This document shows positions 1 to 64,000 of a stretch of 64,000 nt of DNA, piece after piece. A model generated the notes under the pieces. It saw nothing but the letters and a program-made list of their open reading frames with translations, was not told the DNA's origin and searched no databases. The DNA comes from Hyalangium minutum (GTDB lineage Bacteria > Myxococcota > Myxococcia > Myxococcales > Myxococcaceae): positions 1 through 64,000 of the forward strand of contig NZ_JMCB01000031.1 of the NCBI RefSeq assembly GCF_000737315.1, written 5' to 3'. Numbering within the stretch: the stretch's first letter is position 1; each line of letters begins with the position of its first letter. Both the position numbers and the translations under genes were made by a program.

Positions 1-1248
1 TCACTCTTCCTCAAGGCTACGACTGACGCTCGCTCGCCCCTGGCCAGCAGCCCTGCTCGACCGCCTGCCCTCTACGGGGATCGGCGAACTGATACGGTGA
101 ATCTCCATCAGGCGGGCGAGGTCAACCCTGTAGTAGGGGAACAGGTAGTTGCGCGCGCACTCTCCGGTGCGCCGCCGCCAGTGCGTGCCCGGGTCTGCCA
201 GCTCCTTCTGGCGCTCCATGAGTGCCGCGTGGAGCAGCCGCGCGGGCTCCGGGGCGAGCTTGAGGTTGGCCCTGCTGAACTCTGTTTTCAGGCGCTCGTG
301 CCGAGGGTTGTCCCGCGTGCGCTGGCGCTCGATGCGCAGGCTTCCCGTGAGCAAGTCCAGCACTCTTCCCCCCATGCTCGCGTCCGCCTGGCTGCCGGGC
401 AGCGGAATGGCCAGCGCTTCCTGCACGCGGAGGCCATGCCACCGCATGACACTGATGAAGGCCTTGGCCACTACATCCGGCATCGCCATCTGCAACCGTG
501 GGTAGGTGATAAAGGGCTCGCGCAGGCTGCGCGGCACGTCTCTGCCGCCCGCGTAGCAGCGGGGCAGCACGTGCGTGTCCAGCGGGTTGGGCACGTGCCA
601 CCACGCGGGGCTGGGAATGTCCCGGCAGCGCCGGTACACCTTGCCCAGCACGTGGCGGTGGCTCTCTGCGGTGCGCGGGGTGACGCGCCCGGCCTGGCCG
701 TCCAACATGCTGCACTCGGGGCTCATCCGGTAGTCGAGGTACTCCTTCCAGTCAGCCGTGGTGGGCCGATCGATTCCCCTGCTGCGCAGCCACTCCAGCG
801 CGGCGCGGATGTACCCGTCCTCGGACAGCATCGTCCGGCGGGCAATGCCCGTGGTGCGCGCGCGGTGCTGGTACCACTCGGCCAACTCGAAGAACGTCGG
901 CTCCTGGTACACGGGGCCCTGCCACGCGCGGTGCCCCTCGAAGGGCTGCGCGCCTGGGGGCTGGGAGGGCGGAATGCCCGGCACATGGCCGGAGTAGCCG
1001 GGCGCGAGGTAGCCGCCGTGGCCGTACGGCACCCCCGGTAGCCCGTACCCCTGCGCAGGCTGCACGGGGTGGCCGTAGTGCGGCGGGGCGGTGTGGCCGC
1101 CCTGGTAAGGCTGCACGCCGTGAGGCTGCGCAGGCTGCATGCTGTGGCGCGGGCGGAGCTCCCGCCTCTCTGGCAGCGGTGCCAACTGCGCAGGGTCCTC
1201 CAGCCGCCATGCATCCTTGCCATAGTTGTCGTCTTCGTACTGGCTCAC
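1..1248 (-). pseudogene. Tyrosine recombinase/integrase (Int1), C-terminally truncated, with Pro/Gly/Tyr-rich N-terminal extension
   Basis: Core-binding helices, box I WHGLRVQEAL (Arg) and RLKT (Lys) present; similarity to Int2 ends at LMEIHR; no HxxR, second His or Tyr before the stop. Confidence 0.75.
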
Positions 1249-2618
1249 TTGGCACCTCCGTTCGTGGTGTCGGTCGGGTTGTTCGAGTCGTCGCCGGGGT
1301 TCTGTCCTTCCTTCACGAGGTGCAACCCTCGTCTCTCAGTCTGGATCCCGCCCACCAACACGGCCTGCGCCTTCAGCAGGGCGGCGTTCGCGGTCGGCTT
1401 GCCCTGATGGTTCTGGAAGTAGAGCGAGGTCGTTATGTAGCTGTCGTGCCGGAGCGCCTGCTGCCCCTCGCCCAACGTCGAATTGGTTGACGCGAGCACC
1501 GCCCCCAACGTGTCGCGGAAGCCATGGAAGGCCAGAGCCCCGCGCTTGCCGGTCTTGCGAGGGAAGTCCTCGGGCGCCACGTCGCGGATCCGCTCCATGA
1601 GTTCCTGAAGGCGGGCCTGGCCGTAGTTGAACATGTACGGGCTCAGCGCATCCCGTCGCCCCCAGGGGTCATTGCCCGCTAAGGCCTCCTTCCGCTCCTT
1701 CCATGCTCCGAGCAGGAAGCCGCACAGCACCGCTGTCACGTCGAAGTGCGCGAAGCTGGCGACCGTCTTCAGCTCCTGCTCACCCTTGCGGCGTGCCACC
1801 CGCTGGCGCTGCACAGTCAGCTTCCGCCAGTCCGGGCTCAAGTCGGTGTCCCAGCGGAGCCCACGCGCCTCCGAGACTCGCAGGCCCAGCAGCCCCAGCA
1901 CGCACAGGAACGCGCGCTCCGTGTCATTCTTGCAGGCGTGCGCCAGCAACAGCCGGAAGGTAGTGGCCGGGTCTGCCATGCCGCGCGGCTTCCGGCGTCC
2001 CACCTTCCAGTTGGGGAAGGTGGTCGGGTCTCTCAGGGCCACCATGGGCCACCAGTTGCGCGCGTACTTGTAAGCGGCGCTCAGGTACTTCTTGTACTGG
2101 TTGGCGGTGGTCGGCACGAGTCGGCGCTTGTCTCCCTCCTTCAGGTTGAGTCGCCACTGGAGCACGTCCTTCACCTGGCCCGGCGTCGGGAAGGGCGGGA
2201 GCACCTGCGTAAACCACCGGAGCGGCGGGGCGTAGCTCTCGTACGTGGAGAGGGCTCGCCCTTGCTCCTTCAGGCAGTGCTCCAGGTAGAGGTTCACCAC
2301 GTTCCTCACCGTGGGCGGCGCGAGCGGCCGAAACAGGCCGTGCTGAATCGGGTGCACCACCTCCGCCTGCAGCTCGTGCACTGAGGCGCCGTACTCCACC
2401 GGCACCACATCGCCCTGCGCAGGCACCGTGAGGTGGCTCGGGATCGGCGGTGCGGTGTGACTGCCCTTGTGGAGCTGCTTGCCGTGAGGCTGCGCAGGCT
2501 TCTTGCGGCTGCTGCGGCGCTGGCGGCCCTGCCTGCGCTCGGGCAGCGGTGCCAGCTGCGCAGGGTCCTCCAGCCGCCACGCGTCCCTGCCCTGGTCGTC
2601 GTCCTCGTAGTGGCTCAC
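1245..2618 (-). CDS. Tyrosine recombinase/integrase (Int2), apparently intact, 457 aa
   Basis: GTG start at 2618 with GGAGG RBS; LGLRVSE (R), ELKT (K), FHGFRD (HxxR), LRHD (H), TTSLY (Y). Confidence 0.9.
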   Translation of the reverse strand: MSHYEDDDQGRDAWRLEDPAQLAPLPERRQGRQRRSSRKKPAQPHGKQLHKGSHTAPPIPSHLTVPAQGDVVPVEYGASVHELQAEVVHPIQHGLFRPLAPPTVRNVVNLYLEHCLKEQGRALSTYESYAPPLRWFTQVLPPFPTPGQVKDVLQWRLNLKEGDKRRLVPTTANQYKKYLSAAYKYARNWWPMVALRDPTTFPNWKVGRRKPRGMADPATTFRLLLAHACKNDTERAFLCVLGLLGLRVSEARGLRWDTDLSPDWRKLTVQRQRVARRKGEQELKTVASFAHFDVTAVLCGFLLGAWKERKEALAGNDPWGRRDALSPYMFNYGQARLQELMERIRDVAPEDFPRKTGKRGALAFHGFRDTLGAVLASTNSTLGEGQQALRHDSYITTSLYFQNHQGKPTANAALLKAQAVLVGGIQTERRGLHLVKEGQNPGDDSNNPTDTTNGGAK

Positions 2619-3088
2619 TGGGCACCTCCCCGCGTGAGCGCATCCGGCCTCACCTTGCCCAGCGCCTGTGCCTGGCGCGGCAACTCTGCGAAGCGCTGGA
2701 AGTCTGCCGCGTTGAGGAGGAGCGGCCACCGCAAATCACGCGCTCGTGCGTACACGGCGTGCAGGTGGTTCCTCATCACGTTGGCCGTGCCGGGCTGAAT
2801 CTCCCCGCGCTGCATGCGCTCGGAGAGCCATTCCCAGACCTGCGCGCGGCTCGGCTTGGCGTGGTGGCCGAAGCGCTCCAGGGCCAGGCGGAAGGTGTTC
2901 GCGTGGGCCTTCTGGGTGTGGCGGCTCTGGTGCTGGAGGAAGGCCTTCTCGTACCACGCCAGGAGTGTGCCCAGCGTCGGCGTCTCCGCGCCAGCCTTCA
3001 GCTTCGCCCTGCCGAGCGCTCGCCCCTTACGCGACTCCCGGCGGGCTGTCGTCGCGGTGCTGCTTGGCGCTGCGCTGTCACCGCGCAC
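2615..3088 (-). pseudogene. Integrase core-binding (SAM-like) domain fragment (Int3), no catalytic domain; start uncertain
   Basis: TLGTLLAWYEKAFL...TQKAHANTFRLAL...QPGTANVMRNHLHAVYARA resembles the N-domain of Int2; stop overlaps the Int2 start (GTGA). Confidence 0.6.
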
Positions 3089-3132
3089 CTGCGCCTTGGT
3101 GCCGTACTCCCGGGTGGTTGCAGTCCAGCGCG

Positions 3133-3546
3133 TCAGTCTGTCTGCGTGCGCCGCTTGCTCCTTCGTCCTCCTTTTGGTGGCGGGGCGCCGTCCACCACGT
3201 GGTGCCTTACCGCCTCGCGGCACTCGCTTATCCGTGCCCTTGCGACGTGCAGAGCTGCGAGCGCCTCGAAGAACGAGGCCGCATACAACTTCGTCGGCGC
3301 CCCTCCTTCCGCCTGCGCCCTCTCGACTTCCGTCAGTCGCGATGCCTGTGTCAGTGTCTGCTCCACCTTCAAGAGCAGCTCGAACGCGTTGCCGAAGAGT
3401 TCGAACGCCTCGATCTCCTTCTGCTCCTGCGGCAGCCGCGCAAGTTCCGGTGGTGCCTCCCACGGCCCATGGCTGTGCGTTGTCTCGCTGCCCCCGCCCC
3501 TCAACAGCGTGAGCTTTGGCGGGCCCTTCATTGTGTCGTCTGCCAT
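3133..3546 (-). CDS. Hypothetical helical protein, 137 aa
   Basis: ATG with GGGAGG RBS; protein-like composition. Confidence 0.6.
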   Translation of the reverse strand: MADDTMKGPPKLTLLRGGGSETTHSHGPWEAPPELARLPQEQKEIEAFELFGNAFELLLKVEQTLTQASRLTEVERAQAEGGAPTKLYAASFFEALAALHVARARISECREAVRHHVVDGAPPPKGGRRSKRRTQTD

Positions 3547-4303
3547 GGTCGGCTGCCTCCCGTGAGTGGGCCGCCATCTTCGCCTGGGCGCTGGGCTGCA
3601 CGCACGCGCTGCCCGAGGCCTGCGCGCAGCTGCCCGCCCCGGTGTTACTAGCCGCCGCGCGCAGGCTCAACACCGCGAGCATGCCCAGCAGCAACACCAC
3701 CAGCACCGCCACCGCGAGCTTGAGCGAGGCCATGGCCGAGGCCCACCGCCGCTCGGCCGCGCGGGCCTGCTGCATGCGCAACATGCTGGTGAGCGCCGTG
3801 CGCGTGAGCGCGTCCGGCCTCACCTGGCCGAGGGCCTGCCCCATCCTGCGCAGCCCGGAGGACACCTCGGAGAGTTCCACGCACGCGGCGCTGTCGTGGC
3901 TCACCTCCAGCGCCAGCCCGTGCGGCGTGCTCACCACGTGCGCAGTCCACCGGCCTGGGGCCTTGGTGGCACTGCGCGGGGTGGCCACCACCAGCGCCGC
4001 CGCTCCCGTCTCCCGGTTGTAGGCCTGGTAGGTGCGGCCCACCTCGCCGGGCACTCCCTTGCACCGCCGGAGCACCCGGAACTGCCCCACGGTGTTGCGC
4101 TGCCACACCTGCTGAAAGTCTCGCTGCCGTGCCGTCATCGTGCCCGGCGCCATTGCTGGCGCCGTGCCAGCGCTCGCTCCCTCTGAGGCGCGCACGCTGG
4201 AGTGGGTTGCACCGTCCACGGCCGTGGACTCCCCGTCCGTGGCCGTGGACGGTGCGCAGCTGCCCGACATGGTGCCGGGGCCCTTGTCCTGGGGGGCGCT
4301 CAT
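3547..4303 (-). CDS. Kinase-N-lobe-like membrane protein; its own stop codon was not found (frame stays open to 2615)
   Basis: ATGA overlap with upstream gene at 4300-4303; NTVGQFRVLRRCKG..GRTYQAYNRETG parallels 6873-7703; TM segment LAVAVLVVLLLGMLAVL. Confidence 0.5.
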
Positions 4304-5079
4304 GAGTGCACCCCCACCTTGCGCAGCACCGCCGCCTCCACCACGCCCCAGGGCAGCACCGTGCGCACCGCCTGCGCGCACTCGGCCAGGCGCGCGGCGC
4401 GCTGGGTGGTGCTCACCAGCCCGGCAGCGGCGCCTGCCACGTCGAGCGCCCACTCAGGGTAGGCCGTGCTGCTCACGGCGGCCCACACCGCGTAGCGCGC
4501 GCAGTCCTCCTCCGTGCGCAGGTGCTCGGCGCCCACCTCCGGGCCCGCTGCCTGCCGGGCCGCCTCCAGCTCGGCCTGCGCAACCTCCTCCCCGGCCGCC
4601 CAGACCTGCACGGTTCGCAGCGCCTCGCGCAGTGCAGTCTCGGTGGGTGCGAGCCGGGGCAGGGCCACGCCTGCGCACGCGCACGCCGCGAGCACCAGCC
4701 AGCGCAGGGGCACGTCCGCCGCCACCGCCAGCCACAACAGGCGGTCGCCTCCGGGGCACTGGGCCCAGAGTTGCGCAGGGGTGCCCTGCTGGCCCTGGAG
4801 CCAGCGGATGAACTCGGGTGCTGCCTGCTCGCGCAGCACCCACGCCCCGAAGGCGGCGCGAGTGAGGGTGCGCAGCTGCGCGTGCTCAGCCAAGGGCGGC
4901 ATGAGCACCACCAGCGGGCGGGGCTGTACGGCCGAGGCCTGCGCGGACGGGGTGCCTGCGTGCTCAGCCAGCAGCGCGTCGAGCTGCTGCGCAACGCTGC
5001 GCGGGGTGGTGTGGGTGGGAGAGGTACGGGACTTGGAACCGGTGCTGCCGGGGTACTTCGCGCTCTGCCTGGTGCCCAT
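4300..5079 (-). CDS. Hypothetical all-helical protein, loosely resembling Imm5-like immunity domains
   Basis: LWAQCPGGDRLLWLA...LVLAACACA...ALRTVQVWAAGE pattern recalled from memory; family call tentative. Confidence 0.5.
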   Translation of the reverse strand: MGTRQSAKYPGSTGSKSRTSPTHTTPRSVAQQLDALLAEHAGTPSAQASAVQPRPLVVLMPPLAEHAQLRTLTRAAFGAWVLREQAAPEFIRWLQGQQGTPAQLWAQCPGGDRLLWLAVAADVPLRWLVLAACACAGVALPRLAPTETALREALRTVQVWAAGEEVAQAELEAARQAAGPEVGAEHLRTEEDCARYAVWAAVSSTAYPEWALDVAGAAAGLVSTTQRAARLAECAQAVRTVLPWGVVEAAVLRKVGVHS

Positions 5080-5562
5080 GGCGGGGGCCCTTCAAAGCGA
5101 AAGGGCCTGCTGACGGGGTTCAGGCCCGCCAACAGACCCTTTCGACACAGCGGCAGGTGCCCCCGCACGCGTGTGCCAACACCCTCCACCCCCAGCCGTG
5201 GACGGACGAATCCATCCGCGCACTGGTGGCGCTCGGGCTCGCAGAATGCCTTAGCATGGGCCGGTCTGGCCCTGCTAGCGCGCCCCGTGGTGCTGAACCC
5301 GTCCCCTGCGCGGGACGGCACCTAGTGCACGCGCGGGTGCAGGGTGCCCCCTGCGCAGCCCGGCGTTACCCGGGCTCCCGCCTCGCACCAGACCGTGCGC
5401 GGTCTGTCGCCTTCTCGTCAAGTGGGGTGGGTTGGACACCCGTAGTCGCGCAGTGCTTCCGCGCAGTTACAGCGCAGGCACGGCAGGTGCTACGCGTGCG
5501 CGCCCCTGCGCGTGCGTCTCCACTGCGCAGCGCAGTTGCACAGCCTGCGCAGGCCGCCCGGC

Positions 5563-5599
5563 CGTGAAATTTTCACGACTGCGCAGGTGAAACTTTCAC
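5563..5599. promoter_or_regulatory. Two tandem operator-like palindromes GTGAAA-N-TTTCAC
   Basis: CGTGAAA-T-TTTCACG at 5563-5577 and GTGAAA-C-TTTCAC at 5587-5599 in a ~700 bp intergenic region. Confidence 0.6.
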
Positions 5600-5684
5600 G
5601 CGCGCCCACGGCGTGGCGCTGCGCAACCCTCTGGATTCTGCCGGATTTCCACTGGCTGCGCGGCATTCGGTTTCACGGCCTTGC

Positions 5685-5748
5685 GCAGCACCAGGCCCTC
5701 GACATGGTGCCCGGCCGCGAGCTGGTGCAGGCGCTCGACGTGGTTCCC
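5685..5748 (+). repeat. Intergenic repeat family, copy group 1 (CTCGAC cores at 5698 and 5734)
   Basis: 5685-5742 matches 6774-6831 at 42/58 positions, ungapped. Confidence 0.75.
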
Positions 5749-5800
5749 TGGCCGCGCGCTGTCTGACGGTATCGTCGACCGCTGCTGAACCGGCGCCAGA

Positions 5801-6625
5801 CTACTTCGGCGTTTCTGTCTCGGGCTCCGCCTGCGCCCAGCCGGTCATCACAAGGAATTTCGCCATCGAGTGTGCAAGGTCTCCGTACTTCTTTTCGAGC
5901 GGTTCCATCTGACTGCGCAGATGACCCTCAAACCTTGCAAGGCGTGTCAGTTGAGCCTTGTAGGAGTACGGGCTTGCATCGGGCACGTGGCAATAGCCGA
6001 GGAGCGCCTTCCGATTCCTCTGCCACTCTGGTTCCAACTTAGTGAACGCCTTTGCCGTGGTCTCTGCGGCTTCGATGCTTCCGAGGAAGAGGCCGTGTCT
6101 GAACTCTTCGGCCATCACAACTGTTTCCGGGTCCAAATATTGGGCGTAGCGGGTCAGTGCGTCGTCAGTCCACTCGCTACTGAGCTTCGCCAAAGAGGTT
6201 GCTGCTTGCCCATGGGTTACTTCTGATTTCCCCCACGACGGATACTTGTCATTCAGATCAATGGCGCAGGCCCAATCCATTGCTCCTGAGTCTCTTGCAA
6301 TCGCGGCATACTGGTAGCGCTTGCGCTGTAGCTGAAGGCCGTCTTTGAACGCAAGAATCGGCTCGACCGCCTGAGCCACAGATCGCTCAAGCATCGTCAG
6401 CGCTATAAGCTTCAGCCTCTCTGCCTGAATCGCGGCAGCACGCTTGTCTGCGTTGTTCTGGTAGGTCATCACGCCCTGCACGCCAGCCCCAACAACTACC
6501 GACGCGATTGCAACCCAGCCGATTGTGGTGAGGCGCCGTAATCCATGCATGCCATCATTGGTTGTCTTACCCCAGATACCAATCAGCCCACCGACGAACG
6601 CGAACACAAGTCCTAGGTAGTCCAT
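5801..6625 (-). CDS. Lower-GC hypothetical protein with two N-terminal TM helices, 274 aa
   Basis: ATG 6625 with GGAGG RBS; MDYLGLVFAFVGGLIGIWG and IGWVAIASVVVGAGVQGV hydrophobic segments; visibly AT-richer than flanks. Confidence 0.75.
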   Translation of the reverse strand: MDYLGLVFAFVGGLIGIWGKTTNDGMHGLRRLTTIGWVAIASVVVGAGVQGVMTYQNNADKRAAAIQAERLKLIALTMLERSVAQAVEPILAFKDGLQLQRKRYQYAAIARDSGAMDWACAIDLNDKYPSWGKSEVTHGQAATSLAKLSSEWTDDALTRYAQYLDPETVVMAEEFRHGLFLGSIEAAETTAKAFTKLEPEWQRNRKALLGYCHVPDASPYSYKAQLTRLARFEGHLRSQMEPLEKKYGDLAHSMAKFLVMTGWAQAEPETETPK

Positions 6626-6773
6626 CGTCTTTGCACCTCCGCACCTCGCAAAAGAATTGGGCCGTTGAGTAAGGACGCCGCGTTCGAAATGTCCTCGGAC
6701 CACACGGCGTGCTCCCAGCATAGGCCAACCCTTGGGCTGGTGCTCATGGCACCTGCAAAAGGCCCAGCCGCGA

Positions 6774-6874
6774 GCAGCACCAGGTGCTCGACGCGGTGCC
6801 CGATCGGACGCTGCACCCGGTGCTCAACGCGCAGAGCCACCGCCGCCAGGAGCTAGGTGCTCGACGTGGTGCCT
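6774..6874 (+). repeat. Intergenic repeat family, copy group 2 (GGTGCTCRACG at 6783, 6819, 6856)
   Basis: Three copies with 36-37 bp period; AGCACC-A-GGTGCT palindrome at 6776-6788. Confidence 0.75.
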
Positions 6875-7703
6875 ACCGTGCGGCTGGCACCGGAGGCGGA
6901 TGCGGCAGGGTGCTACTGGGTTCCTTCGGCGCTGGCATGCTGGGCCAGTAGCAGGTGTCCTTCCATTCGTACGCGTCATCACCGCAAGGCGGAGACTTCT
7001 TCAACGCCACCCAGCAGCCGCCGTTGATTGGCGTCTCAAGCCGCCCTTTGCACTTCCCCTCGCTGTCAGTCCGGTACTGTCCGCGGAAGAGCTTCTTCGG
7101 CATGTCGCGTGCAATCCCCGGGAGTGCTTCCCGGCCGTCCATGTTGCCCACGGGCAAGGCTTCCGGCTCCGCGAGCACCTCTTCCGCCACGGACGCGAGG
7201 GCGGCCGGCTCTGGCTGCTGTTCCCCTGGCGTCTGCGCAGATCTCCACGCCCGTGGGGCCAGCGCAGCAACTGCCAGCCCCGCAGCGACAGCGAGCCACC
7301 TCCAGTTGGTTGCTGGTCTCTCCATGCGCACGGCGGGGGCCTTGCGCGCGCCCAGGTGGACTGCTGCCTCTGGGTGTTGCTCCAGGCCTTCGAGCGCGCA
7401 GGCCAGCACGTCCAACCCCGCGTCCAGTTGGCCCAGTGGAGTGGCCCCCTCGGGGGCGCGCTCCACCTCGAGCGCGAGGTACGGCTCCGGCTTCGTCGCC
7501 GCCCTCACTCGGATCCGCCAGTCTTGCAGGGGGATGTGGTGGCTCTGGGCCACTCCGCGCACCACAAGAGCAGGCCTGCCCGTCAGCCGGTGCTTCGCCT
7601 TGTAGACCCGGCCTACCTCTGCCGCCGTCGTCACCCCACGAAGCCTGCGCAGAATCTCGTACGGCCCCAGTCGGTTCCGCTCCAGCTTGTCTTCCTCGCT
7701 CAC
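6873..7703 (-). CDS. Myxobacterial kinase-N-lobe-like / TM / Cys-rich C-terminal domain protein (no catalytic kinase core)
   Basis: GTG 7703 with GGAGG RBS; NRLGPYEILRRL..GRVYKAKHRLTG; TM WLAVAAGLAVAALA; C-terminal CKGRLETPINGGCW..PPCGDDAYEWKDTCY typical of myxobacterial kinase tails. Confidence 0.75.
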   Translation of the reverse strand: MSEEDKLERNRLGPYEILRRLRGVTTAAEVGRVYKAKHRLTGRPALVVRGVAQSHHIPLQDWRIRVRAATKPEPYLALEVERAPEGATPLGQLDAGLDVLACALEGLEQHPEAAVHLGARKAPAVRMERPATNWRWLAVAAGLAVAALAPRAWRSAQTPGEQQPEPAALASVAEEVLAEPEALPVGNMDGREALPGIARDMPKKLFRGQYRTDSEGKCKGRLETPINGGCWVALKKSPPCGDDAYEWKDTCYWPSMPAPKEPSSTLPHPPPVPAAR

Positions 7704-7792
7704 AGATCCGGCCCTCCCTCGTGCCACGCCGGGAGGGTTTACCACGCGGAGTTGCGCGCGGGGCGCGTGGTGACGCGCAGGCCGCGCAGTCA

Positions 7793-7850
7793 GTGGTGCT
7801 CGACATGCTGCCCCGGCCGGTGAGGCGCGGCGGTCCTCGACGTGCTGCTC
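7793..7850 (+). repeat. Intergenic repeat family, copy group 3 (cores at 7799 and 7836)
   Basis: 7793-7824 matches 8358-8389 at 28/32; the two cores are 37 bp apart. Confidence 0.75.
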
Positions 7851-7877
7851 CTGTGTGAGGTCGGGTAGAATCTACCC

Positions 7878-8261
7878 ATGCGCTACCTTGTTCTTCTTCC
7901 TTTGTTTGCAGCTTGCAGTCCGGACAGATCGCCGACCGAAGTCTTGGTGGACAATCGCTTCGGGCGTGCGTGGAACGTTCACATGGTTCTCACCGTTCAC
8001 GAGAGAAAGGGAGAACCGGCCTACGCCACGTGGTCAGGGGACGCCGCCATAGCTCCTCAGAGCAGGTTCCAAACAATTGCCAGCGTTGAACCACTTGAAG
8101 GCGAGCACTTTGAGTTCATGGTGACGGGAGAGACCGGCGAGCCTGGGGCGTTCCTCAACGTTTCTGGACCCATCACCACCAGCATTACTTACTGCGCAAC
8201 CTACCGGTTGGAGGATGGTGCCAATGGAGGGGCATGCGGGCGGCGGCCAGATTTTTGGTGA
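7878..8261 (+). CDS. Lower-GC lipoprotein, 127 aa
   Basis: MRYLVLLPLFAAC lipobox; no SD; GGGTAGA-A-TCTACCC palindrome containing TAGAAT abuts the ATG. Confidence 0.75.
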   Translation: MRYLVLLPLFAACSPDRSPTEVLVDNRFGRAWNVHMVLTVHERKGEPAYATWSGDAAIAPQSRFQTIASVEPLEGEHFEFMVTGETGEPGAFLNVSGPITTSITYCATYRLEDGANGGACGRRPDFW

Positions 8262-8357
8262 CCCAACCCATCGGTTCTCGTAGTGCTGGTCCTTGCCGAG
8301 CTGGTTGGGCGAGCGGGCTGCTACCGATCGGACGATCGCCGGTGGTGCCAGGGCGTT

Positions 8358-8389
8358 GTGGTGCTCGACCTGCTGCCCTGGTCGGGGAG
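8358..8389 (+). repeat. Intergenic repeat family, copy 4
   Basis: gtggtgctcgacctgctgccctggtcggggag, direct repeat of 7793-7824. Confidence 0.75.
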
Positions 8390-8433
8390 CAGTCTCAATG
8401 TCCGCGGAGGTGGCGCCCAACCGCGTGCTGGCC

Positions 8434-8760
8434 TCAGTTCTGCTTCCGTCTCCGCGCTGACTTCGTGGGCTCCGCAAGCTCCGCGTTCGTGCGTGCCGCC
8501 TTCTCTGCCTCGCGCTGCCGGCACGCTTCGCTCCGGGTTTCGCTGTACGCCTTCACGTTCGGGCCATCCACGGGCCAGCCCTCGTCAGTCACGGCCACCC
8601 ACACGCCGCCGTAGCCCCCAGCGAGGGCGGTGGAGTGGAGCAGTCCGCGCTCGCACCAATGCTCAACGGTGCGCACGTCCCGCTGAAGGCGGATGGCCAC
8701 TTCGTTCACGACATCCCACCGCGTGGCCCCAGCTGGGAGGAGAGAGAGAGGAGGTGTCAA
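8434..8760 (-). CDS. Excisionase/MerR-like HTH protein, paralog A, 108 aa
   Basis: TTG start with GGAG RBS; VNEVAIRLQRDVRTVEHWCERGLL HTH pattern; basic tail. Confidence 0.65.
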   Translation of the reverse strand: MTPPLSLLPAGATRWDVVNEVAIRLQRDVRTVEHWCERGLLHSTALAGGYGGVWVAVTDEGWPVDGPNVKAYSETRSEACRQREAEKAARTNAELAEPTKSARRRKQN

Positions 8761-8806
8761 TGGTTGCTCCAGAAGGTTCGCTGTCTCGAATGGCCTCGGG
8801 CATGGC

Positions 8807-9133
8807 TCAGGCCCGCTTCTTCTTCGTGTCCTTGGCCTTCGCGCGAGCTCGCGTCGCCGCGGCTGTGGCCTTGGGCTGGCCCACCTTCGCGCGCGCGCTG
8901 CGGTGGGCGCGATACTCCTGCACCTTGGGCCCATCCACCGGCCAGCCTCCCTCACGCACTGCCACCCAGATTCCCAGGTAGCCGCCTGCGAGGCCGATGG
9001 AGTGGAACAGCCCCTGTTCACACGCGTTGCGCACGGTGCGCACTTCCTTGCCCGTGCGAATGGCCACGTCGTTGAGCAGGGCCCACGCCTGGGCACCAGG
9101 CGGGAGCAGTTCTAGGGGAGGGGGTTTGTTCAT
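8807..9133 (-). CDS. Excisionase/MerR-like HTH protein, paralog B, 108 aa
   Basis: ATG with GGAG RBS; LNDVAIRTGKEVRTVRNACEQGLF; shares LAGGY.G.WVAV...GWPVDGP.V with paralog A. Confidence 0.65.
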   Translation of the reverse strand: MNKPPPLELLPPGAQAWALLNDVAIRTGKEVRTVRNACEQGLFHSIGLAGGYLGIWVAVREGGWPVDGPKVQEYRAHRSARAKVGQPKATAAATRARAKAKDTKKKRA

Positions 9134-9411
9134 GAGGCTCTCCAGGTACGTGGGCTCCAAGCACGCCCAACGCCACAGACCCAAGCAGAGCCCATCACCT
9201 CCCGCAACCCGGTGCCCACCAGCACCCTTCACCGCTGCTGCCTCGCCATGCTCCGCGCTGCTCTTGTTACTGCCGAGGGGGACACGCGGCGCTGTGGTGA
9301 CTGGGCCGCCCGGAAAGAGGAACTCAGGTTGGCTGGCTGGTGGGCCCCAACCGAGTGCAGAGCCCTCCCCGGCCGCGTGTCCCCCTCGGCAGCACTTGGA
9401 GACGCCAGCCC

Positions 9412-9780
9412 ATGCCAGCAACGCCCCTCACTCCCGCGGAAACCCTCGCTGTGGCCCTGCGCCGCCAGCACCCCTCATGTGCAGCTGCCGCTCTGGGGCT
9501 GCCGGTGGAGGTGCTTGCCGCCCTTCGTGACTGCGAGCACGCCGCAGTGGGGCTGCTCCAGTCCCTGGCCGAGGTTGCCGGCGCCTGTGCTCGAGGAGAT
9601 GCGGAGGCCGCCTCCGTGGCCCTCTCTCACGTGGGCACCACCGTCCACCTGGCCGAGGCCGTCTTCCTCCGCGCCTGCAAGCGGCACAATGTGGCACCGG
9701 AGGCCGTGGTGGGCGCGCTGGCTTCGGTTCGAGTCGTGCTCCAGGGGCTCGCAGACTCTGCCGGTGCGCCCGAGCACTAG
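9412..9780 (+). CDS. Hypothetical Ala-rich protein
   Basis: ATG 9412 with GGAG upstream; no recognisable motif. Confidence 0.35.
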   Translation: MPATPLTPAETLAVALRRQHPSCAAAALGLPVEVLAALRDCEHAAVGLLQSLAEVAGACARGDAEAASVALSHVGTTVHLAEAVFLRACKRHNVAPEAVVGALASVRVVLQGLADSAGAPEH

Positions 9781-9884
9781 CCGTTGTTGGCGAGCACCGG
9801 GCCAGAGGTGCTCGCCCTTCTGCTCATGGTTCTGGCTTCAACGCGCTGCCGCCTTGGCAGCCCTGCTCTGTACCTTCTCTCACT

Positions 9885-10559
9885 ATGCGCTACCTGCTCC
9901 TGCTTCTCCTGTGCACCGCTGCCTGCTCCACCCCTTCACCCCGCACCTACTCCCAGGGTGTCCCTGGGCCAGCCTTCCCCGCCCCGCCCATGGCACCTGT
10001 CGGCACCGGAGCGCCCGTGGTCGGACAGCCTGGCCAGCGCCCCCAGCAGCACCCTCGGAGTCCTCATACCCGCGTCCTCCCTCCCAGCAATGAACCGGGC
10101 CTGTGGGCTGCTGAGTCTCCTGTAGGGACCCGCTCGACGAAGCCGGTGGGCCCGCCGGAGATCTTCGGCGTCACGTTGCCGTTCGTCCCGAACGCGGACA
10201 CCGAAGAAGTTGCCGAGCGGCCCACTCGCGTGTGCGCTCAGAGCATGGGGGCACTGCTGGCCAAAGCGGAGCCTCAGATCGAGCTCGCCGCACTCCCTCC
10301 CGAGGCCCGCCGCTGCCTCGCGGCGCGGCTGTACCTCAAGTGCGCCGAAGGGTTGCTTGCTCTCTTTCCGGAGGAGGGAATCCCTGGAAGCTGGCTTGAT
10401 TTCCCGGCTGAGCGTCGCCTCCACCTCGCGGTCCTCGCGACGGCGAAGCGCTTCAAGGACGAGAGCTGCAAGGGCGTGGTGTTCCCCATCCGCGCCGAGC
10501 ATGCGATTGTCCAAGTGGGCCGTGTCTGGGAGCAGCGGCTTGACGAGGGGAAGCTATGA
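9885..10559 (+). CDS. Myxobacterial lipoprotein, 224 aa, Pro-rich linker plus Cys-containing helical domain
   Basis: MRYLLLLLLCTAAC lipobox; RVLPPSNEPGLW motif; four Cys in C-terminal half. Confidence 0.8.
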   Translation: MRYLLLLLLCTAACSTPSPRTYSQGVPGPAFPAPPMAPVGTGAPVVGQPGQRPQQHPRSPHTRVLPPSNEPGLWAAESPVGTRSTKPVGPPEIFGVTLPFVPNADTEEVAERPTRVCAQSMGALLAKAEPQIELAALPPEARRCLAARLYLKCAEGLLALFPEEGIPGSWLDFPAERRLHLAVLATAKRFKDESCKGVVFPIRAEHAIVQVGRVWEQRLDEGKL

Positions 10560-10765
10560 GCAGCAGTGAGCCGCACGAGGAGGAGACTCCTGTTCTCGGG
10601 CAGGACCCCGACAGCCCGTCGCCCGAGTTCTTCGCGTGGGCCAAGTCGATGACCCCGACAGAGCGCATGGATGTACTGAGGCGTTTCTACGACAAGTGGG
10701 ACCCTCCAACTGTTCCGGCGAATGGTGCCCTTGCGGCTCACCCCACCGAGCCAGAGGAGGGGTAG
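10556..10765 (+). CDS. Small acidic partner protein, 69 aa
   Basis: ATGA overlap with the lipoprotein stop. Confidence 0.6.
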   Translation: MSSSEPHEEETPVLGQDPDSPSPEFFAWAKSMTPTERMDVLRRFYDKWDPPTVPANGALAAHPTEPEEG

Positions 10766-10829
10766 CCCCCGAGGGCCCGGCCGCGCGCCGAGTGTGAAGC
10801 CTCGACGTGTGGCGAACCCAGCGCTTCGC

Positions 10830-11144
10830 TCATATTGACCCTGCTTGTGCAGGGTCAGAGGCCAGAGCCCGGGTGAAGACGGAGCCCACTTCCTCAAGCG
10901 TCCGTTCCGGATCCTCGGCCCAGTGGTCGAGCTTGCCGGGCTCCACGCCAGCGGCAAGTTCCAACCGACGTTCTACCCGTGTGCACAAAGCGGACGGGCC
11001 GCTGGCGGCCTTCAGCAGCGGCCAGCCTATGGCCTTTACTCCCCGGGACCAGCGTGCCCGCACCAAGTCGTACGCCGCGAGAAGCACCTCGCGCTCGGGC
11101 TTCTGCAATGGCGGGGGCCTACTTCCCCTAACGGCGCTGCTCAT
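10830..11144 (-). CDS. Phage-type hypothetical protein, DUF6197-like (tentative)
   Basis: LDHWAEDPERTLEEV motif; ATGA overlap with upstream gene. Confidence 0.55.
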   Translation of the reverse strand: MSSAVRGSRPPPLQKPEREVLLAAYDLVRARWSRGVKAIGWPLLKAASGPSALCTRVERRLELAAGVEPGKLDHWAEDPERTLEEVGSVFTRALASDPAQAGSI

Positions 11145-11521
11145 TCGATGCCTCCTCTCTTCAACGCGTGGTGAGCCTTGCGGACGGCCGCGCGCTGCGC
11201 AGGCGTGGTCTGCTCGGGGAACGCCTCCAGCAGCACCACCAGCGCCTCTCCAAGCAGGTGAGCCACGTCGCCCGCCTTCGCGTCCGGGTCCACCTCGCAG
11301 AGCAAACGGTGAGCACGCCGGACTGCCGCCTCACTCTCCCCCTGCATGTGTCCGAGGGCCACGCTCAGTTCCTGTGCGTGGTGGCCTTGTTCCTCCGGAA
11401 GGCCCTCGGTGAGCTCTCCCAACTCTTCACTCGCACGCTGCACGTTGGTGCGCACCTGCTCTAGAAGCAGCTTCACAGATCGCGCGCGCTGCACTGCATT
11501 CTTGTCGGTCGCAGTCTTCAC
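11141..11521 (-). CDS. Hypothetical coiled-coil protein, 126 aa
   Basis: GTG 11521 with GAGG RBS; coupled to the downstream gene. Confidence 0.55.
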   Translation of the reverse strand: MKTATDKNAVQRARSVKLLLEQVRTNVQRASEELGELTEGLPEEQGHHAQELSVALGHMQGESEAAVRRAHRLLCEVDPDAKAGDVAHLLGEALVVLLEAFPEQTTPAQRAAVRKAHHALKRGGIE

Positions 11522-11638
11522 GGGCCCTCTTGCTCGGCACCATATCGAAGCTTGAAGGTCACGAAGGGACGCAGGGAGGAGGCAGCAGCGTGGCCGTGGC
11601 TCTCGATCTTGGACGCGGGCAGCAGCCCGTTGGTGGGG

Positions 11639-11653
11639 GGGCACCACGTCGAG
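11639..11653 (-). repeat. Intergenic repeat family, inverted copy (CTCGACGTGGTGCCC)
   Basis: Plus strand GGGCACCACGTCGAG is the exact reverse complement of the consensus. Confidence 0.65.
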
Positions 11654-11853
11654 GGCACGGAGCTGTGCGCGGAAGTTTGAGGATCTGGTGCAGCGTGCGG
11701 CTGAGGGCATCACCGACCAGGCGTGGCTTGCTCTTCGGCAAAAGTCGTCCGAAGGGCCGGGGCGTACTTCCTTGGCGGTATCGCGTGGGCTCTCGCTCCG
11801 TCTTTACCCTGCTCCTTCCATAGGCGCTCGTTGGCCGCCTACTCTCGTGGACG

Positions 11854-14625
11854 GTGCCTGCGGTGAATCCCCCTACGACTTCACGTTTCCGTGTCGTGCT
11901 GGCCACGGCTCTGCTGGTCAACGCCTTGGGCTGTGCGGACTTCGAAAAGGAGGCCGCTGCATTCTGCGAGCGCAACCCTTCACGGTGCGGCCACGGCGTG
12001 GGTAACGAGGAACTTCCTGATGCAGGAGGCACTACAGGGGAACCGCCACCAGACGCGGGTGCAGTGGACACGACAGCCCCAACCATCACTCAGAGTTCGC
12101 AGTCCGCAGCTGGCGTAGACGGTCCGGGCACCATCACCTTCAGCGTGACCGCCCATGACGACGAATCGCCCCAACTCAGCTTCGCATGGACAGCCAGTCA
12201 TGAAGCACTGGGCATCCCTTCAAATACTGACACCACCAGCGAGGTGGACTGGACCTCACCGTCCTGCCTCCCAGCAGGCACCGTCGTGACAGTGACCGTT
12301 GTCGTCACCAACGGCAGCGATGTGTCCACTGTCAAGACGTTCACCCTCCCGGCCACGTCGTGCCCAACCCCCTCTGTGGCCGCAGGCCCCCATCACTCGC
12401 TGGCGCTGCGACGCGACGGCACCGTCTGGGCCTGGGGCAACAACGACAACGGCCAGCTCGGCGATGAGTCCACCACGCAGCGGCTCTCGCCGGTACGGGT
12501 GCCCGGCCTCACCAGCGTCACCGCATTGGCCGCAGGTGGTACCCACTCCTTGGCGCTGCGAAGCGACGGCAGCGTCTGGGCCTGGGGCAACAACGGCACC
12601 GGCCAACTCGGCGATGGGTCCACCATTAATCGACCCTCGCCGGTACAGGTGCCCGGCCTCACCAGCGTCACCGCCTTGGCCGCAGGTGGTCGCCACTCCT
12701 TGGCGCTGCGAAGCGACGGCAGCGTCTGGGCCTGGGGCAACAACGGCACCGGCCAACTCGGCGATGGGTCCACCATTAATCGACCCTCGCCGGTACAGGT
12801 GCCCGGCCTCACCAGCGTCACCGCCTTGGCCACAGGCCCCGAGTACTCGTTGGCGCTGCGGAGTGACGGCACCGTCTGGGCATGGGGATCCAACTTCTAC
12901 GGCCAACTCGGCGATGGGTCCACCACGCAGCGGCGCTCGCCGGTACAGGTGATCGGCCTCACCAGCGTCACCGCCTTGGCCGCAGGTGGTACCCACTCCT
13001 TGGCGCTACGAAGCGACGGCACCGTCTGGGCCTGGGGCGACAACTTCTACGGCCAACTCGGCGATGGGTCCACCACCCGGCGGATCATTCCGGCTCAGGT
13101 GCCCGGCTTCACCAGCGTCACCGCCCTGGCCGCAAGTGATGGGCACTCGATGGCGCTGCGGAGCGACGGCACCGTCTGGGTCTGGGGATCCAACGACTAC
13201 GGCCAATTCGGCGATGGGTCCTCCTCCCCTTTTTTTGGGAGGGCCTCGCCGGCACAGGTGCCCAACCTCACCAGCGTCACCGCCTTGGCCACAGGTGGTC
13301 GCCACTCCTTGGCGCTGCGAAGTGATGGCACCGTCTGGGCTTGGGGCGACAACGCCTTCGGCCAGATCGGTATTGGTTTCTCCAAGCGACAGGCAGCCCC
13401 TGTTCAATCAGCTGGGTTGACCGACATCATCGGCTTGGCCGCAGGTGATGGCCACTCCTTGGCGCTGCGGAGCGATGGCACCGTCTGGGCCTGGGGCGAC
13501 AACGCCGCCGGCGAACTCGGCGATGGGTCCACCATTGATCGGCCTTCGCCGGTACAGGTGCCCAACCTCACCAGCGTCACCGCCTTGGCCGCAGGTGGTA
13601 GCTACTCCTTGGCGCTGCGGAGCGACGGCACCGTCTGGGCCTGGGGATCCAACTTCTACGGCCAACTCGGCGATGGGTCCTCCATTAGTCGGCTCTCGCC
13701 GGTCCAGGTGCCCAACCTCACCAGCGTCACCGCCTTGGCCGCAGGTGGTCGCCACTCCTTGGCGCTGCGAAGCAACGGCACCGTCTGGGCCTGGGGCTAC
13801 AACGGCACCGGCCAACTCGGCGATGGGTCCACCATTGATCGGCCTTCGCCGGTACAGGTGCCCGGCCTCACCAGCGTCATCGCCCTGACCGCAGGCTTCA
13901 ACCACTCGGTGGCGCTGCGTGGTGGCGAGCGCACCGTCTGGGCCTGGGGCAACAACGACAACGGCCAGCTCGGCGATGGGTCCACCACGCAGCGGCTCTC
14001 GCCGGTCCAGGTGCCCAGCCTCACCAGCGTCACCGCATTGGCCGCAGGCTACTTCCACTCCTTGGCGCTGCGGAGCAACGGCACCGTCTGGGCCTGGGGC
14101 GACAACTCCTCCGGCCAACTCGGCGATGGGTCTACCACTCAGCGGCCCGCGCCGGTGCAGGTGCCCAACCTCACCAGCGTCAACGCCTTGGCCGCAGGTG
14201 GTCGCCACTCCTTGACGCTGCGAAGCGACGGCAGCGTCTGGGCCTGGGGCAACAACGGCACCGGCCAACTCGGCGATGGGTCCACCATTAATCGACCCTC
14301 GCCGGTACAGGTGCCCGGCCTCACCAGCGTCACCGCATTGGCCGCAGGTGGTACCCACTCCTTGGCGCTGCGAAGCGACGGCAGCGTCTGGGCCTGGGGC
14401 AACAACGGCACCGGCCAACTCGGCGATGGGTCCACCATTAATCGACCCTCGCCGGTACAGGTGCCCGGCCTCACCAGCGTTGTCGCCCTGACCGCAGGCT
14501 TTAACCACTCGGTGGCGCTGCGTGGCGAGCGCACCGTCTGGGCATGGGGCGACAACACCTACGGCCAAATCGGCAATGGGGCGGCAGCGATGATGCCCCT
14601 ACCCGTCCGAGCACTGCTTCCCTGA
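11854..14625 (+). CDS. RCC1/BLIP-II-like beta-propeller lipoprotein with N-terminal Ig-like domain, 923 aa
   Basis: LLVNALGC lipobox; 15 units of DG(T/S)VWAWGxNxxGQLGDG...P..V...AAG..HSLAL. Confidence 0.92.
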   Translation: MPAVNPPTTSRFRVVLATALLVNALGCADFEKEAAAFCERNPSRCGHGVGNEELPDAGGTTGEPPPDAGAVDTTAPTITQSSQSAAGVDGPGTITFSVTAHDDESPQLSFAWTASHEALGIPSNTDTTSEVDWTSPSCLPAGTVVTVTVVVTNGSDVSTVKTFTLPATSCPTPSVAAGPHHSLALRRDGTVWAWGNNDNGQLGDESTTQRLSPVRVPGLTSVTALAAGGTHSLALRSDGSVWAWGNNGTGQLGDGSTINRPSPVQVPGLTSVTALAAGGRHSLALRSDGSVWAWGNNGTGQLGDGSTINRPSPVQVPGLTSVTALATGPEYSLALRSDGTVWAWGSNFYGQLGDGSTTQRRSPVQVIGLTSVTALAAGGTHSLALRSDGTVWAWGDNFYGQLGDGSTTRRIIPAQVPGFTSVTALAASDGHSMALRSDGTVWVWGSNDYGQFGDGSSSPFFGRASPAQVPNLTSVTALATGGRHSLALRSDGTVWAWGDNAFGQIGIGFSKRQAAPVQSAGLTDIIGLAAGDGHSLALRSDGTVWAWGDNAAGELGDGSTIDRPSPVQVPNLTSVTALAAGGSYSLALRSDGTVWAWGSNFYGQLGDGSSISRLSPVQVPNLTSVTALAAGGRHSLALRSNGTVWAWGYNGTGQLGDGSTIDRPSPVQVPGLTSVIALTAGFNHSVALRGGERTVWAWGNNDNGQLGDGSTTQRLSPVQVPSLTSVTALAAGYFHSLALRSNGTVWAWGDNSSGQLGDGSTTQRPAPVQVPNLTSVNALAAGGRHSLTLRSDGSVWAWGNNGTGQLGDGSTINRPSPVQVPGLTSVTALAAGGTHSLALRSDGSVWAWGNNGTGQLGDGSTINRPSPVQVPGLTSVVALTAGFNHSVALRGERTVWAWGDNTYGQIGNGAAAMMPLPVRALLP
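12376..14580 (+). repeat. ~150 bp tandem coding repeats (15 RCC1 units), some nearly identical in DNA
   Basis: Units 2, 3, 13 and 14 share GSVWAWGNNGTGQLGDGSTINRPSPVQVPGLTSV with matching DNA. Confidence 0.9.
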
Positions 14626-15035
14626 AACATTGGAACCGGAGGGGACGGCACGGTGGATCCAATTGCCCTGAAGAGCCCACTGCTGCGCACCAGGGGTCTC
14701 CCTGGTGCAGAGGCGCCGACTCCAGCACTGCGCCACAAGCGGTCGGTTCTGGCGCGGTGTTTGCGCCACCTGTAACCGCGCGAAACCATTGGGCCTTACC
14801 CTATCGTAAATGGCCCGGAATTGTGGCGCACTCTCTGTGCCTTCGGCCACCTGCAGCGCGCCTCCTCCTACCTGGGGTGCTCCACGGACAAGGATCGCCC
14901 GTCTTGGCCCTCCCAGGGGACCTTATTGGGCTCGTCCCCGGTGCTGGACCTCGACCGCCAGTTGCTCACAAGACCTCGACTTGGCGATGGTCCACTCGCC
15001 GTGCGCTGGACCCCGACCCTTGCGCGCAGCCCGGC

Positions 15036-15073
15036 GCGCAGGGCCTCGACGTAGCGCAGGGCCTCGACGTAGC
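15036..15073 (+). repeat. 18 bp tandem duplication gcgcagggcctcgacgta x2, containing the CTCGACGT core
   Basis: Read directly at 15036-15053 and 15054-15071, just upstream of the DUF2158 gene. Confidence 0.8.
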
Positions 15074-15105
15074 TTTAGCTACCACCTGCGCGGCAAGGGG
15101 ACGAC

Positions 15106-15336
15106 ATGGCAACGGGAAGCACCACGGGGCGGTTTGAGGTCGGCGACATCGTGAAGCTCAAGAGCGGCGGCCCGGAGATGACAGTGGAGGAAACGTATGA
15201 CGACTACGACTCGTGCAAGTGCCAGTGGTTTGCTGGCAAGAAGCTGGAGACCGGTAGCTTCCCGTATGCCTCGCTGGAACGCGCTCCAGTGAAGGCGCCG
15301 ATCCCGGCACCCGGCACTGGCAGGGCGGGCGCGTGA
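15106..15336 (+). CDS. YodC/DUF2158 family protein
   Basis: FEVGDIVKLKSGGPEMTV...CQWF.G signature. Confidence 0.85.
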   Translation: MATGSTTGRFEVGDIVKLKSGGPEMTVEETYDDYDSCKCQWFAGKKLETGSFPYASLERAPVKAPIPAPGTGRAGA

Positions 15337-15599
15337 CACCCGCCGAGGTGGCCGACTGGATGCTGGCTCATCTCCATCGCGACGGCTGCGTCTACCAAGA
15401 CGACGTCGTCGACATGCTCGCGAGACACGGCGCAGACGTCTTGCTGCGCGAGAATGCCGACGGCAACCTAGTCCTGAGCAAACCGGTCCTCGACGCTTTC
15501 ATGAAGGTCTCGCCCGAGACGGTTGTGTGGATCAAGCCAGAGCGCTACTGGCGATGGCGTGTTGCCGAAGATGAGCCTGGCCGCGAACAACGCGGCTGA
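15333..15599 (+). CDS. Small conserved hypothetical protein, DUF6953-like (from recall)
   Basis: VADWML...G.VYQDDVV...ENADGNLVLSK.VL.AF...VVW...RYWRWR...EPGREQ; GTGA overlap. Confidence 0.65.
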   Translation: MTPAEVADWMLAHLHRDGCVYQDDVVDMLARHGADVLLRENADGNLVLSKPVLDAFMKVSPETVVWIKPERYWRWRVAEDEPGREQRG

Positions 15600-15666
15600 G
15601 GAGGCACACGGCCGTCGGCGGCGGCTCGTGCCCATCCTCGGCTTGATTACCGAATAGCCCTGCGCT

Positions 15667-16413
15667 TCAACGATCCTGAGCGCTTGGATTCTGCGGACGG
15701 CCTGCACGTCTTCGCGGGTGCTCAAGTGGCTTGGCGGGGCCACCCTGGCCCTCCCAGGTGCCGTTCAAAAAGCGGCGCAGAGAGGCTGCCGAGATACGGC
15801 ATAGGCCCCCAGGCTGCTCCGGAACCTTCGGCAGTCCCCGACTCACCTGCTGCGCGGCCTTGCGGATGGAGCACTCCCCGCTGACCACCAGCCGCGCCGC
15901 CTCCTGCAGCAGCGCCAAGTTCTTGAACGGCCGGCCGATGTGCTTCCCCTGGGCGCGCGCGTGGTCCTGCCCTTCCTTCGACCGGCGACGGAGCCGCTTC
16001 AGCTCTGTGGCCGCCATGCCGCTCGTGACTCCCAGCAGGATGGGCTTGTTGTCGTCGTCCTCCTCTAGCCACTTCTCCGCGATGGAGGCGCACGTCACGC
16101 CAGCCGCCTCCAGGCTCTGGATCTGGAGCAGCATGAACGCCTGGTCACGGCCGAACCGGTCCAGCGCCCAGACCAGGAACGCCTGCGGTTGCTGCTCCAT
16201 GCCCGCCATCGCATCGCCCACCGCGCGCAGGAACTCGGCACGGTCGTTCTTGGTGCCCTTGGCTACCTCGACGTACCAGACAGGGAACCACCCGCGCTCA
16301 TCGCAGAAGGCCTGCATGCGCGCGCGCTGCACCTCGGGGTCCTGCTCATCCGAGGAGACCCGGCGGTAGCAGCGGCACACAGTGACGCCGGGTGGAGGGG
16401 TGAGGGGCTTCAT
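15667..16413 (-). CDS. Serine recombinase (resolvase/invertase family), 248 aa
   Basis: YRRVSSDEQ catalytic motif, LDRFGR, GKHIGRP and C-terminal HTH. Confidence 0.9.
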   Translation of the reverse strand: MKPLTPPPGVTVCRCYRRVSSDEQDPEVQRARMQAFCDERGWFPVWYVEVAKGTKNDRAEFLRAVGDAMAGMEQQPQAFLVWALDRFGRDQAFMLLQIQSLEAAGVTCASIAEKWLEEDDDNKPILLGVTSGMAATELKRLRRRSKEGQDHARAQGKHIGRPFKNLALLQEAARLVVSGECSIRKAAQQVSRGLPKVPEQPGGLCRISAASLRRFLNGTWEGQGGPAKPLEHPRRRAGRPQNPSAQDR

Positions 16414-16823
16414 GGTGTGCCTCGCTTCTTCCGCCATGCCCGGCGCGTCCGAGGCTCGGTCCACCCCCATAGCTTGGCCTGCAGCAGCGGGTTTGCCTTT
16501 GCCACGCGGATGAAGTCCTTGAGGCTCAGCGTCACCAGCTTGGATCCACGCGTGCCCGCCTTCGTCACCACCGCGGGCATGCTGTCCTTGCGCGCCTTGG
16601 AGGCTTCCGCCGTCTCGCGGTAGAGGCGCTCTACCGGCCGGTGCCCTCCTGACTTGCACTCAGCCCAGAGCACTCCGGCCTCAACGTCCGGCGCGCCATG
16701 CTGGCGCTGGAACTGGAGGCAACGCTTCGCACCGGGGGCGAGCTTGCGCAGCTCCCGCGCCGTCTCCCGCTCAAACGTCTTCCACTTCTTCACCCCTTTG
16801 CTGGTCATTCCTCGGCGGCCCAC
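16410..16823 (-). CDS. PD-(D/E)XK nuclease, phage Holliday-junction-resolvase-like
   Basis: WKTFERETAREL...QHGAPDV...AECKS pattern; GTG start with AAGGAG RBS. Confidence 0.65.
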   Translation of the reverse strand: MGRRGMTSKGVKKWKTFERETARELRKLAPGAKRCLQFQRQHGAPDVEAGVLWAECKSGGHRPVERLYRETAEASKARKDSMPAVVTKAGTRGSKLVTLSLKDFIRVAKANPLLQAKLWGWTEPRTRRAWRKKRGTP

Positions 16824-16891
16824 TGGTGGCTTCTCCTTCCGTTCAACGCGGTTGAGTGCTGCTGGTGCTCTGTACGCATCGGCTGTCTTCG

Positions 16892-17311
16892 TCACGAGGT
16901 GCTCCGGGTAAGAGGGAGGGAGGGCAGGAGGGGGCCCGCGCCCACCACCGGCAGGCGCTTGGCGAGTTCGCGGGCGATGAAGAGCAGCGCCACGCACTGG
17001 CGGCGGGTGTGGCCCTCGGGGCTCTCCCACGGCAGATGCCCGTTGCCCTCGGCCACGGCCAGCCTGTCTCGAAGCCTCTGCCCCTCGGAGCTGTGGCCGC
17101 CCTCGGACAGGGCGAACTCCTCGAGCAGCTCGGCGCGCACGTCGAAGCGCACCGCGTCCAAGGCCTTGTCCACCTCCGCCCAGGCGGCCTTGGTGAGCCT
17201 CAGGTAGTGGAAGGCCACCTGCAGCGAGGGGTGGCCGTGGGCTACGTCCTCGGCGGCCTTGTCCAGGGCCCGGAGGACTTCCCAGCGCAGGGCGGGGCTC
17301 ACCGAGGGCAT
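16892..17311 (-). CDS. Hypothetical phage-type protein, 139 aa
   Basis: ATG with GGGAGG RBS, overlapping the upstream gene. Confidence 0.6.
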   Translation of the reverse strand: MPSVSPALRWEVLRALDKAAEDVAHGHPSLQVAFHYLRLTKAAWAEVDKALDAVRFDVRAELLEEFALSEGGHSSEGQRLRDRLAVAEGNGHLPWESPEGHTRRQCVALLFIARELAKRLPVVGAGPLLPSLPLTRSTS

Positions 17312-17793
17312 GGGCGCCTCCCGCTTGCCAGGATCCGGATGAGTGCCGCCTGGCGGCCCTCCTTCGCCCTCAACCACCGGTCCCGAAGTGGGCTTGAGGC
17401 CTCAGGCACTTCGAGCAGCAGCGCGCCGATCTCCTCGGCCTCCCACACACGCTCGGCCGGCGCGGTGGGCAACGTTGGCCTCGGATCCACAGGCTTGGGT
17501 GCTGCCAGGGCTGGTGCCTGCAGCTGTACGGGCCTCGCCTTGGGCGCTGGGCGTGGCGCGGTGGCCTTGCGCGGCACCGGAGGCGGCGCGGGCCTCTTCA
17601 GGTACGCCCCGCGCACCCCTTCACTCTTGGGCGCGGGAGGCAGCCTCCGGAGGGCTGCGGCATGTTCCTCCGGTACCTCTCGGGCCGCTTCGCTCCTGCT
17701 CACCGTGGGTGTGGAGGTGCCCAGCAGTTGAGCCAGTTGGCCCTGTGTGTAGCCGAGGGTCTTGCGCAGCTCGGCAGCTTCCGCCCCCGTCAT
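17299..17793 (-). CDS. XRE-family HTH protein with Pro-rich linker
   Basis: ELRKTLGYTQGQLAQLLGTSTPTVSRSE HTH; ATGA overlap. Confidence 0.8.
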   Translation of the reverse strand: MTGAEAAELRKTLGYTQGQLAQLLGTSTPTVSRSEAAREVPEEHAAALRRLPPAPKSEGVRGAYLKRPAPPPVPRKATAPRPAPKARPVQLQAPALAAPKPVDPRPTLPTAPAERVWEAEEIGALLLEVPEASSPLRDRWLRAKEGRQAALIRILASGRRPCPR

Positions 17794-18833
17794 GGCGCGG
17801 CCCTCCCAGCCTCGAATAGGTCCGCCTGCGCGGCCTTGAGGCAGTGTGGCGAGAGCCACACCCGCTCACGCTTCGAGTTCTCCTTGCTGCCACGCGCGGC
17901 CGCGTACCCGCCGGAGGCTTCCCAGGCCACGCATCGCCAGGTGGGCGGCATGGTGTGCTCACCCTCGTAGCCGCACAGGGCTATGCGCAGCTTCGGGTTG
18001 TCCCCGTTCGCCAGGGCCCATTCGCGCACCGCCCGAGAAACTTGCGCCGCCGCCTCGTTGTAGACGTCCTCTTCTTCGTCATACGGCGGGTCCAGCAGCA
18101 CGCCCGTCACGCCAAGCTGCACCGTCGCGGAAGGTGTCAGCACGCGGGCCCAGTCGCCGCAGTACACGCGCACCCTGCGGAGCCTCTCTCCGAGCGCGCG
18201 AAACCAGGCGCGTACTGCCTCCGGCCCCTCCGAGGCCCGCCGCCCGTGAATGCCACGCAGCCCGTTGCCCGGGTGGGCCCGGCCTTCCCACTCGGGGTTG
18301 GTGCACCAGCCGTCTCCGATCCACTGGGAGATTCCCCAGACCCACCGGCCCGCTACCTCGCAGTCGAAGAAGTTCGGGTCCGTCCGCATGCGCTCGCGAA
18401 AGTCTGGGCCCAGTGGCCGCCGCGTCTCGCTGAGGGCCTTGTCCAGAATGCTCGTGGCGAGTTCCATGCTCCCGGCACCCAGCGCGGCCCGAGCTTGGGC
18501 AGCAGCTGCGCGGAGCGCGGCCGCCTCGTCTGGCGGGCCGTGGGTGAGCCACTTGTGCCAGGCGTGCAGGTCCGCTTCGTTCACGGGCCAGTCCGCGTGC
18601 GCGGCCACTCCTTCCGGATCCACGGCCACGGCCCGCCAGAAGTTGGCCAGGTACGTGTCGATGTCGTTCACTGTTTCCACGCCCGGCAGGTGCGGCCGGG
18701 CCAGCAGAACCGCGAGGCTGCCGGCAAAGGGCTCCACGTAGTTGGGCACGTTGCCCAGCGCCTGCCAGATGATGCTGGCGGCGCGGGCCTTGCCCCCGAA
18801 CCACGGGAAGGGGGCACGAAGAATGGCCGTCAC
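17790..18833 (-). CDS. DNA adenine methyltransferase (Dam/D12-like), phage type, 347 aa
   Basis: PFPWFGGK, YVEPFAGS, ETVND and LLDPPY motifs. Confidence 0.9.
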   Translation of the reverse strand: MTAILRAPFPWFGGKARAASIIWQALGNVPNYVEPFAGSLAVLLARPHLPGVETVNDIDTYLANFWRAVAVDPEGVAAHADWPVNEADLHAWHKWLTHGPPDEAAALRAAAAQARAALGAGSMELATSILDKALSETRRPLGPDFRERMRTDPNFFDCEVAGRWVWGISQWIGDGWCTNPEWEGRAHPGNGLRGIHGRRASEGPEAVRAWFRALGERLRRVRVYCGDWARVLTPSATVQLGVTGVLLDPPYDEEEDVYNEAAAQVSRAVREWALANGDNPKLRIALCGYEGEHTMPPTWRCVAWEASGGYAAARGSKENSKRERVWLSPHCLKAAQADLFEAGRAAP

Positions 18834-19069
18834 TCGGTGCCTCCCTTCGTGTTGGGAGGCAGGCCGGACGCCTCTCGCGCCGCCTTCACCTTGTCCACGG
18901 TGCCCTTGAAGCCGGAGGCGCGCAGCACCCTGAGAATCTGGGTGTCCGTGAGGCCCGCCCGGCACTGGCGCGCCACGGCCTTGCGGAACTCCTCCTCCGC
19001 CTGGGTGCGCAGCTGCGCGTTCTGCGCGTACGCCTGCTCCAGGGCCTTGCCACCCTCGTGCGCGCTCAC
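18830..19069 (-). CDS. Small hypothetical protein, 79 aa
   Basis: GTG with GGAGG RBS; GTGA overlaps on both sides. Confidence 0.55.
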   Translation of the reverse strand: MSAHEGGKALEQAYAQNAQLRTQAEEEFRKAVARQCRAGLTDTQILRVLRASGFKGTVDKVKAAREASGLPPNTKGGTE

Positions 19070-19899
19070 GGCAGCACCTCCGGCGCATTCACCGCAGAGG
19101 CCGCGCAGCACTCGCGCGGCCCGGCGGGCTGCCACTGGCAGTCAGCCAGGTACCGCCTGCCATGCACGCACACAGGCCAGCCTGGAATGTCGTCACGCAT
19201 GAGGCGCGGCGCGTGGGGCCCGCTGCCTCCGGGCCTGGAGAGGCCGCACTTCTCGCAGAACCGTTGGGGCTCGCTGCGGCGCACGTGCACGGTGCCCGTG
19301 GACACGGCTCCACCTGCGCCCCGAGCACTCCCCTTGGCCCATGCGCGGTGGCTCGGGCGCGTGGCTGCTACCGCCTCGGCCAGGGCCCTCTGGTGGCCCG
19401 TGGGCGGGCCCTCGGTGGGGCTCGCCTCGCGCAGTGCGGCCGAGAGGTGCTCGGCTTCGAGCACCTGCCTGCGCACCTCCTCCAGTCGCCCGGGAGTGAG
19501 GTTCCACAGGCCCAGCGCGCCCTTGCTCTGCACAGGCCGCGCAAGGCGCACCGTGCCTTCAAGCACCCAGTGCACCTGTCCTGGCACCGCCCAGCGAGAG
19601 GGGCTGTTGTGCACAGCACGGGCGAGCACAGCCACGGCCACCACGGCGCCCTTCACGCACGTGCGCGGTCCCGGCACGCGCAGCCCGAGCACATCCACAA
19701 TCGAGTAGGCGCCCTGGGTGTCGTAGTCCTGGCCCGCGTGAATGGCGAGCAGCTTCCCCACGGCGTGCGCAGGTGGCTCCCAACCACGGTTCTCCACGTC
19801 CTTGCCGAGTTCAGCCACGGCACTTGCCCATGGCTGCTTCAGCGTCAGGGCCTGGAGCACCGTGGCAGACCGGAGCAGGTCCACCACGGTGGGCCTCAT
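19066..19899 (-). CDS. ASCH-domain protein with C-terminal Cys/His cluster
   Basis: ALTLKQPWA...GKDVENR...LLAIHAG...KGALGLW; CEKC...CVH...C tail. Confidence 0.8.
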   Translation of the reverse strand: MRPTVVDLLRSATVLQALTLKQPWASAVAELGKDVENRGWEPPAHAVGKLLAIHAGQDYDTQGAYSIVDVLGLRVPGPRTCVKGAVVAVAVLARAVHNSPSRWAVPGQVHWVLEGTVRLARPVQSKGALGLWNLTPGRLEEVRRQVLEAEHLSAALREASPTEGPPTGHQRALAEAVAATRPSHRAWAKGSARGAGGAVSTGTVHVRRSEPQRFCEKCGLSRPGGSGPHAPRLMRDDIPGWPVCVHGRRYLADCQWQPAGPRECCAASAVNAPEVLP

Positions 19900-20900
19900 G
19901 GGGTGTCTCCCCGCGCAGCCTCCGCCTTGGCCCGCCGGAGCTGCTCCGCTGCGAGCTCGCCCCGGTACCAGCGCAGGCGGGTGCACACCGCCTTGAGGGA
20001 GTCCTTGCGGCGCACCGCGCAGGCGTGCTGGTGCAGCGCCAGGGCCAGCGCGCGCAGGAAGAGGGCGCGCCATTGGTCTCTGGCAGCGGTGCGCGCCTGG
20101 GCTATGTCCTTCCAGGCGTCGCGGGTGCTGGTCATCAACTCCAAGTCCCAGCCCAGCGCCTCGAGCTGCGCGCCCAGGTTGCCCATGGCCTCTCCGGCCT
20201 TGTCCCTGCGCAGCTCCGCGTCGTAGGCGCGCTGTTGGGCCTCTCCGAGGGCCACCAGCAGCCCGGCGTTCTGGGCCTCCAGCTGCGCGGCCTTCATGCG
20301 CAGGGCGGGCACCGCCAGCGCCAGGCACGTGTCACAGGCTTCCGCCCCTGCGCGGGCTTGGGGCAAGCGCCCCTGGCACTTCGGGCAGCGAGGCGCGCGC
20401 CGCCAGCCCTCCCAGCGGCGAGCCAGGCCGGCACGGGCGCGACGGTAGCCGTGGCAGATCCACCCCCACGCGGCAGCGGCTCGGGCCCTGCGCGCCCACG
20501 CCAGGGCCCGCTGGCTGGCCTCCTGTACGCTGTGGGCGAGCACGGCGGCCTCGTGCAGGGTGAGGCCCAGAAGCAGCGCCACGGCCCGCCAGAGGCCCTC
20601 GGAGCGGCTCTCCGCCGTGCCATGAGGGGCAGGGGTGGCCGTCCCGAGCCCTCCCGCCGTGCTGCCGGTGCTCAGGAGTGCCCTGTCCCTCTCTTCGCGG
20701 GCAGCGTCCCGCTCATGCAGGTACCGCTCGGCACTCCGGGCCTCGCGATCCACGGCCCTGCGCAGCGCCACCCCCTCGCGCATGGCCAGCCGCAGTTCCC
20801 TCGCCATGCGCGCAAGGCCTTCGTTGAGCCGGAAGGCCGCGCCCAGCTCCTGGTGGGTGACAGCGAGCCCTTGCAGCTCCTCCAGCTCGTCATCCGTCAC
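19896..20900 (-). CDS. Coiled-coil hypothetical protein with CxxC-x13-CxxC zinc ribbon; start uncertain (frame open further upstream)
   Basis: RCPKCQG...ACDTC; heptad-rich; ATGA overlap with the ASCH gene. Confidence 0.55.
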   Translation of the reverse strand: MTDDELEELQGLAVTHQELGAAFRLNEGLARMARELRLAMREGVALRRAVDREARSAERYLHERDAAREERDRALLSTGSTAGGLGTATPAPHGTAESRSEGLWRAVALLLGLTLHEAAVLAHSVQEASQRALAWARRARAAAAWGWICHGYRRARAGLARRWEGWRRAPRCPKCQGRLPQARAGAEACDTCLALAVPALRMKAAQLEAQNAGLLVALGEAQQRAYDAELRRDKAGEAMGNLGAQLEALGWDLELMTSTRDAWKDIAQARTAARDQWRALFLRALALALHQHACAVRRKDSLKAVCTRLRWYRGELAAEQLRRAKAEAARGDTP

Positions 20901-21166
20901 GCCCGCGGTAGCACCCTCCGCCTTGGTGCTCGGAGGTTCCACCGCAGGTGCCAAGGCCGCCTCGGTGGCCCCTCCGCCGTCCCCGGTGAGGCTGGGGACG
21001 GCTCCGGGAACCGCAGACGGCACCACACCCTCCGGCAGCCCCTCTCCCCGGCAGTAGCAGCAGTCCGGGCCGCACAACGAGCTACTGCCACCAGCCGAAT
21101 CCGCGCCATTTAGGGGATTTGAAGAATCTTGCCCCCGCGCACCCCCTCCAGGGTCCTCCTGCCCTC

Positions 21167-21934
21167 CTACAGAAGGCCCCTCTGGAACCTCCCGTTTAGG
21201 GATATTTGAGCTTCCAGGGTGAGCACAGACTTCCGCAGACTGCTGCGATCTGCATGAAGGACGATGTCCGGCTTGATGGTGCGCCACAGTTCGCCCGTAC
21301 AGTCCTGGGCGATCAGACGCGCCTCCTCCTCCCTGCTCACCGTCTCCAGCACCTTCGCGTTGGGGTAGTAGCGGTAGCGCTGCTCGATGCTGAACGGCGC
21401 GGGCCAGAGCTGCTCCAGGACTTCTTGAGCACACTGGAGGGCGACCGCATGCTTCTGCTGCCCCAGCAACATGGCCCGGGTGATGGGTCTGCCACAGCCA
21501 TCCACCTCCACCTCCTCACCGCACTCCTCTCGAGTCGGGGCCCGGTTGCCAAAGTACCGGGCGTTCACCTGCCGCTCCGCCAGCCGTGCGCACTCCGCCA
21601 GTTGCTCCTCGAGTTCTCCCACCGCGTTGTCGCTCTCCAGCACCATGAGCAGCATCGGCACCCATTCGGCCAGCTGCGAAGCCACCACCCGACTGGCGGC
21701 AGGGGCAAGGCTACCCGCCGCTCCACTTGCGGTGGCCGCATGGCGGACGCTGCTCGCGGTTTCTGTGTCGAGGCGCAGTTCCCTGCGGGTCGAGGACCGA
21801 GGGCTGCTGGCACAAGCTGCTAGCAGGGAGCTGGCAAGAAGCAGGCACGCAAGTTTTCGGAGCACTCTTCGACCTAATAGAATGGTCGAGCGCTCCCGCC
21901 CCCACCGCTTCATGACGTGCTTCATCAAGCTCAT
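21167..21934 (-). pseudogene. Myxobacterial lipoprotein with putative PD-(D/E)XK nuclease tail, disrupted at the 3' end
   Basis: LLAAC lipobox; TRAMLLGQQKHAVALQCA...IKPDIVLH; after SVLTLE a one-base shift gives LELKYP then TAA. Confidence 0.55.
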
Positions 21935-22139
21935 GTCGTACCACCGGCTCCCTCATGTTGAGGGCGAGTTCCAAGTTGCCGTCGACGCGGTGCGTTGCGC
22001 GCTCACCCAGCAGTATCTCCGAGACCCGCACTTGGGCGGCCCTGGCGTCTTCCGCCAGGAATTTGGCGCGTCCGGCCAGGAAATCCTCGCCGAATTCTCC
22101 TACCTTCCCCATACCGACTTCCCCACGAGGACCCGTCCC

Positions 22140-22628
22140 ATGCTCAACCCCCGCCTGCAGGCCCTCTTCGACGACTACTTCTCCTCTCACCAGCACCCCA
22201 TCAACCGGCTGACCCACAAGGTCGCCATCCCCGTCATCGTCCTGCACATCGTCGCCATGCTGGACTGGGTCAAGCTCTTCAGCTTCCCCGGGCTCCCCGG
22301 CGGCGACCTTACCCTCGGCATCGTCGCGTGGCTGCTCGCCACCCTCTGGTACCTGCGCGCCGATGTGAAGCTGGGCCTCATCGTCTCCGTCGCCATGGCC
22401 CTGTGCTTCCCCCTCGGCCGCATGATGCCTGTCTGGTCCGTGGTCGCCATCGCCGTGGGCGGCTGGCTCATCCAGCTCGCTGGCCACGCCGTCTGGGAGA
22501 AGAAGTCGCCTTCCTTCCTCACCAACATGGTCCACGCCCTCATCGGGCCCATGTTCTTCGTCGCCCTCATCACCGGCGACTACGCCATCAAGTCCCAGCC
22601 GATGGACGCCTCCGCCTCGCGGGCCTGA
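22140..22628 (+). CDS. Mpo1/DUF962-like membrane protein
   Basis: DYFSSHQHPINRLTHKVAIP...QLAGHAVWEKKSP. Confidence 0.9.
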   Translation: MLNPRLQALFDDYFSSHQHPINRLTHKVAIPVIVLHIVAMLDWVKLFSFPGLPGGDLTLGIVAWLLATLWYLRADVKLGLIVSVAMALCFPLGRMMPVWSVVAIAVGGWLIQLAGHAVWEKKSPSFLTNMVHALIGPMFFVALITGDYAIKSQPMDASASRA

Positions 22629-22631
22629 GCC

Positions 22632-23183
22632 ATGCGCTTCGCTCAGAAGATGCGCTCCTGGATGCCCCTCCATGAGAACGGCGTCTGCCGCGCCGTGCAC
22701 CTGCTCGGGGGCTACCTCTTCGTCTTCTCCCTCCTCGTCCCCCTGTTCTGGCTCCGCACCGAGGTAGGGGGCGTCTCGCTCACGGGCGCGCATGCACTGC
22801 TGGCCGCTGTCGCCATCGGCTCCGTGTCCCTGGAGTGGACCGCCGGGCTGATCGCCTCGCTGCTCCTGGTGCCCACGTTCGCCACCGCCGAGGCCGTCTC
22901 CCGCCTGCCCACGGGCACCGCCGCCGGCATCGCGTTCGGCGTCATGGCCTTCCGCTTCGCCATCGTCGTCGGCAGTCACGTGCTCTTCGAGAAGAAGACC
23001 CACGGCCTGTCACTCGGCGGCCCCGCCCTCTTCTTCCTGGAGCCCGTCTACCTGTTCACCCTCGGGCTGTTCGCGCTCGGCCTCAAGGGCGAGCTGCTGG
23101 CTGCGGTGGGCGCCGCTCAGGAGCCCGTCCTCTCCTCGGGGAAGACCGTGCCCGCCCCAGGCGCACGTCCCTTCAGCGAGTAG
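22632..23183 (+). CDS. Second, divergent Mpo1/DUF962-like membrane protein
   Basis: PLHENGVCRAVHLLG...VGSHVLFEKK His pattern. Confidence 0.75.
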   Translation: MRFAQKMRSWMPLHENGVCRAVHLLGGYLFVFSLLVPLFWLRTEVGGVSLTGAHALLAAVAIGSVSLEWTAGLIASLLLVPTFATAEAVSRLPTGTAAGIAFGVMAFRFAIVVGSHVLFEKKTHGLSLGGPALFFLEPVYLFTLGLFALGLKGELLAAVGAAQEPVLSSGKTVPAPGARPFSE

Positions 23184-24451
23184 AGCACCACCGACTCCTT
23201 CCGCCCCTTCACCTCTTCCTCGCCCACGAGCTCGCCCTGGAAGCCCGCGCCCGCGCGCTTCCAGGTGCTCGCGCTCACGAGGATGTCCACCCCCACCGCC
23301 TTCGTCAGTCCCTCGATGCGCGAGGCCACGTTCACCGCGTCACCGATGATGGTGTACTCGTGCTGCTGCGTGCCGCCGAGCATCCCCGCCGCCACCACCC
23401 CCGTGTGCAGCCCGATGCCGATGCGCAGCGGCGGCTGCCCGTGCTTCTCGCGCCACGCGTTGAGCTCCACCAGCTTCGTGCGCATGTCCAGCGCCGCTCG
23501 CATGGCCTGCTCGGCATGATCCTCGCTGTGGTCCGGCACGCCCCAGCACGCCAACATCCCATCCCCCAGGAACTTGTTCACCATCCCCTCGCGCGCCATC
23601 ACGATCTGCGTCATGTGCCCGAAGTAGTCGTCCAGCAGCGCCAGCACCTGCTGCGGCGGCAGCGTCTCGCTCAGCGAGGTGAAGCCTCGAATGTCGCTGA
23701 AGAGGATGGTCACCTCGCGCTGCACCGGGAGCAGCGCCGTCTCGCCCGACTCCATGACGCGGTTCACCACCTGGCGCGGCAGAAAGCGCGAGAGGTTCTC
23801 GCGCTGGCGCAGGTTGAGGAACATGAAGCGCACCGCGTGGTTGGTCCACCCCAGCATCATCCCCAGCGAGAGGAAGCACCCCACCACGAAGCACGACTGC
23901 ATCCAGCTGAAGCTCCCTCTCAGCCAGCTCAGGAAGACATAGCCACCCGCCGTGAGCACCGTGGAGAACACCACGTGCAGCACGCTGTAGCGCACCACCG
24001 AGAAGGACAGCACCGCCGCCGCCCCTGCCGCGTACATGCCCTCCGTGAAGCGCCCCTCCAGCACGTAGGTCCGCCACCCCATCGTCACCAGGAAAGCGAC
24101 ATCGATGATCGTCGTGGGGATGGGCATCCACCGCGAGCGGTGCACGTCGGGCTTCTCCCGCAGCCAGAGGATGGCAGTCGTCACGAGGACGAAGACCAGG
24201 TAGCCCAGGATCGTCCCCCGGCGCACCCCGTCCTGCAGGACATGTTCGCCTCGCAGCTCGCGAATGCCGCCCTGGCTCAGACCCATCAGCAGGAAGAGCA
24301 GCAGGCGCACCAAGGCAACCGCCCGCTCTCCCTTCAGCGCGCCCTCGGCCAGCACCTGCGCCTGGTTGGCGCGCGCCAGCTCGAAGCGGGCCACCGTCGT
24401 CCCCGTGCCGGGCTTGCGCTTCCTCCATCTATCGATGCTGACAATGGCCAC
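23117..24451 (-). CDS. Membrane-bound class III adenylate/guanylate cyclase
   Basis: TILFSDIRGFT, KFLGDG, YTIIGDAVNVASRIEG; multiple TM helices. Confidence 0.92.
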   Translation of the reverse strand: MAIVSIDRWRKRKPGTGTTVARFELARANQAQVLAEGALKGERAVALVRLLLFLLMGLSQGGIRELRGEHVLQDGVRRGTILGYLVFVLVTTAILWLREKPDVHRSRWMPIPTTIIDVAFLVTMGWRTYVLEGRFTEGMYAAGAAAVLSFSVVRYSVLHVVFSTVLTAGGYVFLSWLRGSFSWMQSCFVVGCFLSLGMMLGWTNHAVRFMFLNLRQRENLSRFLPRQVVNRVMESGETALLPVQREVTILFSDIRGFTSLSETLPPQQVLALLDDYFGHMTQIVMAREGMVNKFLGDGMLACWGVPDHSEDHAEQAMRAALDMRTKLVELNAWREKHGQPPLRIGIGLHTGVVAAGMLGGTQQHEYTIIGDAVNVASRIEGLTKAVGVDILVSASTWKRAGAGFQGELVGEEEVKGRKESVVLYSLKGRAPGAGTVFPEERTGS

Positions 24452-24469
24452 GACGTGCCCTCAAGGAAC

Positions 24470-25477
24470 TCAGTGGAACCGCAGCTCGCCCGCCACCCGC
24501 AGCGAACCCATGACTTCGCCGCGCGTGTTGCGCAGCACCGGCTCCTCGTGGTGCGTCAGCCCTTCTAGCGGCAACGTCAGCCCCGTCTCTGCACCGCGCT
24601 TCGCGGCCACCTGCCGCAGCACCGCCAGCAGCGCGGGCGGCGAGCACCGCCCGTCCCCATCCTCCACCTTGAGTGCCACGCCCAGCCCCAGCGCAGGGAG
24701 GGCCGCGCAGTAGACGCCCTCGGCCCCCACCTTCGCCAGCACCGTGCCCCGGCACGCCGCCATCAGCTCCGTGCACAGCCGCCCCGTGCCCGCCACCAGC
24801 TCCGGGTGAGCCCACATCGCCTCGCGCACCCGCCGCGCACCCGCCTCCTCCGAAGTGCCCAGCCGCGCGTAGGCCGTGGCCATGGCGCTCAGCGGCAGGG
24901 CGAAGCACACCGCCGTGCACCCATCCACGCCCAGGTGCAGCCCCTCGGGCCCCAGCCCTGTCCACCGGCGCACCTCCGCGAGCAGGCGCTCCTGCACCGG
25001 GTGGCCCAAGCGCTCGTAGCCCTGCGTGGGCCAGCCGTGGTGCCTCGCCAGCGCGAGCATCCCCGAGTGCTTCCCCGAGCAGTTGCTCCACTTGGGCGTC
25101 AGCTTCACTCCCGTGCGCGCTGCCTCCTCGGCCACCGCCGCGCTGAGCGGTGGGTGCGGCCCACATGCCAGCTGAGACTCCTCGCAGCCGCAGGCGCGCA
25201 GCATGGCCTCGGCCAGCTCGCGGTGGACGGGCTCGCTCGAGTGCGAGGCGCACGCCAGCGCCAGCTCCCGCGTCCCAAAGCCCCAGCGGTCCGCCGCCCC
25301 ATCCATCACCAGCGGCAGCGCCTGGAAGGGCTTCGCCGACGAGCGCCAGTACGTCATCCGCTCGGAGTCCCCCGCCGAAGCCACGGCCCGGCCAGACACG
25401 TCGGTGACAACCACCGAGACCCGGTGGACGGATTCGGCGATGCCAGAGCGGGTGGACTCGATGGAGAGCGAGGACAT
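24470..25477 (-). CDS. ansA: L-asparaginase II (Rhizobium-type)
   Basis: RSSAKPFQAL, NCSGKH, GVDGC, AKVGAEG, KVEDG motifs. Confidence 0.88.
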   Translation of the reverse strand: MSSLSIESTRSGIAESVHRVSVVVTDVSGRAVASAGDSERMTYWRSSAKPFQALPLVMDGAADRWGFGTRELALACASHSSEPVHRELAEAMLRACGCEESQLACGPHPPLSAAVAEEAARTGVKLTPKWSNCSGKHSGMLALARHHGWPTQGYERLGHPVQERLLAEVRRWTGLGPEGLHLGVDGCTAVCFALPLSAMATAYARLGTSEEAGARRVREAMWAHPELVAGTGRLCTELMAACRGTVLAKVGAEGVYCAALPALGLGVALKVEDGDGRCSPPALLAVLRQVAAKRGAETGLTLPLEGLTHHEEPVLRNTRGEVMGSLRVAGELRFH

Positions 25478-25589
25478 GGACCGCACGGCCTTAGCACACA
25501 AGGATGCGTGGAGCAGACGCTGGTGGGAGCGCTGGCTTCCTGCTGAACTCGGGCCCTCACCTGCCTGCCGTCCCCGAAGGGAACTTCCC

Positions 25590-26324
25590 GTGGTCCGCCT
25601 CTTCGTCCCAGTCCCCGCGCCTGCTCCCGCCGAGGTGGTGCTCACGGGCGATCGCCGCCACTACCTGCTCCACGTCCTCCGGCTCGCCGAGGGCGCCGAG
25701 CTGGAGGTGTTCGACGGCACGGGCCGCTCCTTCGACGCGCGCGTCACCCGCGTGGAGGCCGAGGAAGTCCACCTCGCGCTGGGGCCCGTGCGCACCGCGC
25801 CTCCCCGCCGTCCCGTGAGCGTGCTGCAGGGGCTGCCCAAGGGCGACAAGCTCGAGCTCGTCCTCCAGAAGGGCACCGAGCTGGGCGCGGCCGCCTTCTA
25901 CCCCGTGGCCACCGAGCGCAGCGTGGTGAAGCTGGAGCCCAAGCGCGCCGAGGAGCGCACCGCGCGGTGGACCAAGATTGTCGAGGAGGCCGCGCGCCAG
26001 TGCCGGCGCAGCGACGTGCCCCGCGTTCACACCCCCCAGCCGCTGCTGGAGGCCGCGCGTGCGCTCGCGCCCAGCACCGCGCTGCTGGTGCTGGACGAAG
26101 AGGAGAACGCCGTCCCCCTGGGTGAAGCCTTCCGCGCCTGCGCTCCCGGAGCACCCGTGGCGCTGGTGGTGGGGCCCGAGGGAGGACTCGCGCGCGAAGA
26201 GGTGGCCGCGCTCGTCGCACTGGGTGCACGCGGTGTCACCCTGGGCTCCCTCATCCTCCGCACGGAAACCGCGGCGCTGGCGGCGCTCGCCGTGATGGCC
26301 CACCTCGATGGAGAGCTCGGATAG
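25590..26324 (+). CDS. rsmE: 16S rRNA m3U1498 methyltransferase
   Basis: HYLLHVLRL, QKGTELG, EEAARQCRR, VGPEGG, LGSLILRTETA. Confidence 0.95.
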   Translation: MVRLFVPVPAPAPAEVVLTGDRRHYLLHVLRLAEGAELEVFDGTGRSFDARVTRVEAEEVHLALGPVRTAPPRRPVSVLQGLPKGDKLELVLQKGTELGAAAFYPVATERSVVKLEPKRAEERTARWTKIVEEAARQCRRSDVPRVHTPQPLLEAARALAPSTALLVLDEEENAVPLGEAFRACAPGAPVALVVGPEGGLAREEVAALVALGARGVTLGSLILRTETAALAALAVMAHLDGELG

Positions 26325-26436
26325 CAGCCAGGGAAGCAAGCGCCCTGCTCGTACCCAACTGCCGCTCCCTCGTCGCCATTCCTACTTTTCCTGCGTCCGG
26401 GGCCACACACGGCCCCCGCGCAAGGAGAAACTCTTC

Positions 26437-26703
26437 ATGGGTATCATTGCCTTCATCATCATCGGTCTCATCGCCGGTCTCATCGCTCGCGCCATCCTGC
26501 CGGGCCGTCAGAGCATGGGGCTCCTGGCGACGACGCTGCTGGGTATGGTCGGCTCGCTCGTGGGTGGCCTCATCGGATCTCTCTTCGTGCGCGATGGGCG
26601 CCTTTTCGACCTGCACCCGTCGGGCCTGCTGATGTCCGTGGCCGGCGCCATCGTCGTGCTCCTCCTGGTGGGAGCCACCGGCCGGCGCCGCATCCATGCC
26701 TGA
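26437..26703 (+). CDS. GlsB/YeaQ/YmgE transglycosylase-associated membrane protein
   Basis: IIIGLIAGLIARAILPG...LLGMVGSLVGG...SVAGAIVVL; AAGGAG RBS. Confidence 0.9.
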   Translation: MGIIAFIIIGLIAGLIARAILPGRQSMGLLATTLLGMVGSLVGGLIGSLFVRDGRLFDLHPSGLLMSVAGAIVVLLLVGATGRRRIHA

Positions 26704-26707
26704 GTGA

Positions 26708-28177
26708 GTGAATCCACACGTCCCCTATCGAACGGAGGGGGTGACGGCGTGGGGTGAGCCCCTGGTGGTTCCTCAACCAAGGAACCGCAGGGGCTCGCGC
26801 TTTTCTTGCCCAAGTCCCAGGGACGTCCTTTCATGTAGCACCTGCCGTCGCTACCTGGAGGATGCGTTGTCCAAGTGCCTGAAATGCGGAGCCGCCCTGC
26901 CGCCTGTGGGTGAATGCCCCACCTGCGCTGCTGCTGCCGCGAGCCAGCCCGCCGCCCCCGGCGTGCCCAGCTTGCTCAACAAGGACATCCAGATCGACCG
27001 CCGCAGCCGAACCCCGGAGAGCACCCCTGCGGTGTCCGGAGGCGCCGTCCCCAGCTTCGCGGAGCTGGAGCGCGCCCCTACGGCCTCGCCACCGGGGATG
27101 CCCGCGCGTCCGGCCGCACCGCCTCCTCCGCCACAGGCCGCAGTGCCTCCCGCCATGCGTCCGGCGCAGCGCAGCCCGACGCCCATGCCCATGCCCGCGC
27201 CGCAGGTGGCAACGCCTCGCGCCATGACGCCGCCGCAGCGGCTGCCCGTGCCCACTCCGATGGCGGCCCCGGCCAGCCCGCCGCCTCACGCGGCCCCGCG
27301 CGGTCCCACCGGTGTCGCGCTCCCCTCGAGCGTCGCGCTGGGGGATCCAGATCAGACCCTTCCCGACACGCTGCCCGGCATGCCCGTGCCGAAGACAGTC
27401 GCCGCCCCGGCGCCCGTGGCGGCGGAGGTGCCCGCTCCGGCTGTCGCCGCTCAGACGTCCCTGGATGATCCGGACTCGACCGCGCCCGGCAACCCGCACT
27501 TCGTGGCTCCGCCGCCCGCGGAGGCTCCGGCCACCGGCTCGCTGCCCATCCCCCGCCAGCCCACGGCTCCCGCCGCGGTGGTGACCTTCGCGGCCCCGTC
27601 CCGTCTGCCGATTCCCCCGGCGGCGCCCCGCACGGCGGAGGCCTCCGCGGCCTCGGCCAAGGCCCGACCCCAGAAGTCGGGTTCCACGGGCGACGAGCTC
27701 CACGAGGTCCACGCGCGCCCCGCCTCGCTGTGGCGCCGCCTCCTGTCCTTCACCATCGACACCGCCGCCCTGGTGGGTGTGGCTTCGCTCTACATCTTCC
27801 TGGCCTCGTCCATCGCCGGGGTGAAGTCGCCGTCCTCCCAGGGTCTTACCCCGCTGGACGCCATGGCCGCCTGGATGCACGCGCTGAAATCCGTGCTCCT
27901 GCCCGGCTTCATCCTCCTCTTGGTGCTCGCGACGGTGTACTGTGCGGTGGCGGCCTTCTTGTGGAATGGCCGGACACTCGGACGGCTGTTGCTGGGGCTG
28001 CGGCTGGTGGATACCCACGGACTGGCCCCGGCTCCCTCGCGCGCCATTGTGCGGGCGTTGCTCTCTGTCGTGTCCTTTGGCCTCTTCCTCGGAGGCTTCT
28101 GGATGGCCCTGTTCGACAGACGCGGGCAGACTCTGCATGACAAGCTGACGTCCACCTTCGTCGTTCAACCCAGCTGA
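26708..28177 (+). CDS. RDD-family membrane protein with N-terminal zinc ribbon and Pro-rich linker; start uncertain
   Basis: ASLWRRLLSFTID, GRTLGRLLLGLRLVD, QTLHDKL; CxxC pairs at N-terminus. Confidence 0.85.
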   Translation: MNPHVPYRTEGVTAWGEPLVVPQPRNRRGSRFSCPSPRDVLSCSTCRRYLEDALSKCLKCGAALPPVGECPTCAAAAASQPAAPGVPSLLNKDIQIDRRSRTPESTPAVSGGAVPSFAELERAPTASPPGMPARPAAPPPPPQAAVPPAMRPAQRSPTPMPMPAPQVATPRAMTPPQRLPVPTPMAAPASPPPHAAPRGPTGVALPSSVALGDPDQTLPDTLPGMPVPKTVAAPAPVAAEVPAPAVAAQTSLDDPDSTAPGNPHFVAPPPAEAPATGSLPIPRQPTAPAAVVTFAAPSRLPIPPAAPRTAEASAASAKARPQKSGSTGDELHEVHARPASLWRRLLSFTIDTAALVGVASLYIFLASSIAGVKSPSSQGLTPLDAMAAWMHALKSVLLPGFILLLVLATVYCAVAAFLWNGRTLGRLLLGLRLVDTHGLAPAPSRAIVRALLSVVSFGLFLGGFWMALFDRRGQTLHDKLTSTFVVQPS

Positions 28178-28230
28178 TCCACCACCGCCATTGTGCCTTG
28201 CGGCCGCGGCCGTAAGATGCCGCGTCCTTC

Positions 28231-31200
28231 ATGCCTGCCCGACTCGCCCAACTCCTGGTTGCGCGCGGCCTCCTCCCGCAGGAGACGGTCGATGCCGCCC
28301 TGCGCCAGCAGCAGTCCAAGGGCGGGCTCATCGACACCGTCCTGCTGGAGACGGGCCGGCTGCGCGAGGCTGATCTGCTGAACCTGCTGGGCGAGGCCTC
28401 CGCCTTCCGCCCGGTGAACCTCGCGGACTTCGAGCCGAACGCCGAGGTCGCCACCCTCATCCCTCCGAAGATTGCCGAGCGGCTGTGCGTGGTGCCACTG
28501 TCGCTGGACGGCAACACGCTCCACGTGGCGTGTGGCTTCCCGGTGCCGCGCAAAGAGCTGGACGAGGTGGGCTTCCTGCTCGGCAAGCCGCTGGAGCTGT
28601 GGGTGGCCACGGAGGTGCGCGTCCGCGAGTGGATCGCCTCCGTCTACAAGCAGCCGCTCCCCGAGCGCTTCTCGAGCCTGCTGGCTGCGCTCAACAAGCC
28701 GTCCACGGCCGCCGCGCCCACGCTGGCGCCTGCCGCTCCCGCCATGCCTCCGCCACCTCCGCCCGAAGCCATGGAGGAGGCCGAGGAGAGTGGGCTCACG
28801 CCCGAGGCGCTGGAGCGGATGGCGCGCTCGGTGGCCCAGGAGCCCGTCTCCCTCGAGAAGCAGGGTGGAAGCGCCGCACCTGCCGCGCCCGCCGCTTCCG
28901 CGCCTGCGGCGGCAGCGCCTCCGGCCGGCTCGGTTCCGCCACCCGCTTACACGCGCGAGCCGCTGCGCCTCAACATGCAGGCCGGGGCCCCCACACCCGC
29001 TGCCTCCGCATCCCCGCCCCAGCCCTCCGCGCGTCCGGCCGCTCCGGCCACGCCCCAGGCCGGCTCGGCTCCGCCGCCCGCCTACACGCGCGAGCCGCTC
29101 CGCCTCAACATGCAGGCCGGGGCTCCCGCGGCTGCCACGCCCCAGGCTCCGAACGCCTCGCGTCCGGCGGCTCCCGCTGCTCCCGCCGCTCCCGCTGCTC
29201 CTGCCGCAGGTTCGGTGCCTCCGCCGGCCTACGCGCGTGAGCCGCTGCGCCTCAACATGCCGGCCCCGCAGGCTCCGGCTTCCCCTCCGGCCCAGCCGCC
29301 ACCGCCACCGGCCGCGAGCACGGCCGCCCCCCGTGCTCCCGCAGCTGCTCCCACCGCTGGAGCCACGCCGCAGCGGACTCCCATCACGCAGCCGGGCTTC
29401 CCGATGACGCCCGCTCCGTCGATGCCGAAGGAGCCGCAGTTCCTCGTCTTCAGCAACCCGGCGCCCGCGATTCCTGCCCCGCGCCGCCCGATGACGCAGC
29501 CCGACTTCCCGATGCCCACGGCGGAGGCCGCTCCCACCGCGACGCCCGCTCCGGTTCCGAGCGCGGCCGCAGTTCTCACCCCCGCGCCCGTTCCCATCAC
29601 CTCGCTCGCGCCCGGGGCGGCCGCGCCGCAGCCTCCGAGGCCCGCCGCGCCCGCGAGCCAGGAGGCGCCAGACTGGACGCTGGCCCAGGCACGCGCCGCG
29701 CTGAAGGACGCCACGCGGGACAGAGATCGCCTCATTGACGTGGCCCTGCGCTTCGGGCGTCGCACGTTCGACTACGTGGCCGCCTTCGCCATCGTCCGCG
29801 GCACCGCAGGAGGCTGGGAGGCCCGTGGCGAAGGCATGACGGGCGAGCAGCTGTCGCAGGTGTCCATTCCGCTCGACGCCAGCAGCGTCTTCCGCACCGT
29901 CGCCGTCACCCGGGGCAGCTATGCGGGTCCCCTGCCGCCGGACGCGCTCAGCAAGCACTACGTGGAGCTGTTCGGCCGCCAGTCGCCGCGCGCTATCTTC
30001 CTCTACCCGGTGGAGGTGCGCGGCCGGCTCGTGGCGCTGCTGTACGGAGACTGCGGCCAGAAGCCCATCAGCCAGCGGCGCATGTCCGACTTCATGCTGT
30101 TCTGCCAGGACATGCCGAGCGCCTTCCAGGAGCTCATCCTCTTCCGCAAGCAGCGGATGACGGAGCTGCGCGCGCCGGACCTCGCCGAGGCGCTGGGGAC
30201 TCCTCCCACGGCCTCCCCAGCTCCCGCGCCCGCGGTGGTGGCGGGCCTGGGCTGGAGCCCGTTCTCCGGGCGCACGAGCGGCTCCCTGGGCCGCGCCGCG
30301 ACGATGCCTCCGCGCGTGACGAGCGAGGAGCGCCCGCCTCCGGACTTCGCCCCGCTGATCAAGCGCCTCACCGGACCGGACGCCGCTCAGCGCACCGGCG
30401 CCATGGCCGAGCTGGCCCGCACGCCCGAGGCCAGCGCGCGCGTGCTGGCGGCGAACTTCCCGGGCCCCACTGCTTGGAGCCGTCTGCCCGTGGTGGACCT
30501 CCCCGAGGCGGATGAGCTGGGCCCCATCCCCGCCGCGCTGTCCCGGCTGGGCCGGTCCGCGGCACAGGCGCTGGCCCCGCTGCTGGACTCGGCAGACCCG
30601 GACACGCGCTACTTCGCGCTGCTCACCGCGGGCAACCTGGCCTACGTGGAGCTGGTGGACGGCGTGCTGCGCGGGCTGTTCGATCTCGAGCCGGACATCT
30701 CCAGCGCCGCGCGCGTGGCGGCCTCCGCGCTCAAGCACCTGCCCCGCTTCGACGCGGCGATGCGCGACTTGCGCCAGGAGCTGACCAACCGCGATCCGCT
30801 GCGGCGCTCGCTGGCGGCACGCGCCCTGGGCTCGCTGCACGACCGGGATGCCATCGAGGGCCTCATCAACCTCACGGGCAGCGACGACGAGATGTGCGCC
30901 GAGGCCGCCGCCGAGGCCCTGCGCGAAATCACCCGCGCGACGCTGGGCCGGCAGCCCCGGCAGTGGACGGCGTGGTGGGCGGAGAACCGCACGCGCCGCC
31001 GGGCGGACTGGCTCGTGGTGGCGCTGCGGCACAAGGAGCTGGACGTGCGGCTGGCGGCGATTGAAGAGCTCAGCCGCGCGCTCAGCGACACCCTGGGCTA
31101 CTACGCGGATGCTCCCGAGTCCGAGCGCGAGATGGCGGTGCGCCGCTGGGAGGCCGCGGCCGTGGATCCCGCCCGAGCCCGGAGGCTGGGCGCGCTCTAA
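28231..31200 (+). CDS. frgA: FrgA-like protein: MshEN/T2SSE_N-like N-terminus, Pro/Ala linker, GAF-like and HEAT-repeat regions
   Basis: RLAQLLVARGLL..ALRQQ...LLETG N-terminus; HEAT repeats; followed by HK and NtrC genes as in the Myxococcus frg locus. Confidence 0.7.
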   Translation: MPARLAQLLVARGLLPQETVDAALRQQQSKGGLIDTVLLETGRLREADLLNLLGEASAFRPVNLADFEPNAEVATLIPPKIAERLCVVPLSLDGNTLHVACGFPVPRKELDEVGFLLGKPLELWVATEVRVREWIASVYKQPLPERFSSLLAALNKPSTAAAPTLAPAAPAMPPPPPPEAMEEAEESGLTPEALERMARSVAQEPVSLEKQGGSAAPAAPAASAPAAAAPPAGSVPPPAYTREPLRLNMQAGAPTPAASASPPQPSARPAAPATPQAGSAPPPAYTREPLRLNMQAGAPAAATPQAPNASRPAAPAAPAAPAAPAAGSVPPPAYAREPLRLNMPAPQAPASPPAQPPPPPAASTAAPRAPAAAPTAGATPQRTPITQPGFPMTPAPSMPKEPQFLVFSNPAPAIPAPRRPMTQPDFPMPTAEAAPTATPAPVPSAAAVLTPAPVPITSLAPGAAAPQPPRPAAPASQEAPDWTLAQARAALKDATRDRDRLIDVALRFGRRTFDYVAAFAIVRGTAGGWEARGEGMTGEQLSQVSIPLDASSVFRTVAVTRGSYAGPLPPDALSKHYVELFGRQSPRAIFLYPVEVRGRLVALLYGDCGQKPISQRRMSDFMLFCQDMPSAFQELILFRKQRMTELRAPDLAEALGTPPTASPAPAPAVVAGLGWSPFSGRTSGSLGRAATMPPRVTSEERPPPDFAPLIKRLTGPDAAQRTGAMAELARTPEASARVLAANFPGPTAWSRLPVVDLPEADELGPIPAALSRLGRSAAQALAPLLDSADPDTRYFALLTAGNLAYVELVDGVLRGLFDLEPDISSAARVAASALKHLPRFDAAMRDLRQELTNRDPLRRSLAARALGSLHDRDAIEGLINLTGSDDEMCAEAAAEALREITRATLGRQPRQWTAWWAENRTRRRADWLVVALRHKELDVRLAAIEELSRALSDTLGYYADAPESEREMAVRRWEAAAVDPARARRLGAL

Positions 31201-31203
31201 ACC

Positions 31204-32568
31204 ATGCAAGAGACCTACGACTCCCTGCTCAAGGCAGCACGTGAAGCCCTCGACGGCCAGGATGCACAGAAGGCCTTCTCCGTGTTCCGCCGCGTGCTGG
31301 AGTATCCGGGGGCTCAGGAGCTGGATCACTCCTCGCGCTGGAAGGAGGCGTGGGAGCTCTTCGCGGACATCGCGACGCCCATCGCCGGGGAGGAGTTCGC
31401 GGCCATCGTCCGCCAGGCCGCGCAGGACGAGCGCGACGTCCAGGCGCTGTACAACCTGGGGTATCAGCTCATCGAGCAGTCGCTGCACGGCATGGCGGCC
31501 ACGGTGCTGCTGCGCGCGCACCTGCTCGTCCCGGGCGCGGAGCCCATGGTGACGGAGCTCGTCGTCGCCCTGGAGGGCATGGGCGCCCACGCGGAGGCGG
31601 CCCGGCTGCTGCAGGCCCAGCCGCAGCTCGTCCAGAGCAGCTTCATGTGCCGCTACCTGCTGGCCTACAACGCGCTGATGTCCGGGGACGTGGACGAGAC
31701 GCGCCGGCTGGCACCCGGGCTGGAGTCGCTGCTCGCGCGCTCCGGAGCGGAGGAAGAGCAAGCCCAGGCGTTCGCCGGCATGAAGGAGCGCATCCACCAG
31801 ATGCTCGCCCGTGCGGATGCGCTCCAGGGCGTGTCGCCGCTCGACAAGAAGGACCTGCGCGGGTGGCACTTCGTGACGACGGGCGGCGTGCTGCTGCACC
31901 TGTCACCCTACGGCTTCGACGAGGGAATGACGGGGCGGTACGCCTTCCTCCAGGACTCACAGGCGCTGTGCCTGGAGGGCATCCGGCGGGTGGAGGCAGT
32001 GCTGGACCAGGCGGGGCGCAAGCCTCCGCGCGTCTTCGTCCTGCCGGACCGGCACAGCGCCATCCTCGCCCACGCCACGGCGCGGGTGCTCGGCCTTCCC
32101 ACCGAGCCCTGGCCCGAGCAGGGCAGCGACGCACCCGGGCTCATCGTCGCGTATGACGTGTTGTCGCTGGAGGTACCGCTGCTCCAGACACTCAGGACGC
32201 ATCGGCCGGGGCAGGTGCTCTGGAGCCACGCCACGCAGTGGACAGAGGAAGCTCCCTTCGCCGCGGACCTGACGACGTTCCTGTACCAGCAGAACACCTC
32301 GCCCTGGGGCGAGCGCCTCCGGGTCAACCCAGAGACTCAGAAGGTCGAGCGCACCGCTCCCACCGAGGGCACTGTGGAGGCGCTGGCCGAAGAAGTCCCC
32401 TCCGCCCTGTTGGAGGACACCGCGCTGGCGGACCTGCCCGAGCTGACGAAGCGGGTGGCGGCCATGGCTCAGGTGAAGGGTGACGCGGCGGGCGGCCTGT
32501 TCCGCGAGCAGGGCCACCGGCGCCGAAGCCTCACGGACTCGCCCGTGAAGAGCAACCGCTTCAATTAA
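31204..32568 (+). CDS. Hypothetical TPR-like helical protein, 454 aa
   Basis: Long ORF tightly spaced between frgA and the kinase; helical repeat pattern. Confidence 0.75.
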   Translation: MQETYDSLLKAAREALDGQDAQKAFSVFRRVLEYPGAQELDHSSRWKEAWELFADIATPIAGEEFAAIVRQAAQDERDVQALYNLGYQLIEQSLHGMAATVLLRAHLLVPGAEPMVTELVVALEGMGAHAEAARLLQAQPQLVQSSFMCRYLLAYNALMSGDVDETRRLAPGLESLLARSGAEEEQAQAFAGMKERIHQMLARADALQGVSPLDKKDLRGWHFVTTGGVLLHLSPYGFDEGMTGRYAFLQDSQALCLEGIRRVEAVLDQAGRKPPRVFVLPDRHSAILAHATARVLGLPTEPWPEQGSDAPGLIVAYDVLSLEVPLLQTLRTHRPGQVLWSHATQWTEEAPFAADLTTFLYQQNTSPWGERLRVNPETQKVERTAPTEGTVEALAEEVPSALLEDTALADLPELTKRVAAMAQVKGDAAGGLFREQGHRRRSLTDSPVKSNRFN

Positions 32569-32580
32569 CAGGAGCCGGGG

Positions 32581-34134
32581 ATGAACGAGTCCGCCTGGCT
32601 GAGCCTCGCGGCGTGCACGGGACAGCTCGCGCTGGCGGGGCTGGCTCTGGCGCGCGTGGGCAAGAGCCCCCTGGCCCTGCCCCTCTCCCTGCTGTCCATC
32701 GCCCTGTCCACGTGGAACTTCGCCCACTTCGCCTATGCCGTCTCGGGCGAGGAGGGCTGGCGGCTCGTGGCGCTGACGGCCACCATCATCACGGCTCCCT
32801 GCGCGGCGCACTTCATCCTCGCCTTCACCGGCCAGCGCCGCCGCTTCGCCCCGCTCATCTACTCCACCTACGGCCTCTTCGGCCTGTTCGCCGTCGTGGC
32901 GCTGTCCGCCCTGGGCTCGCCGTGGGTGGCCGTGCGAGCCACCTCGCTCACCTTCTCGCGCCTCACCATGGCGCTCGTCACCCTGCTGCTGGGCGGCGGC
33001 TGGGCCCTGCTGGTGCTCCACCTGCGCCGGGCGCCCAGCCTGGAGGAGCGCATCCGCACCGGCCTGCTCCTGCTGGGCCTGGTGCTCCTGGTGGCGCTGC
33101 CCGGCACGGATTTAATGGCGGACCTGGGCTTCAACGTGCCCCGGCTCGGCACCCTGGGCACCCTGCTGGGCCTGCCCGTCATGGCCACCGTGGCCCTGCG
33201 CTTCCAGCTGTTCGGCAAGGCCCTGTCCAGCGAAGCGGCGCTGTACGCGGTGACGCTCGCGGTGGTGGGCGTGCTGGCCTACCTCATCGTCTTCCGCCTC
33301 TTCGCCGCCGAGCAGGGCGCCCTCGTGGTGGGCACCGCCGCCATCACCTTCGCCCTGCTGGCCGCCGCGCGCCGGGTCGTCAGCGCGCTCGTCACCCAGC
33401 GCGAGCGCCTGGAGCGCCTGGCCACCCTGGGCCGCTTCTCCGCGCAGATGGCGCACGACTTGAAGAACCCCATCGCCGCGCTCAAGGGCGCCGCGCAGTT
33501 CCTCAAGGAGGAGCACGCGCAGGGCCGCCCCTGGGACGACAAGGGAGACTTCCTGGACTTGCTGCTGGAGCAGGTGGAGCGGCTGGATCGGGTGGTGAGC
33601 ACCTACCAGCGCCTCGGGCGCGTGGAGCCGCTGCCCCGGCCGCTGGACTTGAACCAGCTGGTGGAGGACGTGCTGTCGCTCCAGGCCTTCACCGGGTACG
33701 CCAGCGTGAAGCGGGAGCACAGCTTGGAGAAGGACTTGCCGAAGTGCTCGGGGGACTACGACTTGCTGGCCAACGCGCTGGAGAACCTGGTGCGCAACGC
33801 CTGCGAGGCCATGCCCCAGGGTGGCACCCTGATGGTCCGCACGCAGCGTGAGAGCACGGACAGAGCGGGAGTGGTGGTGAGTGTGGAGGACACCGGCGAG
33901 GGCATGGACGCCCGCACCCGCGAGCGGGCCTTCGACGAGTTCTTCACCACCAAGGCCTCGGGGAGCGGGCTGGGGCTGGCCTTCGTGCGGCGGGTGGTGG
34001 AGGCGCACGGGGGCGAGGTGTCGCTGACGAGCCGGGAGGGGCGCGGTACCATCGTGAGCCTGCGCCTGCCCTGTACGGCAGCGCCCGAGGGCGTTGCCGC
34101 CCCTGGAGAAGGAGCACCGTGGCCGAGCCGCTGA
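32581..34134 (+). CDS. frgB: Membrane sensor histidine kinase (FrgB-like)
   Basis: QMAHDLKNP H-box, ENLVRNA, EDTGEG, FFTTK, GSGLGL; multiple TM helices; symbol from synteny. Confidence 0.75.
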   Translation: MNESAWLSLAACTGQLALAGLALARVGKSPLALPLSLLSIALSTWNFAHFAYAVSGEEGWRLVALTATIITAPCAAHFILAFTGQRRRFAPLIYSTYGLFGLFAVVALSALGSPWVAVRATSLTFSRLTMALVTLLLGGGWALLVLHLRRAPSLEERIRTGLLLLGLVLLVALPGTDLMADLGFNVPRLGTLGTLLGLPVMATVALRFQLFGKALSSEAALYAVTLAVVGVLAYLIVFRLFAAEQGALVVGTAAITFALLAAARRVVSALVTQRERLERLATLGRFSAQMAHDLKNPIAALKGAAQFLKEEHAQGRPWDDKGDFLDLLLEQVERLDRVVSTYQRLGRVEPLPRPLDLNQLVEDVLSLQAFTGYASVKREHSLEKDLPKCSGDYDLLANALENLVRNACEAMPQGGTLMVRTQRESTDRAGVVVSVEDTGEGMDARTRERAFDEFFTTKASGSGLGLAFVRRVVEAHGGEVSLTSREGRGTIVSLRLPCTAAPEGVAAPGEGAPWPSR

Positions 34135-35519
34135 AGGGAAGCGTGTTGCTGGTGGACGATGACCCCGCCGTGGCCAAGGTGCTCGGCGCGCTGCTGGTGC
34201 AGGCGGGGCTCACGGTGCACACGGCCAAGAGCGGAGCCGAGGCGCTGAGCCTGCTGGGCCAGAAGCCCATCGACGTGGTGGTGAGCGACGTGCGGATGCC
34301 GGGCATGAACGGCCTGGAGCTGCTCGGCGAGGTGACGCGGCTGTACCCGGATGTGCCCATCGTCCTGATGACGGCGCACGGCACGGTGCCCATGGCGGTG
34401 GAGGCCATGAAGGCGGGCGCGGCGGACTTCATCCTCAAGCCGTTCGACCGGGAGGAGATCCTCTTCACCATCCGCAAGGCGCTGCTGCGGGCGCAGGGGG
34501 ACGTGGAGCGCTCGCCGCTGAAGACGAGCGCCTTCGTGGGGCGCAGCGCGGCGATGGCCGAGGTGGAGGCGCTGCTGACACGGGCGGCCACGGGCACGGC
34601 GACGGTGCTGGTGCGCGGCGAGTCCGGCACGGGCAAGGAGCTGGCGGCGAAGGTGGTGCACGACGCCAGCCCCCGGCGCTCGGGCCCCTTCGTGAAGCTG
34701 CACTGCGCGGCGCTGCCGGAGACGCTGCTGGAGAGCGAGCTGTTCGGCTACGAGAAGGGCGCCTTCACCGGGGCGGCCACGCGCAAGCCCGGCCGGGTGG
34801 AGCTGGCGAACGGGGGCACGCTCTTCCTGGATGAGATTGGCGACATCTCCCTGCACGTGCAGGTGAAGCTGCTGCGGCTGCTGCAAGAGCGCGAGTTCGA
34901 GCGCCTGGGAGGCACGCAGACGCTGAAGGTGGACGTGCGCTTCGTGGCGGCCACGCACCGGCCGCTCGAGGAGATGGTGAAGAAGGGCGAGTTCCGCGAG
35001 GACCTCTTCTACCGGCTGAACGTAGTGCCGGTGTGGATACCGCCGCTGCGGGCGCGGCCGGAGGACATCGAGCCGCTGGCCCGGCACTTCCTCGAGGTGC
35101 ACGCCAAGGCCAACGGGCGGCCGCCCTTCACGCTGACGGCGGACGCGCTCCAGGCGCTGCAGGCCCAGCCATGGCCAGGCAACGTGCGCCAGGTGCAGAA
35201 CTTCATGGAGCGGCTGGTGGTGCTCTCAGACGGGCCCTCGCTCACGGGCGAGGACGTGGCGCGCGAGCTGGCCCGGCAGCCGGGGCTGATGCCCACGGGC
35301 TTCCAGGCTCAGACCGCTCCCCCGAGCACGACTGCACCGGCGGCGGTGACCCCAGGGAGCGAGCCGAAGACCTTGGAATCCCAGCGGCGTGACACCGAGC
35401 GCCAGGCCCTGCTGGATGCGCTGAAGCGCGCCGGGGACAACCGCACCCTCGCCGCGCGCCTTCTGGGGATCAGCCGCCGCACCCTCTACAACAAGCTCGA
35501 GGAGCAGGGACTGCTCTGA
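34119..35519 (+). CDS. frgC: Sigma-54 NtrC-family response regulator (FrgC-like)
   Basis: Receiver domain, GESGTGKE, GAFTGA, FLDEIG, Fis-type HTH; symbol from synteny. Confidence 0.75.
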   Translation: MAEPLKGSVLLVDDDPAVAKVLGALLVQAGLTVHTAKSGAEALSLLGQKPIDVVVSDVRMPGMNGLELLGEVTRLYPDVPIVLMTAHGTVPMAVEAMKAGAADFILKPFDREEILFTIRKALLRAQGDVERSPLKTSAFVGRSAAMAEVEALLTRAATGTATVLVRGESGTGKELAAKVVHDASPRRSGPFVKLHCAALPETLLESELFGYEKGAFTGAATRKPGRVELANGGTLFLDEIGDISLHVQVKLLRLLQEREFERLGGTQTLKVDVRFVAATHRPLEEMVKKGEFREDLFYRLNVVPVWIPPLRARPEDIEPLARHFLEVHAKANGRPPFTLTADALQALQAQPWPGNVRQVQNFMERLVVLSDGPSLTGEDVARELARQPGLMPTGFQAQTAPPSTTAPAAVTPGSEPKTLESQRRDTERQALLDALKRAGDNRTLAARLLGISRRTLYNKLEEQGLL

Positions 35520-35521
35520 CA

Positions 35522-35545
35522 GGGTTGGTGGGACTGACCCGTTTT
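35522..35545 (+). terminator. Probable terminator after frgC
   Basis: GGGTTGGT-GGG-ACTGACCC stem (two G-U pairs) followed by GTTTT. Confidence 0.45.
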
Positions 35546-35574
35546 CCCGCATTAAAAAGAATTTCTAAGTCCTA

Positions 35575-35603
35575 TTGACTTCCAGTCTTGTTTGATTTTT
35601 ACT
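35575..35603 (+). promoter_or_regulatory. Sigma70-like promoter for the RiPP precursor
   Basis: TTGACT-17 bp-TTTACT, with an AT-rich tract upstream (attaaaaagaatttctaag). Confidence 0.55.
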
Positions 35604-35651
35604 GCATCCACCTCGAACGCTTCCGAGGCAACCCACCACAAGGGGACCCCC

Positions 35652-35861
35652 ATGAACGAGACCATCCAGGATATCCGCAGCAAGGTGCAGGATCTGCTGA
35701 ACCGCGCGCAGGTGGATGCCAGCTTCCGTCAGTCGATGCAGATGAACCCCGCTGCGGCTCTCTGCACCGCGGGTGTCCCCAATGCAGTTGCCCTCGTGTC
35801 CCAGGACGAGATCGCTGACTGCTCCTGGACCTGCCTCTGGACCTGTTCCTGGACGAGCTAG
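35652..35861 (+). CDS. lanA: Lanthipeptide precursor, 69 aa: NHLP-clan-like leader plus core DCSWTCLWTCSWTS
   Basis: AAGGGGA RBS; LLNRAQVDASFRQSMQMNPAAAL..AG leader; Cys/Ser/Thr-rich C-terminus; directly upstream of LanL. Confidence 0.85.
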   Translation: MNETIQDIRSKVQDLLNRAQVDASFRQSMQMNPAAALCTAGVPNAVALVSQDEIADCSWTCLWTCSWTS

Positions 35862-35894
35862 TCCTCCAGGGATAACGCAGGCTTCGAATGTATC

Positions 35895-35941
35895 GAGCGC
35901 GGGTAAAGGGTGTAAAAACCCTGAACCCGCGCTCTTTTTTT
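35895..35941 (+). terminator. Intrinsic terminator between precursor and synthetase
   Basis: GAGCGCGGGT/ACCCGCGCTC 10 bp stem with inner AGGGT/ACCCT stem, then T7. Confidence 0.85.
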
Positions 35942-35968
35942 GTCCTCTGCACCGCGGGTTGGAGGTAG

Positions 35969-38623
35969 GTGGAAGTGACCGCTGATCCATTCCTCGAGCT
36001 GATCTCAGAGGCATGTGCGTCGCACCCTGGCTTCCAGGACGGTTGGCAGCTCCACCCCCCGTCGCGCGGGTGGATCCGAGTCACCCCCCTCCACTCGACG
36101 CTCCCGAAACAGGGGTGGAAGCTGCACCTCACCGCGGGAGAGCAGTCCTCCCGGCAGATTCTCACCCAGGCCCTTCCCGTGTTGCTGGAGGAGCAGGCCG
36201 CGTTCAAGGTGGCCGCTTCGCAGCAAGTGCTGGGAGATCTCAACGAAGGACGGAGCGGGCTGAGCCAGGTCGGTAAGTTCCTGACCATCTACCCACGGGA
36301 TGAGGCACACGCGGTGCGCCTGGCCACCCGGCTCGACGAGGCGACGCGCGGCCTGTCAGGTCCCCAGATACCTTCTGATCGGCAGCTGCGCCCGGGAAGC
36401 TGCGTCTTCTACCGCTACGGCAGCTTCAGCGGCCGCCACATGCAGCTGCCCATCGGCGAGCTGGTGGAGATCCTCGAGGCGCCCGATGGGCAGCTCTTCC
36501 CAGACAAGCGGGAGTCGGTCTACCGCGCGCCTCCCCCCTGGGTGAGAGACCCCTTCACCACGGGGCCCGGGCCCGCCGAGCCCCCCAAGGCTGCCCCCGG
36601 CGTCATCGCGGGACACTACGCGACGGTGGCCAGCATCCACCGCTCGGCCCGCAGCCAGGTCTTCCTCGCCATTGATCTCAAGGAGATGCGCAAGTGCGTG
36701 CTCAAGCAGGTGAAGCGCGCCGCGGGAGACGGTGACGCGGGCCGCCGGCGCCTGCACCACGAGATGGAGGTGCTGACCGCCCTGGCTCCGTCCCCCTGGT
36801 TTCCCACGCCCTACCAGTTCGTCGAGGACGAGACGTCCGCTTACCTCGCCATGGAGGACATTGAGGGCGACACGCTCTCCGCTCACATCCAGAAGCTCTC
36901 GGCGCGCGGCTGCTTCGCCTCGGAGGCGCAGTTGGTGTCCTGGGGGAGCCAGCTCGCCGAAGCCCTGGGGAGCATGCATGAGCGAGGGCTCGTCTTCAGC
37001 GATTTGAAGTCCGCCAACGTGCTGGTCCCCCCGCAGGGAAAGCTCCGCCTCATTGATCTGGAGCTGGCCCATGGCGCCTCGCTGCCGCGCGTGGAGGGGG
37101 CCGGAAAGGGAACGCACGGCTACATGACGCCGGCACAGGCCTCTGGGCAGCCATCCACCGCTGCGGATGACATCTACGCCCTCGGCGCCCTGCTCTACTT
37201 CGCCGCCACGGGCGCGGAGCCCTCGCACGCCCCCAGCGGCTCGCTGCTCGTCCGGCCTCTCTCCCGGCTCAACCCCTCGCTCTCTCCCGCGCTCGAAGCC
37301 CTCATCACACGGTGCCTGGCGCCGGAGCACGCGCCCCAGTCGATGCGAGAGGTGGCCCAGGCGCTCGCACAGATGGGGACGCCCTCCACCACGGCCCAGC
37401 TCACGCCCGCGGACCGCGCTCCCTCCGCCGCACCTCCCGGGGACCTCTACCGCACCCAGGCGCTGCGGCTGGGAGACACGCTCGTCCATACCGCCCAGCG
37501 CGATCCCTCCACCGGAGCCGTCTTCTGGAATCATGGGCACCCGCTGAACGGGGGCCTCCCCTCGCGGGACATCAACCTGGGGAGCGCGGGCATCCTCCTG
37601 GCCCTGTCGGCCCTGGTCTCCACGTTCCAGAAGCCCTCCCACCGCGCAACGCTGGCCGAGGCAGCCGCGTGGCTGGCGAAGGCGCCGAGGCCCGAAGGCC
37701 CACCGAACCCGGGGCTCTATGTGGGCGAGGCGGGCGTGGGGCTGGCGCTCCTGCGCGCTGGGCGCACGCTGGAGGACGAGGGGCTGGTGCAGGCGGCGCT
37801 CGAGCGGGCCCGCGCCGTGGCCCCCCTCCCCTTTGCCTCACCGGACGTGTTCAACGGCACGGCCGGACGCGTGCGCTTCCACCTCGAGGTGTGGCGGGAG
37901 CTGGACAGTGCCGAGAACCTCCAGGCCGCGCTCACGGCCGGAACCTCCCTGCTGTACAGCGCGCAGCGCTCGGAGGCGGGAGAGCTCAAGTGGGCCATCC
38001 CTCCTGGCTATGAGGGACTGAGCGGCAACATCCAGCTGGGCTACGCCCACGGGGCCGCCGGCATTGCCGACACCCTGCTGGACCTCTATGAGGCGACGCG
38101 CGAGCAGCGCTTCCTCGAGGCCGCCTGCGGAGCCGGGCGCTGGCTGCTCGCCCAGGCAGCCCCCGCGCTGGAGGACGGCAGCGGCCTGTGCTGGCCCTCG
38201 CAAGCGGGCGCCGCGCCGCATGCCGCGTTCTGGTGTCACGGCTCGGCCGGAGTGGGGAAGTTCTTCCTGCACGCCGCTCGGCTGGAGGCGCTCCCGGAAG
38301 CCGCCACCGTCGTGGAGCGCTGCTTCAAGACCGTGGCCCGAGGCACCCGCTGGGCCAACCCCGTCCAGTGCCACGGGCTGTCCGGCAACCTCGAGTTCCT
38401 CCTGGACGTGTACCAGGCCACGCGCAAGCCCGAGCACCTCGAGGCGGTGCAGGAGCTCGTGGGACTCCTACAGGCGTTCGCCGTGGAGAAGGAAGGCCAC
38501 CTCTACTGGCCGGCGGAGAACCCGTTCCTGCTGAGCCCCTCCTATATGGTGGGCTACGCGGGAGTCGCGGCGTGCCTGCTGCGCCTCGCGGAGCCCGAAC
38601 AGCGCGCCTCCCTGCTGCGCTGA
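35969..38623 (+). CDS. lanL: Class IV lanthipeptide synthetase (lyase-kinase-LanC cyclase); true start may be GTG 35975
   Basis: QGWKLHL, GKFLTIYP, YRYG lyase; DLKSAN/DLE kinase; GYAHGAAG, FWCHG and QCHG Zn-binding cyclase motifs. Confidence 0.92.
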   Translation: MEVTADPFLELISEACASHPGFQDGWQLHPPSRGWIRVTPLHSTLPKQGWKLHLTAGEQSSRQILTQALPVLLEEQAAFKVAASQQVLGDLNEGRSGLSQVGKFLTIYPRDEAHAVRLATRLDEATRGLSGPQIPSDRQLRPGSCVFYRYGSFSGRHMQLPIGELVEILEAPDGQLFPDKRESVYRAPPPWVRDPFTTGPGPAEPPKAAPGVIAGHYATVASIHRSARSQVFLAIDLKEMRKCVLKQVKRAAGDGDAGRRRLHHEMEVLTALAPSPWFPTPYQFVEDETSAYLAMEDIEGDTLSAHIQKLSARGCFASEAQLVSWGSQLAEALGSMHERGLVFSDLKSANVLVPPQGKLRLIDLELAHGASLPRVEGAGKGTHGYMTPAQASGQPSTAADDIYALGALLYFAATGAEPSHAPSGSLLVRPLSRLNPSLSPALEALITRCLAPEHAPQSMREVAQALAQMGTPSTTAQLTPADRAPSAAPPGDLYRTQALRLGDTLVHTAQRDPSTGAVFWNHGHPLNGGLPSRDINLGSAGILLALSALVSTFQKPSHRATLAEAAAWLAKAPRPEGPPNPGLYVGEAGVGLALLRAGRTLEDEGLVQAALERARAVAPLPFASPDVFNGTAGRVRFHLEVWRELDSAENLQAALTAGTSLLYSAQRSEAGELKWAIPPGYEGLSGNIQLGYAHGAAGIADTLLDLYEATREQRFLEAACGAGRWLLAQAAPALEDGSGLCWPSQAGAAPHAAFWCHGSAGVGKFFLHAARLEALPEAATVVERCFKTVARGTRWANPVQCHGLSGNLEFLLDVYQATRKPEHLEAVQELVGLLQAFAVEKEGHLYWPAENPFLLSPSYMVGYAGVAACLLRLAEPEQRASLLR

Positions 38624-38644
38624 GCCGCGCGTGCGCCCGGATGC

Positions 38645-39646
38645 CTAGCCCACCCGGAGAACGGGGGGGACATGCTGGAACGTGGGGGCATCCCGCGTCA
38701 GCTCCTCCTGCAGCGGACGGAGCGCCGCGCCGCGCCGCGCACTCAGCCGGTACAGCTCCAGCACGAGGGCATGCCACAGGGACGGGGTGGCTCCGCGCCC
38801 GGCCGAGAGGAACACGGGGACCTCCGCCAGGAACTCCTCATCCCGCTCCTCCGCCGCCAGCCACCGGAGCCGCAACCACTGGTGGGGACGCGCAAACGGA
38901 GCGCACGCCGACGCGCCGCTCTGGAGATGCGGGCCGAAGCGCTCCAGCCTGCGCCGTGTCTCAGCACCCTCGGGCGCGAGGACCTCGGCCAGAGATTCGA
39001 GGACATCCTCGAACATCATGGCTGCGACGTCCGCTTGCAGGGGAACTGCCGCAGTGGCGCGGAGCGCCGACAGCGGCCAGGCGTTGGCATCCCCCTCGAT
39101 GTAGGAGAGCAGCGGGAGCCCCAGCTCCAGCGCCTCATCCAAACGCCCCCGCCGGGCCTCCATGTGGATCAGGTTGCGCACGAGGTGGATGCGCCGCGGT
39201 TCGGTGAACGTGTGGCCATGCGCCACCTGAAGCGTGTTGGTCGCCTCCAGCGACTTCAGCAGCGCGGCGTGCGCCTCCTCGAAGCGCGCCGTGCGGTAGA
39301 GGAGGTAGGCCTCCCCGGCCTCGTGGAGTGTCGTCACGAGCAGGCGCGCTTCCGGGCTCAGCTCCTCCAGGCCCAGCTCGGCCCGGGCCTCTTGCATGCT
39401 CTGCTCGGCCGCCGTGTTGTCGCCAGCGCGAGAGGCGCGAAGTCCCCGCTCGCGGGGGCCCACACTTCGCCGGATGCGCATGATCTCCTGGGGCGAGAAC
39501 CGGGCGCTGGCGAGACGCTGCGCCTCTTCCTCGAACCGCCGCAGCAGCAAGGCCTGGGCCGAACGCGAGTTCACGCTCTTGCCCTGTGTGTAGGCCTGCA
39601 GAACCGTTGGCACCAGCGAGGTGAGTTGCTCAGCGGCGCGAACCAT
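38645..39646 (-). CDS. TPR-like helical hypothetical protein convergent on lanL, 333 aa
   Basis: ATG 39646 with GGAG RBS; helical repeat pattern; no catalytic motif recognised. Confidence 0.7.
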   Translation of the reverse strand: MVRAAEQLTSLVPTVLQAYTQGKSVNSRSAQALLLRRFEEEAQRLASARFSPQEIMRIRRSVGPRERGLRASRAGDNTAAEQSMQEARAELGLEELSPEARLLVTTLHEAGEAYLLYRTARFEEAHAALLKSLEATNTLQVAHGHTFTEPRRIHLVRNLIHMEARRGRLDEALELGLPLLSYIEGDANAWPLSALRATAAVPLQADVAAMMFEDVLESLAEVLAPEGAETRRRLERFGPHLQSGASACAPFARPHQWLRLRWLAAEERDEEFLAEVPVFLSAGRGATPSLWHALVLELYRLSARRGAALRPLQEELTRDAPTFQHVPPVLRVG

Positions 39647-39734
39647 GCAGAGGACTCCCAAAAGCGACGAAGAATGCCCACCTGAGCCTATAAGGAATCT
39701 CCTGGGTGTTGCTACCGGCCGGAGGCCCCGAACC

Positions 39735-40145
39735 ATGGTGGAGCTGCGCGTCTGCATCGACGTCGATGACTTGGACAAGGCGATTGGGTTCTACACGGAG
39801 GTGCTCGGGCTGAAAGTGGGGCGCCGGTTCGGGGACAGTGGCGCGGAGCTGCTCGGAGGCTCGGCCCCCATCGACTTGCTCGCCAAGCCCGCAGGCAGCC
39901 AGCCCAGCCCGAACTCCTTCTCCATGCGCGACTACCGCCGGCACTGGACACCCGTCCACCTGGACTTCGTCGTCACCGACGTGGAGGCCGCCGTGGAGCG
40001 GGCCAAGGCCCAGGGCGCCGTGCTGGAGCACCCCATCAAGGATCAGCCCTGGGGCCGGCTCGCCCTGCTCGCGGACCCGTTCGGACACGGCATCTGCTTC
40101 CTGCAGTTCAAGGGCCGCGGCTACGACGAGCTGGGCGGGAGCTGA
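39735..40145 (+). CDS. VOC/glyoxalase family protein
   Basis: IDVDDLDKAIGFYTEVLG, VHLDFVVTD, PWGRLALLADPFGH. Confidence 0.92.
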   Translation: MVELRVCIDVDDLDKAIGFYTEVLGLKVGRRFGDSGAELLGGSAPIDLLAKPAGSQPSPNSFSMRDYRRHWTPVHLDFVVTDVEAAVERAKAQGAVLEHPIKDQPWGRLALLADPFGHGICFLQFKGRGYDELGGS

Positions 40146-40151
40146 CGCGCG

Positions 40152-42227
40152 TCAGTAGTGGTACTGCGTCTTCTTCGCCCACTCCGTCTTCCCGTACTTG
40201 CGCTGCAGCAGCTGGAAGGCCTGCTTCGACAGAGCGCTGCGGGCCTTGCTCCCTTCCTCATAGGAGGTGCAGAAGGTGCGATCGAAGCGCGTCTGCCGCA
40301 CGGACTCGTGCAGGGCCTCCGGCACCAGCGCGTCATCCGGGTGGCGCTTCGCGTAGTCCAGCGTGAACTGGATGAGCAGCTCCGGGGACTCGCCCAGCTT
40401 GCCCAGTGCCTGGCGCTCGGCAAGCACCTCCCGGCGCTCGGCCACGGAGATGAAGCGCGTCCCACAGGAGCCCTTCGACGCGTCGCAATCCTGGTAGAAG
40501 TCCGTGGGCTCTCCGCCGCACCAGCCGGACCCCAAGCAGATGTCGTAATCGAACCCGCCTTGCGTCCGATAGGGGCTCACGTTCGGCGACATCCCCGGCG
40601 ACTTGAGCAACACCCACACGGCGGCCATCCTCCGCTCCTCGGGCTTCTCGCGGGCCTTCACCTTCGCCAGCACCTCCTTCAGCTCCGGCGCCACCTGCTC
40701 CACCAGCGGCTCCAGCGCCTTCTCCTCCTCCCAGCGGTCCAGCAGCGCCGCTCGCGCCCAGCCCCCCAGCACCACCTCGCGGCGAAGCTTGGGGTCCAGC
40801 GCCGCCAGCATCTTCGCGTCCTTGAAGCGGGCCACCGGCACCCCCAAGGTGAAGAAGCGGTCCGCCTCCGAGGTCGACAGGTGCGCGTACTTCGCCCACT
40901 CCTCGAAGGTCAGCGCCGCCTGGCGCAGGCCCTCGGACAGGCGCTTGACGGTCAGCGGCGGCAACGTCGTCGCGCCCGACTCCAGCAACGGGAGAAGCTC
41001 CGCTCGCGCCTCGTCGAAGCGGCCCTGGGCGAGCGCCATCCGGCCCCGCGCCGCATGCACTGTCACGTAGGCCGGTGAGTCCTTGGGAATGGAGGCGCTC
41101 TGGGCGAGCAGCTCTGCAAGCTCCGGCTCCTTCCCCGTCGCCTGGCTCAGCGCCGCCACGAGCCAGGGCTGCGAGCGCGTCTTCTTCCACCACTCCACCG
41201 CCCGCGCATAGCCATCCTTGCCCCGGAACACGTCGAGGAACGACGACAGCTCATCCGTCGACGGAGGTTGCCCTTTCCGGAGTGCGAAGTAGTCGCGCCA
41301 TGCATAGCCGAAGTTGTCGTCCGGCTTCTCCAGCAGCACCCGGCCCAGCAGGTTGAGCTGCTTGTCAGGGCGCAGGCGGTAGTCGATGAACCACGTGAGC
41401 TGCCGCGTCTGCCGGTGGAGATCCTTCAACCCAGGGTCCTTCACGATGGCCACGCACCGCTCGCGCGCCCTCTCCAGCAGCACTCGCTTCTCTTCGTCGG
41501 CCTGGGCCACCAGCGTCGCCTGACGGATGACGGCGCGCACCGCCACGAGCCGGGCCCACCCACGCCATGGAGACGCCGCGTCCTTGGCAATCGCATCCAG
41601 TTGCCGGATCGCCTCCTCGAACTCCCCTGCGTAGAAGAGCGCTGCGGCCGTCTGGTAGGCGCGATCCGTACGCGCCCCGGCCGAGGCGTTCGCGGGAGCA
41701 GGCGCTGGCAGCACCTTCTCCCCTCTTCCACAGTTGGCGAACACCGCGTCCTGCGCCTTCGCCCAGTCGATCACCTCGGGGTGGCTGGCGCCCAGCTTCG
41801 CGATGCGCTCGTCCAGTGACTGGGCGGCCACCTCGAAGGCGCCCGTGAGGCAGTTGAAGAACCATGTGTACTCTCCGAAGGGAGCCTCGGTGGCGATCTC
41901 GCCGCGCTCGGAGGGCACGGGCACCTTGGCGCGGGCGTCCGTCCAGGTTCCCGTGTACACGCCGGGGTAGGAGCTCTCGAGCGGCAGCATGCTCGCCACG
42001 AGCTCCTTCTCCGGCCCTGCCAGGCCGCGCATCAGCAAGAAGCCCACGGTCTGGCACTCCGGCGAGTGCTCCGTCAGATCGCCCAGCTTTCCGGCCATGC
42101 AGGCCTGAAGGTCATCCCTGGGCGAGGGCTCCGAGCAGTCGGGGCCACACGCTTCGCTCGGAGCGGCCCACAGCAAGGGCACGGCCAGGGTGAGCGCCAG
42201 CGCCGCACGTGCGAAGAAGGACTTCAT
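40152..42227 (-). CDS. Secreted TPR-like protein, 691 aa, partner of DUF3142
   Basis: Signal peptide ending ACGPD; YQTAAALFYAG TPR-like helix; ATGA overlap. Confidence 0.8.
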   Translation of the reverse strand: MKSFFARAALALTLAVPLLWAAPSEACGPDCSEPSPRDDLQACMAGKLGDLTEHSPECQTVGFLLMRGLAGPEKELVASMLPLESSYPGVYTGTWTDARAKVPVPSERGEIATEAPFGEYTWFFNCLTGAFEVAAQSLDERIAKLGASHPEVIDWAKAQDAVFANCGRGEKVLPAPAPANASAGARTDRAYQTAAALFYAGEFEEAIRQLDAIAKDAASPWRGWARLVAVRAVIRQATLVAQADEEKRVLLERARERCVAIVKDPGLKDLHRQTRQLTWFIDYRLRPDKQLNLLGRVLLEKPDDNFGYAWRDYFALRKGQPPSTDELSSFLDVFRGKDGYARAVEWWKKTRSQPWLVAALSQATGKEPELAELLAQSASIPKDSPAYVTVHAARGRMALAQGRFDEARAELLPLLESGATTLPPLTVKRLSEGLRQAALTFEEWAKYAHLSTSEADRFFTLGVPVARFKDAKMLAALDPKLRREVVLGGWARAALLDRWEEEKALEPLVEQVAPELKEVLAKVKAREKPEERRMAAVWVLLKSPGMSPNVSPYRTQGGFDYDICLGSGWCGGEPTDFYQDCDASKGSCGTRFISVAERREVLAERQALGKLGESPELLIQFTLDYAKRHPDDALVPEALHESVRQTRFDRTFCTSYEEGSKARSALSKQAFQLLQRKYGKTEWAKKTQYHY

Positions 42228-42970
42228 GGTGACTTCTCCCGGAGCTGCTGCAGGTCCTGGGCAGTCCAGGACCGGGGGTTGAACCAATACCTGCGGCGTC
42301 CGGAGGGCAACGAAGGCTGGGGCTCATCCACCACGAAGCCCACGCTCTCCCGGCACCGAGCGCCGTTGAAATCTCCTCGCCGCGCCAGCTCCGCGCGCAC
42401 CTGCTGCGAGTCCACGCCCATGCGGAACACCATGGGCACCACCTCGTCCACCGGCAGCCCGTCGAGCCAGCCGTCGTCCAGACACCACGATGCCAGCGCC
42501 GTCATCGACAGACGCAGGGTTGCGGGCAGAGCGGCCCGAAGGTCCTGGAGCAGCGCGCGGTAGAAGGGGCGCTCGGAGGCGCGGGCGTCGTAGTCCACCT
42601 GCACAGCGTCCGGGGCCTGCTGCTGCACCTGATCGGAGATGAGCTTCACGAGCCTGGCGCGCTGGGCCTCGCTGGGCGCAGTGCCACGTGCCACCTCGAT
42701 GCGCATCACCGCCAGCCGGTACGTGCCCGGAGGCACCACGAGGGGCTGGCGGCGGCGGTAGGCCTGCACGCCCTCTCCGGAGAGCTGGAGAGTGACCGCA
42801 TGGAAGGCGACGCCCTCTCGCGCCGGGTCGATGAAGTCGAGCCGCTCGGGGCGCTCCCAGGCCCACAGAAACACGGGCGGGGGCTCCGCCGCGCTCGCGG
42901 GCACGGCCAGGAGCAGCAGCCCCAGCGACAGGGCACGAAACCTCCGGGCACACCGAGGGGAGGAATTCAT
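42224..42970 (-). CDS. DUF3142-family secreted protein
   Basis: LWAWERPERL, VQVDYDA, SMTALASWC, VPMVFRMG. Confidence 0.8.
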   Translation of the reverse strand: MNSSPRCARRFRALSLGLLLLAVPASAAEPPPVFLWAWERPERLDFIDPAREGVAFHAVTLQLSGEGVQAYRRRQPLVVPPGTYRLAVMRIEVARGTAPSEAQRARLVKLISDQVQQQAPDAVQVDYDARASERPFYRALLQDLRAALPATLRLSMTALASWCLDDGWLDGLPVDEVVPMVFRMGVDSQQVRAELARRGDFNGARCRESVGFVVDEPQPSLPSGRRRYWFNPRSWTAQDLQQLREKSP

Positions 42971-43013
42971 GCCCCCACGATGCCACGTCTCCCTGACCGT
43001 GTCGGCCAGGGAA

Positions 43014-44399
43014 TCAAGCACTCCCTGGGGAGGAGGCCTCGGCCGCGAGCGCCGCCAGCTCATCCTGGAAGGCCACCACCAACCGGTGGGGATCCGGCAC
43101 CAGCCCCGCGTCCACGGAGACGCCCACCGTCACCTGGCCCGCGTAGCTGAAGATGCTCACGCCCAGGCTCACCTTGCCTGTCTGGGGCACCCAGAACATC
43201 AGCCCCTCCAGCTTCGTGCCCGCCAGATACACCGGGTGCCGGGGGCCAGGGACGTTGGTCATGACGAGGGAGCCCTTCGACGCCACCACCTCCACCACCG
43301 CTTTCTCCAGCGCCGCCGGGGCCATCCCCGCCATGCCGAGCATGCCGAACGTCAACGCCGCCTCCGGCGAGCGCTTCAGCGCGTCCATGCGCTGCTTGAG
43401 CAGCCGGAGCCTCCGCCGAGGCTCCACCTCCTTCACCGGCAGATCCAGGAACACCAGCCCGAAGCGATTGCCCAGCTCGCGGGGAATGGGCGCATCCAGC
43501 GGCCGCAGGTTCACCGGGACGAAGGCGCGCAAGTCCGCCACCGGCCCTCCCCGCTCCTCCAGGTAGCGCCGCAGCCCGCCCGAGAGCGCCGCGAGCAGCA
43601 CGTCATTGACGGTGCTCTCCATGGCGCGGCCGGTGGCCTTCACCTGCTCCAGCGGCAGCGGATCCGACCACACGGCACGCTTCGCCTGGCCCAGCGCTCC
43701 CCGAAGCACCGTGGGCGGATCCGAGGGCAGCAGCGCCAGCCGCTTCAGCGTGGCCGCGCCCCGGGCCCCCTCGCGCACGAGGTCCCCCACCTGGATGGGC
43801 TCGGCAATGAGCTCCGCGCTCCGCTTGAGCGCGGCACGGGTGCCCGAGGCCACCGCGCGGGCCCCTCGCAGCAGCTTCATCCAGCTGGGCGCGGGCGGCG
43901 CCTCGCGGGCGGAAGGCTCGGGGGTGAAGTGCTGCTCCGTGCCCTCATCCATGAGCGACAGGAGCACCCGCGCCAGGGAGATGCCATCCGCGAGCGTGTG
44001 GTGGATGCGCACCAGGAGCGCGCCCCCCTTCCCGAAGCCCTCCACGAGGTGCGCTTGCCAGAGTGGGCGCGAGCGCTCCAGCGGCACGCTCATCCACTCG
44101 CTCACCAGCGCCTCCAGCGCCTCGCGGTCTCCCGGCGGCGGCACCTGGAGGTGGCTCACGTGGGCGTCCCAGCGGAACGCCGCGTCTTCCTCCCAGAAGG
44201 GAACCCCGAGCAGGCCCTCGGGAACCACCAGCCGCTGACGGAAGCGGGGGAAGCGGTCCACCAGCCGCTCGCGCAGCACGGCCTCGAGCCGCTCCCAGTC
44301 CGGGCGCTCCTCGAACCAGAGCACCGCGGTGATCATCATCAGGTTGGTGGGCTCCTCCATCCGGAGCCACGCCGCATCCACACTGGCCAGCCGTTCCAT
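43014..44399 (-). CDS. Wax ester synthase/diacylglycerol acyltransferase (WS/DGAT)
   Basis: ERLASVDAAWL, RPLWQ, HHTLADG (HHxxxDG), TVNDV, VPVNLR, TNVPGP. Confidence 0.93.
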   Translation of the reverse strand: MERLASVDAAWLRMEEPTNLMMITAVLWFEERPDWERLEAVLRERLVDRFPRFRQRLVVPEGLLGVPFWEEDAAFRWDAHVSHLQVPPPGDREALEALVSEWMSVPLERSRPLWQAHLVEGFGKGGALLVRIHHTLADGISLARVLLSLMDEGTEQHFTPEPSAREAPPAPSWMKLLRGARAVASGTRAALKRSAELIAEPIQVGDLVREGARGAATLKRLALLPSDPPTVLRGALGQAKRAVWSDPLPLEQVKATGRAMESTVNDVLLAALSGGLRRYLEERGGPVADLRAFVPVNLRPLDAPIPRELGNRFGLVFLDLPVKEVEPRRRLRLLKQRMDALKRSPEAALTFGMLGMAGMAPAALEKAVVEVVASKGSLVMTNVPGPRHPVYLAGTKLEGLMFWVPQTGKVSLGVSIFSYAGQVTVGVSVDAGLVPDPHRLVVAFQDELAALAAEASSPGSA

Positions 44400-44478
44400 C
44401 GTCACGCCCCGTCGTACTTCAACGTGGCAGCCACCGTCTCCCGGGAACGAGAGCCCCCTCCGCGGGTCTGCGGACGCC

Positions 44479-45279
44479 CTACGGCTTCTCGGCCTCCTGG
44501 GTGTCACGGGCCTGGGTGCGCTGGAACTGGAAGGTGCTCTTCGAGGCGTCATCCACCACGAGGGTGAGCATGTCCTGCTCGACGCTGAAGGAGTAGCGCG
44601 GGCCCAGGAACTTCCCCTTGGACAGGCCGATGACGCGATCCACCCCACACACCTTGCCCACGGCCTGCCCGTCCTTCGGCTTGAGCACCACCTTGTCCTT
44701 CGCCACAGCGAAGGAGCCCCACGAGCGCACCTCGAGGAAGTTCCCCTGGCCGACCGCGGAGTCCTCCAGCTTGGTGCGCAGGATGAAGCACCCGGAGGGC
44801 GTCACCTCCAATGTCCGCACGTAGTCGGGACGAGGGTCAGGGTTGAGCCGGGCCGGCGCGCCAGGAGGCTCGGGCTTGAGGGTCGCCGCGACGAGCTCCC
44901 AGCGCCCCACCACCTTCTTGGGAGGCGGACCGTCCGTGGAAAAGCCCTCGCACGGCTCCCGCTTCTCCTTCTCCGGGCTCTTGGGAGCAGGCTCGAAGGC
45001 GCGCTGACACGTGCCTCCGCACAGGCGCGCCGAGCACTCGCTGTCATCCTCCGCACAGCCGGCCTTCTCGGTGCACGCCCGGAGCCGGCCGAGCGCCTGC
45101 TCACAGCCTTCGCGCAGGCATTGGTCCATGCAGCTCGAGTCAATGCACTCGGAGACACACACCCAGTTGGTGGTTCCACACACACCGCCTCCGAGGGTAC
45201 GCGGAGAACGGCTGGAGGCCTGGGCGCCAGCGGAAGCCACCCAGCCCAGCATCACAAGGACACAGAGCGTACGAGACAC
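44479..45279 (-). CDS. Secreted Cys-rich hypothetical protein with C-terminal beta-rich domain
   Basis: Signal peptide; dense Cys cluster in the N-terminal third. Confidence 0.7.
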   Translation of the reverse strand: MSRTLCVLVMLGWVASAGAQASSRSPRTLGGGVCGTTNWVCVSECIDSSCMDQCLREGCEQALGRLRACTEKAGCAEDDSECSARLCGGTCQRAFEPAPKSPEKEKREPCEGFSTDGPPPKKVVGRWELVAATLKPEPPGAPARLNPDPRPDYVRTLEVTPSGCFILRTKLEDSAVGQGNFLEVRSWGSFAVAKDKVVLKPKDGQAVGKVCGVDRVIGLSKGKFLGPRYSFSVEQDMLTLVVDDASKSTFQFQRTQARDTQEAEKP

Positions 45280-45298
45280 CCGAGGAAGCTAATCCTCC

Positions 45299-46297
45299 TC
45301 AGGCGAAGTGCCAGCGCCAGGAGGTGACCTCCTCCAGCTCAGGCATCTCCAGCTCGAAGTGAAGCACCTGGCTGCGGGTGAAGACGCGGGAGTCGACGCG
45401 GAGCAGCAACATCGGTGTGGGGTTCTGCGGCCGCTGGGGCGAGGCAGCGAAGGAGGTGTCCTCATCGAAGGCTGCCCGGTAGAAGACACAGAAGCCATCC
45501 AGCCGCCCCTCGTGCTGAATGGGACGGGTGACGTGGAAGTGGCGAGTCAGGTCTCCGGGCCGCACGGTCTCCAAGTCGAAGACGAGCACGGGTGCGGGCT
45601 CGCACAGCAGGTGGGACACCTCGTAGGAGTGGATGAGCCGGGTGAAGTACGAGGGGCTCATGGCCTCGCGCAGGGTCTGAAGGCAACTGAAGTCCACGCT
45701 GGGCAGGCGCTGGCTCCAGATGAAGGGGAGGCAGGCCTCGTCGCGGAGCTGGACGGGCTCGATGAACAGCTCGAAGCGGTGGGGGAGGATTCGCCCACCG
45801 GGCCGGAGGAGCCGGGTCCGCAGCTCCACCAACTGGGACACCAGTCCCCGGTCGAACAGGGCGGGCCCCATCTGCTCGTGGAGCAGGACGTCCACCTTCT
45901 TGTCCGGAGGCATGAAGCGCTGGGGGTGCTCGCGCACGAAATCGATCTGCTCGGAGAGCCCGTGGCGGCGAGCCACCCAGCGGGCGGTGTCCAGGTGGCG
46001 CGAGGGGTCCACGGCATAGAGCTTCCGGGGCGAGCGGTGGGCGGCGAGGAGCGTCCGCAGGCCGGCACCGGTGCTCACATCCATGACGACCTGGCCGGGG
46101 CGCACGTAGCGGCCAATGGCCTGGCGGTAGGCCTCCACGCGCTCGGGGTCCGCGAGGGTGGGATCATGCGGAGCGGGACTCGACAACGTGAGGCTGTCGG
46201 GCAACACATGCCGCAGCGTGTTGACGAGGGGATGGTGTCGCAGCCGTGACTGCAGATCGAACAAGGCCTGCCGAGGCAGGTCGAAAAGGTTCAGCAT
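45299..46297 (-). CDS. PRMT-like SAM-dependent methyltransferase with degenerate motifs
   Basis: DPERVEAYRQAI, VMDVSTGAG, VDVLLHEQMG, G..LP, C-terminal DGFCVFY beta-barrel. Confidence 0.75.
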   Translation of the reverse strand: MLNLFDLPRQALFDLQSRLRHHPLVNTLRHVLPDSLTLSSPAPHDPTLADPERVEAYRQAIGRYVRPGQVVMDVSTGAGLRTLLAAHRSPRKLYAVDPSRHLDTARWVARRHGLSEQIDFVREHPQRFMPPDKKVDVLLHEQMGPALFDRGLVSQLVELRTRLLRPGGRILPHRFELFIEPVQLRDEACLPFIWSQRLPSVDFSCLQTLREAMSPSYFTRLIHSYEVSHLLCEPAPVLVFDLETVRPGDLTRHFHVTRPIQHEGRLDGFCVFYRAAFDEDTSFAASPQRPQNPTPMLLLRVDSRVFTRSQVLHFELEMPELEEVTSWRWHFA

Positions 46298-46490
46298 GGA
46301 ACGAAGCCCCCCGGGCGCGCAGCCCATACCCAGCCAGGGGAGCAACCGGTCACTCCCCTTCCCGGGATACGCCATGCTTGGCACGAACGCGCCTGGCGGC
46401 CATGGCCCTACGGGGCAGTCCGAACATCCAGCGGTGGACACTGCAGCCGCAGGCCACTCAGGTCATGTTCACACGAAAGGAATCCCTTCG

Positions 46491-46885
46491 ATGAGCGCCC
46501 GCCGTGGAACCGACGCCTTCAGCTTCCAAGTGATGGTTCTGCTGTGCGCCCTGTGGGGCCTTCAGCAGGTGGCCATCAAGCTGGCGGCCCACGACATGGC
46601 CCCCGTTCTCCAGGCCTCTCTGCGCTCGGGAATCGCGGCGCTGCTCGTGGGCCTCCTCATGGCATGGCGAGGAGGTTGGGAGGGCGTGCGCCAGAGCACC
46701 CTCCCGGGAGGGCTTCTGGCAGGCCTCCTCTTCGCCGCCGAGTTCCTCCTCATCGCCTCGACGAGCCCCTCACGCTGAACTTCGTCCTGGGAGCGGTGCT
46801 GGTGCTCGTGGGCATCGGGCTGGTCAGCGGAGAGGCCTGGCTGCGCCGCCTGCTGAGCCGGAACCCAAGCGCCTCGCCTCGGTAG
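46491..46885 (+). pseudogene. EamA/DMT transporter with a large internal deletion
   Basis: N-terminal LCALWGLQQVAIK..LRS..FAAEF joined out of frame to C-terminal LDEPLTLNFVLGAVLVLVGI. Confidence 0.85.
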
Positions 46886-46889
46886 GGAG

Positions 46890-47957
46890 TTACCCCGTCA
46901 CCGGCACGCGCACGAGCCGGAAGCCCACATTCGGTGAGCTCCCGCGCGTGTCAGCCGAGCGAAAGCTCACGCGCAGCACTTCCGCACAGTCCGCCCAGGA
47001 GCCGCCTCGCAGCACGTGCCCCCGATCGGGAATCTCTTCCCCCAGGACACAGAGCGGCGACTCCTCGGGACTGTCGAAGTAGAAGGACGCGTCGTAGTGG
47101 TCGGCGCACCACTCCCACACACCGCCCGCCATCGAATAAAGGAAGTAATCGTTCGGCGGAAACACGCGCGAGGGGCGCAAGAAGAACGCGCCGAAGTGAC
47201 CAAAGTCCGCGCGCATGACATCGGGTGGCGCGTCCCCCCAAGGGTACGAGGCACCCCGGAAACAGCCTCGGGCCGCGCGCTCCCACTCTGCCTCGGTCGG
47301 CAGCCGGTACTGCACCGCAGCCGTGCTCATGTGGCGTCCCACGAGCTCGGCCAGCTCCCAGCCCACTGCGACCATGGGCTTCTGATCGAAGCGAGCCGGC
47401 GAGTTGCTCGTGCGCTCCGGCGCCCCGAAGAGCTCCTGAGAAGTCATCACTTGGCCATCGCGCGTCCAGAGCCCCTCTGTGTCGTGGGCATGCCAATCCC
47501 TGGCGCGCACTGTTTCGTTCTCGCAGTACTGCAGCCGGATCTTCGAGTCGTTGCTGTACTCGAACCGGGCGCGACTGGGAGCAAACGCCTCGGAGATGAG
47601 CGCGAACTGCGCATCCGTGGGGCGCCCATACGGGTCCGGCCAGCCGAGCACCCGCGCGAAGTCGTCCCAAGACAGGGGCGCCTCGCTCATCCAAAACCCG
47701 GGGAGCGTCACCCGGTGCGCGGGGCGCTCGTCGGGCTCCCCATTGGCATTCCCCATCACGAACGAGCCCGCCGGGATGTAGCGGAACACCAGCCCGTGCT
47801 CCTTCACCGCGAGCCGGTCCAGGTCCTGCTGCAGGAGCGGCACCACGCGCTCTCGGTCCTTCCAGGCCACCGCATCCAGGGTCGCGGCCGCGCCCATGAA
47901 GTCTCCCCGAGAGCGCTGCTCCTCCGCTCGAGCGAGGGCTTCATCGATCACCGACAT
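46890..47957 (-). CDS. SUMF1/FGE-sulfatase-fold protein with N-terminal helical extension
   Basis: IPAGSFVMG, DERPAH, RLPTEAEWERAARG, YPWG, GGVWEWC, RGGSW, VGFRL. Confidence 0.9.
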   Translation of the reverse strand: MSVIDEALARAEEQRSRGDFMGAAATLDAVAWKDRERVVPLLQQDLDRLAVKEHGLVFRYIPAGSFVMGNANGEPDERPAHRVTLPGFWMSEAPLSWDDFARVLGWPDPYGRPTDAQFALISEAFAPSRARFEYSNDSKIRLQYCENETVRARDWHAHDTEGLWTRDGQVMTSQELFGAPERTSNSPARFDQKPMVAVGWELAELVGRHMSTAAVQYRLPTEAEWERAARGCFRGASYPWGDAPPDVMRADFGHFGAFFLRPSRVFPPNDYFLYSMAGGVWEWCADHYDASFYFDSPEESPLCVLGEEIPDRGHVLRGGSWADCAEVLRVSFRSADTRGSSPNVGFRLVRVPVTG

Positions 47958-49246
47958 GAACCCTCCCTCGGTGCATCGAGGACAGGCAGGCGCCAGCGCT
48001 CGGGGCGCTGCTCCCCACGGGACTGAGCCTGCCAAGGATCCTCCGCGTAGGCCGAGCCCGCGTAGAACTGCGCGCGCGCCCGGCAGCCTCCGGTGAAGCG
48101 GTCATCCTCGGCACCACCTCGCATGCGCCGGAAGGCGTGGCCCTCGCGCCAGATCTCCTCGAAGGGCCGCTGCCGAATGTTCCCGGACTCGAAGGCCTTG
48201 CCCAGGAAACTGCACGGGTTCACGTCTCCCTGCACCGAGATCGACGCCACCGTGTTCGCGGCGCCGCATCCCGCGCCATGGTTCACCACGCCCCGCAGCT
48301 CCTCCCGCGCCGAGGGGCTGAAGGGGTCCAGGGCAAAGAGATCATTGTCGGCCTCGACCCGCTCCAAGCGGGCGAGTGCATCCACGTAGCCCTCGAAGGA
48401 GGGCATCAGCTCCGGCGTGCGTGCCGCGATCCCCACCGGATACAGCGGCCGGAACACGGCGGTGTGCGCGCCTACCCGCTGGGCGAGCGCGACACAGTCC
48501 TCCACTTCCGCGAGGTTGTTCTGGGTGAGCGTGAAGGCCAGCGTGAAGCGCGCGTGGCGGCCCAGCAGCTCGAGCTTGTCGAGCACCCGGTCGAACACGC
48601 CCTGGCCTCGGACGGCATCGTTCGACTCGGCGCGAGCGCCTTCGAGCGAGACGTTCAGCCACACCAGCTCGCGCCGCCCGAGCTCCCTCGCCATGCGCTC
48701 CGTGAGGAGGAGGGCGTTGGTCGTGAGGCAGGGGTGGAGCCCATGGCCCGTGGCCGAGTCGAGCACGTCCAGCAAGTCCCTGCGCATCAGGGGCTCGCCG
48801 CCCGTGAGCCCTAGCCGGAAGCTGCCAAGTCCCGCGAGCTGCGAGAAGAGTCCATCCATCTCCTGGAGCGTCAGCGGGTGGTGGTTGCGCGGCAGCTCCC
48901 CGGCGAAGCAGTGCGTGCAGGTGAGGTTGCACGCCCCGACGACTTCCAGGTGCACGGCGAGCGGGCCCAGCAAGTGGTCCGGAGGTGGCTCCCGATCGAT
49001 GCGCGCAGCCGCCAGGCGCCCGTCCATGCGGAGGTAGCCCCGGGAGGCGAGGTCCACGGTCAACCCCTCGACAGCCTCCCGGTCTTCCGGGGCCGCGGCC
49101 TCGATGACGTCCCCCGCCGGACGCTCGGTCATGTCTCGGAGCACGGCCGCCGCGGGCTTGTCGAAGGGCAGATACCGGGACGAGCGCCGATCGAAGAGGA
49201 GCGCCCCGAAGTGCTGCGGGATGAAGACGAGCGAGGGGCGGCTCAT
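47948..49246 (-). CDS. Radical SAM protein with N-terminal RRE/PqqD-like region and reduced SPASM/twitch domain
   Basis: CNLTCTHC, TGGEP, CGAA...VNPCS...GNIR...GGCRAR. Confidence 0.92.
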   Translation of the reverse strand: MSRPSLVFIPQHFGALLFDRRSSRYLPFDKPAAAVLRDMTERPAGDVIEAAAPEDREAVEGLTVDLASRGYLRMDGRLAAARIDREPPPDHLLGPLAVHLEVVGACNLTCTHCFAGELPRNHHPLTLQEMDGLFSQLAGLGSFRLGLTGGEPLMRRDLLDVLDSATGHGLHPCLTTNALLLTERMARELGRRELVWLNVSLEGARAESNDAVRGQGVFDRVLDKLELLGRHARFTLAFTLTQNNLAEVEDCVALAQRVGAHTAVFRPLYPVGIAARTPELMPSFEGYVDALARLERVEADNDLFALDPFSPSAREELRGVVNHGAGCGAANTVASISVQGDVNPCSFLGKAFESGNIRQRPFEEIWREGHAFRRMRGGAEDDRFTGGCRARAQFYAGSAYAEDPWQAQSRGEQRPERWRLPVLDAPREGSCR

Positions 49247-49839
49247 GAGAACCCCTCCATGTCCACGCGGAAGCGCCAGCGCACCCACGCTCGCGCCGCC
49301 TTGACGGGCAGCCCCAGCCCCTTCGCGTCGCGCTGCAGGTGCTGCCACCTCCAGCGCTCGTTGCCATGGGGATCGGGAACCGGCTTCTCCACGAGGGGCA
49401 CGAAGTCCGGGCTGTCGAACGTGGGGAGCTGCCACCCCTCGGGCGGCTCGCGCGTCGCCGCATGCCACTGGCCATCCGCCTGGGACCTGGCCTGCCCCCG
49501 CCGTGCCGTGGAGATGGCAGGCCGAAGGTATGCCGTCACGAGGAGAAAGCCCGCGTCCCCAGGGTTGTCCACGATGAACGAGAGCACATGCTCCCCGGGC
49601 TCCACCGTCATGCGCTGCTCGTCGAGGCGCTTCCCATCCAGGAAAGGCCCCTGGGAGGTTCCCGCCACGTACGAGGACACCGAGATGCCGATGGGAGCCC
49701 CCGGGCGCCGCCAGCGGAGGACCACGCCACCGCACCCGGCGGGCACCTCGCAGTGGCTGTGCACCTCGAGCGCGAGCCGGTTCGACATCTTCCGGTAGCG
49801 CTGGAGCTCGTTGAGACGCAGATCGTCACGGTCAGCCAT
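49243..49839 (-). CDS. Hypothetical protein with HSHCEVPAGCGG motif and beta-rich domain, 198 aa
   Basis: ATG 49839; ATGA overlap with the radical SAM gene. Confidence 0.75.
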   Translation of the reverse strand: MADRDDLRLNELQRYRKMSNRLALEVHSHCEVPAGCGGVVLRWRRPGAPIGISVSSYVAGTSQGPFLDGKRLDEQRMTVEPGEHVLSFIVDNPGDAGFLLVTAYLRPAISTARRGQARSQADGQWHAATREPPEGWQLPTFDSPDFVPLVEKPVPDPHGNERWRWQHLQRDAKGLGLPVKAARAWVRWRFRVDMEGFS

Positions 49840-49926
49840 GGCGCGGAGGCTAGTTCCTCGAGAGCCCGCCTGCCACACGAGGGCAGGCGGACTGTGCCTC
49901 CGCCGCTGAGTGCCGTGAAGGACGGC

Positions 49927-50310
49927 CTACTTCTTATGCTCGATGGAGACGGCCTTGTTCTCCATCTTCTCGATGCCGAAGGAGGCACGCACCTCGGCAC
50001 CCGGCTGGAACTCCTTCTTCAGGTGGGACTCGATGCGCTGGTCCTTTTTCAGCTCCTTGCCATCCACCATCGTCTGATGGCTCACCCGGAGCGGGATGAT
50101 GGCTCCCTGCTCAGACTCGACCAGAAGATCGTCCGACTTCACCCCCACCACCCTGCCTGTCAGCTCCTTCTGACCCTGCTGCATCTGACCCTGCTGCATC
50201 TGGCCCTGCTGCGTCTGGCCGTGCATCTGGCCCTGCTGCGTCTTGTCCGCCGCGAACGCAGCCCCGCCCAGCATCAGCGCCGTCACAACCCCCAAAGCCT
50301 TCCAGTTCAT
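49927..50310 (-). CDS. Small secreted protein with QQGQM repeats and OB-fold-like domain
   Basis: GGAGG RBS, signal peptide ending AAFA. Confidence 0.8.
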   Translation of the reverse strand: MNWKALGVVTALMLGGAAFAADKTQQGQMHGQTQQGQMQQGQMQQGQKELTGRVVGVKSDDLLVESEQGAIIPLRVSHQTMVDGKELKKDQRIESHLKKEFQPGAEVRASFGIEKMENKAVSIEHKK

Positions 50311-50513
50311 CTGTTCCTCCCATGCAGTTGGGGCCAAACCAGCCCCGGGACCAACATGGGCTCCGGCCACTGTCATGGCTCGGCGGCTGCCCTCCTCACC
50401 AGAAAGGAGTGACCGCCCCCCGCTCCTCCTCCGCTTCCCCATCACTCCAGAGAAGCGATGGGCGCCTCGTCCGTCTCGGCCGCTGGGGAGGGGCAACCAA
50501 GAGCATGAGCCGC

Positions 50514-53500
50514 TCACCCCACCGGAGCGCTGCCGGGACGGAGCCGGGCCGCGAAGGCCTGGAGCCGCTCCCGGGCCCGCTCTAGCTTGTCGCGAGGAAT
50601 CGAGAACACCACGCGCACCCGCTCTGGATCCCCGCACCACGGGCCGCCGTTGAGCACCACGTGCGTGTGCGCGTACACCACGCGCGGGAGGTTCTCCACC
50701 GTGAGCCGCTCGCCGTCCACCTCTCTCCCCAGCCACGCGCTCACCTTGGGCGCGAGGAAGAGTCCTCCCGCCTCCGTCGTGTCCGAGCGCCCGTTCCCCG
50801 GCAGGGCCCCGGCAATCAGCGCCCGCTTCTCCGCCAGGTCCCGCCGCATCTTCACGAGGAACTCCTTCAGGGCCCGCTGGCGCGACGGGTACAGCAGCCT
50901 TCCTTCCGGGCTGCGCGCATACGCGGCATAGAGCCAGGCAGCCGCACGTGCCGTGGCCAAGGCCGGCGGCACCAGCCCGCTCTCGTTCAGGGCCGCCATG
51001 AGCCCCGCATCCCGCGTCGCCAGCCAGCCCAGGCGCAGGCCTCCCGCGGCGAACTCCTTGGAGAGCCCTCCCAGCACCACCGTGCGCGCTCCCACCCCGG
51101 GCACCACCTGCTCCAGCGTCACCGGGCTGTGCACCGTCTCCGCCGTCGGGTTCGTCAGGTTCACCAGCCCGAAGATTTCGTCCGACACCAGCAGCGCGCG
51201 CTGCTCCACCACCCACGTCGCCAGCGCCACCAGCTCCTCGTTCGAGAGGTAGGAGCCTTCCGGATTCGAGGGCTGAGAGATGACCGCCACATCCGGCCCT
51301 CCCGGCCCGCGCCGCTCCTGGAGCGCCGCCACCGGCCCCAGCTCCACCTCGCACCCGGCCGCCACCCACGTGGGCGGCAGCACCCCGTAGCAGGGCGTGG
51401 CGATGAAGACGCGCGGCGCCCGTCCCAGCCGCTGGCGCAGCGCCACCCCCAGGTGATGCATCAGCGGCCACACCCCCTGGCCCAGCGCGATGTGCTCCGG
51501 CGCGTACCGCGTCGCGCGCGTCTCCCGCAGGAAGCCCACCACCGCCTCGGCCAGCCCATGCTGCGTACCCGCTTCGTGCGGCGCCAGGAGCGAGGCCACC
51601 ACTCCCTCGATGAGCGGCTGGGGCATGGCTCCCTCGTTCTCGCCATAGTCCAGCCGGATCAGCTCTGGGTCTCCCTCCTGGAACACCTTGGGCGCGAACG
51701 CCGGGAAGCCCGCCAGCCGCTTGATGCGCTCCGAGCGCGGCAACGGCACCGCCGGGGCTCGAACCGCCGCGGGCCGCTCCGGCTCGGCGAACGAGATGCG
51801 GAACGCCAGCAGCTCCTCGAAGGTGCGCTCATAGAACCCCTGCGCCAGCGTGCCGATGCGCGAGTACGTCACCTCCGCCGCCACCTCGAGGTCTCCTCGC
51901 AGCGGCTCCGGCACCGGCAGCAGCAGCGTCAGCTCCAGGTCCGGCCACACCGCGTTCTTGATGAGCCCGTAGAGCACCACCAGGTTGGGAGGCAGTGGCT
52001 CGCGGGCCAGGAACTCGAAGAGCGTGAGCGGCTCCACCTCACTGGTGATGTGGAAGAAGGCGCTCTCGTCCAGCACGACCCAGATGCCCCGCCGCGCCGC
52101 CTCCGCGACAATCTCCCGGAGCACCGCCAGGTTGGTGCGCTCGCCCCGCTCCACCGAGAGGAACACCACCTTCACGTCGAACGCCCCCAGCAACCGGCGG
52201 ATCTCCGAGAGCGTGCTGTGTGTCACCGTCGTGCGCACCCGCGCCCGCTCCAGCGCCCGCGCGTACACCGGCAGCAACTGGCGCGACACCAGCACCCCAT
52301 CGCCAGGGTCACACAGCGCCAGCAGCAGCGAGTAGACGGTCTGCTCGCGCTCGGGCGCGACGAAGAGCTCCTCCTCCCGCAGGCGCAAGTCGAAGAACCG
52401 CTCCAGGTAGCGGGCCACGAGCTGACGGAAGGGAGCATCCCCCGCCTCGTGCGTGTACGGCATCACCGGCGAGCGCGTGAGCCGCTCCGCCAGCGCTGCC
52501 ACGAAGCCCAGCTGCTCCTGGGACACGGCCCCCAGGTCCAGCTCCTCCGCCAGCTTCGAGGCTCCCAGCGTCCGCAGCGCCGCGCGCAAGGCCAGCGTTT
52601 CCCGAGGCAGCGCCAACCTCGCCTCCCACACGGCCACCTCGTGCCAGATGGGGTGGCCCACCTGCAACCAGCCCAGGGCCGTGGCGGCTCGCAGGGGCTC
52701 GGCGCTGTGCGCCTCCATGAAGAACTCGAACTCGCGCTCTGTGCGCTGCTCCAGTGCCACCAGCGGCCGGATGTCCGTGTCCGCCGCCTGCATCACCCGC
52801 CGCGCCACCCGCACCTGGGTGGCGAAGCCCCGCCGGGTGAACATGCGCTCGATGATGGGCCGCCCCGGCCGCCCCGCCAGGTTCAGCAGCAGCCGCCCGC
52901 TGGGCGCCAGGTACTCGGGCACCTCATCCAGGAGCTTCGCGATGAGCCCCAGCCCGAAGTGGTCCTCGTAGACGTTCTGCAGCACGGTGTAGTTGGACAA
53001 GTCATACAGCTCCTGCGTGTCCGCCTCCGCCGGCGCCTCGGGCAGCCCCTCCGTGCGCAGCACCTGGGGGATGCAGCCCACCACGAAATCCCACGCCGCG
53101 CCCTCGGGCAGGCCGCGCAGCAGGTTGCTCTCTCCGAAGGACATCCGCGCCACCATCCGCGCGTCCCCGTTGAGCCACGCGTTGCAGGTGGCCACCCAGG
53201 GCGAGTGCGGGTTCAGGTCCGCGCCGTGGATGTGGGCCAGCCGCGTGAACTTCGCCAGCGCGATGCAGATCCACCCCGAGCCCGTCCCCACCTCCACCAG
53301 CCGCTTCCCGTCGTACTCGTCCAGCGGCACCTTCAACATGCCCTCGAGGAAGGTGTACGCCCAGTCCTCCGGGGCGAAGATGGACGGCAGCAACAACAGC
53401 TCCAGCCGCTCCTGCCTGGAGCCTACCGCCGCCATGACGGTGACGAGCCGCAGCGGAGCGCCCTCGGGTTGGCCTCGGCTCAGCTCGGCCAGTGCGCGCA

Positions 53501-53603
53501 GCTCGGCCAGCGCCGACGCACGCCGCTCTGGAACGGCCAGGGCCTCCGCAAGCTCACGGAGTTGGTGCACCGCGTCGCGAGCCGACTCGGGGTAGGTCGC
53601 CAT
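50514..53603 (-). CDS. mmt: Plant-type methionine S-methyltransferase (MTase fused to PLP-dependent aminotransferase-like domain), 1029 aa
   Basis: PSIFAPEDW, VGTGSGWI, VVGCIPQVL, LSNY, EDHFGLGLIA, NLAGRPG, QAADTDI, EFEFF; C-terminal SDEIFG and GGLSKEF. Confidence 0.9.
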   Translation of the reverse strand: MATYPESARDAVHQLRELAEALAVPERRASALAELRALAELSRGQPEGAPLRLVTVMAAVGSRQERLELLLLPSIFAPEDWAYTFLEGMLKVPLDEYDGKRLVEVGTGSGWICIALAKFTRLAHIHGADLNPHSPWVATCNAWLNGDARMVARMSFGESNLLRGLPEGAAWDFVVGCIPQVLRTEGLPEAPAEADTQELYDLSNYTVLQNVYEDHFGLGLIAKLLDEVPEYLAPSGRLLLNLAGRPGRPIIERMFTRRGFATQVRVARRVMQAADTDIRPLVALEQRTEREFEFFMEAHSAEPLRAATALGWLQVGHPIWHEVAVWEARLALPRETLALRAALRTLGASKLAEELDLGAVSQEQLGFVAALAERLTRSPVMPYTHEAGDAPFRQLVARYLERFFDLRLREEELFVAPEREQTVYSLLLALCDPGDGVLVSRQLLPVYARALERARVRTTVTHSTLSEIRRLLGAFDVKVVFLSVERGERTNLAVLREIVAEAARRGIWVVLDESAFFHITSEVEPLTLFEFLAREPLPPNLVVLYGLIKNAVWPDLELTLLLPVPEPLRGDLEVAAEVTYSRIGTLAQGFYERTFEELLAFRISFAEPERPAAVRAPAVPLPRSERIKRLAGFPAFAPKVFQEGDPELIRLDYGENEGAMPQPLIEGVVASLLAPHEAGTQHGLAEAVVGFLRETRATRYAPEHIALGQGVWPLMHHLGVALRQRLGRAPRVFIATPCYGVLPPTWVAAGCEVELGPVAALQERRGPGGPDVAVISQPSNPEGSYLSNEELVALATWVVEQRALLVSDEIFGLVNLTNPTAETVHSPVTLEQVVPGVGARTVVLGGLSKEFAAGGLRLGWLATRDAGLMAALNESGLVPPALATARAAAWLYAAYARSPEGRLLYPSRQRALKEFLVKMRRDLAEKRALIAGALPGNGRSDTTEAGGLFLAPKVSAWLGREVDGERLTVENLPRVVYAHTHVVLNGGPWCGDPERVRVVFSIPRDKLERARERLQAFAARLRPGSAPVG

Positions 53604-53758
53604 ATGGGGCAAAAAATGTGTCACGCCCGCGAGGAGCGCACCACGTTCACGGCGTCCTCCGTCCAGCGCCGTACATCCCCGCGCCCGGCGGCACGAAGGT
53701 CACGGAGTCCTTGCCCGCTTCCGGGCAATCGTGGCAGGTGGAGTGCAGGAGGAGAACC

Positions 53759-54121
53759 ATGCCCACCCTGATTCCCGCCCCGACCCGCGTAGAGGCCGCG
53801 GGCAACAAGCCCAAGCTGATCGACGAGTACATCGGCCGGGTCAACTCGAAGACGAGCGAGCTGAGCGTGGCCCACATGCGCAGCCCCGGCGGCTGGGTCG
53901 AGCCCGGCCAGACGCCCGAGTTCCGGGAATTCACCGTGGTGCTCAAGGGCCAGCTGCGCGTGGAGCACAAGGGCGGCACGTTGGATGTCCACGCGGGGCA
54001 GGCAATCATCACCGAGCCTGGCGAGTGGGTCCGCTACAGCACCCCCGAGGCGAACGGCGCCGAGTACATCGCCATCTGTCTGCCGGCCTTCTCCATGGAC
54101 ACCGTGCACCGGGACCCCTAG
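53759..54121 (+). CDS. Cupin-domain protein
   Basis: AGGAGG RBS; WVEPGQTPEFREFTVVLKG...PGEWVRYS. Confidence 0.88.
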   Translation: MPTLIPAPTRVEAAGNKPKLIDEYIGRVNSKTSELSVAHMRSPGGWVEPGQTPEFREFTVVLKGQLRVEHKGGTLDVHAGQAIITEPGEWVRYSTPEANGAEYIAICLPAFSMDTVHRDP

Positions 54122-54257
54122 CGGCGCGAGGGGCACTTGCGATGCTGCTCACGTCCATCATTGGACTGAAGCTCACCGCGTGAACACAGCGCGTGGACGG
54201 GCCCCTCCACTGTGGTAGACGGCACCCGCCTCGCTCCCGCGCCCAAAGGAGGGCTCC

Positions 54258-54746
54258 GTGGAAATCACCAAAGACACTGTTGTTACCGTCGACTACCGCC
54301 TGCACCTCGGAGACGGGAAGTACATCGAGGAGAGCGAGAAGGATGATCCGCTCGTCTACCTGCACGGCTACGAGGAGATCGTCCCCGGCCTCGAGAAGGC
54401 GCTCGAGGGCAAGAAGGCTGGCGACACCCTGAAGGCCACGGTCTCTCCGGAGGATGGCTACGGCGAGTATGACCCGGACGCCGTGGAAGAAGTGCCGCGC
54501 GAGGAGTTCCCCGCGGACCTGGAGCTGGAGGCGGGCGGCATCGTCACCGCCACGGACGACGAGGGGGATGAGGTGGAGTTCACCGTCAAGGAGCTGCGCC
54601 CCAAGACGGTGGTGGTGGACTTCAACCACTCGCTCGCGGGCAAGACGCTCCACTTCGAGGTGACCGTGCGCGAGGTCCGCAAGGCCACCGAGGAGGAGCT
54701 CGAGCACGGCCACGTGCACAGCCCCGGCCACGACCACGACCACTGA
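54258..54746 (+). CDS. slyD: FKBP-type peptidyl-prolyl isomerase SlyD
   Basis: VVTVDYRL, YLHG..IVPGLEKAL, PEDGYG, VDFNHSLAGK, His-rich tail. Confidence 0.95.
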   Translation: MEITKDTVVTVDYRLHLGDGKYIEESEKDDPLVYLHGYEEIVPGLEKALEGKKAGDTLKATVSPEDGYGEYDPDAVEEVPREEFPADLELEAGGIVTATDDEGDEVEFTVKELRPKTVVVDFNHSLAGKTLHFEVTVREVRKATEEELEHGHVHSPGHDHDH

Positions 54747-54958
54747 GTCCTCGGCCACGCTCGACGATGGGCCGGTGAAGGCGACCGCTCCTGGGACGGC
54801 GAAGTCCCAGAGACGGACACCGGCCTGTCCGCCTGGGGCTCGCGGCCCAGGCTCCTGCCTCGCTCCCCACCGGTCCCGCCTGCACGCCGTGCAGGCACAT
54901 GGGTTGCAGTCACTCCGAGACGTCAGGGCGCTCTCGCCCCTGGGAGAGTGACTGCGCC

Positions 54959-57397
54959 ATGTGGCAGGACCTTCGCTTCGGTCTCCGCGTCTGGGCTCGG
55001 CAGCCCGGTCTCACCCTGATCGTGCTGCTGACCCTGGCCCTGGGGATCGGCGCGAACACGTCCCTGTTCAGCGTCATCAACGCCGTGCTGCTGCGGCCCC
55101 TCCCCTTCCCTGAGCCGGAGCGCCTCGTGCGCCTCTGGGGCGTGGACAAGGCCCAGGCGCAGCTCGCCGGGGATGCGGGCCGCAATGACTATGGCGCTTC
55201 CCCCATCGACGTCCTCGACTGGAGGGCCCAGAGCCACAGCTTCGAGGAGCTGGCCGTGACTGGCTCGGGCGGCGCGACGCTCATCACCGGGGAGGGCGGC
55301 TCGGTGCAGGTCCGGAGCGAGGGCGTCTCCCACAACTTCTTCACGCTGCTCGGCGTCTCGCCGGTGCTGGGCCGCTTCTTCGAGACGGATTCGAGCGGCA
55401 AGCCCGAAGACAAGGTCGTCGTCCTCAGCGAGTCCCTGTGGCGGCGGCAGTTCGGTGCGGATCCGTCCGTACTGGGCCGCACCGTCACCCTGGCGGGCAA
55501 GCCCTGCACCGTCATCGGCGTCGCGCCGCTGGGGCTCGAGCCCCCCCTGTTCAGCCCCCGAGGCGCCCCGGACATCTGGCACCCGGTCGCACTGAATGAG
55601 CCTCCCTCCATGCGCGGGGTGCGCTGGTACGCCGTGCTCGGCCGCCTGCGCGAGGGCGTCACGGTGGCGCAGGCCCAGGCGGAGCTGGATGCCCTCAACC
55701 AGCGGCTGGAGATGGACTTCCCTGCCACCAACACCGGCCGGAGCGTCCTGGTGATGCCGCTGACGGAGTCCTTGGTGCAGGAGGTCCGCCCTGCCCTGCT
55801 CCTGCTGCTGGGCGCAGTGGGCTTCGTGCTGTTGATTGGCACCGCCAATGTGGCCAACCTCCTGATTGCCCGCTCCGTCACCCGCCAGCGCGAGCTGGCC
55901 ATCCGCACCGCGCTCGGTGCGAGCCGGGGCCGGCTCCTGCGCCAGTTGCTCGTCGAGAGCCTCCTGGTGGCGCTCGCGGGTGGGACGCTGGGGCTGCTGC
56001 TCGCGCTGTGGCTCACGGATGTGCTGGTCGCGCTGAGCGGCAACGGCATGCCCCGGCTCCAGTCGGTGCATGTGGATGGGCGAGTGCTGGCCTTCACGCT
56101 CGCGGTGTCGCTGTCATCGGGCCTCCTCTTCGGCCTGCTCCCGGCGCTCCAGGGCTCACGGCTTGCGCAGCAAGCGGCCGCCGGGCTGCCGGGACGCTCC
56201 GTGTCCACGGGCCGGTCTCAGCGCTGGACCCGCCAGGCGCTCGTCGCGGGAGAGGTGGCACTCTCACTCGTGCTGCTCGTGGGGGCGGGGCTGCTGCTGC
56301 AGACGTTCTGGCGGCTGCAGCGGGTGGATCCAGGCTTCCAGCCCCAGCAGGTGCTGACGCTGGAGCTCGCCACGCCTCGGCCCTGGACCACGACCCCGGA
56401 GCAGGCCTTATCCAACTCGATGAGAATCCTGGAGGAGGTGCGCACCCTGCCCGGAGTCATCGACGCCGGGAGCATGAGCCTGCTGCCGCTGAGCGACGTC
56501 GAGGCGTGCCAGCCCGTCCGGGTGGAGAAGCGCGCTCAGGGCGCGGAGCCACCGCCTTGCGCGGAGGTGCGCACGAGCAGCCCCGGCTACTTCCGTGCCA
56601 TGGGCCTGCCGCTGCTGTCCGGGCGGTTGTTCGATGCGCGCGACACCCAGGGCCAGCCCCGGGTGGTGGTCATCAACAGCGCCATGGCCCGCCGCTTCTT
56701 CCCGGGCGAGAGCCCGCTCGGCAAGCGGATCGCCGCGGGCTCCTCGGCGGAGCCCCCTTGGATGGAGGTCATCGGCGTGGTGGGGGACGTGCACCACTTC
56801 GGGCCCAGCAAGGCGCCCGTGCCGGAGTTCTACAAGGCCCAGTTCCAGGATCCGGTGTGGACCTACTGGCTGGTGGTGCGCTCGGAGCGGGAGGCGGGCC
56901 AGGTCCTCTCCGCCGTGCGAGGAGCCATCCGGCGCATCGACCCAGAGATTCCCGTGTTCAACGTCCGCACGGCGGAGGAGCTGCTGTCCGGCTCCGTGGC
57001 CCAGCCGCGCTTCCGGGCCCTGCTGCTGGGCGCGTTCGCGGCGCTGGCCATGCTGCTGGCGGCGCTGGGCATCGCGGGCGTCGTCTCCTGGTCGGTGGCA
57101 CAGCGCACGCGGGAGATTGGCATCCGGGTGGCGCTGGGTGCGCAGCCCCGGGATGTGCTGCGGATGGTGATGGGGCAAGGTCTCGCCGCGGTGCTGGTGG
57201 GCGTGGCGCTGGGGCTTGCCGGAGCGCTCGCGCTCACCCGGGTGCTGGAAGGGCTGCTCTTCGAGCTCACCGCGACGGACCCACTCACCTTCGCCAGCGG
57301 CGTGGTGGCGCTGACGGGTACCGCGCTGTTGGCCAGCTACCTGCCCACGCGCCGGGCGCTGCGGATCGATCCGGCCGAGGCCCTGCGGCTCGAATAG
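54959..57397 (+). CDS. MacB/FtsX-type duplicated ABC transporter permease (ADOP family)
   Basis: [46 protein letters not shown]. Confidence 0.92.
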
Positions 57398-57427
57398 AGG
57401 AGGCGCTGTCCGGCGCCCCCGGGCGGC

Positions 57428-59203
57428 TCACAGCCGCAGCTTCTTCGCGGTGGTCTGCCCGGCGCGAATCTCCACCTCGATGACGGTGGAGATGTTCTTC
57501 TCCTCGTTGACGAGCTTGAGCTGGTATTTCCCGGCAGGCAGCTGCACGTCGATGAGCGGAGTGTCTCCCAGCCGCTGCTTGCGCAGGAAGACGCGGGTCC
57601 ACGGCGTCGTGTCCAGGGTCAGCTTGCCCATGGCCGCCTTCTTCGCCGGCCGGCTCTGCGAAGCACTGGGGGACGCAGTCTCGGTGGACGTGGGAGGAGG
57701 ATTCGGCGTGGGGGCGGGCTCCACCGCCAGGGCGAGCAGCACCATGGCTCGCTCGCCAGGGTTGGCCAGCTTCACCTGCCGCTCCGCGGGCAGCCGTCCC
57801 TCCAGCGAGGCGGCCACGCTGTGCTCGCCCACGCTGAGCGTGTCGAGTGTCAGCGGTGAGTGCCCCACCTCCTGGCCGTCCACCTTGATCAGCGCGCCGG
57901 GAGGATCCGTCTCGATGGTGAGGATCGGCGGCGCGGGAGCCACGGGCGGTGTGGCCACCGGAGGGGGCACCGGCTCTACCGACCCACCGGAGCGCAGGGC
58001 GAAGAAAGCGCCCATGCCCCCGAGCAACAACAGCCCGCCCACGGCGGCGGCGGTCATCGATAGCCGGGACCGCTTGCGCAGGGACTGCTCCAGCGTGGTC
58101 TCCTCATCCACCTGGGCGCGCCCGGGCATGGAATCGCCCGTGTTGCTGCTCACGGCGCGGCGGATGCCCGTCGAGGAGACCTCACCGTTGCGGGCCGCCT
58201 CCAACATCTTCGCCCGCTCCTGGATGCGCGCGCCGAAGCGCTCGTGCATGTAGGCGGCGAGCTCGGCGGCACCGGGCACCTCGGGCTGGCTGCGCAGCCA
58301 CTCCTCCAGCGCGTACTGGAACTGGCGTCCGGTGGAGTAGCGCTGGTCCGGGTCTCTCGCGAGCGCCCGGGCAATGATGAGGCCCAGGGTGGCGGGAACC
58401 TCGGGGTTCCGCTCGTGCGCCAGGGGAATGGGGTCATCGCTGGCCACCACCCGCAGCGCCTCGAGCGGATCGGAGAACTGGAAGAGCCGCGAGCGCGTCA
58501 CCAGCTCGAACAAGAGGATGCCCAGCGCGAAGATGTCACTGCGCGCGTCGAGGGACTGGCCCTTGGCCTGCTCGGGCGACATGTACGCCGTCTTGCCCTT
58601 GACCTGGCCCACCATGGTCTGGCTCTCGCGGGTGGCCGCCTTGGCGATGCCGAAGTCCACCACCTTCACCACGCCGTCGTAGGTGACGAGGATGTTCTGC
58701 GGGGACACGTCCCGGTGGACGATGCCGAGCAGCTTCCCGTCCGGGCCCGTCTTGGTGTGGGCGTAGGCCAGGCCCTCGGCGGCGTCGGCGATGACGCGCA
58801 CCGCCAAGGGGATGGGCAGCGGCTGGCTCTGGCGCGCGCCAGTGCGTGCGATGGCGGCCAGGTTCTCACCCGGCAGGTACTCCATCGCGATGAAGAAGGC
58901 CCCCGCCTCCTCGCCCAGGTCGAAGATCTGGACGATGTGGGGGTGGTTGAGCTGCGCGGCGATCCGAGCCTCGTCCAGGAACATGGCGACGAACTCGGGA
59001 TCGGTGCCCAGCCCATCCAGGATGCGCTTGATGACGACGAACTTCTCGAAGCCCTTGAGCCCCGCCTGGCGGGCCAGCCAGATCTCCGCCATGCCCCCCA
59101 CGGCGATCCGCGCCAGCAGGTGATAGCGGCCCACCGTCAGCCCCTGATGCCAGACGGCAGGGACGGCCTCGAAGGGGGCCTCGGTGTGGGGGGTGTTGCT
59201 CAC
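57428..59203 (-). CDS. Ser/Thr protein kinase with TM and PEGA domains
   Basis: GGMAEI, VVIKR, HRDVSPQN, DFG, YMSPE; ETDPPGA.IKVDG PEGA. Confidence 0.95.
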   Translation of the reverse strand: MSNTPHTEAPFEAVPAVWHQGLTVGRYHLLARIAVGGMAEIWLARQAGLKGFEKFVVIKRILDGLGTDPEFVAMFLDEARIAAQLNHPHIVQIFDLGEEAGAFFIAMEYLPGENLAAIARTGARQSQPLPIPLAVRVIADAAEGLAYAHTKTGPDGKLLGIVHRDVSPQNILVTYDGVVKVVDFGIAKAATRESQTMVGQVKGKTAYMSPEQAKGQSLDARSDIFALGILLFELVTRSRLFQFSDPLEALRVVASDDPIPLAHERNPEVPATLGLIIARALARDPDQRYSTGRQFQYALEEWLRSQPEVPGAAELAAYMHERFGARIQERAKMLEAARNGEVSSTGIRRAVSSNTGDSMPGRAQVDEETTLEQSLRKRSRLSMTAAAVGGLLLLGGMGAFFALRSGGSVEPVPPPVATPPVAPAPPILTIETDPPGALIKVDGQEVGHSPLTLDTLSVGEHSVAASLEGRLPAERQVKLANPGERAMVLLALAVEPAPTPNPPPTSTETASPSASQSRPAKKAAMGKLTLDTTPWTRVFLRKQRLGDTPLIDVQLPAGKYQLKLVNEEKNISTVIEVEIRAGQTTAKKLRL

Positions 59204-59279
59204 GTGGGAACTTTCTTCATCCTTGAAGGGGACTGTCAATTCGACGCTCCGCCAGAGCAGCGACTAACATGGATCCTCC

Positions 59280-60320
59280 GTGTCTCGCCTCCCCCCACTC
59301 CTCGTCTTCACCCTCGCCCTGCTCCTGGCCCCGGTGGCGTGGGGACAAACGCCCAATCCGGATCTATCCCGGGCCCGCGAGTCTCTGGAAGCACTGCGCT
59401 ATAGCGAGGCCACCAAAGCCCTGGAGGCGGCCCGCGCCCGCCCTGGCAATGACCGGGAGACGCTCCTGCAAATTCTGGAGCTTCAGGGCGTGGTGGCCGC
59501 CATGCTCAACCAGTCCGCCAAGGCGCGCACGGCCTTCCAGACGCTGGCGGTCCTGGCCCCGGAGCACCAGCTCACGGGGGACTACGCCCCCCGGGTGGTG
59601 ACGCCCTTCTTCGAGGCCAAGGGCTGGGTGGCTGATCAGAATGCCGAGCTGCGCTTCGAGACGGCCCCCGCGGAGAAGACCGGGCACAACATCGAGAGTC
59701 TGGCCGTGCAGGCGACCTCGGACGTCCTGAAGCTGGGACGCTCCGTGCGCTTTCACTTACACCCTGAGGGAAACACCTGGACGGAGCAGGAGAGCCCGCT
59801 GGTGGGCGGCCAGGCGTCGGTGGAGGTGAAGGGTGAACGGATCCGATGGTGGGCAGAGCTGCTCGACGAGCAGCAGGCTGTGCTCGCCCAGGTGGGCAGC
59901 GCCGAGGCCCCCCTGACGGAGCTCTCGCCCCGGCTGGAAGCGCTTGCACGCGCCCTGACCGAGCCGGTGAACCCCGAGGACTCCGGGAGTCACTCCTCCT
60001 TGCGCACCGCGTCGTATGCCCTCCTGGGGGCGGCGGTGGGAACGGGTGCGGCGGGCGGGTACTTCGGGTGGCGCTCGCGCAGCGCCCGGAAGGAGCTCGA
60101 GGACGCGCCAGTGAATGAGCAGGGTGTCACCGTAGGCATCACCCAGCGCGAGGCGGTAGCGCTTGATGAGCGGGCCCGCTCCAGCGCCAAGGTGGCCAAC
60201 ATCCTCTTCGGGGTGGCGGGTGCCACGGCCATCGTGGGAGGAACGCTCTGGGTGCTCGGCGCGCCTGTGACGGTCTCTGCGGCCCCCACGGGGGTTACGG
60301 TCGGAGGTGAGTTCCCATGA
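59280..60320 (+). CDS. Secreted TPR-containing protein with C-terminal hydrophobic segments
   Basis: Signal peptide, TPR-like helices, myxobacterial C-terminal TM/beta tail. Confidence 0.75.
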   Translation: MSRLPPLLVFTLALLLAPVAWGQTPNPDLSRARESLEALRYSEATKALEAARARPGNDRETLLQILELQGVVAAMLNQSAKARTAFQTLAVLAPEHQLTGDYAPRVVTPFFEAKGWVADQNAELRFETAPAEKTGHNIESLAVQATSDVLKLGRSVRFHLHPEGNTWTEQESPLVGGQASVEVKGERIRWWAELLDEQQAVLAQVGSAEAPLTELSPRLEALARALTEPVNPEDSGSHSSLRTASYALLGAAVGTGAAGGYFGWRSRSARKELEDAPVNEQGVTVGITQREAVALDERARSSAKVANILFGVAGATAIVGGTLWVLGAPVTVSAAPTGVTVGGEFP

Positions 60321-62314
60321 GGGCCTCGCGGTCTCGCGTCCTCGGGTGGTTCTTCGCGCTGGGAATGGCGTTGCTGGCCTCGGTGCAGGGCTGTGACTGT
60401 GGCTCCACGGGGCTCGACACGCGCCGCTTCGCCTGCACCCAGGACGACGAGTGCGCCTCGGGTTTCGTCTGCCGCGAGGGCGAGTGCCAGCCCGAAGGCT
60501 CCACGGTGGAGGATGGGGGCGTGGACGGGGGAACCCCGGATGGAGGCGGCGACGGAGGCCCCACGGACGGGACGGATGGAGGCACGCTGCCGGATGGCGG
60601 CACGCCGGCTCGGCCCACTCAGATCACCTTCGTCACCCCCGTGCAGACGATGGTTCCGGCGGGCGCGTGCTCGACCGCGACCATCGAAGCCCGGGACGCG
60701 AATGGAAGCGCCGCTCCGGTGGCCGCCAACACGGTCCTGAGCCTCGTCTCGCAGCCGGGCGCGGGCGCGGGCTTCAGATTCTACAGCGATTCCGGCTGCA
60801 CCACCTCCACGAGCACAATGACGATGGCCGCGGGCACCAGCCGCGCCACCTTCTACTTCCGAGGCACCTTGGCGCGCTCCTACCGGCTCACCGTGTCGGC
60901 CACAGGGCTGGGGTCCGTGCAGCAGACGGAGTCCATCGTGGCTGGCGCACCGGCGAGCCTGGTCTTCATCAGCGATCCTCAGACTGTCCAGGCCGGAGTC
61001 TGCTCCTCCCGGGTAGACCTGGAGCTCCGCGACGCCTACGGCAACGCCACCCCGATGCCCACGCAGACCTCCGCCACACTGCTGGCGCAGGAGGGCTCGG
61101 GCATCGTGTTCTTCTTCGACTCGGACTGCGACACCGCCACCTCGGAGGCGGTGTTCCCGGCGGGCAGTGCGCGGACCAGCTTCTACTTCGGGAGCAAGAC
61201 GGGCGGCACGTTCAACGTGTCCACCACCACGGGGCTGCTCACGGCGACGCAGCGCGAGACGATCCTGCCCGTGGTGCGCACGGGCAGCTGCCCTCTGGAA
61301 GAGGGCGAGGGATGGGTGACGTGCTCCATCTCTCCGCCTCAGGTGGACATGTCGAAGACGCTGCTGATGTTCCAGGCCAGTTCTGACGACGACAGCCCCG
61401 ACAGCGCGAGCCTGAACTGCTCGCTCACGTCCGAGAGCACCATCACCTGCAGCCGGAACGACTTCGACGACGGAGATGAGCCCGAGATCCTCATCCGCTG
61501 GCAGACGGCGGAGCTGGCCACGGGATTGAATGTCCAGCACCTGCAGGCCGAGTGCAGCGGGGAGCCGGAGACCGAGCTGCCCATCGAGCCCGTCTCCAGC
61601 CTGCTGAACACCTTTTTGCTGGTGAGCTCCGAGCAGAACGGCTCCACCCAGGGAGACGATGACTACTACACCGCGTCCATGTCCGCGGTGGACCATGTGG
61701 ACCTGAACTTCTCCTCGGACTGCCAGTTGAGCTGGACGGCCTCGGTTCAGGTCGTGGAGTACCAGGGCACCGACGTCACCCGGGGGCTGACGGGGAGCAT
61801 GAACGGCACCTCGCTCGTCGTCTCCAACCTGCCGCCCGTGGACCTGGGCTCCACGGCGCTGCTCTTCACCTACCGGACGACAGGCGCCGACAACACGTCG
61901 GTCATGTGTGACCGCATCCTTCGCGGAGAGCTCACCTCGCCCACCTCCATCACCTTCACGCGCGGAAGTGGGGCCACGGGGTGCGCGGCCGCAACCATCA
62001 ACTCCATCTCCTGGGAGCGCATCCAGTTCAACGAGCGGGCCCGGGCGCAGCACTTCAATGTGACCATGGGCTCGTCCACCACGACGGTCAACGTGCCGGT
62101 GACGTCCGTGGACACGACGCGCACGCTGGTCTTCGCCAGCGGCCAGATCCAGTCCGGCCAGGGGAGCGGGGAGACGTCCTACTCCGGGGACGACATCATC
62201 GGTGCGGCCCTGGGCTGGCACACGCTCACCTCGCCCACGAACCTGCGGGTGACTCGCGGCGCCGCGCTGGGCACCGCGAGGTTCTACTCCACCGCCCTGC
62301 AGCTCGAGCCCTGA
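60317..62314 (+). CDS. Lipoprotein with Cys-rich motif and Ig-like domains
   Basis: SVQGC lipobox, CTQDDECASGFVCREGEC, DGG repeats, Thr/Ser-rich beta domains; ATGA overlap. Confidence 0.8.
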   Translation: MRASRSRVLGWFFALGMALLASVQGCDCGSTGLDTRRFACTQDDECASGFVCREGECQPEGSTVEDGGVDGGTPDGGGDGGPTDGTDGGTLPDGGTPARPTQITFVTPVQTMVPAGACSTATIEARDANGSAAPVAANTVLSLVSQPGAGAGFRFYSDSGCTTSTSTMTMAAGTSRATFYFRGTLARSYRLTVSATGLGSVQQTESIVAGAPASLVFISDPQTVQAGVCSSRVDLELRDAYGNATPMPTQTSATLLAQEGSGIVFFFDSDCDTATSEAVFPAGSARTSFYFGSKTGGTFNVSTTTGLLTATQRETILPVVRTGSCPLEEGEGWVTCSISPPQVDMSKTLLMFQASSDDDSPDSASLNCSLTSESTITCSRNDFDDGDEPEILIRWQTAELATGLNVQHLQAECSGEPETELPIEPVSSLLNTFLLVSSEQNGSTQGDDDYYTASMSAVDHVDLNFSSDCQLSWTASVQVVEYQGTDVTRGLTGSMNGTSLVVSNLPPVDLGSTALLFTYRTTGADNTSVMCDRILRGELTSPTSITFTRGSGATGCAAATINSISWERIQFNERARAQHFNVTMGSSTTTVNVPVTSVDTTRTLVFASGQIQSGQGSGETSYSGDDIIGAALGWHTLTSPTNLRVTRGAALGTARFYSTALQLEP

Positions 62315-62374
62315 GCTGCCGCTGGGCGAAGGGGCTCACGGGTGGAGTGCACCTCCACCCGGAGCCGGTACGGC

Positions 62375-63007
62375 TTAGAAGCGGCGGCGGTCCTCGCGGC
62401 GATCCTCCCGCTTCTCGCGCTGGTCCTCCCGCAACTCCTGGTGGTTCTGGTTCAGCTCCTGCTGGCCGAGGTTGATGAGCTGGACGATCAGCGAGCGCGT
62501 CCGCTGCAGGTCATACATGTGGCGGCTACCCATCAGAGGGTACAGCTCGCGGGCAATCGCCATCCGCGTCCTCAGCGATTGAGCCTCCGCACGCGCGTCC
62601 TGCACGTCATCGCGCCGGTCGCGGCGGTCATCCTTGAAGGCCGCGGGCCTGCCCCACAGGTCGCCGCGGCGGTCACCGCGCACCTCGCGGTTGTCACGGC
62701 GAATCTCCTTCTTGTCACGCTGCAGCTCGGCTTGGCTCTCGGCCAGTTCCTCGTGGAGCAGCTCGCGCAGCCGGGTCTCCACCGAGGCCATCTCTCGCTC
62801 ATTCCGATTGGCCCACGCCGCGTCGAAGCGCGTCAGCACGGTCTGCAGCTCGGCCAGATCGCGCCGGTCGTCGCGAATCTCGCGCTTGTCCTGGCGGATT
62901 TCCTGGCGGTCCTGCCGGCGCTCCTGGCGGTTGCGCCAGTCCTGGGCGTGCGCCGCGCCAGCGAGGAAGAGGGAGCCAATCAGGAGGGCAGAAGAGAATC
63001 GGTTCAT
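62375..63007 (-). CDS. Secreted highly charged repeat protein
   Basis: Signal peptide AAHA; RQDRQE/RDDRRD repeats. Confidence 0.8.
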   Translation of the reverse strand: MNRFSSALLIGSLFLAGAAHAQDWRNRQERRQDRQEIRQDKREIRDDRRDLAELQTVLTRFDAAWANRNEREMASVETRLRELLHEELAESQAELQRDKKEIRRDNREVRGDRRGDLWGRPAAFKDDRRDRRDDVQDARAEAQSLRTRMAIARELYPLMGSRHMYDLQRTRSLIVQLINLGQQELNQNHQELREDQREKREDRREDRRRF

Positions 63008-63166
63008 GATGGGAGTGTCCGAAAAGGTGGGTTGCTGCGCGCCAGCGGCGCTTCTGTGTACGCCATTCTAGACGCGCCTCGCCGCCGCTTATTCGAGCCC
63101 CCACCGTCTTCGCTGGCGGACCGTCGCGCTTGACAGGGTGGGAGCCCGGCTGCTCTCACCTCGTCC

Positions 63167-64000
63167 ATGCTCTCGCTCCTCCTGGCCGCCACGCTCGCGG
63201 CGGCTCCCGCGCCTCGCGCCCTCGACTCGGCGAACACCGTCGTCCACATCCCCCAGCCGGCCAAGCTCTCCGGCCTCTATGCCTTCATGTCTCGCGCCGG
63301 GGTGCACGCCGCGCTCGCGCGCCCCGCCACCTGGAGCGCCGAGTTCCACCCGTTCCTCGCGCTGGACCCCATGCGCCCGGAGACGCTCACCGCCGCGGGC
63401 ATCGATCCGGCCAGCCCTGCCACGATCTCCTTTATAGAGCGGGGCGAGGTCTCCTGCTCCCGGCTCTCGGACCCGCAGGCCTTCCAGACCCAGGCCCTCG
63501 AGGCGCTCTCCTCCACCACCTCGGTGAAGCCCACCACCGCCAAAGGCATCACCACCGCCAGCGCCCCCCGAGGCACCGGCCGCGCCGGCTATGTCCTCAA
63601 GGGCCAGGAGGCGTGCTCCTTTGCCACCCTCTATGACGATGACGATCTGCTCAAGGCCACCCTCAAGCTGATGGGCAAGACGCCCGCTCCGGATGCGCGC
63701 CTCACCAAGCTCCCCGGCGCCGTCTACGTCATCCAGGGCGCCACCGTGGTGGGCCTCGACGGCACCGCGGACACCCTCCAGGCCGAGGGCACCTCCACCC
63801 GCCTCCCCCTGCCCCCCTTCCAAGCCTCGCCCACCAGCCCCTACGGCGCCCTGAAGCTGGACGGCCTCCTCATCAGCCGCGCGCAGGTGGCCCCCGCGGG
63901 GCTCTCGCAGGCCGTGGGCGCCGTGCGCTACAGCGTCCAGCAGGTGTGCCCCACCTGCCCGCCCGACCAGGTCCAGGCCGTGGCCGAGGCCATCACCCAG
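63167..64000 (+). CDS. Secreted hypothetical protein, runs off the window end
   Basis: MLSLLLAATLAAAPA signal peptide; open frame with GC3 bias to 64000. Confidence 0.75.
   Translation, partial: MLSLLLAATLAAAPAPRALDSANTVVHIPQPAKLSGLYAFMSRAGVHAALARPATWSAEFHPFLALDPMRPETLTAAGIDPASPATISFIERGEVSCSRLSDPQAFQTQALEALSSTTSVKPTTAKGITTASAPRGTGRAGYVLKGQEACSFATLYDDDDLLKATLKLMGKTPAPDARLTKLPGAVYVIQGATVVGLDGTADTLQAEGTSTRLPLPPFQASPTSPYGALKLDGLLISRAQVAPAGLSQAVGAVRYSVQQVCPTCPPDQVQAVAEAITQ

Follow-up and report, generated by a model that had tools for sequence, protein, structure and literature searches.

Integrons, T4-type phages and Acinetobacter plasmids all contain gene modules bounded by short repeats; to our knowledge, such modules have not been described in myxobacteria, and neither has a layout in which the bounding repeats form tandem arrays. 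The attC site of integrons folds into an imperfect hairpin in which the R''/L'' and L'/R' boxes are paired, and the pdif sites of plasmids occur in alternating orientation. Short repeated sites are also found as the arm-type Int/Xis sites of lambda-like elements, which are ~10 bp long and lie within a single att region, and as the stoperators of cluster A mycobacteriophages, which are single sites whose orientation follows transcription. In T4-type phages, promoter-early stem-loops (PeSLs) combine a sigma-70 promoter with a terminator stem-loop; circles have been demonstrated, and mini-circles have been proposed as recombination intermediates (PMC2839356, PMC4122927). The pdif sites of Acinetobacter plasmids have a 28-bp XerC-6-XerD structure (PMC6449649, PMC13141974). 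Elements with multiple recombinases comprise RIT, GInt, SE and Tn554, with RIT recombinases of 315–410 amino acids (aa) (PMC10214605, PMC3414803).

Here we analysed a 64-kb stretch of Hyalangium minutum DNA (the window), in which a preliminary description had noticed a short repeat next to several genes. Our best explanation, offered tentatively, is that the repeats may be a private family that forms short tandem arrays at the junctions between modules of a rare integrative, prophage-like island of myxobacteria, and that modules may be gained and lost there.

A repeat family between genes

A scan of the 64 kb confirmed six exact matches to the 13-mer CTCGACNTGSTGC, at positions 5698, 6860, 7799, 7836 and 8364 on the plus strand and at 11641 on the minus strand, with none in the remaining ~52 kb of the window; 0.07 matches were expected, and none of 100 dinucleotide shuffles reached six. 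Because the sequence flanking the 13-mer was also alike (up to 17/25 identical, compared with a random mean of 7.0 ± 2.3), the repeat is better described as a unit of approximately 36–40 nt, GAGCWGCACCNGGTGCTCGACNTGSTGCCC, of which the 13-mer is a part. The consensus begins with GAGCWGCACCNGGTGCTCGAC, and the units are partly palindromic. As the motif had been chosen post hoc, nine units were subjected to a leave-one-out profile test, in which eight were regained at ranks 4–9, outscoring all unrelated window sites (E ≤ 0.034 over 64 kb); u4, the CTCAAC variant at 6823, was weak (E 4.6). The CTCGAC core was unchanged in eight of the nine profile-building units and absent from two units added later (u9 and u11b). 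In total, eight units are well supported, and three others (u4, u11b and the site at 9794–9833) were assigned by position and similarity to other units. The family is confined to 5.68–11.70 kb within the window; a single scan of a genome collection for the repeat was swamped by chance matches.

All units fall between genes called on the record, as initially proposed, and most are grouped. Cluster 1 (5681–5756, plus strand) contains the tandem units u1 and u2, with CTCGAC at 5698 and 5734, 3′ of a gene encoding a transmembrane (TM) protein, and TRF detected a period of 36 at 5692–5761. Cluster 2 (6770–6882, plus strand) contains u3, u4 and u5 in tandem, with cores at 6787, 6823 and 6860; the gene at 6873–7703 has its stop codon immediately next to the 13-mer of u5. 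Cluster 3 (7782–7858, plus strand) contains tandem u6 and u7 (7799 and 7836) in the divergent gap between this gene and a lipoprotein gene, and cluster 4 (8347–8386, plus strand) is the single unit u8 (core 8364) in the convergent gap between the lipoprotein gene and the helix-turn-helix gene HTH2. The spacings of 36, 36, 37 and 37 bp agree with the 36–37-bp pairing noted before, and the reported identities were exact: 42/58 between 5685–5742 and 6774–6831, 28/32 between 7793–7824 and 8358–8389 (u6 and u8), and 15/19 between the 9807 site and 7832–7850. In the first two of these pairs, the units that flank the gene are direct repeats in similar register. The clusters vary in size (2, 3, 2 and 1 units), and the units showed no fixed relation to a cassette boundary.

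Two further sites lie beyond this series. A degenerate unit, u9 (9794–9833, plus strand), reads GCGAGCACC-N8-GGTGCTCGC, with 9-bp perfect inverted arms, and is located directly after the stop codon of orf122; non-significant by score alone, it was included solely on the strength of an array (array B) at the same position in a related element. An inverted cluster (11631–11699, minus strand) comprises u11 (core 11641–11653) and a second inverted unit, u11b (11672–11699), which we added to the sites previously listed; it occupies the divergent region upstream of 11141–11521 and an RCC1-repeat gene. Among the near matches suggested earlier, 5734 and 6787 proved to be units and 6823 (u4) and 9807 were retained on position and similarity, but 10801, 15045 and 15063 (profile E 10–18) scored the same as dozens of random sites. 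Positions 15036–15071 are a separate perfect 18-bp tandem duplication, and the 15/19 identity to 7832–7850 is also reached at five places in the window away from the repeat clusters. Because the three sites are indistinguishable from chance, the view that almost every gene block is bracketed was overstated: the bracketing is limited to three single-gene blocks and the HTH module and does not extend to 15 kb.

Sequence and layout tests ruled out the arrays as attC sites, PeSLs, dif sites or CRISPR repeats. Folding of eight repeat regions as single-stranded DNA revealed no significant structure (z −1.3 to +1.3 relative to shuffles); the units lack an attC-like fold, in agreement with the earlier remark that the sites have no integron attC ends. 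No promoter-like or terminator-like sites were detected in 5000–16000, and the units are contiguous with a 36–37-bp period and no spacers, which is not a CRISPR layout.

Genes between the arrays

Two of the three single-gene modules between the clusters are of foreign composition (57–58% GC, compared with ~69% around them). The first gene (5801–6625, minus strand) encodes the 274-aa TM protein, which has two N-terminal hydrophobic helices; its GC content is 57% (GC3 65%) against ~70% in the surroundings, and a search of 5.8 billion proteins returned no homologue besides itself. The second (6873–7703, minus strand; 276 aa) has an ordinary GC content of 69%, and its first ~100 aa are paralogous to residues 68–158 of the 562-aa product of a neighbouring recombinase operon. 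The third (7878–8261, plus strand; 58% GC), uncalled on the record, encodes a 127-aa putative lipoprotein (MRYLVLLPLFAACS). Across the region, gene strands run −, −, +, −, −, +.

The conserved module that follows (8434–9780) consists of HTH2 (8434–8760, minus strand), HTH1 (8807–9133, minus strand) and orf122 (9412–9780, plus strand). On the other side, a four-gene operon (1–5079, minus strand; the contig starts inside it) encodes, with 4-bp overlaps, proteins of 259, 562, 457 and at least 415 aa, three of which are integrase-like. These recombinases are not IntI-like: their best match to NCBIfam integron/XerA integrase models was 17 bits against a cut-off of 220 bits, and the match to Pfam Phage_integrase was below threshold. 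A gene for a small serine recombinase with a Resolvase domain lies at 15667–16413 (minus strand), and in relatives its homologue directly follows the HTH genes. A search for att sites of the island found none.

A related element with uninterrupted arrays

Metagenome contigs, L123 and L124 among them, contain relatives that are 70–75% identical in the neighbouring HTH genes, so the related element is not a close sister. Reciprocal profile hits showed that the relatives share the repeat family and its orientation with respect to the HTH genes, and a profile made solely from the relative's units had u3 as its top match in the window (E 0.019). One stretch of u4, GCTGCACCCGGTGCTCAA, is identical to GCTGCACCGGGTGCTCAA of L124 at 17/18 positions, and u3 matches one L124 unit at 19/23. 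In the relative, the HTH module is flanked on either side by full, uninterrupted tandem arrays of ~48-bp units, where the window has clusters of repeats; these gene-free arrays comprise 4–5 units of 23–63 nt, and the two of them, A and B, are collinear (78% over 119 nt). Array B, in L123, directly follows the orf122 homologue, where the window has u9, and its units are ~44, 46, 23 and 44 nt long.

In L124, the stop codon of the last HTH gene is followed by 234 nt of pure array and then by a block homologous to 5487–5528, the best stretch (83% identical) of a conserved block at 5444–5552 that marks the far edge of the variable interval. The equivalent interval in Hyalangium is 2.9 kb long and holds eight units and three genes. 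This junction in full rests on one short-read contig of 1.5 kb, of a kind in which assemblers may skip sequence at repeats, and three other contigs match only over the first ~150–190 nt of the array. The preliminary description had set a comparison with homologous islands, with fixed gene content as the adverse outcome; gene content was found to differ exactly at the repeats, since the array of the relative is unbroken at the place where, in the window, three genes separate array fragments. In Hyalangium, the three single-gene modules divide the array that lies between the HTH genes and the recombinase operon into four fragments, and all three insertions fall within the interval that in the relative is only the 234 nt of array; the adjacent non-repeat spacer of about 580 bp (5100–5680) has no insertions. 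The arrays are therefore ancestral, flanking the HTH/orf122 module on both sides in the relative, and gene content varies at the module junctions that they mark.

Under the explanation that we favour, the arrays would be sites of module gain and loss through recombination of one repeat copy with another. A circle with a single unit could recombine with an array unit, leaving a new gene flanked by direct repeats, and recombination between direct units could delete the gene and yield a gene-free array like those of the relative. Units within the window are ~55–75% identical with exact runs of 13–20 bp, and are therefore a poor RecA substrate; candidate activities are an island recombinase acting at the near-invariant CTCGAC core, or short-homology recombination.

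Alternative explanations

A serious rival, possible though on balance unlikely, is that the arrays are protein-binding iterons, that unrelated events placed the intervening genes there and that the bracketing is a by-product. The island recombinases (at arm-type or accessory sites) or the excisionase-like HTH proteins could be the binders, or the units could be operators. One site per cassette is a poorer match to gene-free arrays of 4–5 units than cooperative binding is; inverted GCACC/GGTGC half-sites occur in each unit, and a perfect 11-bp palindrome (GCACCNGGTGC) in u3 and u4. Their location between small HTH genes and a recombinase operon is the usual place of att arms, and more distant relatives couple the HTH family to a serine recombinase gene through a 4-bp overlap; however, those HTH-resolvase relatives have no arrays in the little sequence available. 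Iterons would also leave three independent insertions into an array of ~0.2–0.3 kb to be explained. Arrays occur alike at 3′ ends, at 5′ ends and in convergent gaps, which makes a regulatory position inconsistent, and a better candidate for the HTH operator is a 21-bp inverted repeat that is conserved in the promoter region of HTH/orf122.

It is improbable that the repeats are a decaying, functionless minisatellite, expanded by slippage and then broken up by illegitimate insertions and duplications. The degeneracy and variable length of the units (36–37 nt in the window, 23–63 nt in the relative) and the absence of a significant fold or of promoter or terminator matches would fit such decay. 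Yet elements whose genes are only 70–75% identical, and whose other non-coding DNA there is unalignable, share the position, the orientation and the 5′ half of the unit, and CTCGAC is invariant in all but one of the profile units (u9 and u11b lack it).

A slightly fainter prospect is that the units are the sites of a dedicated cassette system distinct from integrons, in which the four-gene tyrosine-recombinase operon or an HTH-resolvase pair would move single-gene circles at the CTCGAC core and the gene-free arrays of the relative would be empty docking sites. Similarly improbable is a dedicated, integron-like platform, in which each unit is a recombination site used by the same candidate enzymes to capture and excise single-gene circles. 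The arrays do adjoin the recombinase operon, direct repeats flank single genes, and a near-invariant 6-bp core with partly inverted arms would fit a crossover site, as would the 9-8-9 architecture of u9; mixed gene orientations, tandem sites with no genes between them, the missing attC-like hairpin and recombinases far from IntI (17 of the required 220 bits) argue against it. Of the gene-cassette shuffling platform first envisaged, the variation of gene content at the repeats thus stands, but the gene-free tandem arrays disfavour one site per cassette.

The idea that the repeats derive from a repeated coding sequence, with V/A-L-D-x-x-P as its plus-frame reading, can practically be dismissed: although the 36- and 48-nt periods are divisible by three and the CTCGAC/CTCGAG difference between elements exchanges D and E at the third codon position, the 37-bp spacings and the unit lengths in L123 break the frame, NTG codons are all hydrophobic and so make the apparent conservation uninformative, plus-strand open reading frames (ORFs) across the units are short or run antisense to genuine genes, and pattern scans of public data match ParA-type LDLLP coding repeats by chance.

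Comparison with known systems

For now, the arrays are a well-defined lead rather than a system, based on one genome and a few short metagenome contigs. If they drive gain and loss of ORFan genes, they would represent a third sequence solution to the same problem, and would help to locate cargo hot spots in myxobacterial genomes, whose mobile fraction is large and poorly annotated.

The likeness to RIT, GInt, SE and Tn554 concerns the neighbouring operon, not the repeats: it has four genes in overlapping frames and three integrase-like products, but its proteins, at 457–562 aa, are larger than those of RIT and have no detectable family match, and those elements end in single inverted repeats instead of arrays. 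Like stoperators, the units are asymmetric sites on the scale of a 13-mer repeated in intergenic gaps of a prophage, but they are tandem, and plus-oriented units flank both minus- and plus-strand genes. Several direct repeats between small excisionase-like HTH genes and integrase genes recall arm-type sites, except that several junctions have arrays, which flank the HTH module on either side and are separated by genes. With dif modules they share accessory modules that are bounded by short repeats resembling recombination sites and are shuffled between related replicons; however, the units are 36–48 nt long, tandem, direct except in one cluster, unrelated in sequence and without the 11-6-11 layout. 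Integrons likewise have single-gene modules bounded by repeats and adjoining tyrosine recombinase genes, whereas here the units are direct repeats with neither the attC hairpin nor R/L boxes, gene strands are mixed, clusters hold 1–3 units, a relative has gene-free arrays and the recombinases are not IntI-like. PeSLs differ in that the units described here have no promoter, terminator or stable hairpin and are tandem in one orientation regardless of the direction of neighbouring genes. What the two have in common is short conserved intergenic repeats that bracket ORFan genes in the hyperplastic part of a mobile genome, gene content that differs between relatives exactly at the repeats (here between L124 and the window, on a single contig) and a proposed mechanism of recombination between repeats with mini-circle intermediates.

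The island and its recombinase operon

Coordinates are those of contig JMCB01000031.1 (assembly GCA_000737315.1, H. minutum DSM 14724; PMC5441343), the first 64 kb of which form the window. The window has a GC content of approximately 70%, and positions 1 to approximately 21 kb have a foreign look, with a weaker third-position GC bias and with integrase-like genes, a resolvase, a D12 methyltransferase, a RusA-like gene and phage-family small proteins. We looked for att-type direct repeats bounding this island and found none, and neither a tRNA gene nor an Rfam match was detected in the window. Comparison of positions 5100–11900 with phage and plasmid records by blastn returned no match, and searches of viral contigs for loci related to the integrase and to one prophage gene returned none or only distant ones.

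The contig starts inside a minus-strand operon of four genes with 4-bp overlaps (1–5079), which encode proteins of 259, 562, 457 and at least 415 aa. Three of the four products are integrase-like (PHROG integrase matches; one weak Pfam Phage_integrase match), and the last two proteins are paralogues (33% identity). The 8-bp palindrome CTGCGCAG is present in 19 copies in the window versus 6.3 expected; 18 of these fall within the first 21 kb (782–20765) and the remaining one lies at 58290. It clusters at 5523–5586 and occurs as paired copies in the paralogous N-termini of two integrase genes, and possible readings are a site linked to the methyltransferase of the island and a word avoided by the host genome. 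A further palindrome, GTGAAANTTTCAC, occurs twice, 23 bp apart (5564–5576 and 5587–5599), in the spacer that separates the recombinase operon from the first of the repeat clusters, a stretch absent from L124, a metagenome contig of a related element.

A family of intergenic repeat units

A preliminary description had proposed a cassette-shuffling platform built on CTCGAC-type repeats. The six matches to CTCGACNTGSTGC that it listed are located exactly at the reported positions and nowhere else in the 64 kb, versus 0.07 expected from shuffles, and its identity counts (42/58, 28/32 and 15/19) and spacings (36, 36, 37 and 37 bp) were reproduced. Because the motif had been picked after the data were seen, the family was subjected to further tests. 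Similarity between the aligned copies extends well past the 13-mer, with flank identity of up to 17/25 versus a random mean of 7.0 ± 2.3. In a leave-one-out profile analysis, in which eight units are used to find the ninth, the omitted unit was recovered at ranks 4–9, before any unrelated site and with E ≤ 0.034, for eight of the nine units. The weak unit, u4 (6823), is in register within a tandem triplet and is complementary at 19/23 positions to the second inverted copy (11677–11699).

Plus-oriented clusters lie at 5681–5756 (two units), 6770–6882 (three), 7782–7858 (two) and 8347–8386 (one), and an inverted, minus-oriented cluster of two units at 11631–11699. One degenerate plus-oriented unit (u9, 9794–9833) was taken in on its position, which is that of an array after the homologue of orf122 (9412–9780, plus strand) in the related contig L123. 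Dozens of random sites score as well as the near matches that had been reported at 10801, 15045 and 15063, which were dropped. Positions 15036–15071 constitute a separate, perfect 18-bp tandem duplication (two copies of GCGCAGGGCCTCGACGTA) just upstream of a DUF2158/DUF6953 gene pair, which shares CTCGAC yet is not a member of the family.

The repeat unit is approximately 36–37 nt long, roughly GAGCWGCACCNGGTGCTCGACNTGSTGCCC, and consists of inverted GCACC/GGTGC half-sites followed by an almost invariant CTCGAC; in u3 (6787) and u4 the half-sites form a perfect 11-bp palindrome. Folding of the units was no better than that of shuffled sequence, and they contain neither a sigma-70 promoter nor an intrinsic terminator; sigma-54 and ECF promoter readings, made by eye, were rejected because the spacing is wrong. 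Units of the plus-oriented clusters stay plus beside both plus- and minus-strand genes, and units are found at 3′ ends, 5′ ends, convergent gaps and divergent gaps alike.

Single genes between the repeat clusters

Three single genes are located between the repeat clusters, and drops in GC coincide with gene bodies. The first (5801–6625, minus strand, GC 57%) encodes a 274-aa predicted membrane protein for which a search of 5.8 billion proteins revealed no homologue. The second (6873–7703, minus strand) encodes a 276-aa protein whose first approximately 100 residues are 36% identical (E 4e-9) to residues 68–158 of the 562-aa operon protein (2615–4303), both proteins starting with a motif that resembles a degenerate kinase N-lobe (LGPYEILRRL...); part of one 'cassette' is thus a copy of a gene belonging to the island itself. 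The third (7878–8261, plus strand, GC 58%) encodes a 127-aa putative lipoprotein. Searches of the genes between 5.8 and 11.5 kb against Pfam, PHROGs and NCBIfam gave nothing convincing, the only matches being two weak, sub-threshold ones in Pfam (DUF6197 and Laminin_I).

The unrelated small putative lipoproteins encoded at 7878 and 9885 begin with nearly identical signal peptides (MRYLVLLPLFAACS and MRYLLLLLLCTAACS), and each gene is preceded, at 42–74 nt, by a repeat unit pointing the same way. Farther along, 11863–14625 encodes a 920-aa lipoprotein-like protein made of 13–14 RCC1-like repeats of 150 nt, some copies of which are 100% identical over at least 21 nt, an identity that points to recent expansion or gene conversion.

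Homologous arrays in a related element

Metagenome contigs from JGI (L122) and from four Logan runs (L123–L126) match the module formed by orf122 and two HTH genes at 70–75% nucleotide identity. The 234 nt that follow the last HTH gene in L124 consist entirely of tandem repeats (TRF period 48), and beyond this array lies a block homologous to window positions 5487–5528 (83% over 42 nt, inside a longer aligned stretch); this full junction, from HTH gene through array to conserved block, rests on one 1.5-kb short-read contig. Approximately 21 nt at the start of the 48-nt units match the window units in register, as in GCTGCACCGGGTGCTCAA of the relative versus GCTGCACCCGGTGCTCAA of u4, with 19/23 positions matching u3. 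A profile built exclusively from window units had its best matches in L123–L126 on these arrays; conversely, one built from the relative's units only had u3 as its best match in the whole window (E 0.019) and also recovered u4, u1 (5698) and u11b, an inverted unit. The two elements share one array orientation with respect to their HTH genes. In L123 a second array lies immediately past the stop codon of the orf122 homologue, at the place of u9 in the window, and the relative's two arrays are collinear duplicates (78% over 119 nt).

Elsewhere, a two-unit pattern in the genome collection yielded, among the matches listed, chance matches and unrelated 9–39-bp tandem repeats. All 21 matches to a stricter two-unit pattern in metagenomes were ParA-type LDLLPADF..NLDL coding sequence or simple tandem repeats, and viral contigs scanned for the repeat contained single chance matches or a collagen-like coding repeat. 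A 12-bp CTGGTGCTCGAC repeat in another contig, L253, belongs to a different family, and tblastx of the flanks of the relatives returned only high-GC noise.

On this sequence comparison, the arrays predate the split of the Hyalangium element and its relative and bound the HTH/orf122 module on both sides. The interval from the last HTH gene to the conserved block holds 234 nt of pure array in L124; in Hyalangium it measures 2.9 kb and contains eight units along with three genes. Either the array gained these genes or they were lost from the relative. In both cases L124 and the window differ in gene content precisely where the repeats lie, the outcome that the preliminary description had named as favourable to its reading. 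All three gene differences fall within the array and the adjoining 580 bp of non-repeat spacer are untouched, which suggests that the array is favoured for such changes rather than affected incidentally.

The HTH module and a serine recombinase

Relatives of the small HTH protein HTH1 (8807–9133, minus strand), whose gene adjoins that of its paralogue HTH2 (8434–8760, minus strand), are few: 5.8 billion proteins contained only a handful, and 12 were all that an exhaustive profile search retrieved from 1.8 billion representatives. A PDB sequence search with HTH1 found nothing, and its structure model, with a pLDDT of 51, was not carried into a fold search. In more distant relatives (L373–L377) the HTH gene and a Resolvase-domain gene share a 4-bp overlap, and in L122 four tandem HTH paralogues are followed by a resolvase 73% identical to window positions 15749–16386; a partnership of the HTH proteins with a serine recombinase is therefore probable. 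The resolvase gene of the window (15667–16413) has become separated from the HTH genes and is the final gene of another operon, 6.5 kb from them. A perfect 21-bp inverted repeat (9270–9290 and 9372–9392, 81 nt between arms), with arms conserved in L122, is present where HTH1 and orf122 diverge. It is likely an operator, and a more obvious one for the HTH proteins than the repeat units.

Possible mechanisms

We tentatively favour recombination between repeat copies, to which we give slightly less than an even chance. A circular DNA with one unit would recombine with a unit of the array, leaving the newcomer flanked by direct units, and recombination between direct units would remove a gene. The unit counts, eight in the window and four in the relative, are compatible with such recombination. 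A site-specific enzyme would suit the core of six invariant bases, the partial inversion of the arms and the adjoining four-gene operon of integrase-like proteins, whereas the variable cluster sizes, the lack of a fixed cassette boundary and the tandem sites without genes argue against one; exchange of the RecA type is at odds with the exact runs of only 13–20 bp that present units share.

In the main rival, possible though less probable, recombination or regulatory proteins of the island bind the arrays and insertions are secondary; tandem arrays free of genes, units built from half-sites and a position between excisionase-like and integrase genes all fit this view. Binding and recombination between repeats are not mutually exclusive. 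Both are likelier than a functionless minisatellite, which we consider improbable, or a fully dedicated integron-like platform, which we consider slightly more so; a coding relic is scarcely credible.

Comparison with known systems

The recombinase operon resembles the core modules of RIT, GInt, SE or Tn554 elements and matches none of them. For integron attC sites, dif modules, CRISPR repeats and stoperators, at least one tested defining feature is missing in the Hyalangium units. Closest in behaviour is the PeSL system of T4-type phages, whose intergenic repeats recombine with one another, shuffling ORFan genes and releasing mini-circles (PMC2839356); PeSL repeats are promoter–terminator cassettes, whereas the Hyalangium units are not. 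The island repeats represent a variant of this known type of organisation, distinguished by their own sequence family and by their layout in tandem arrays.
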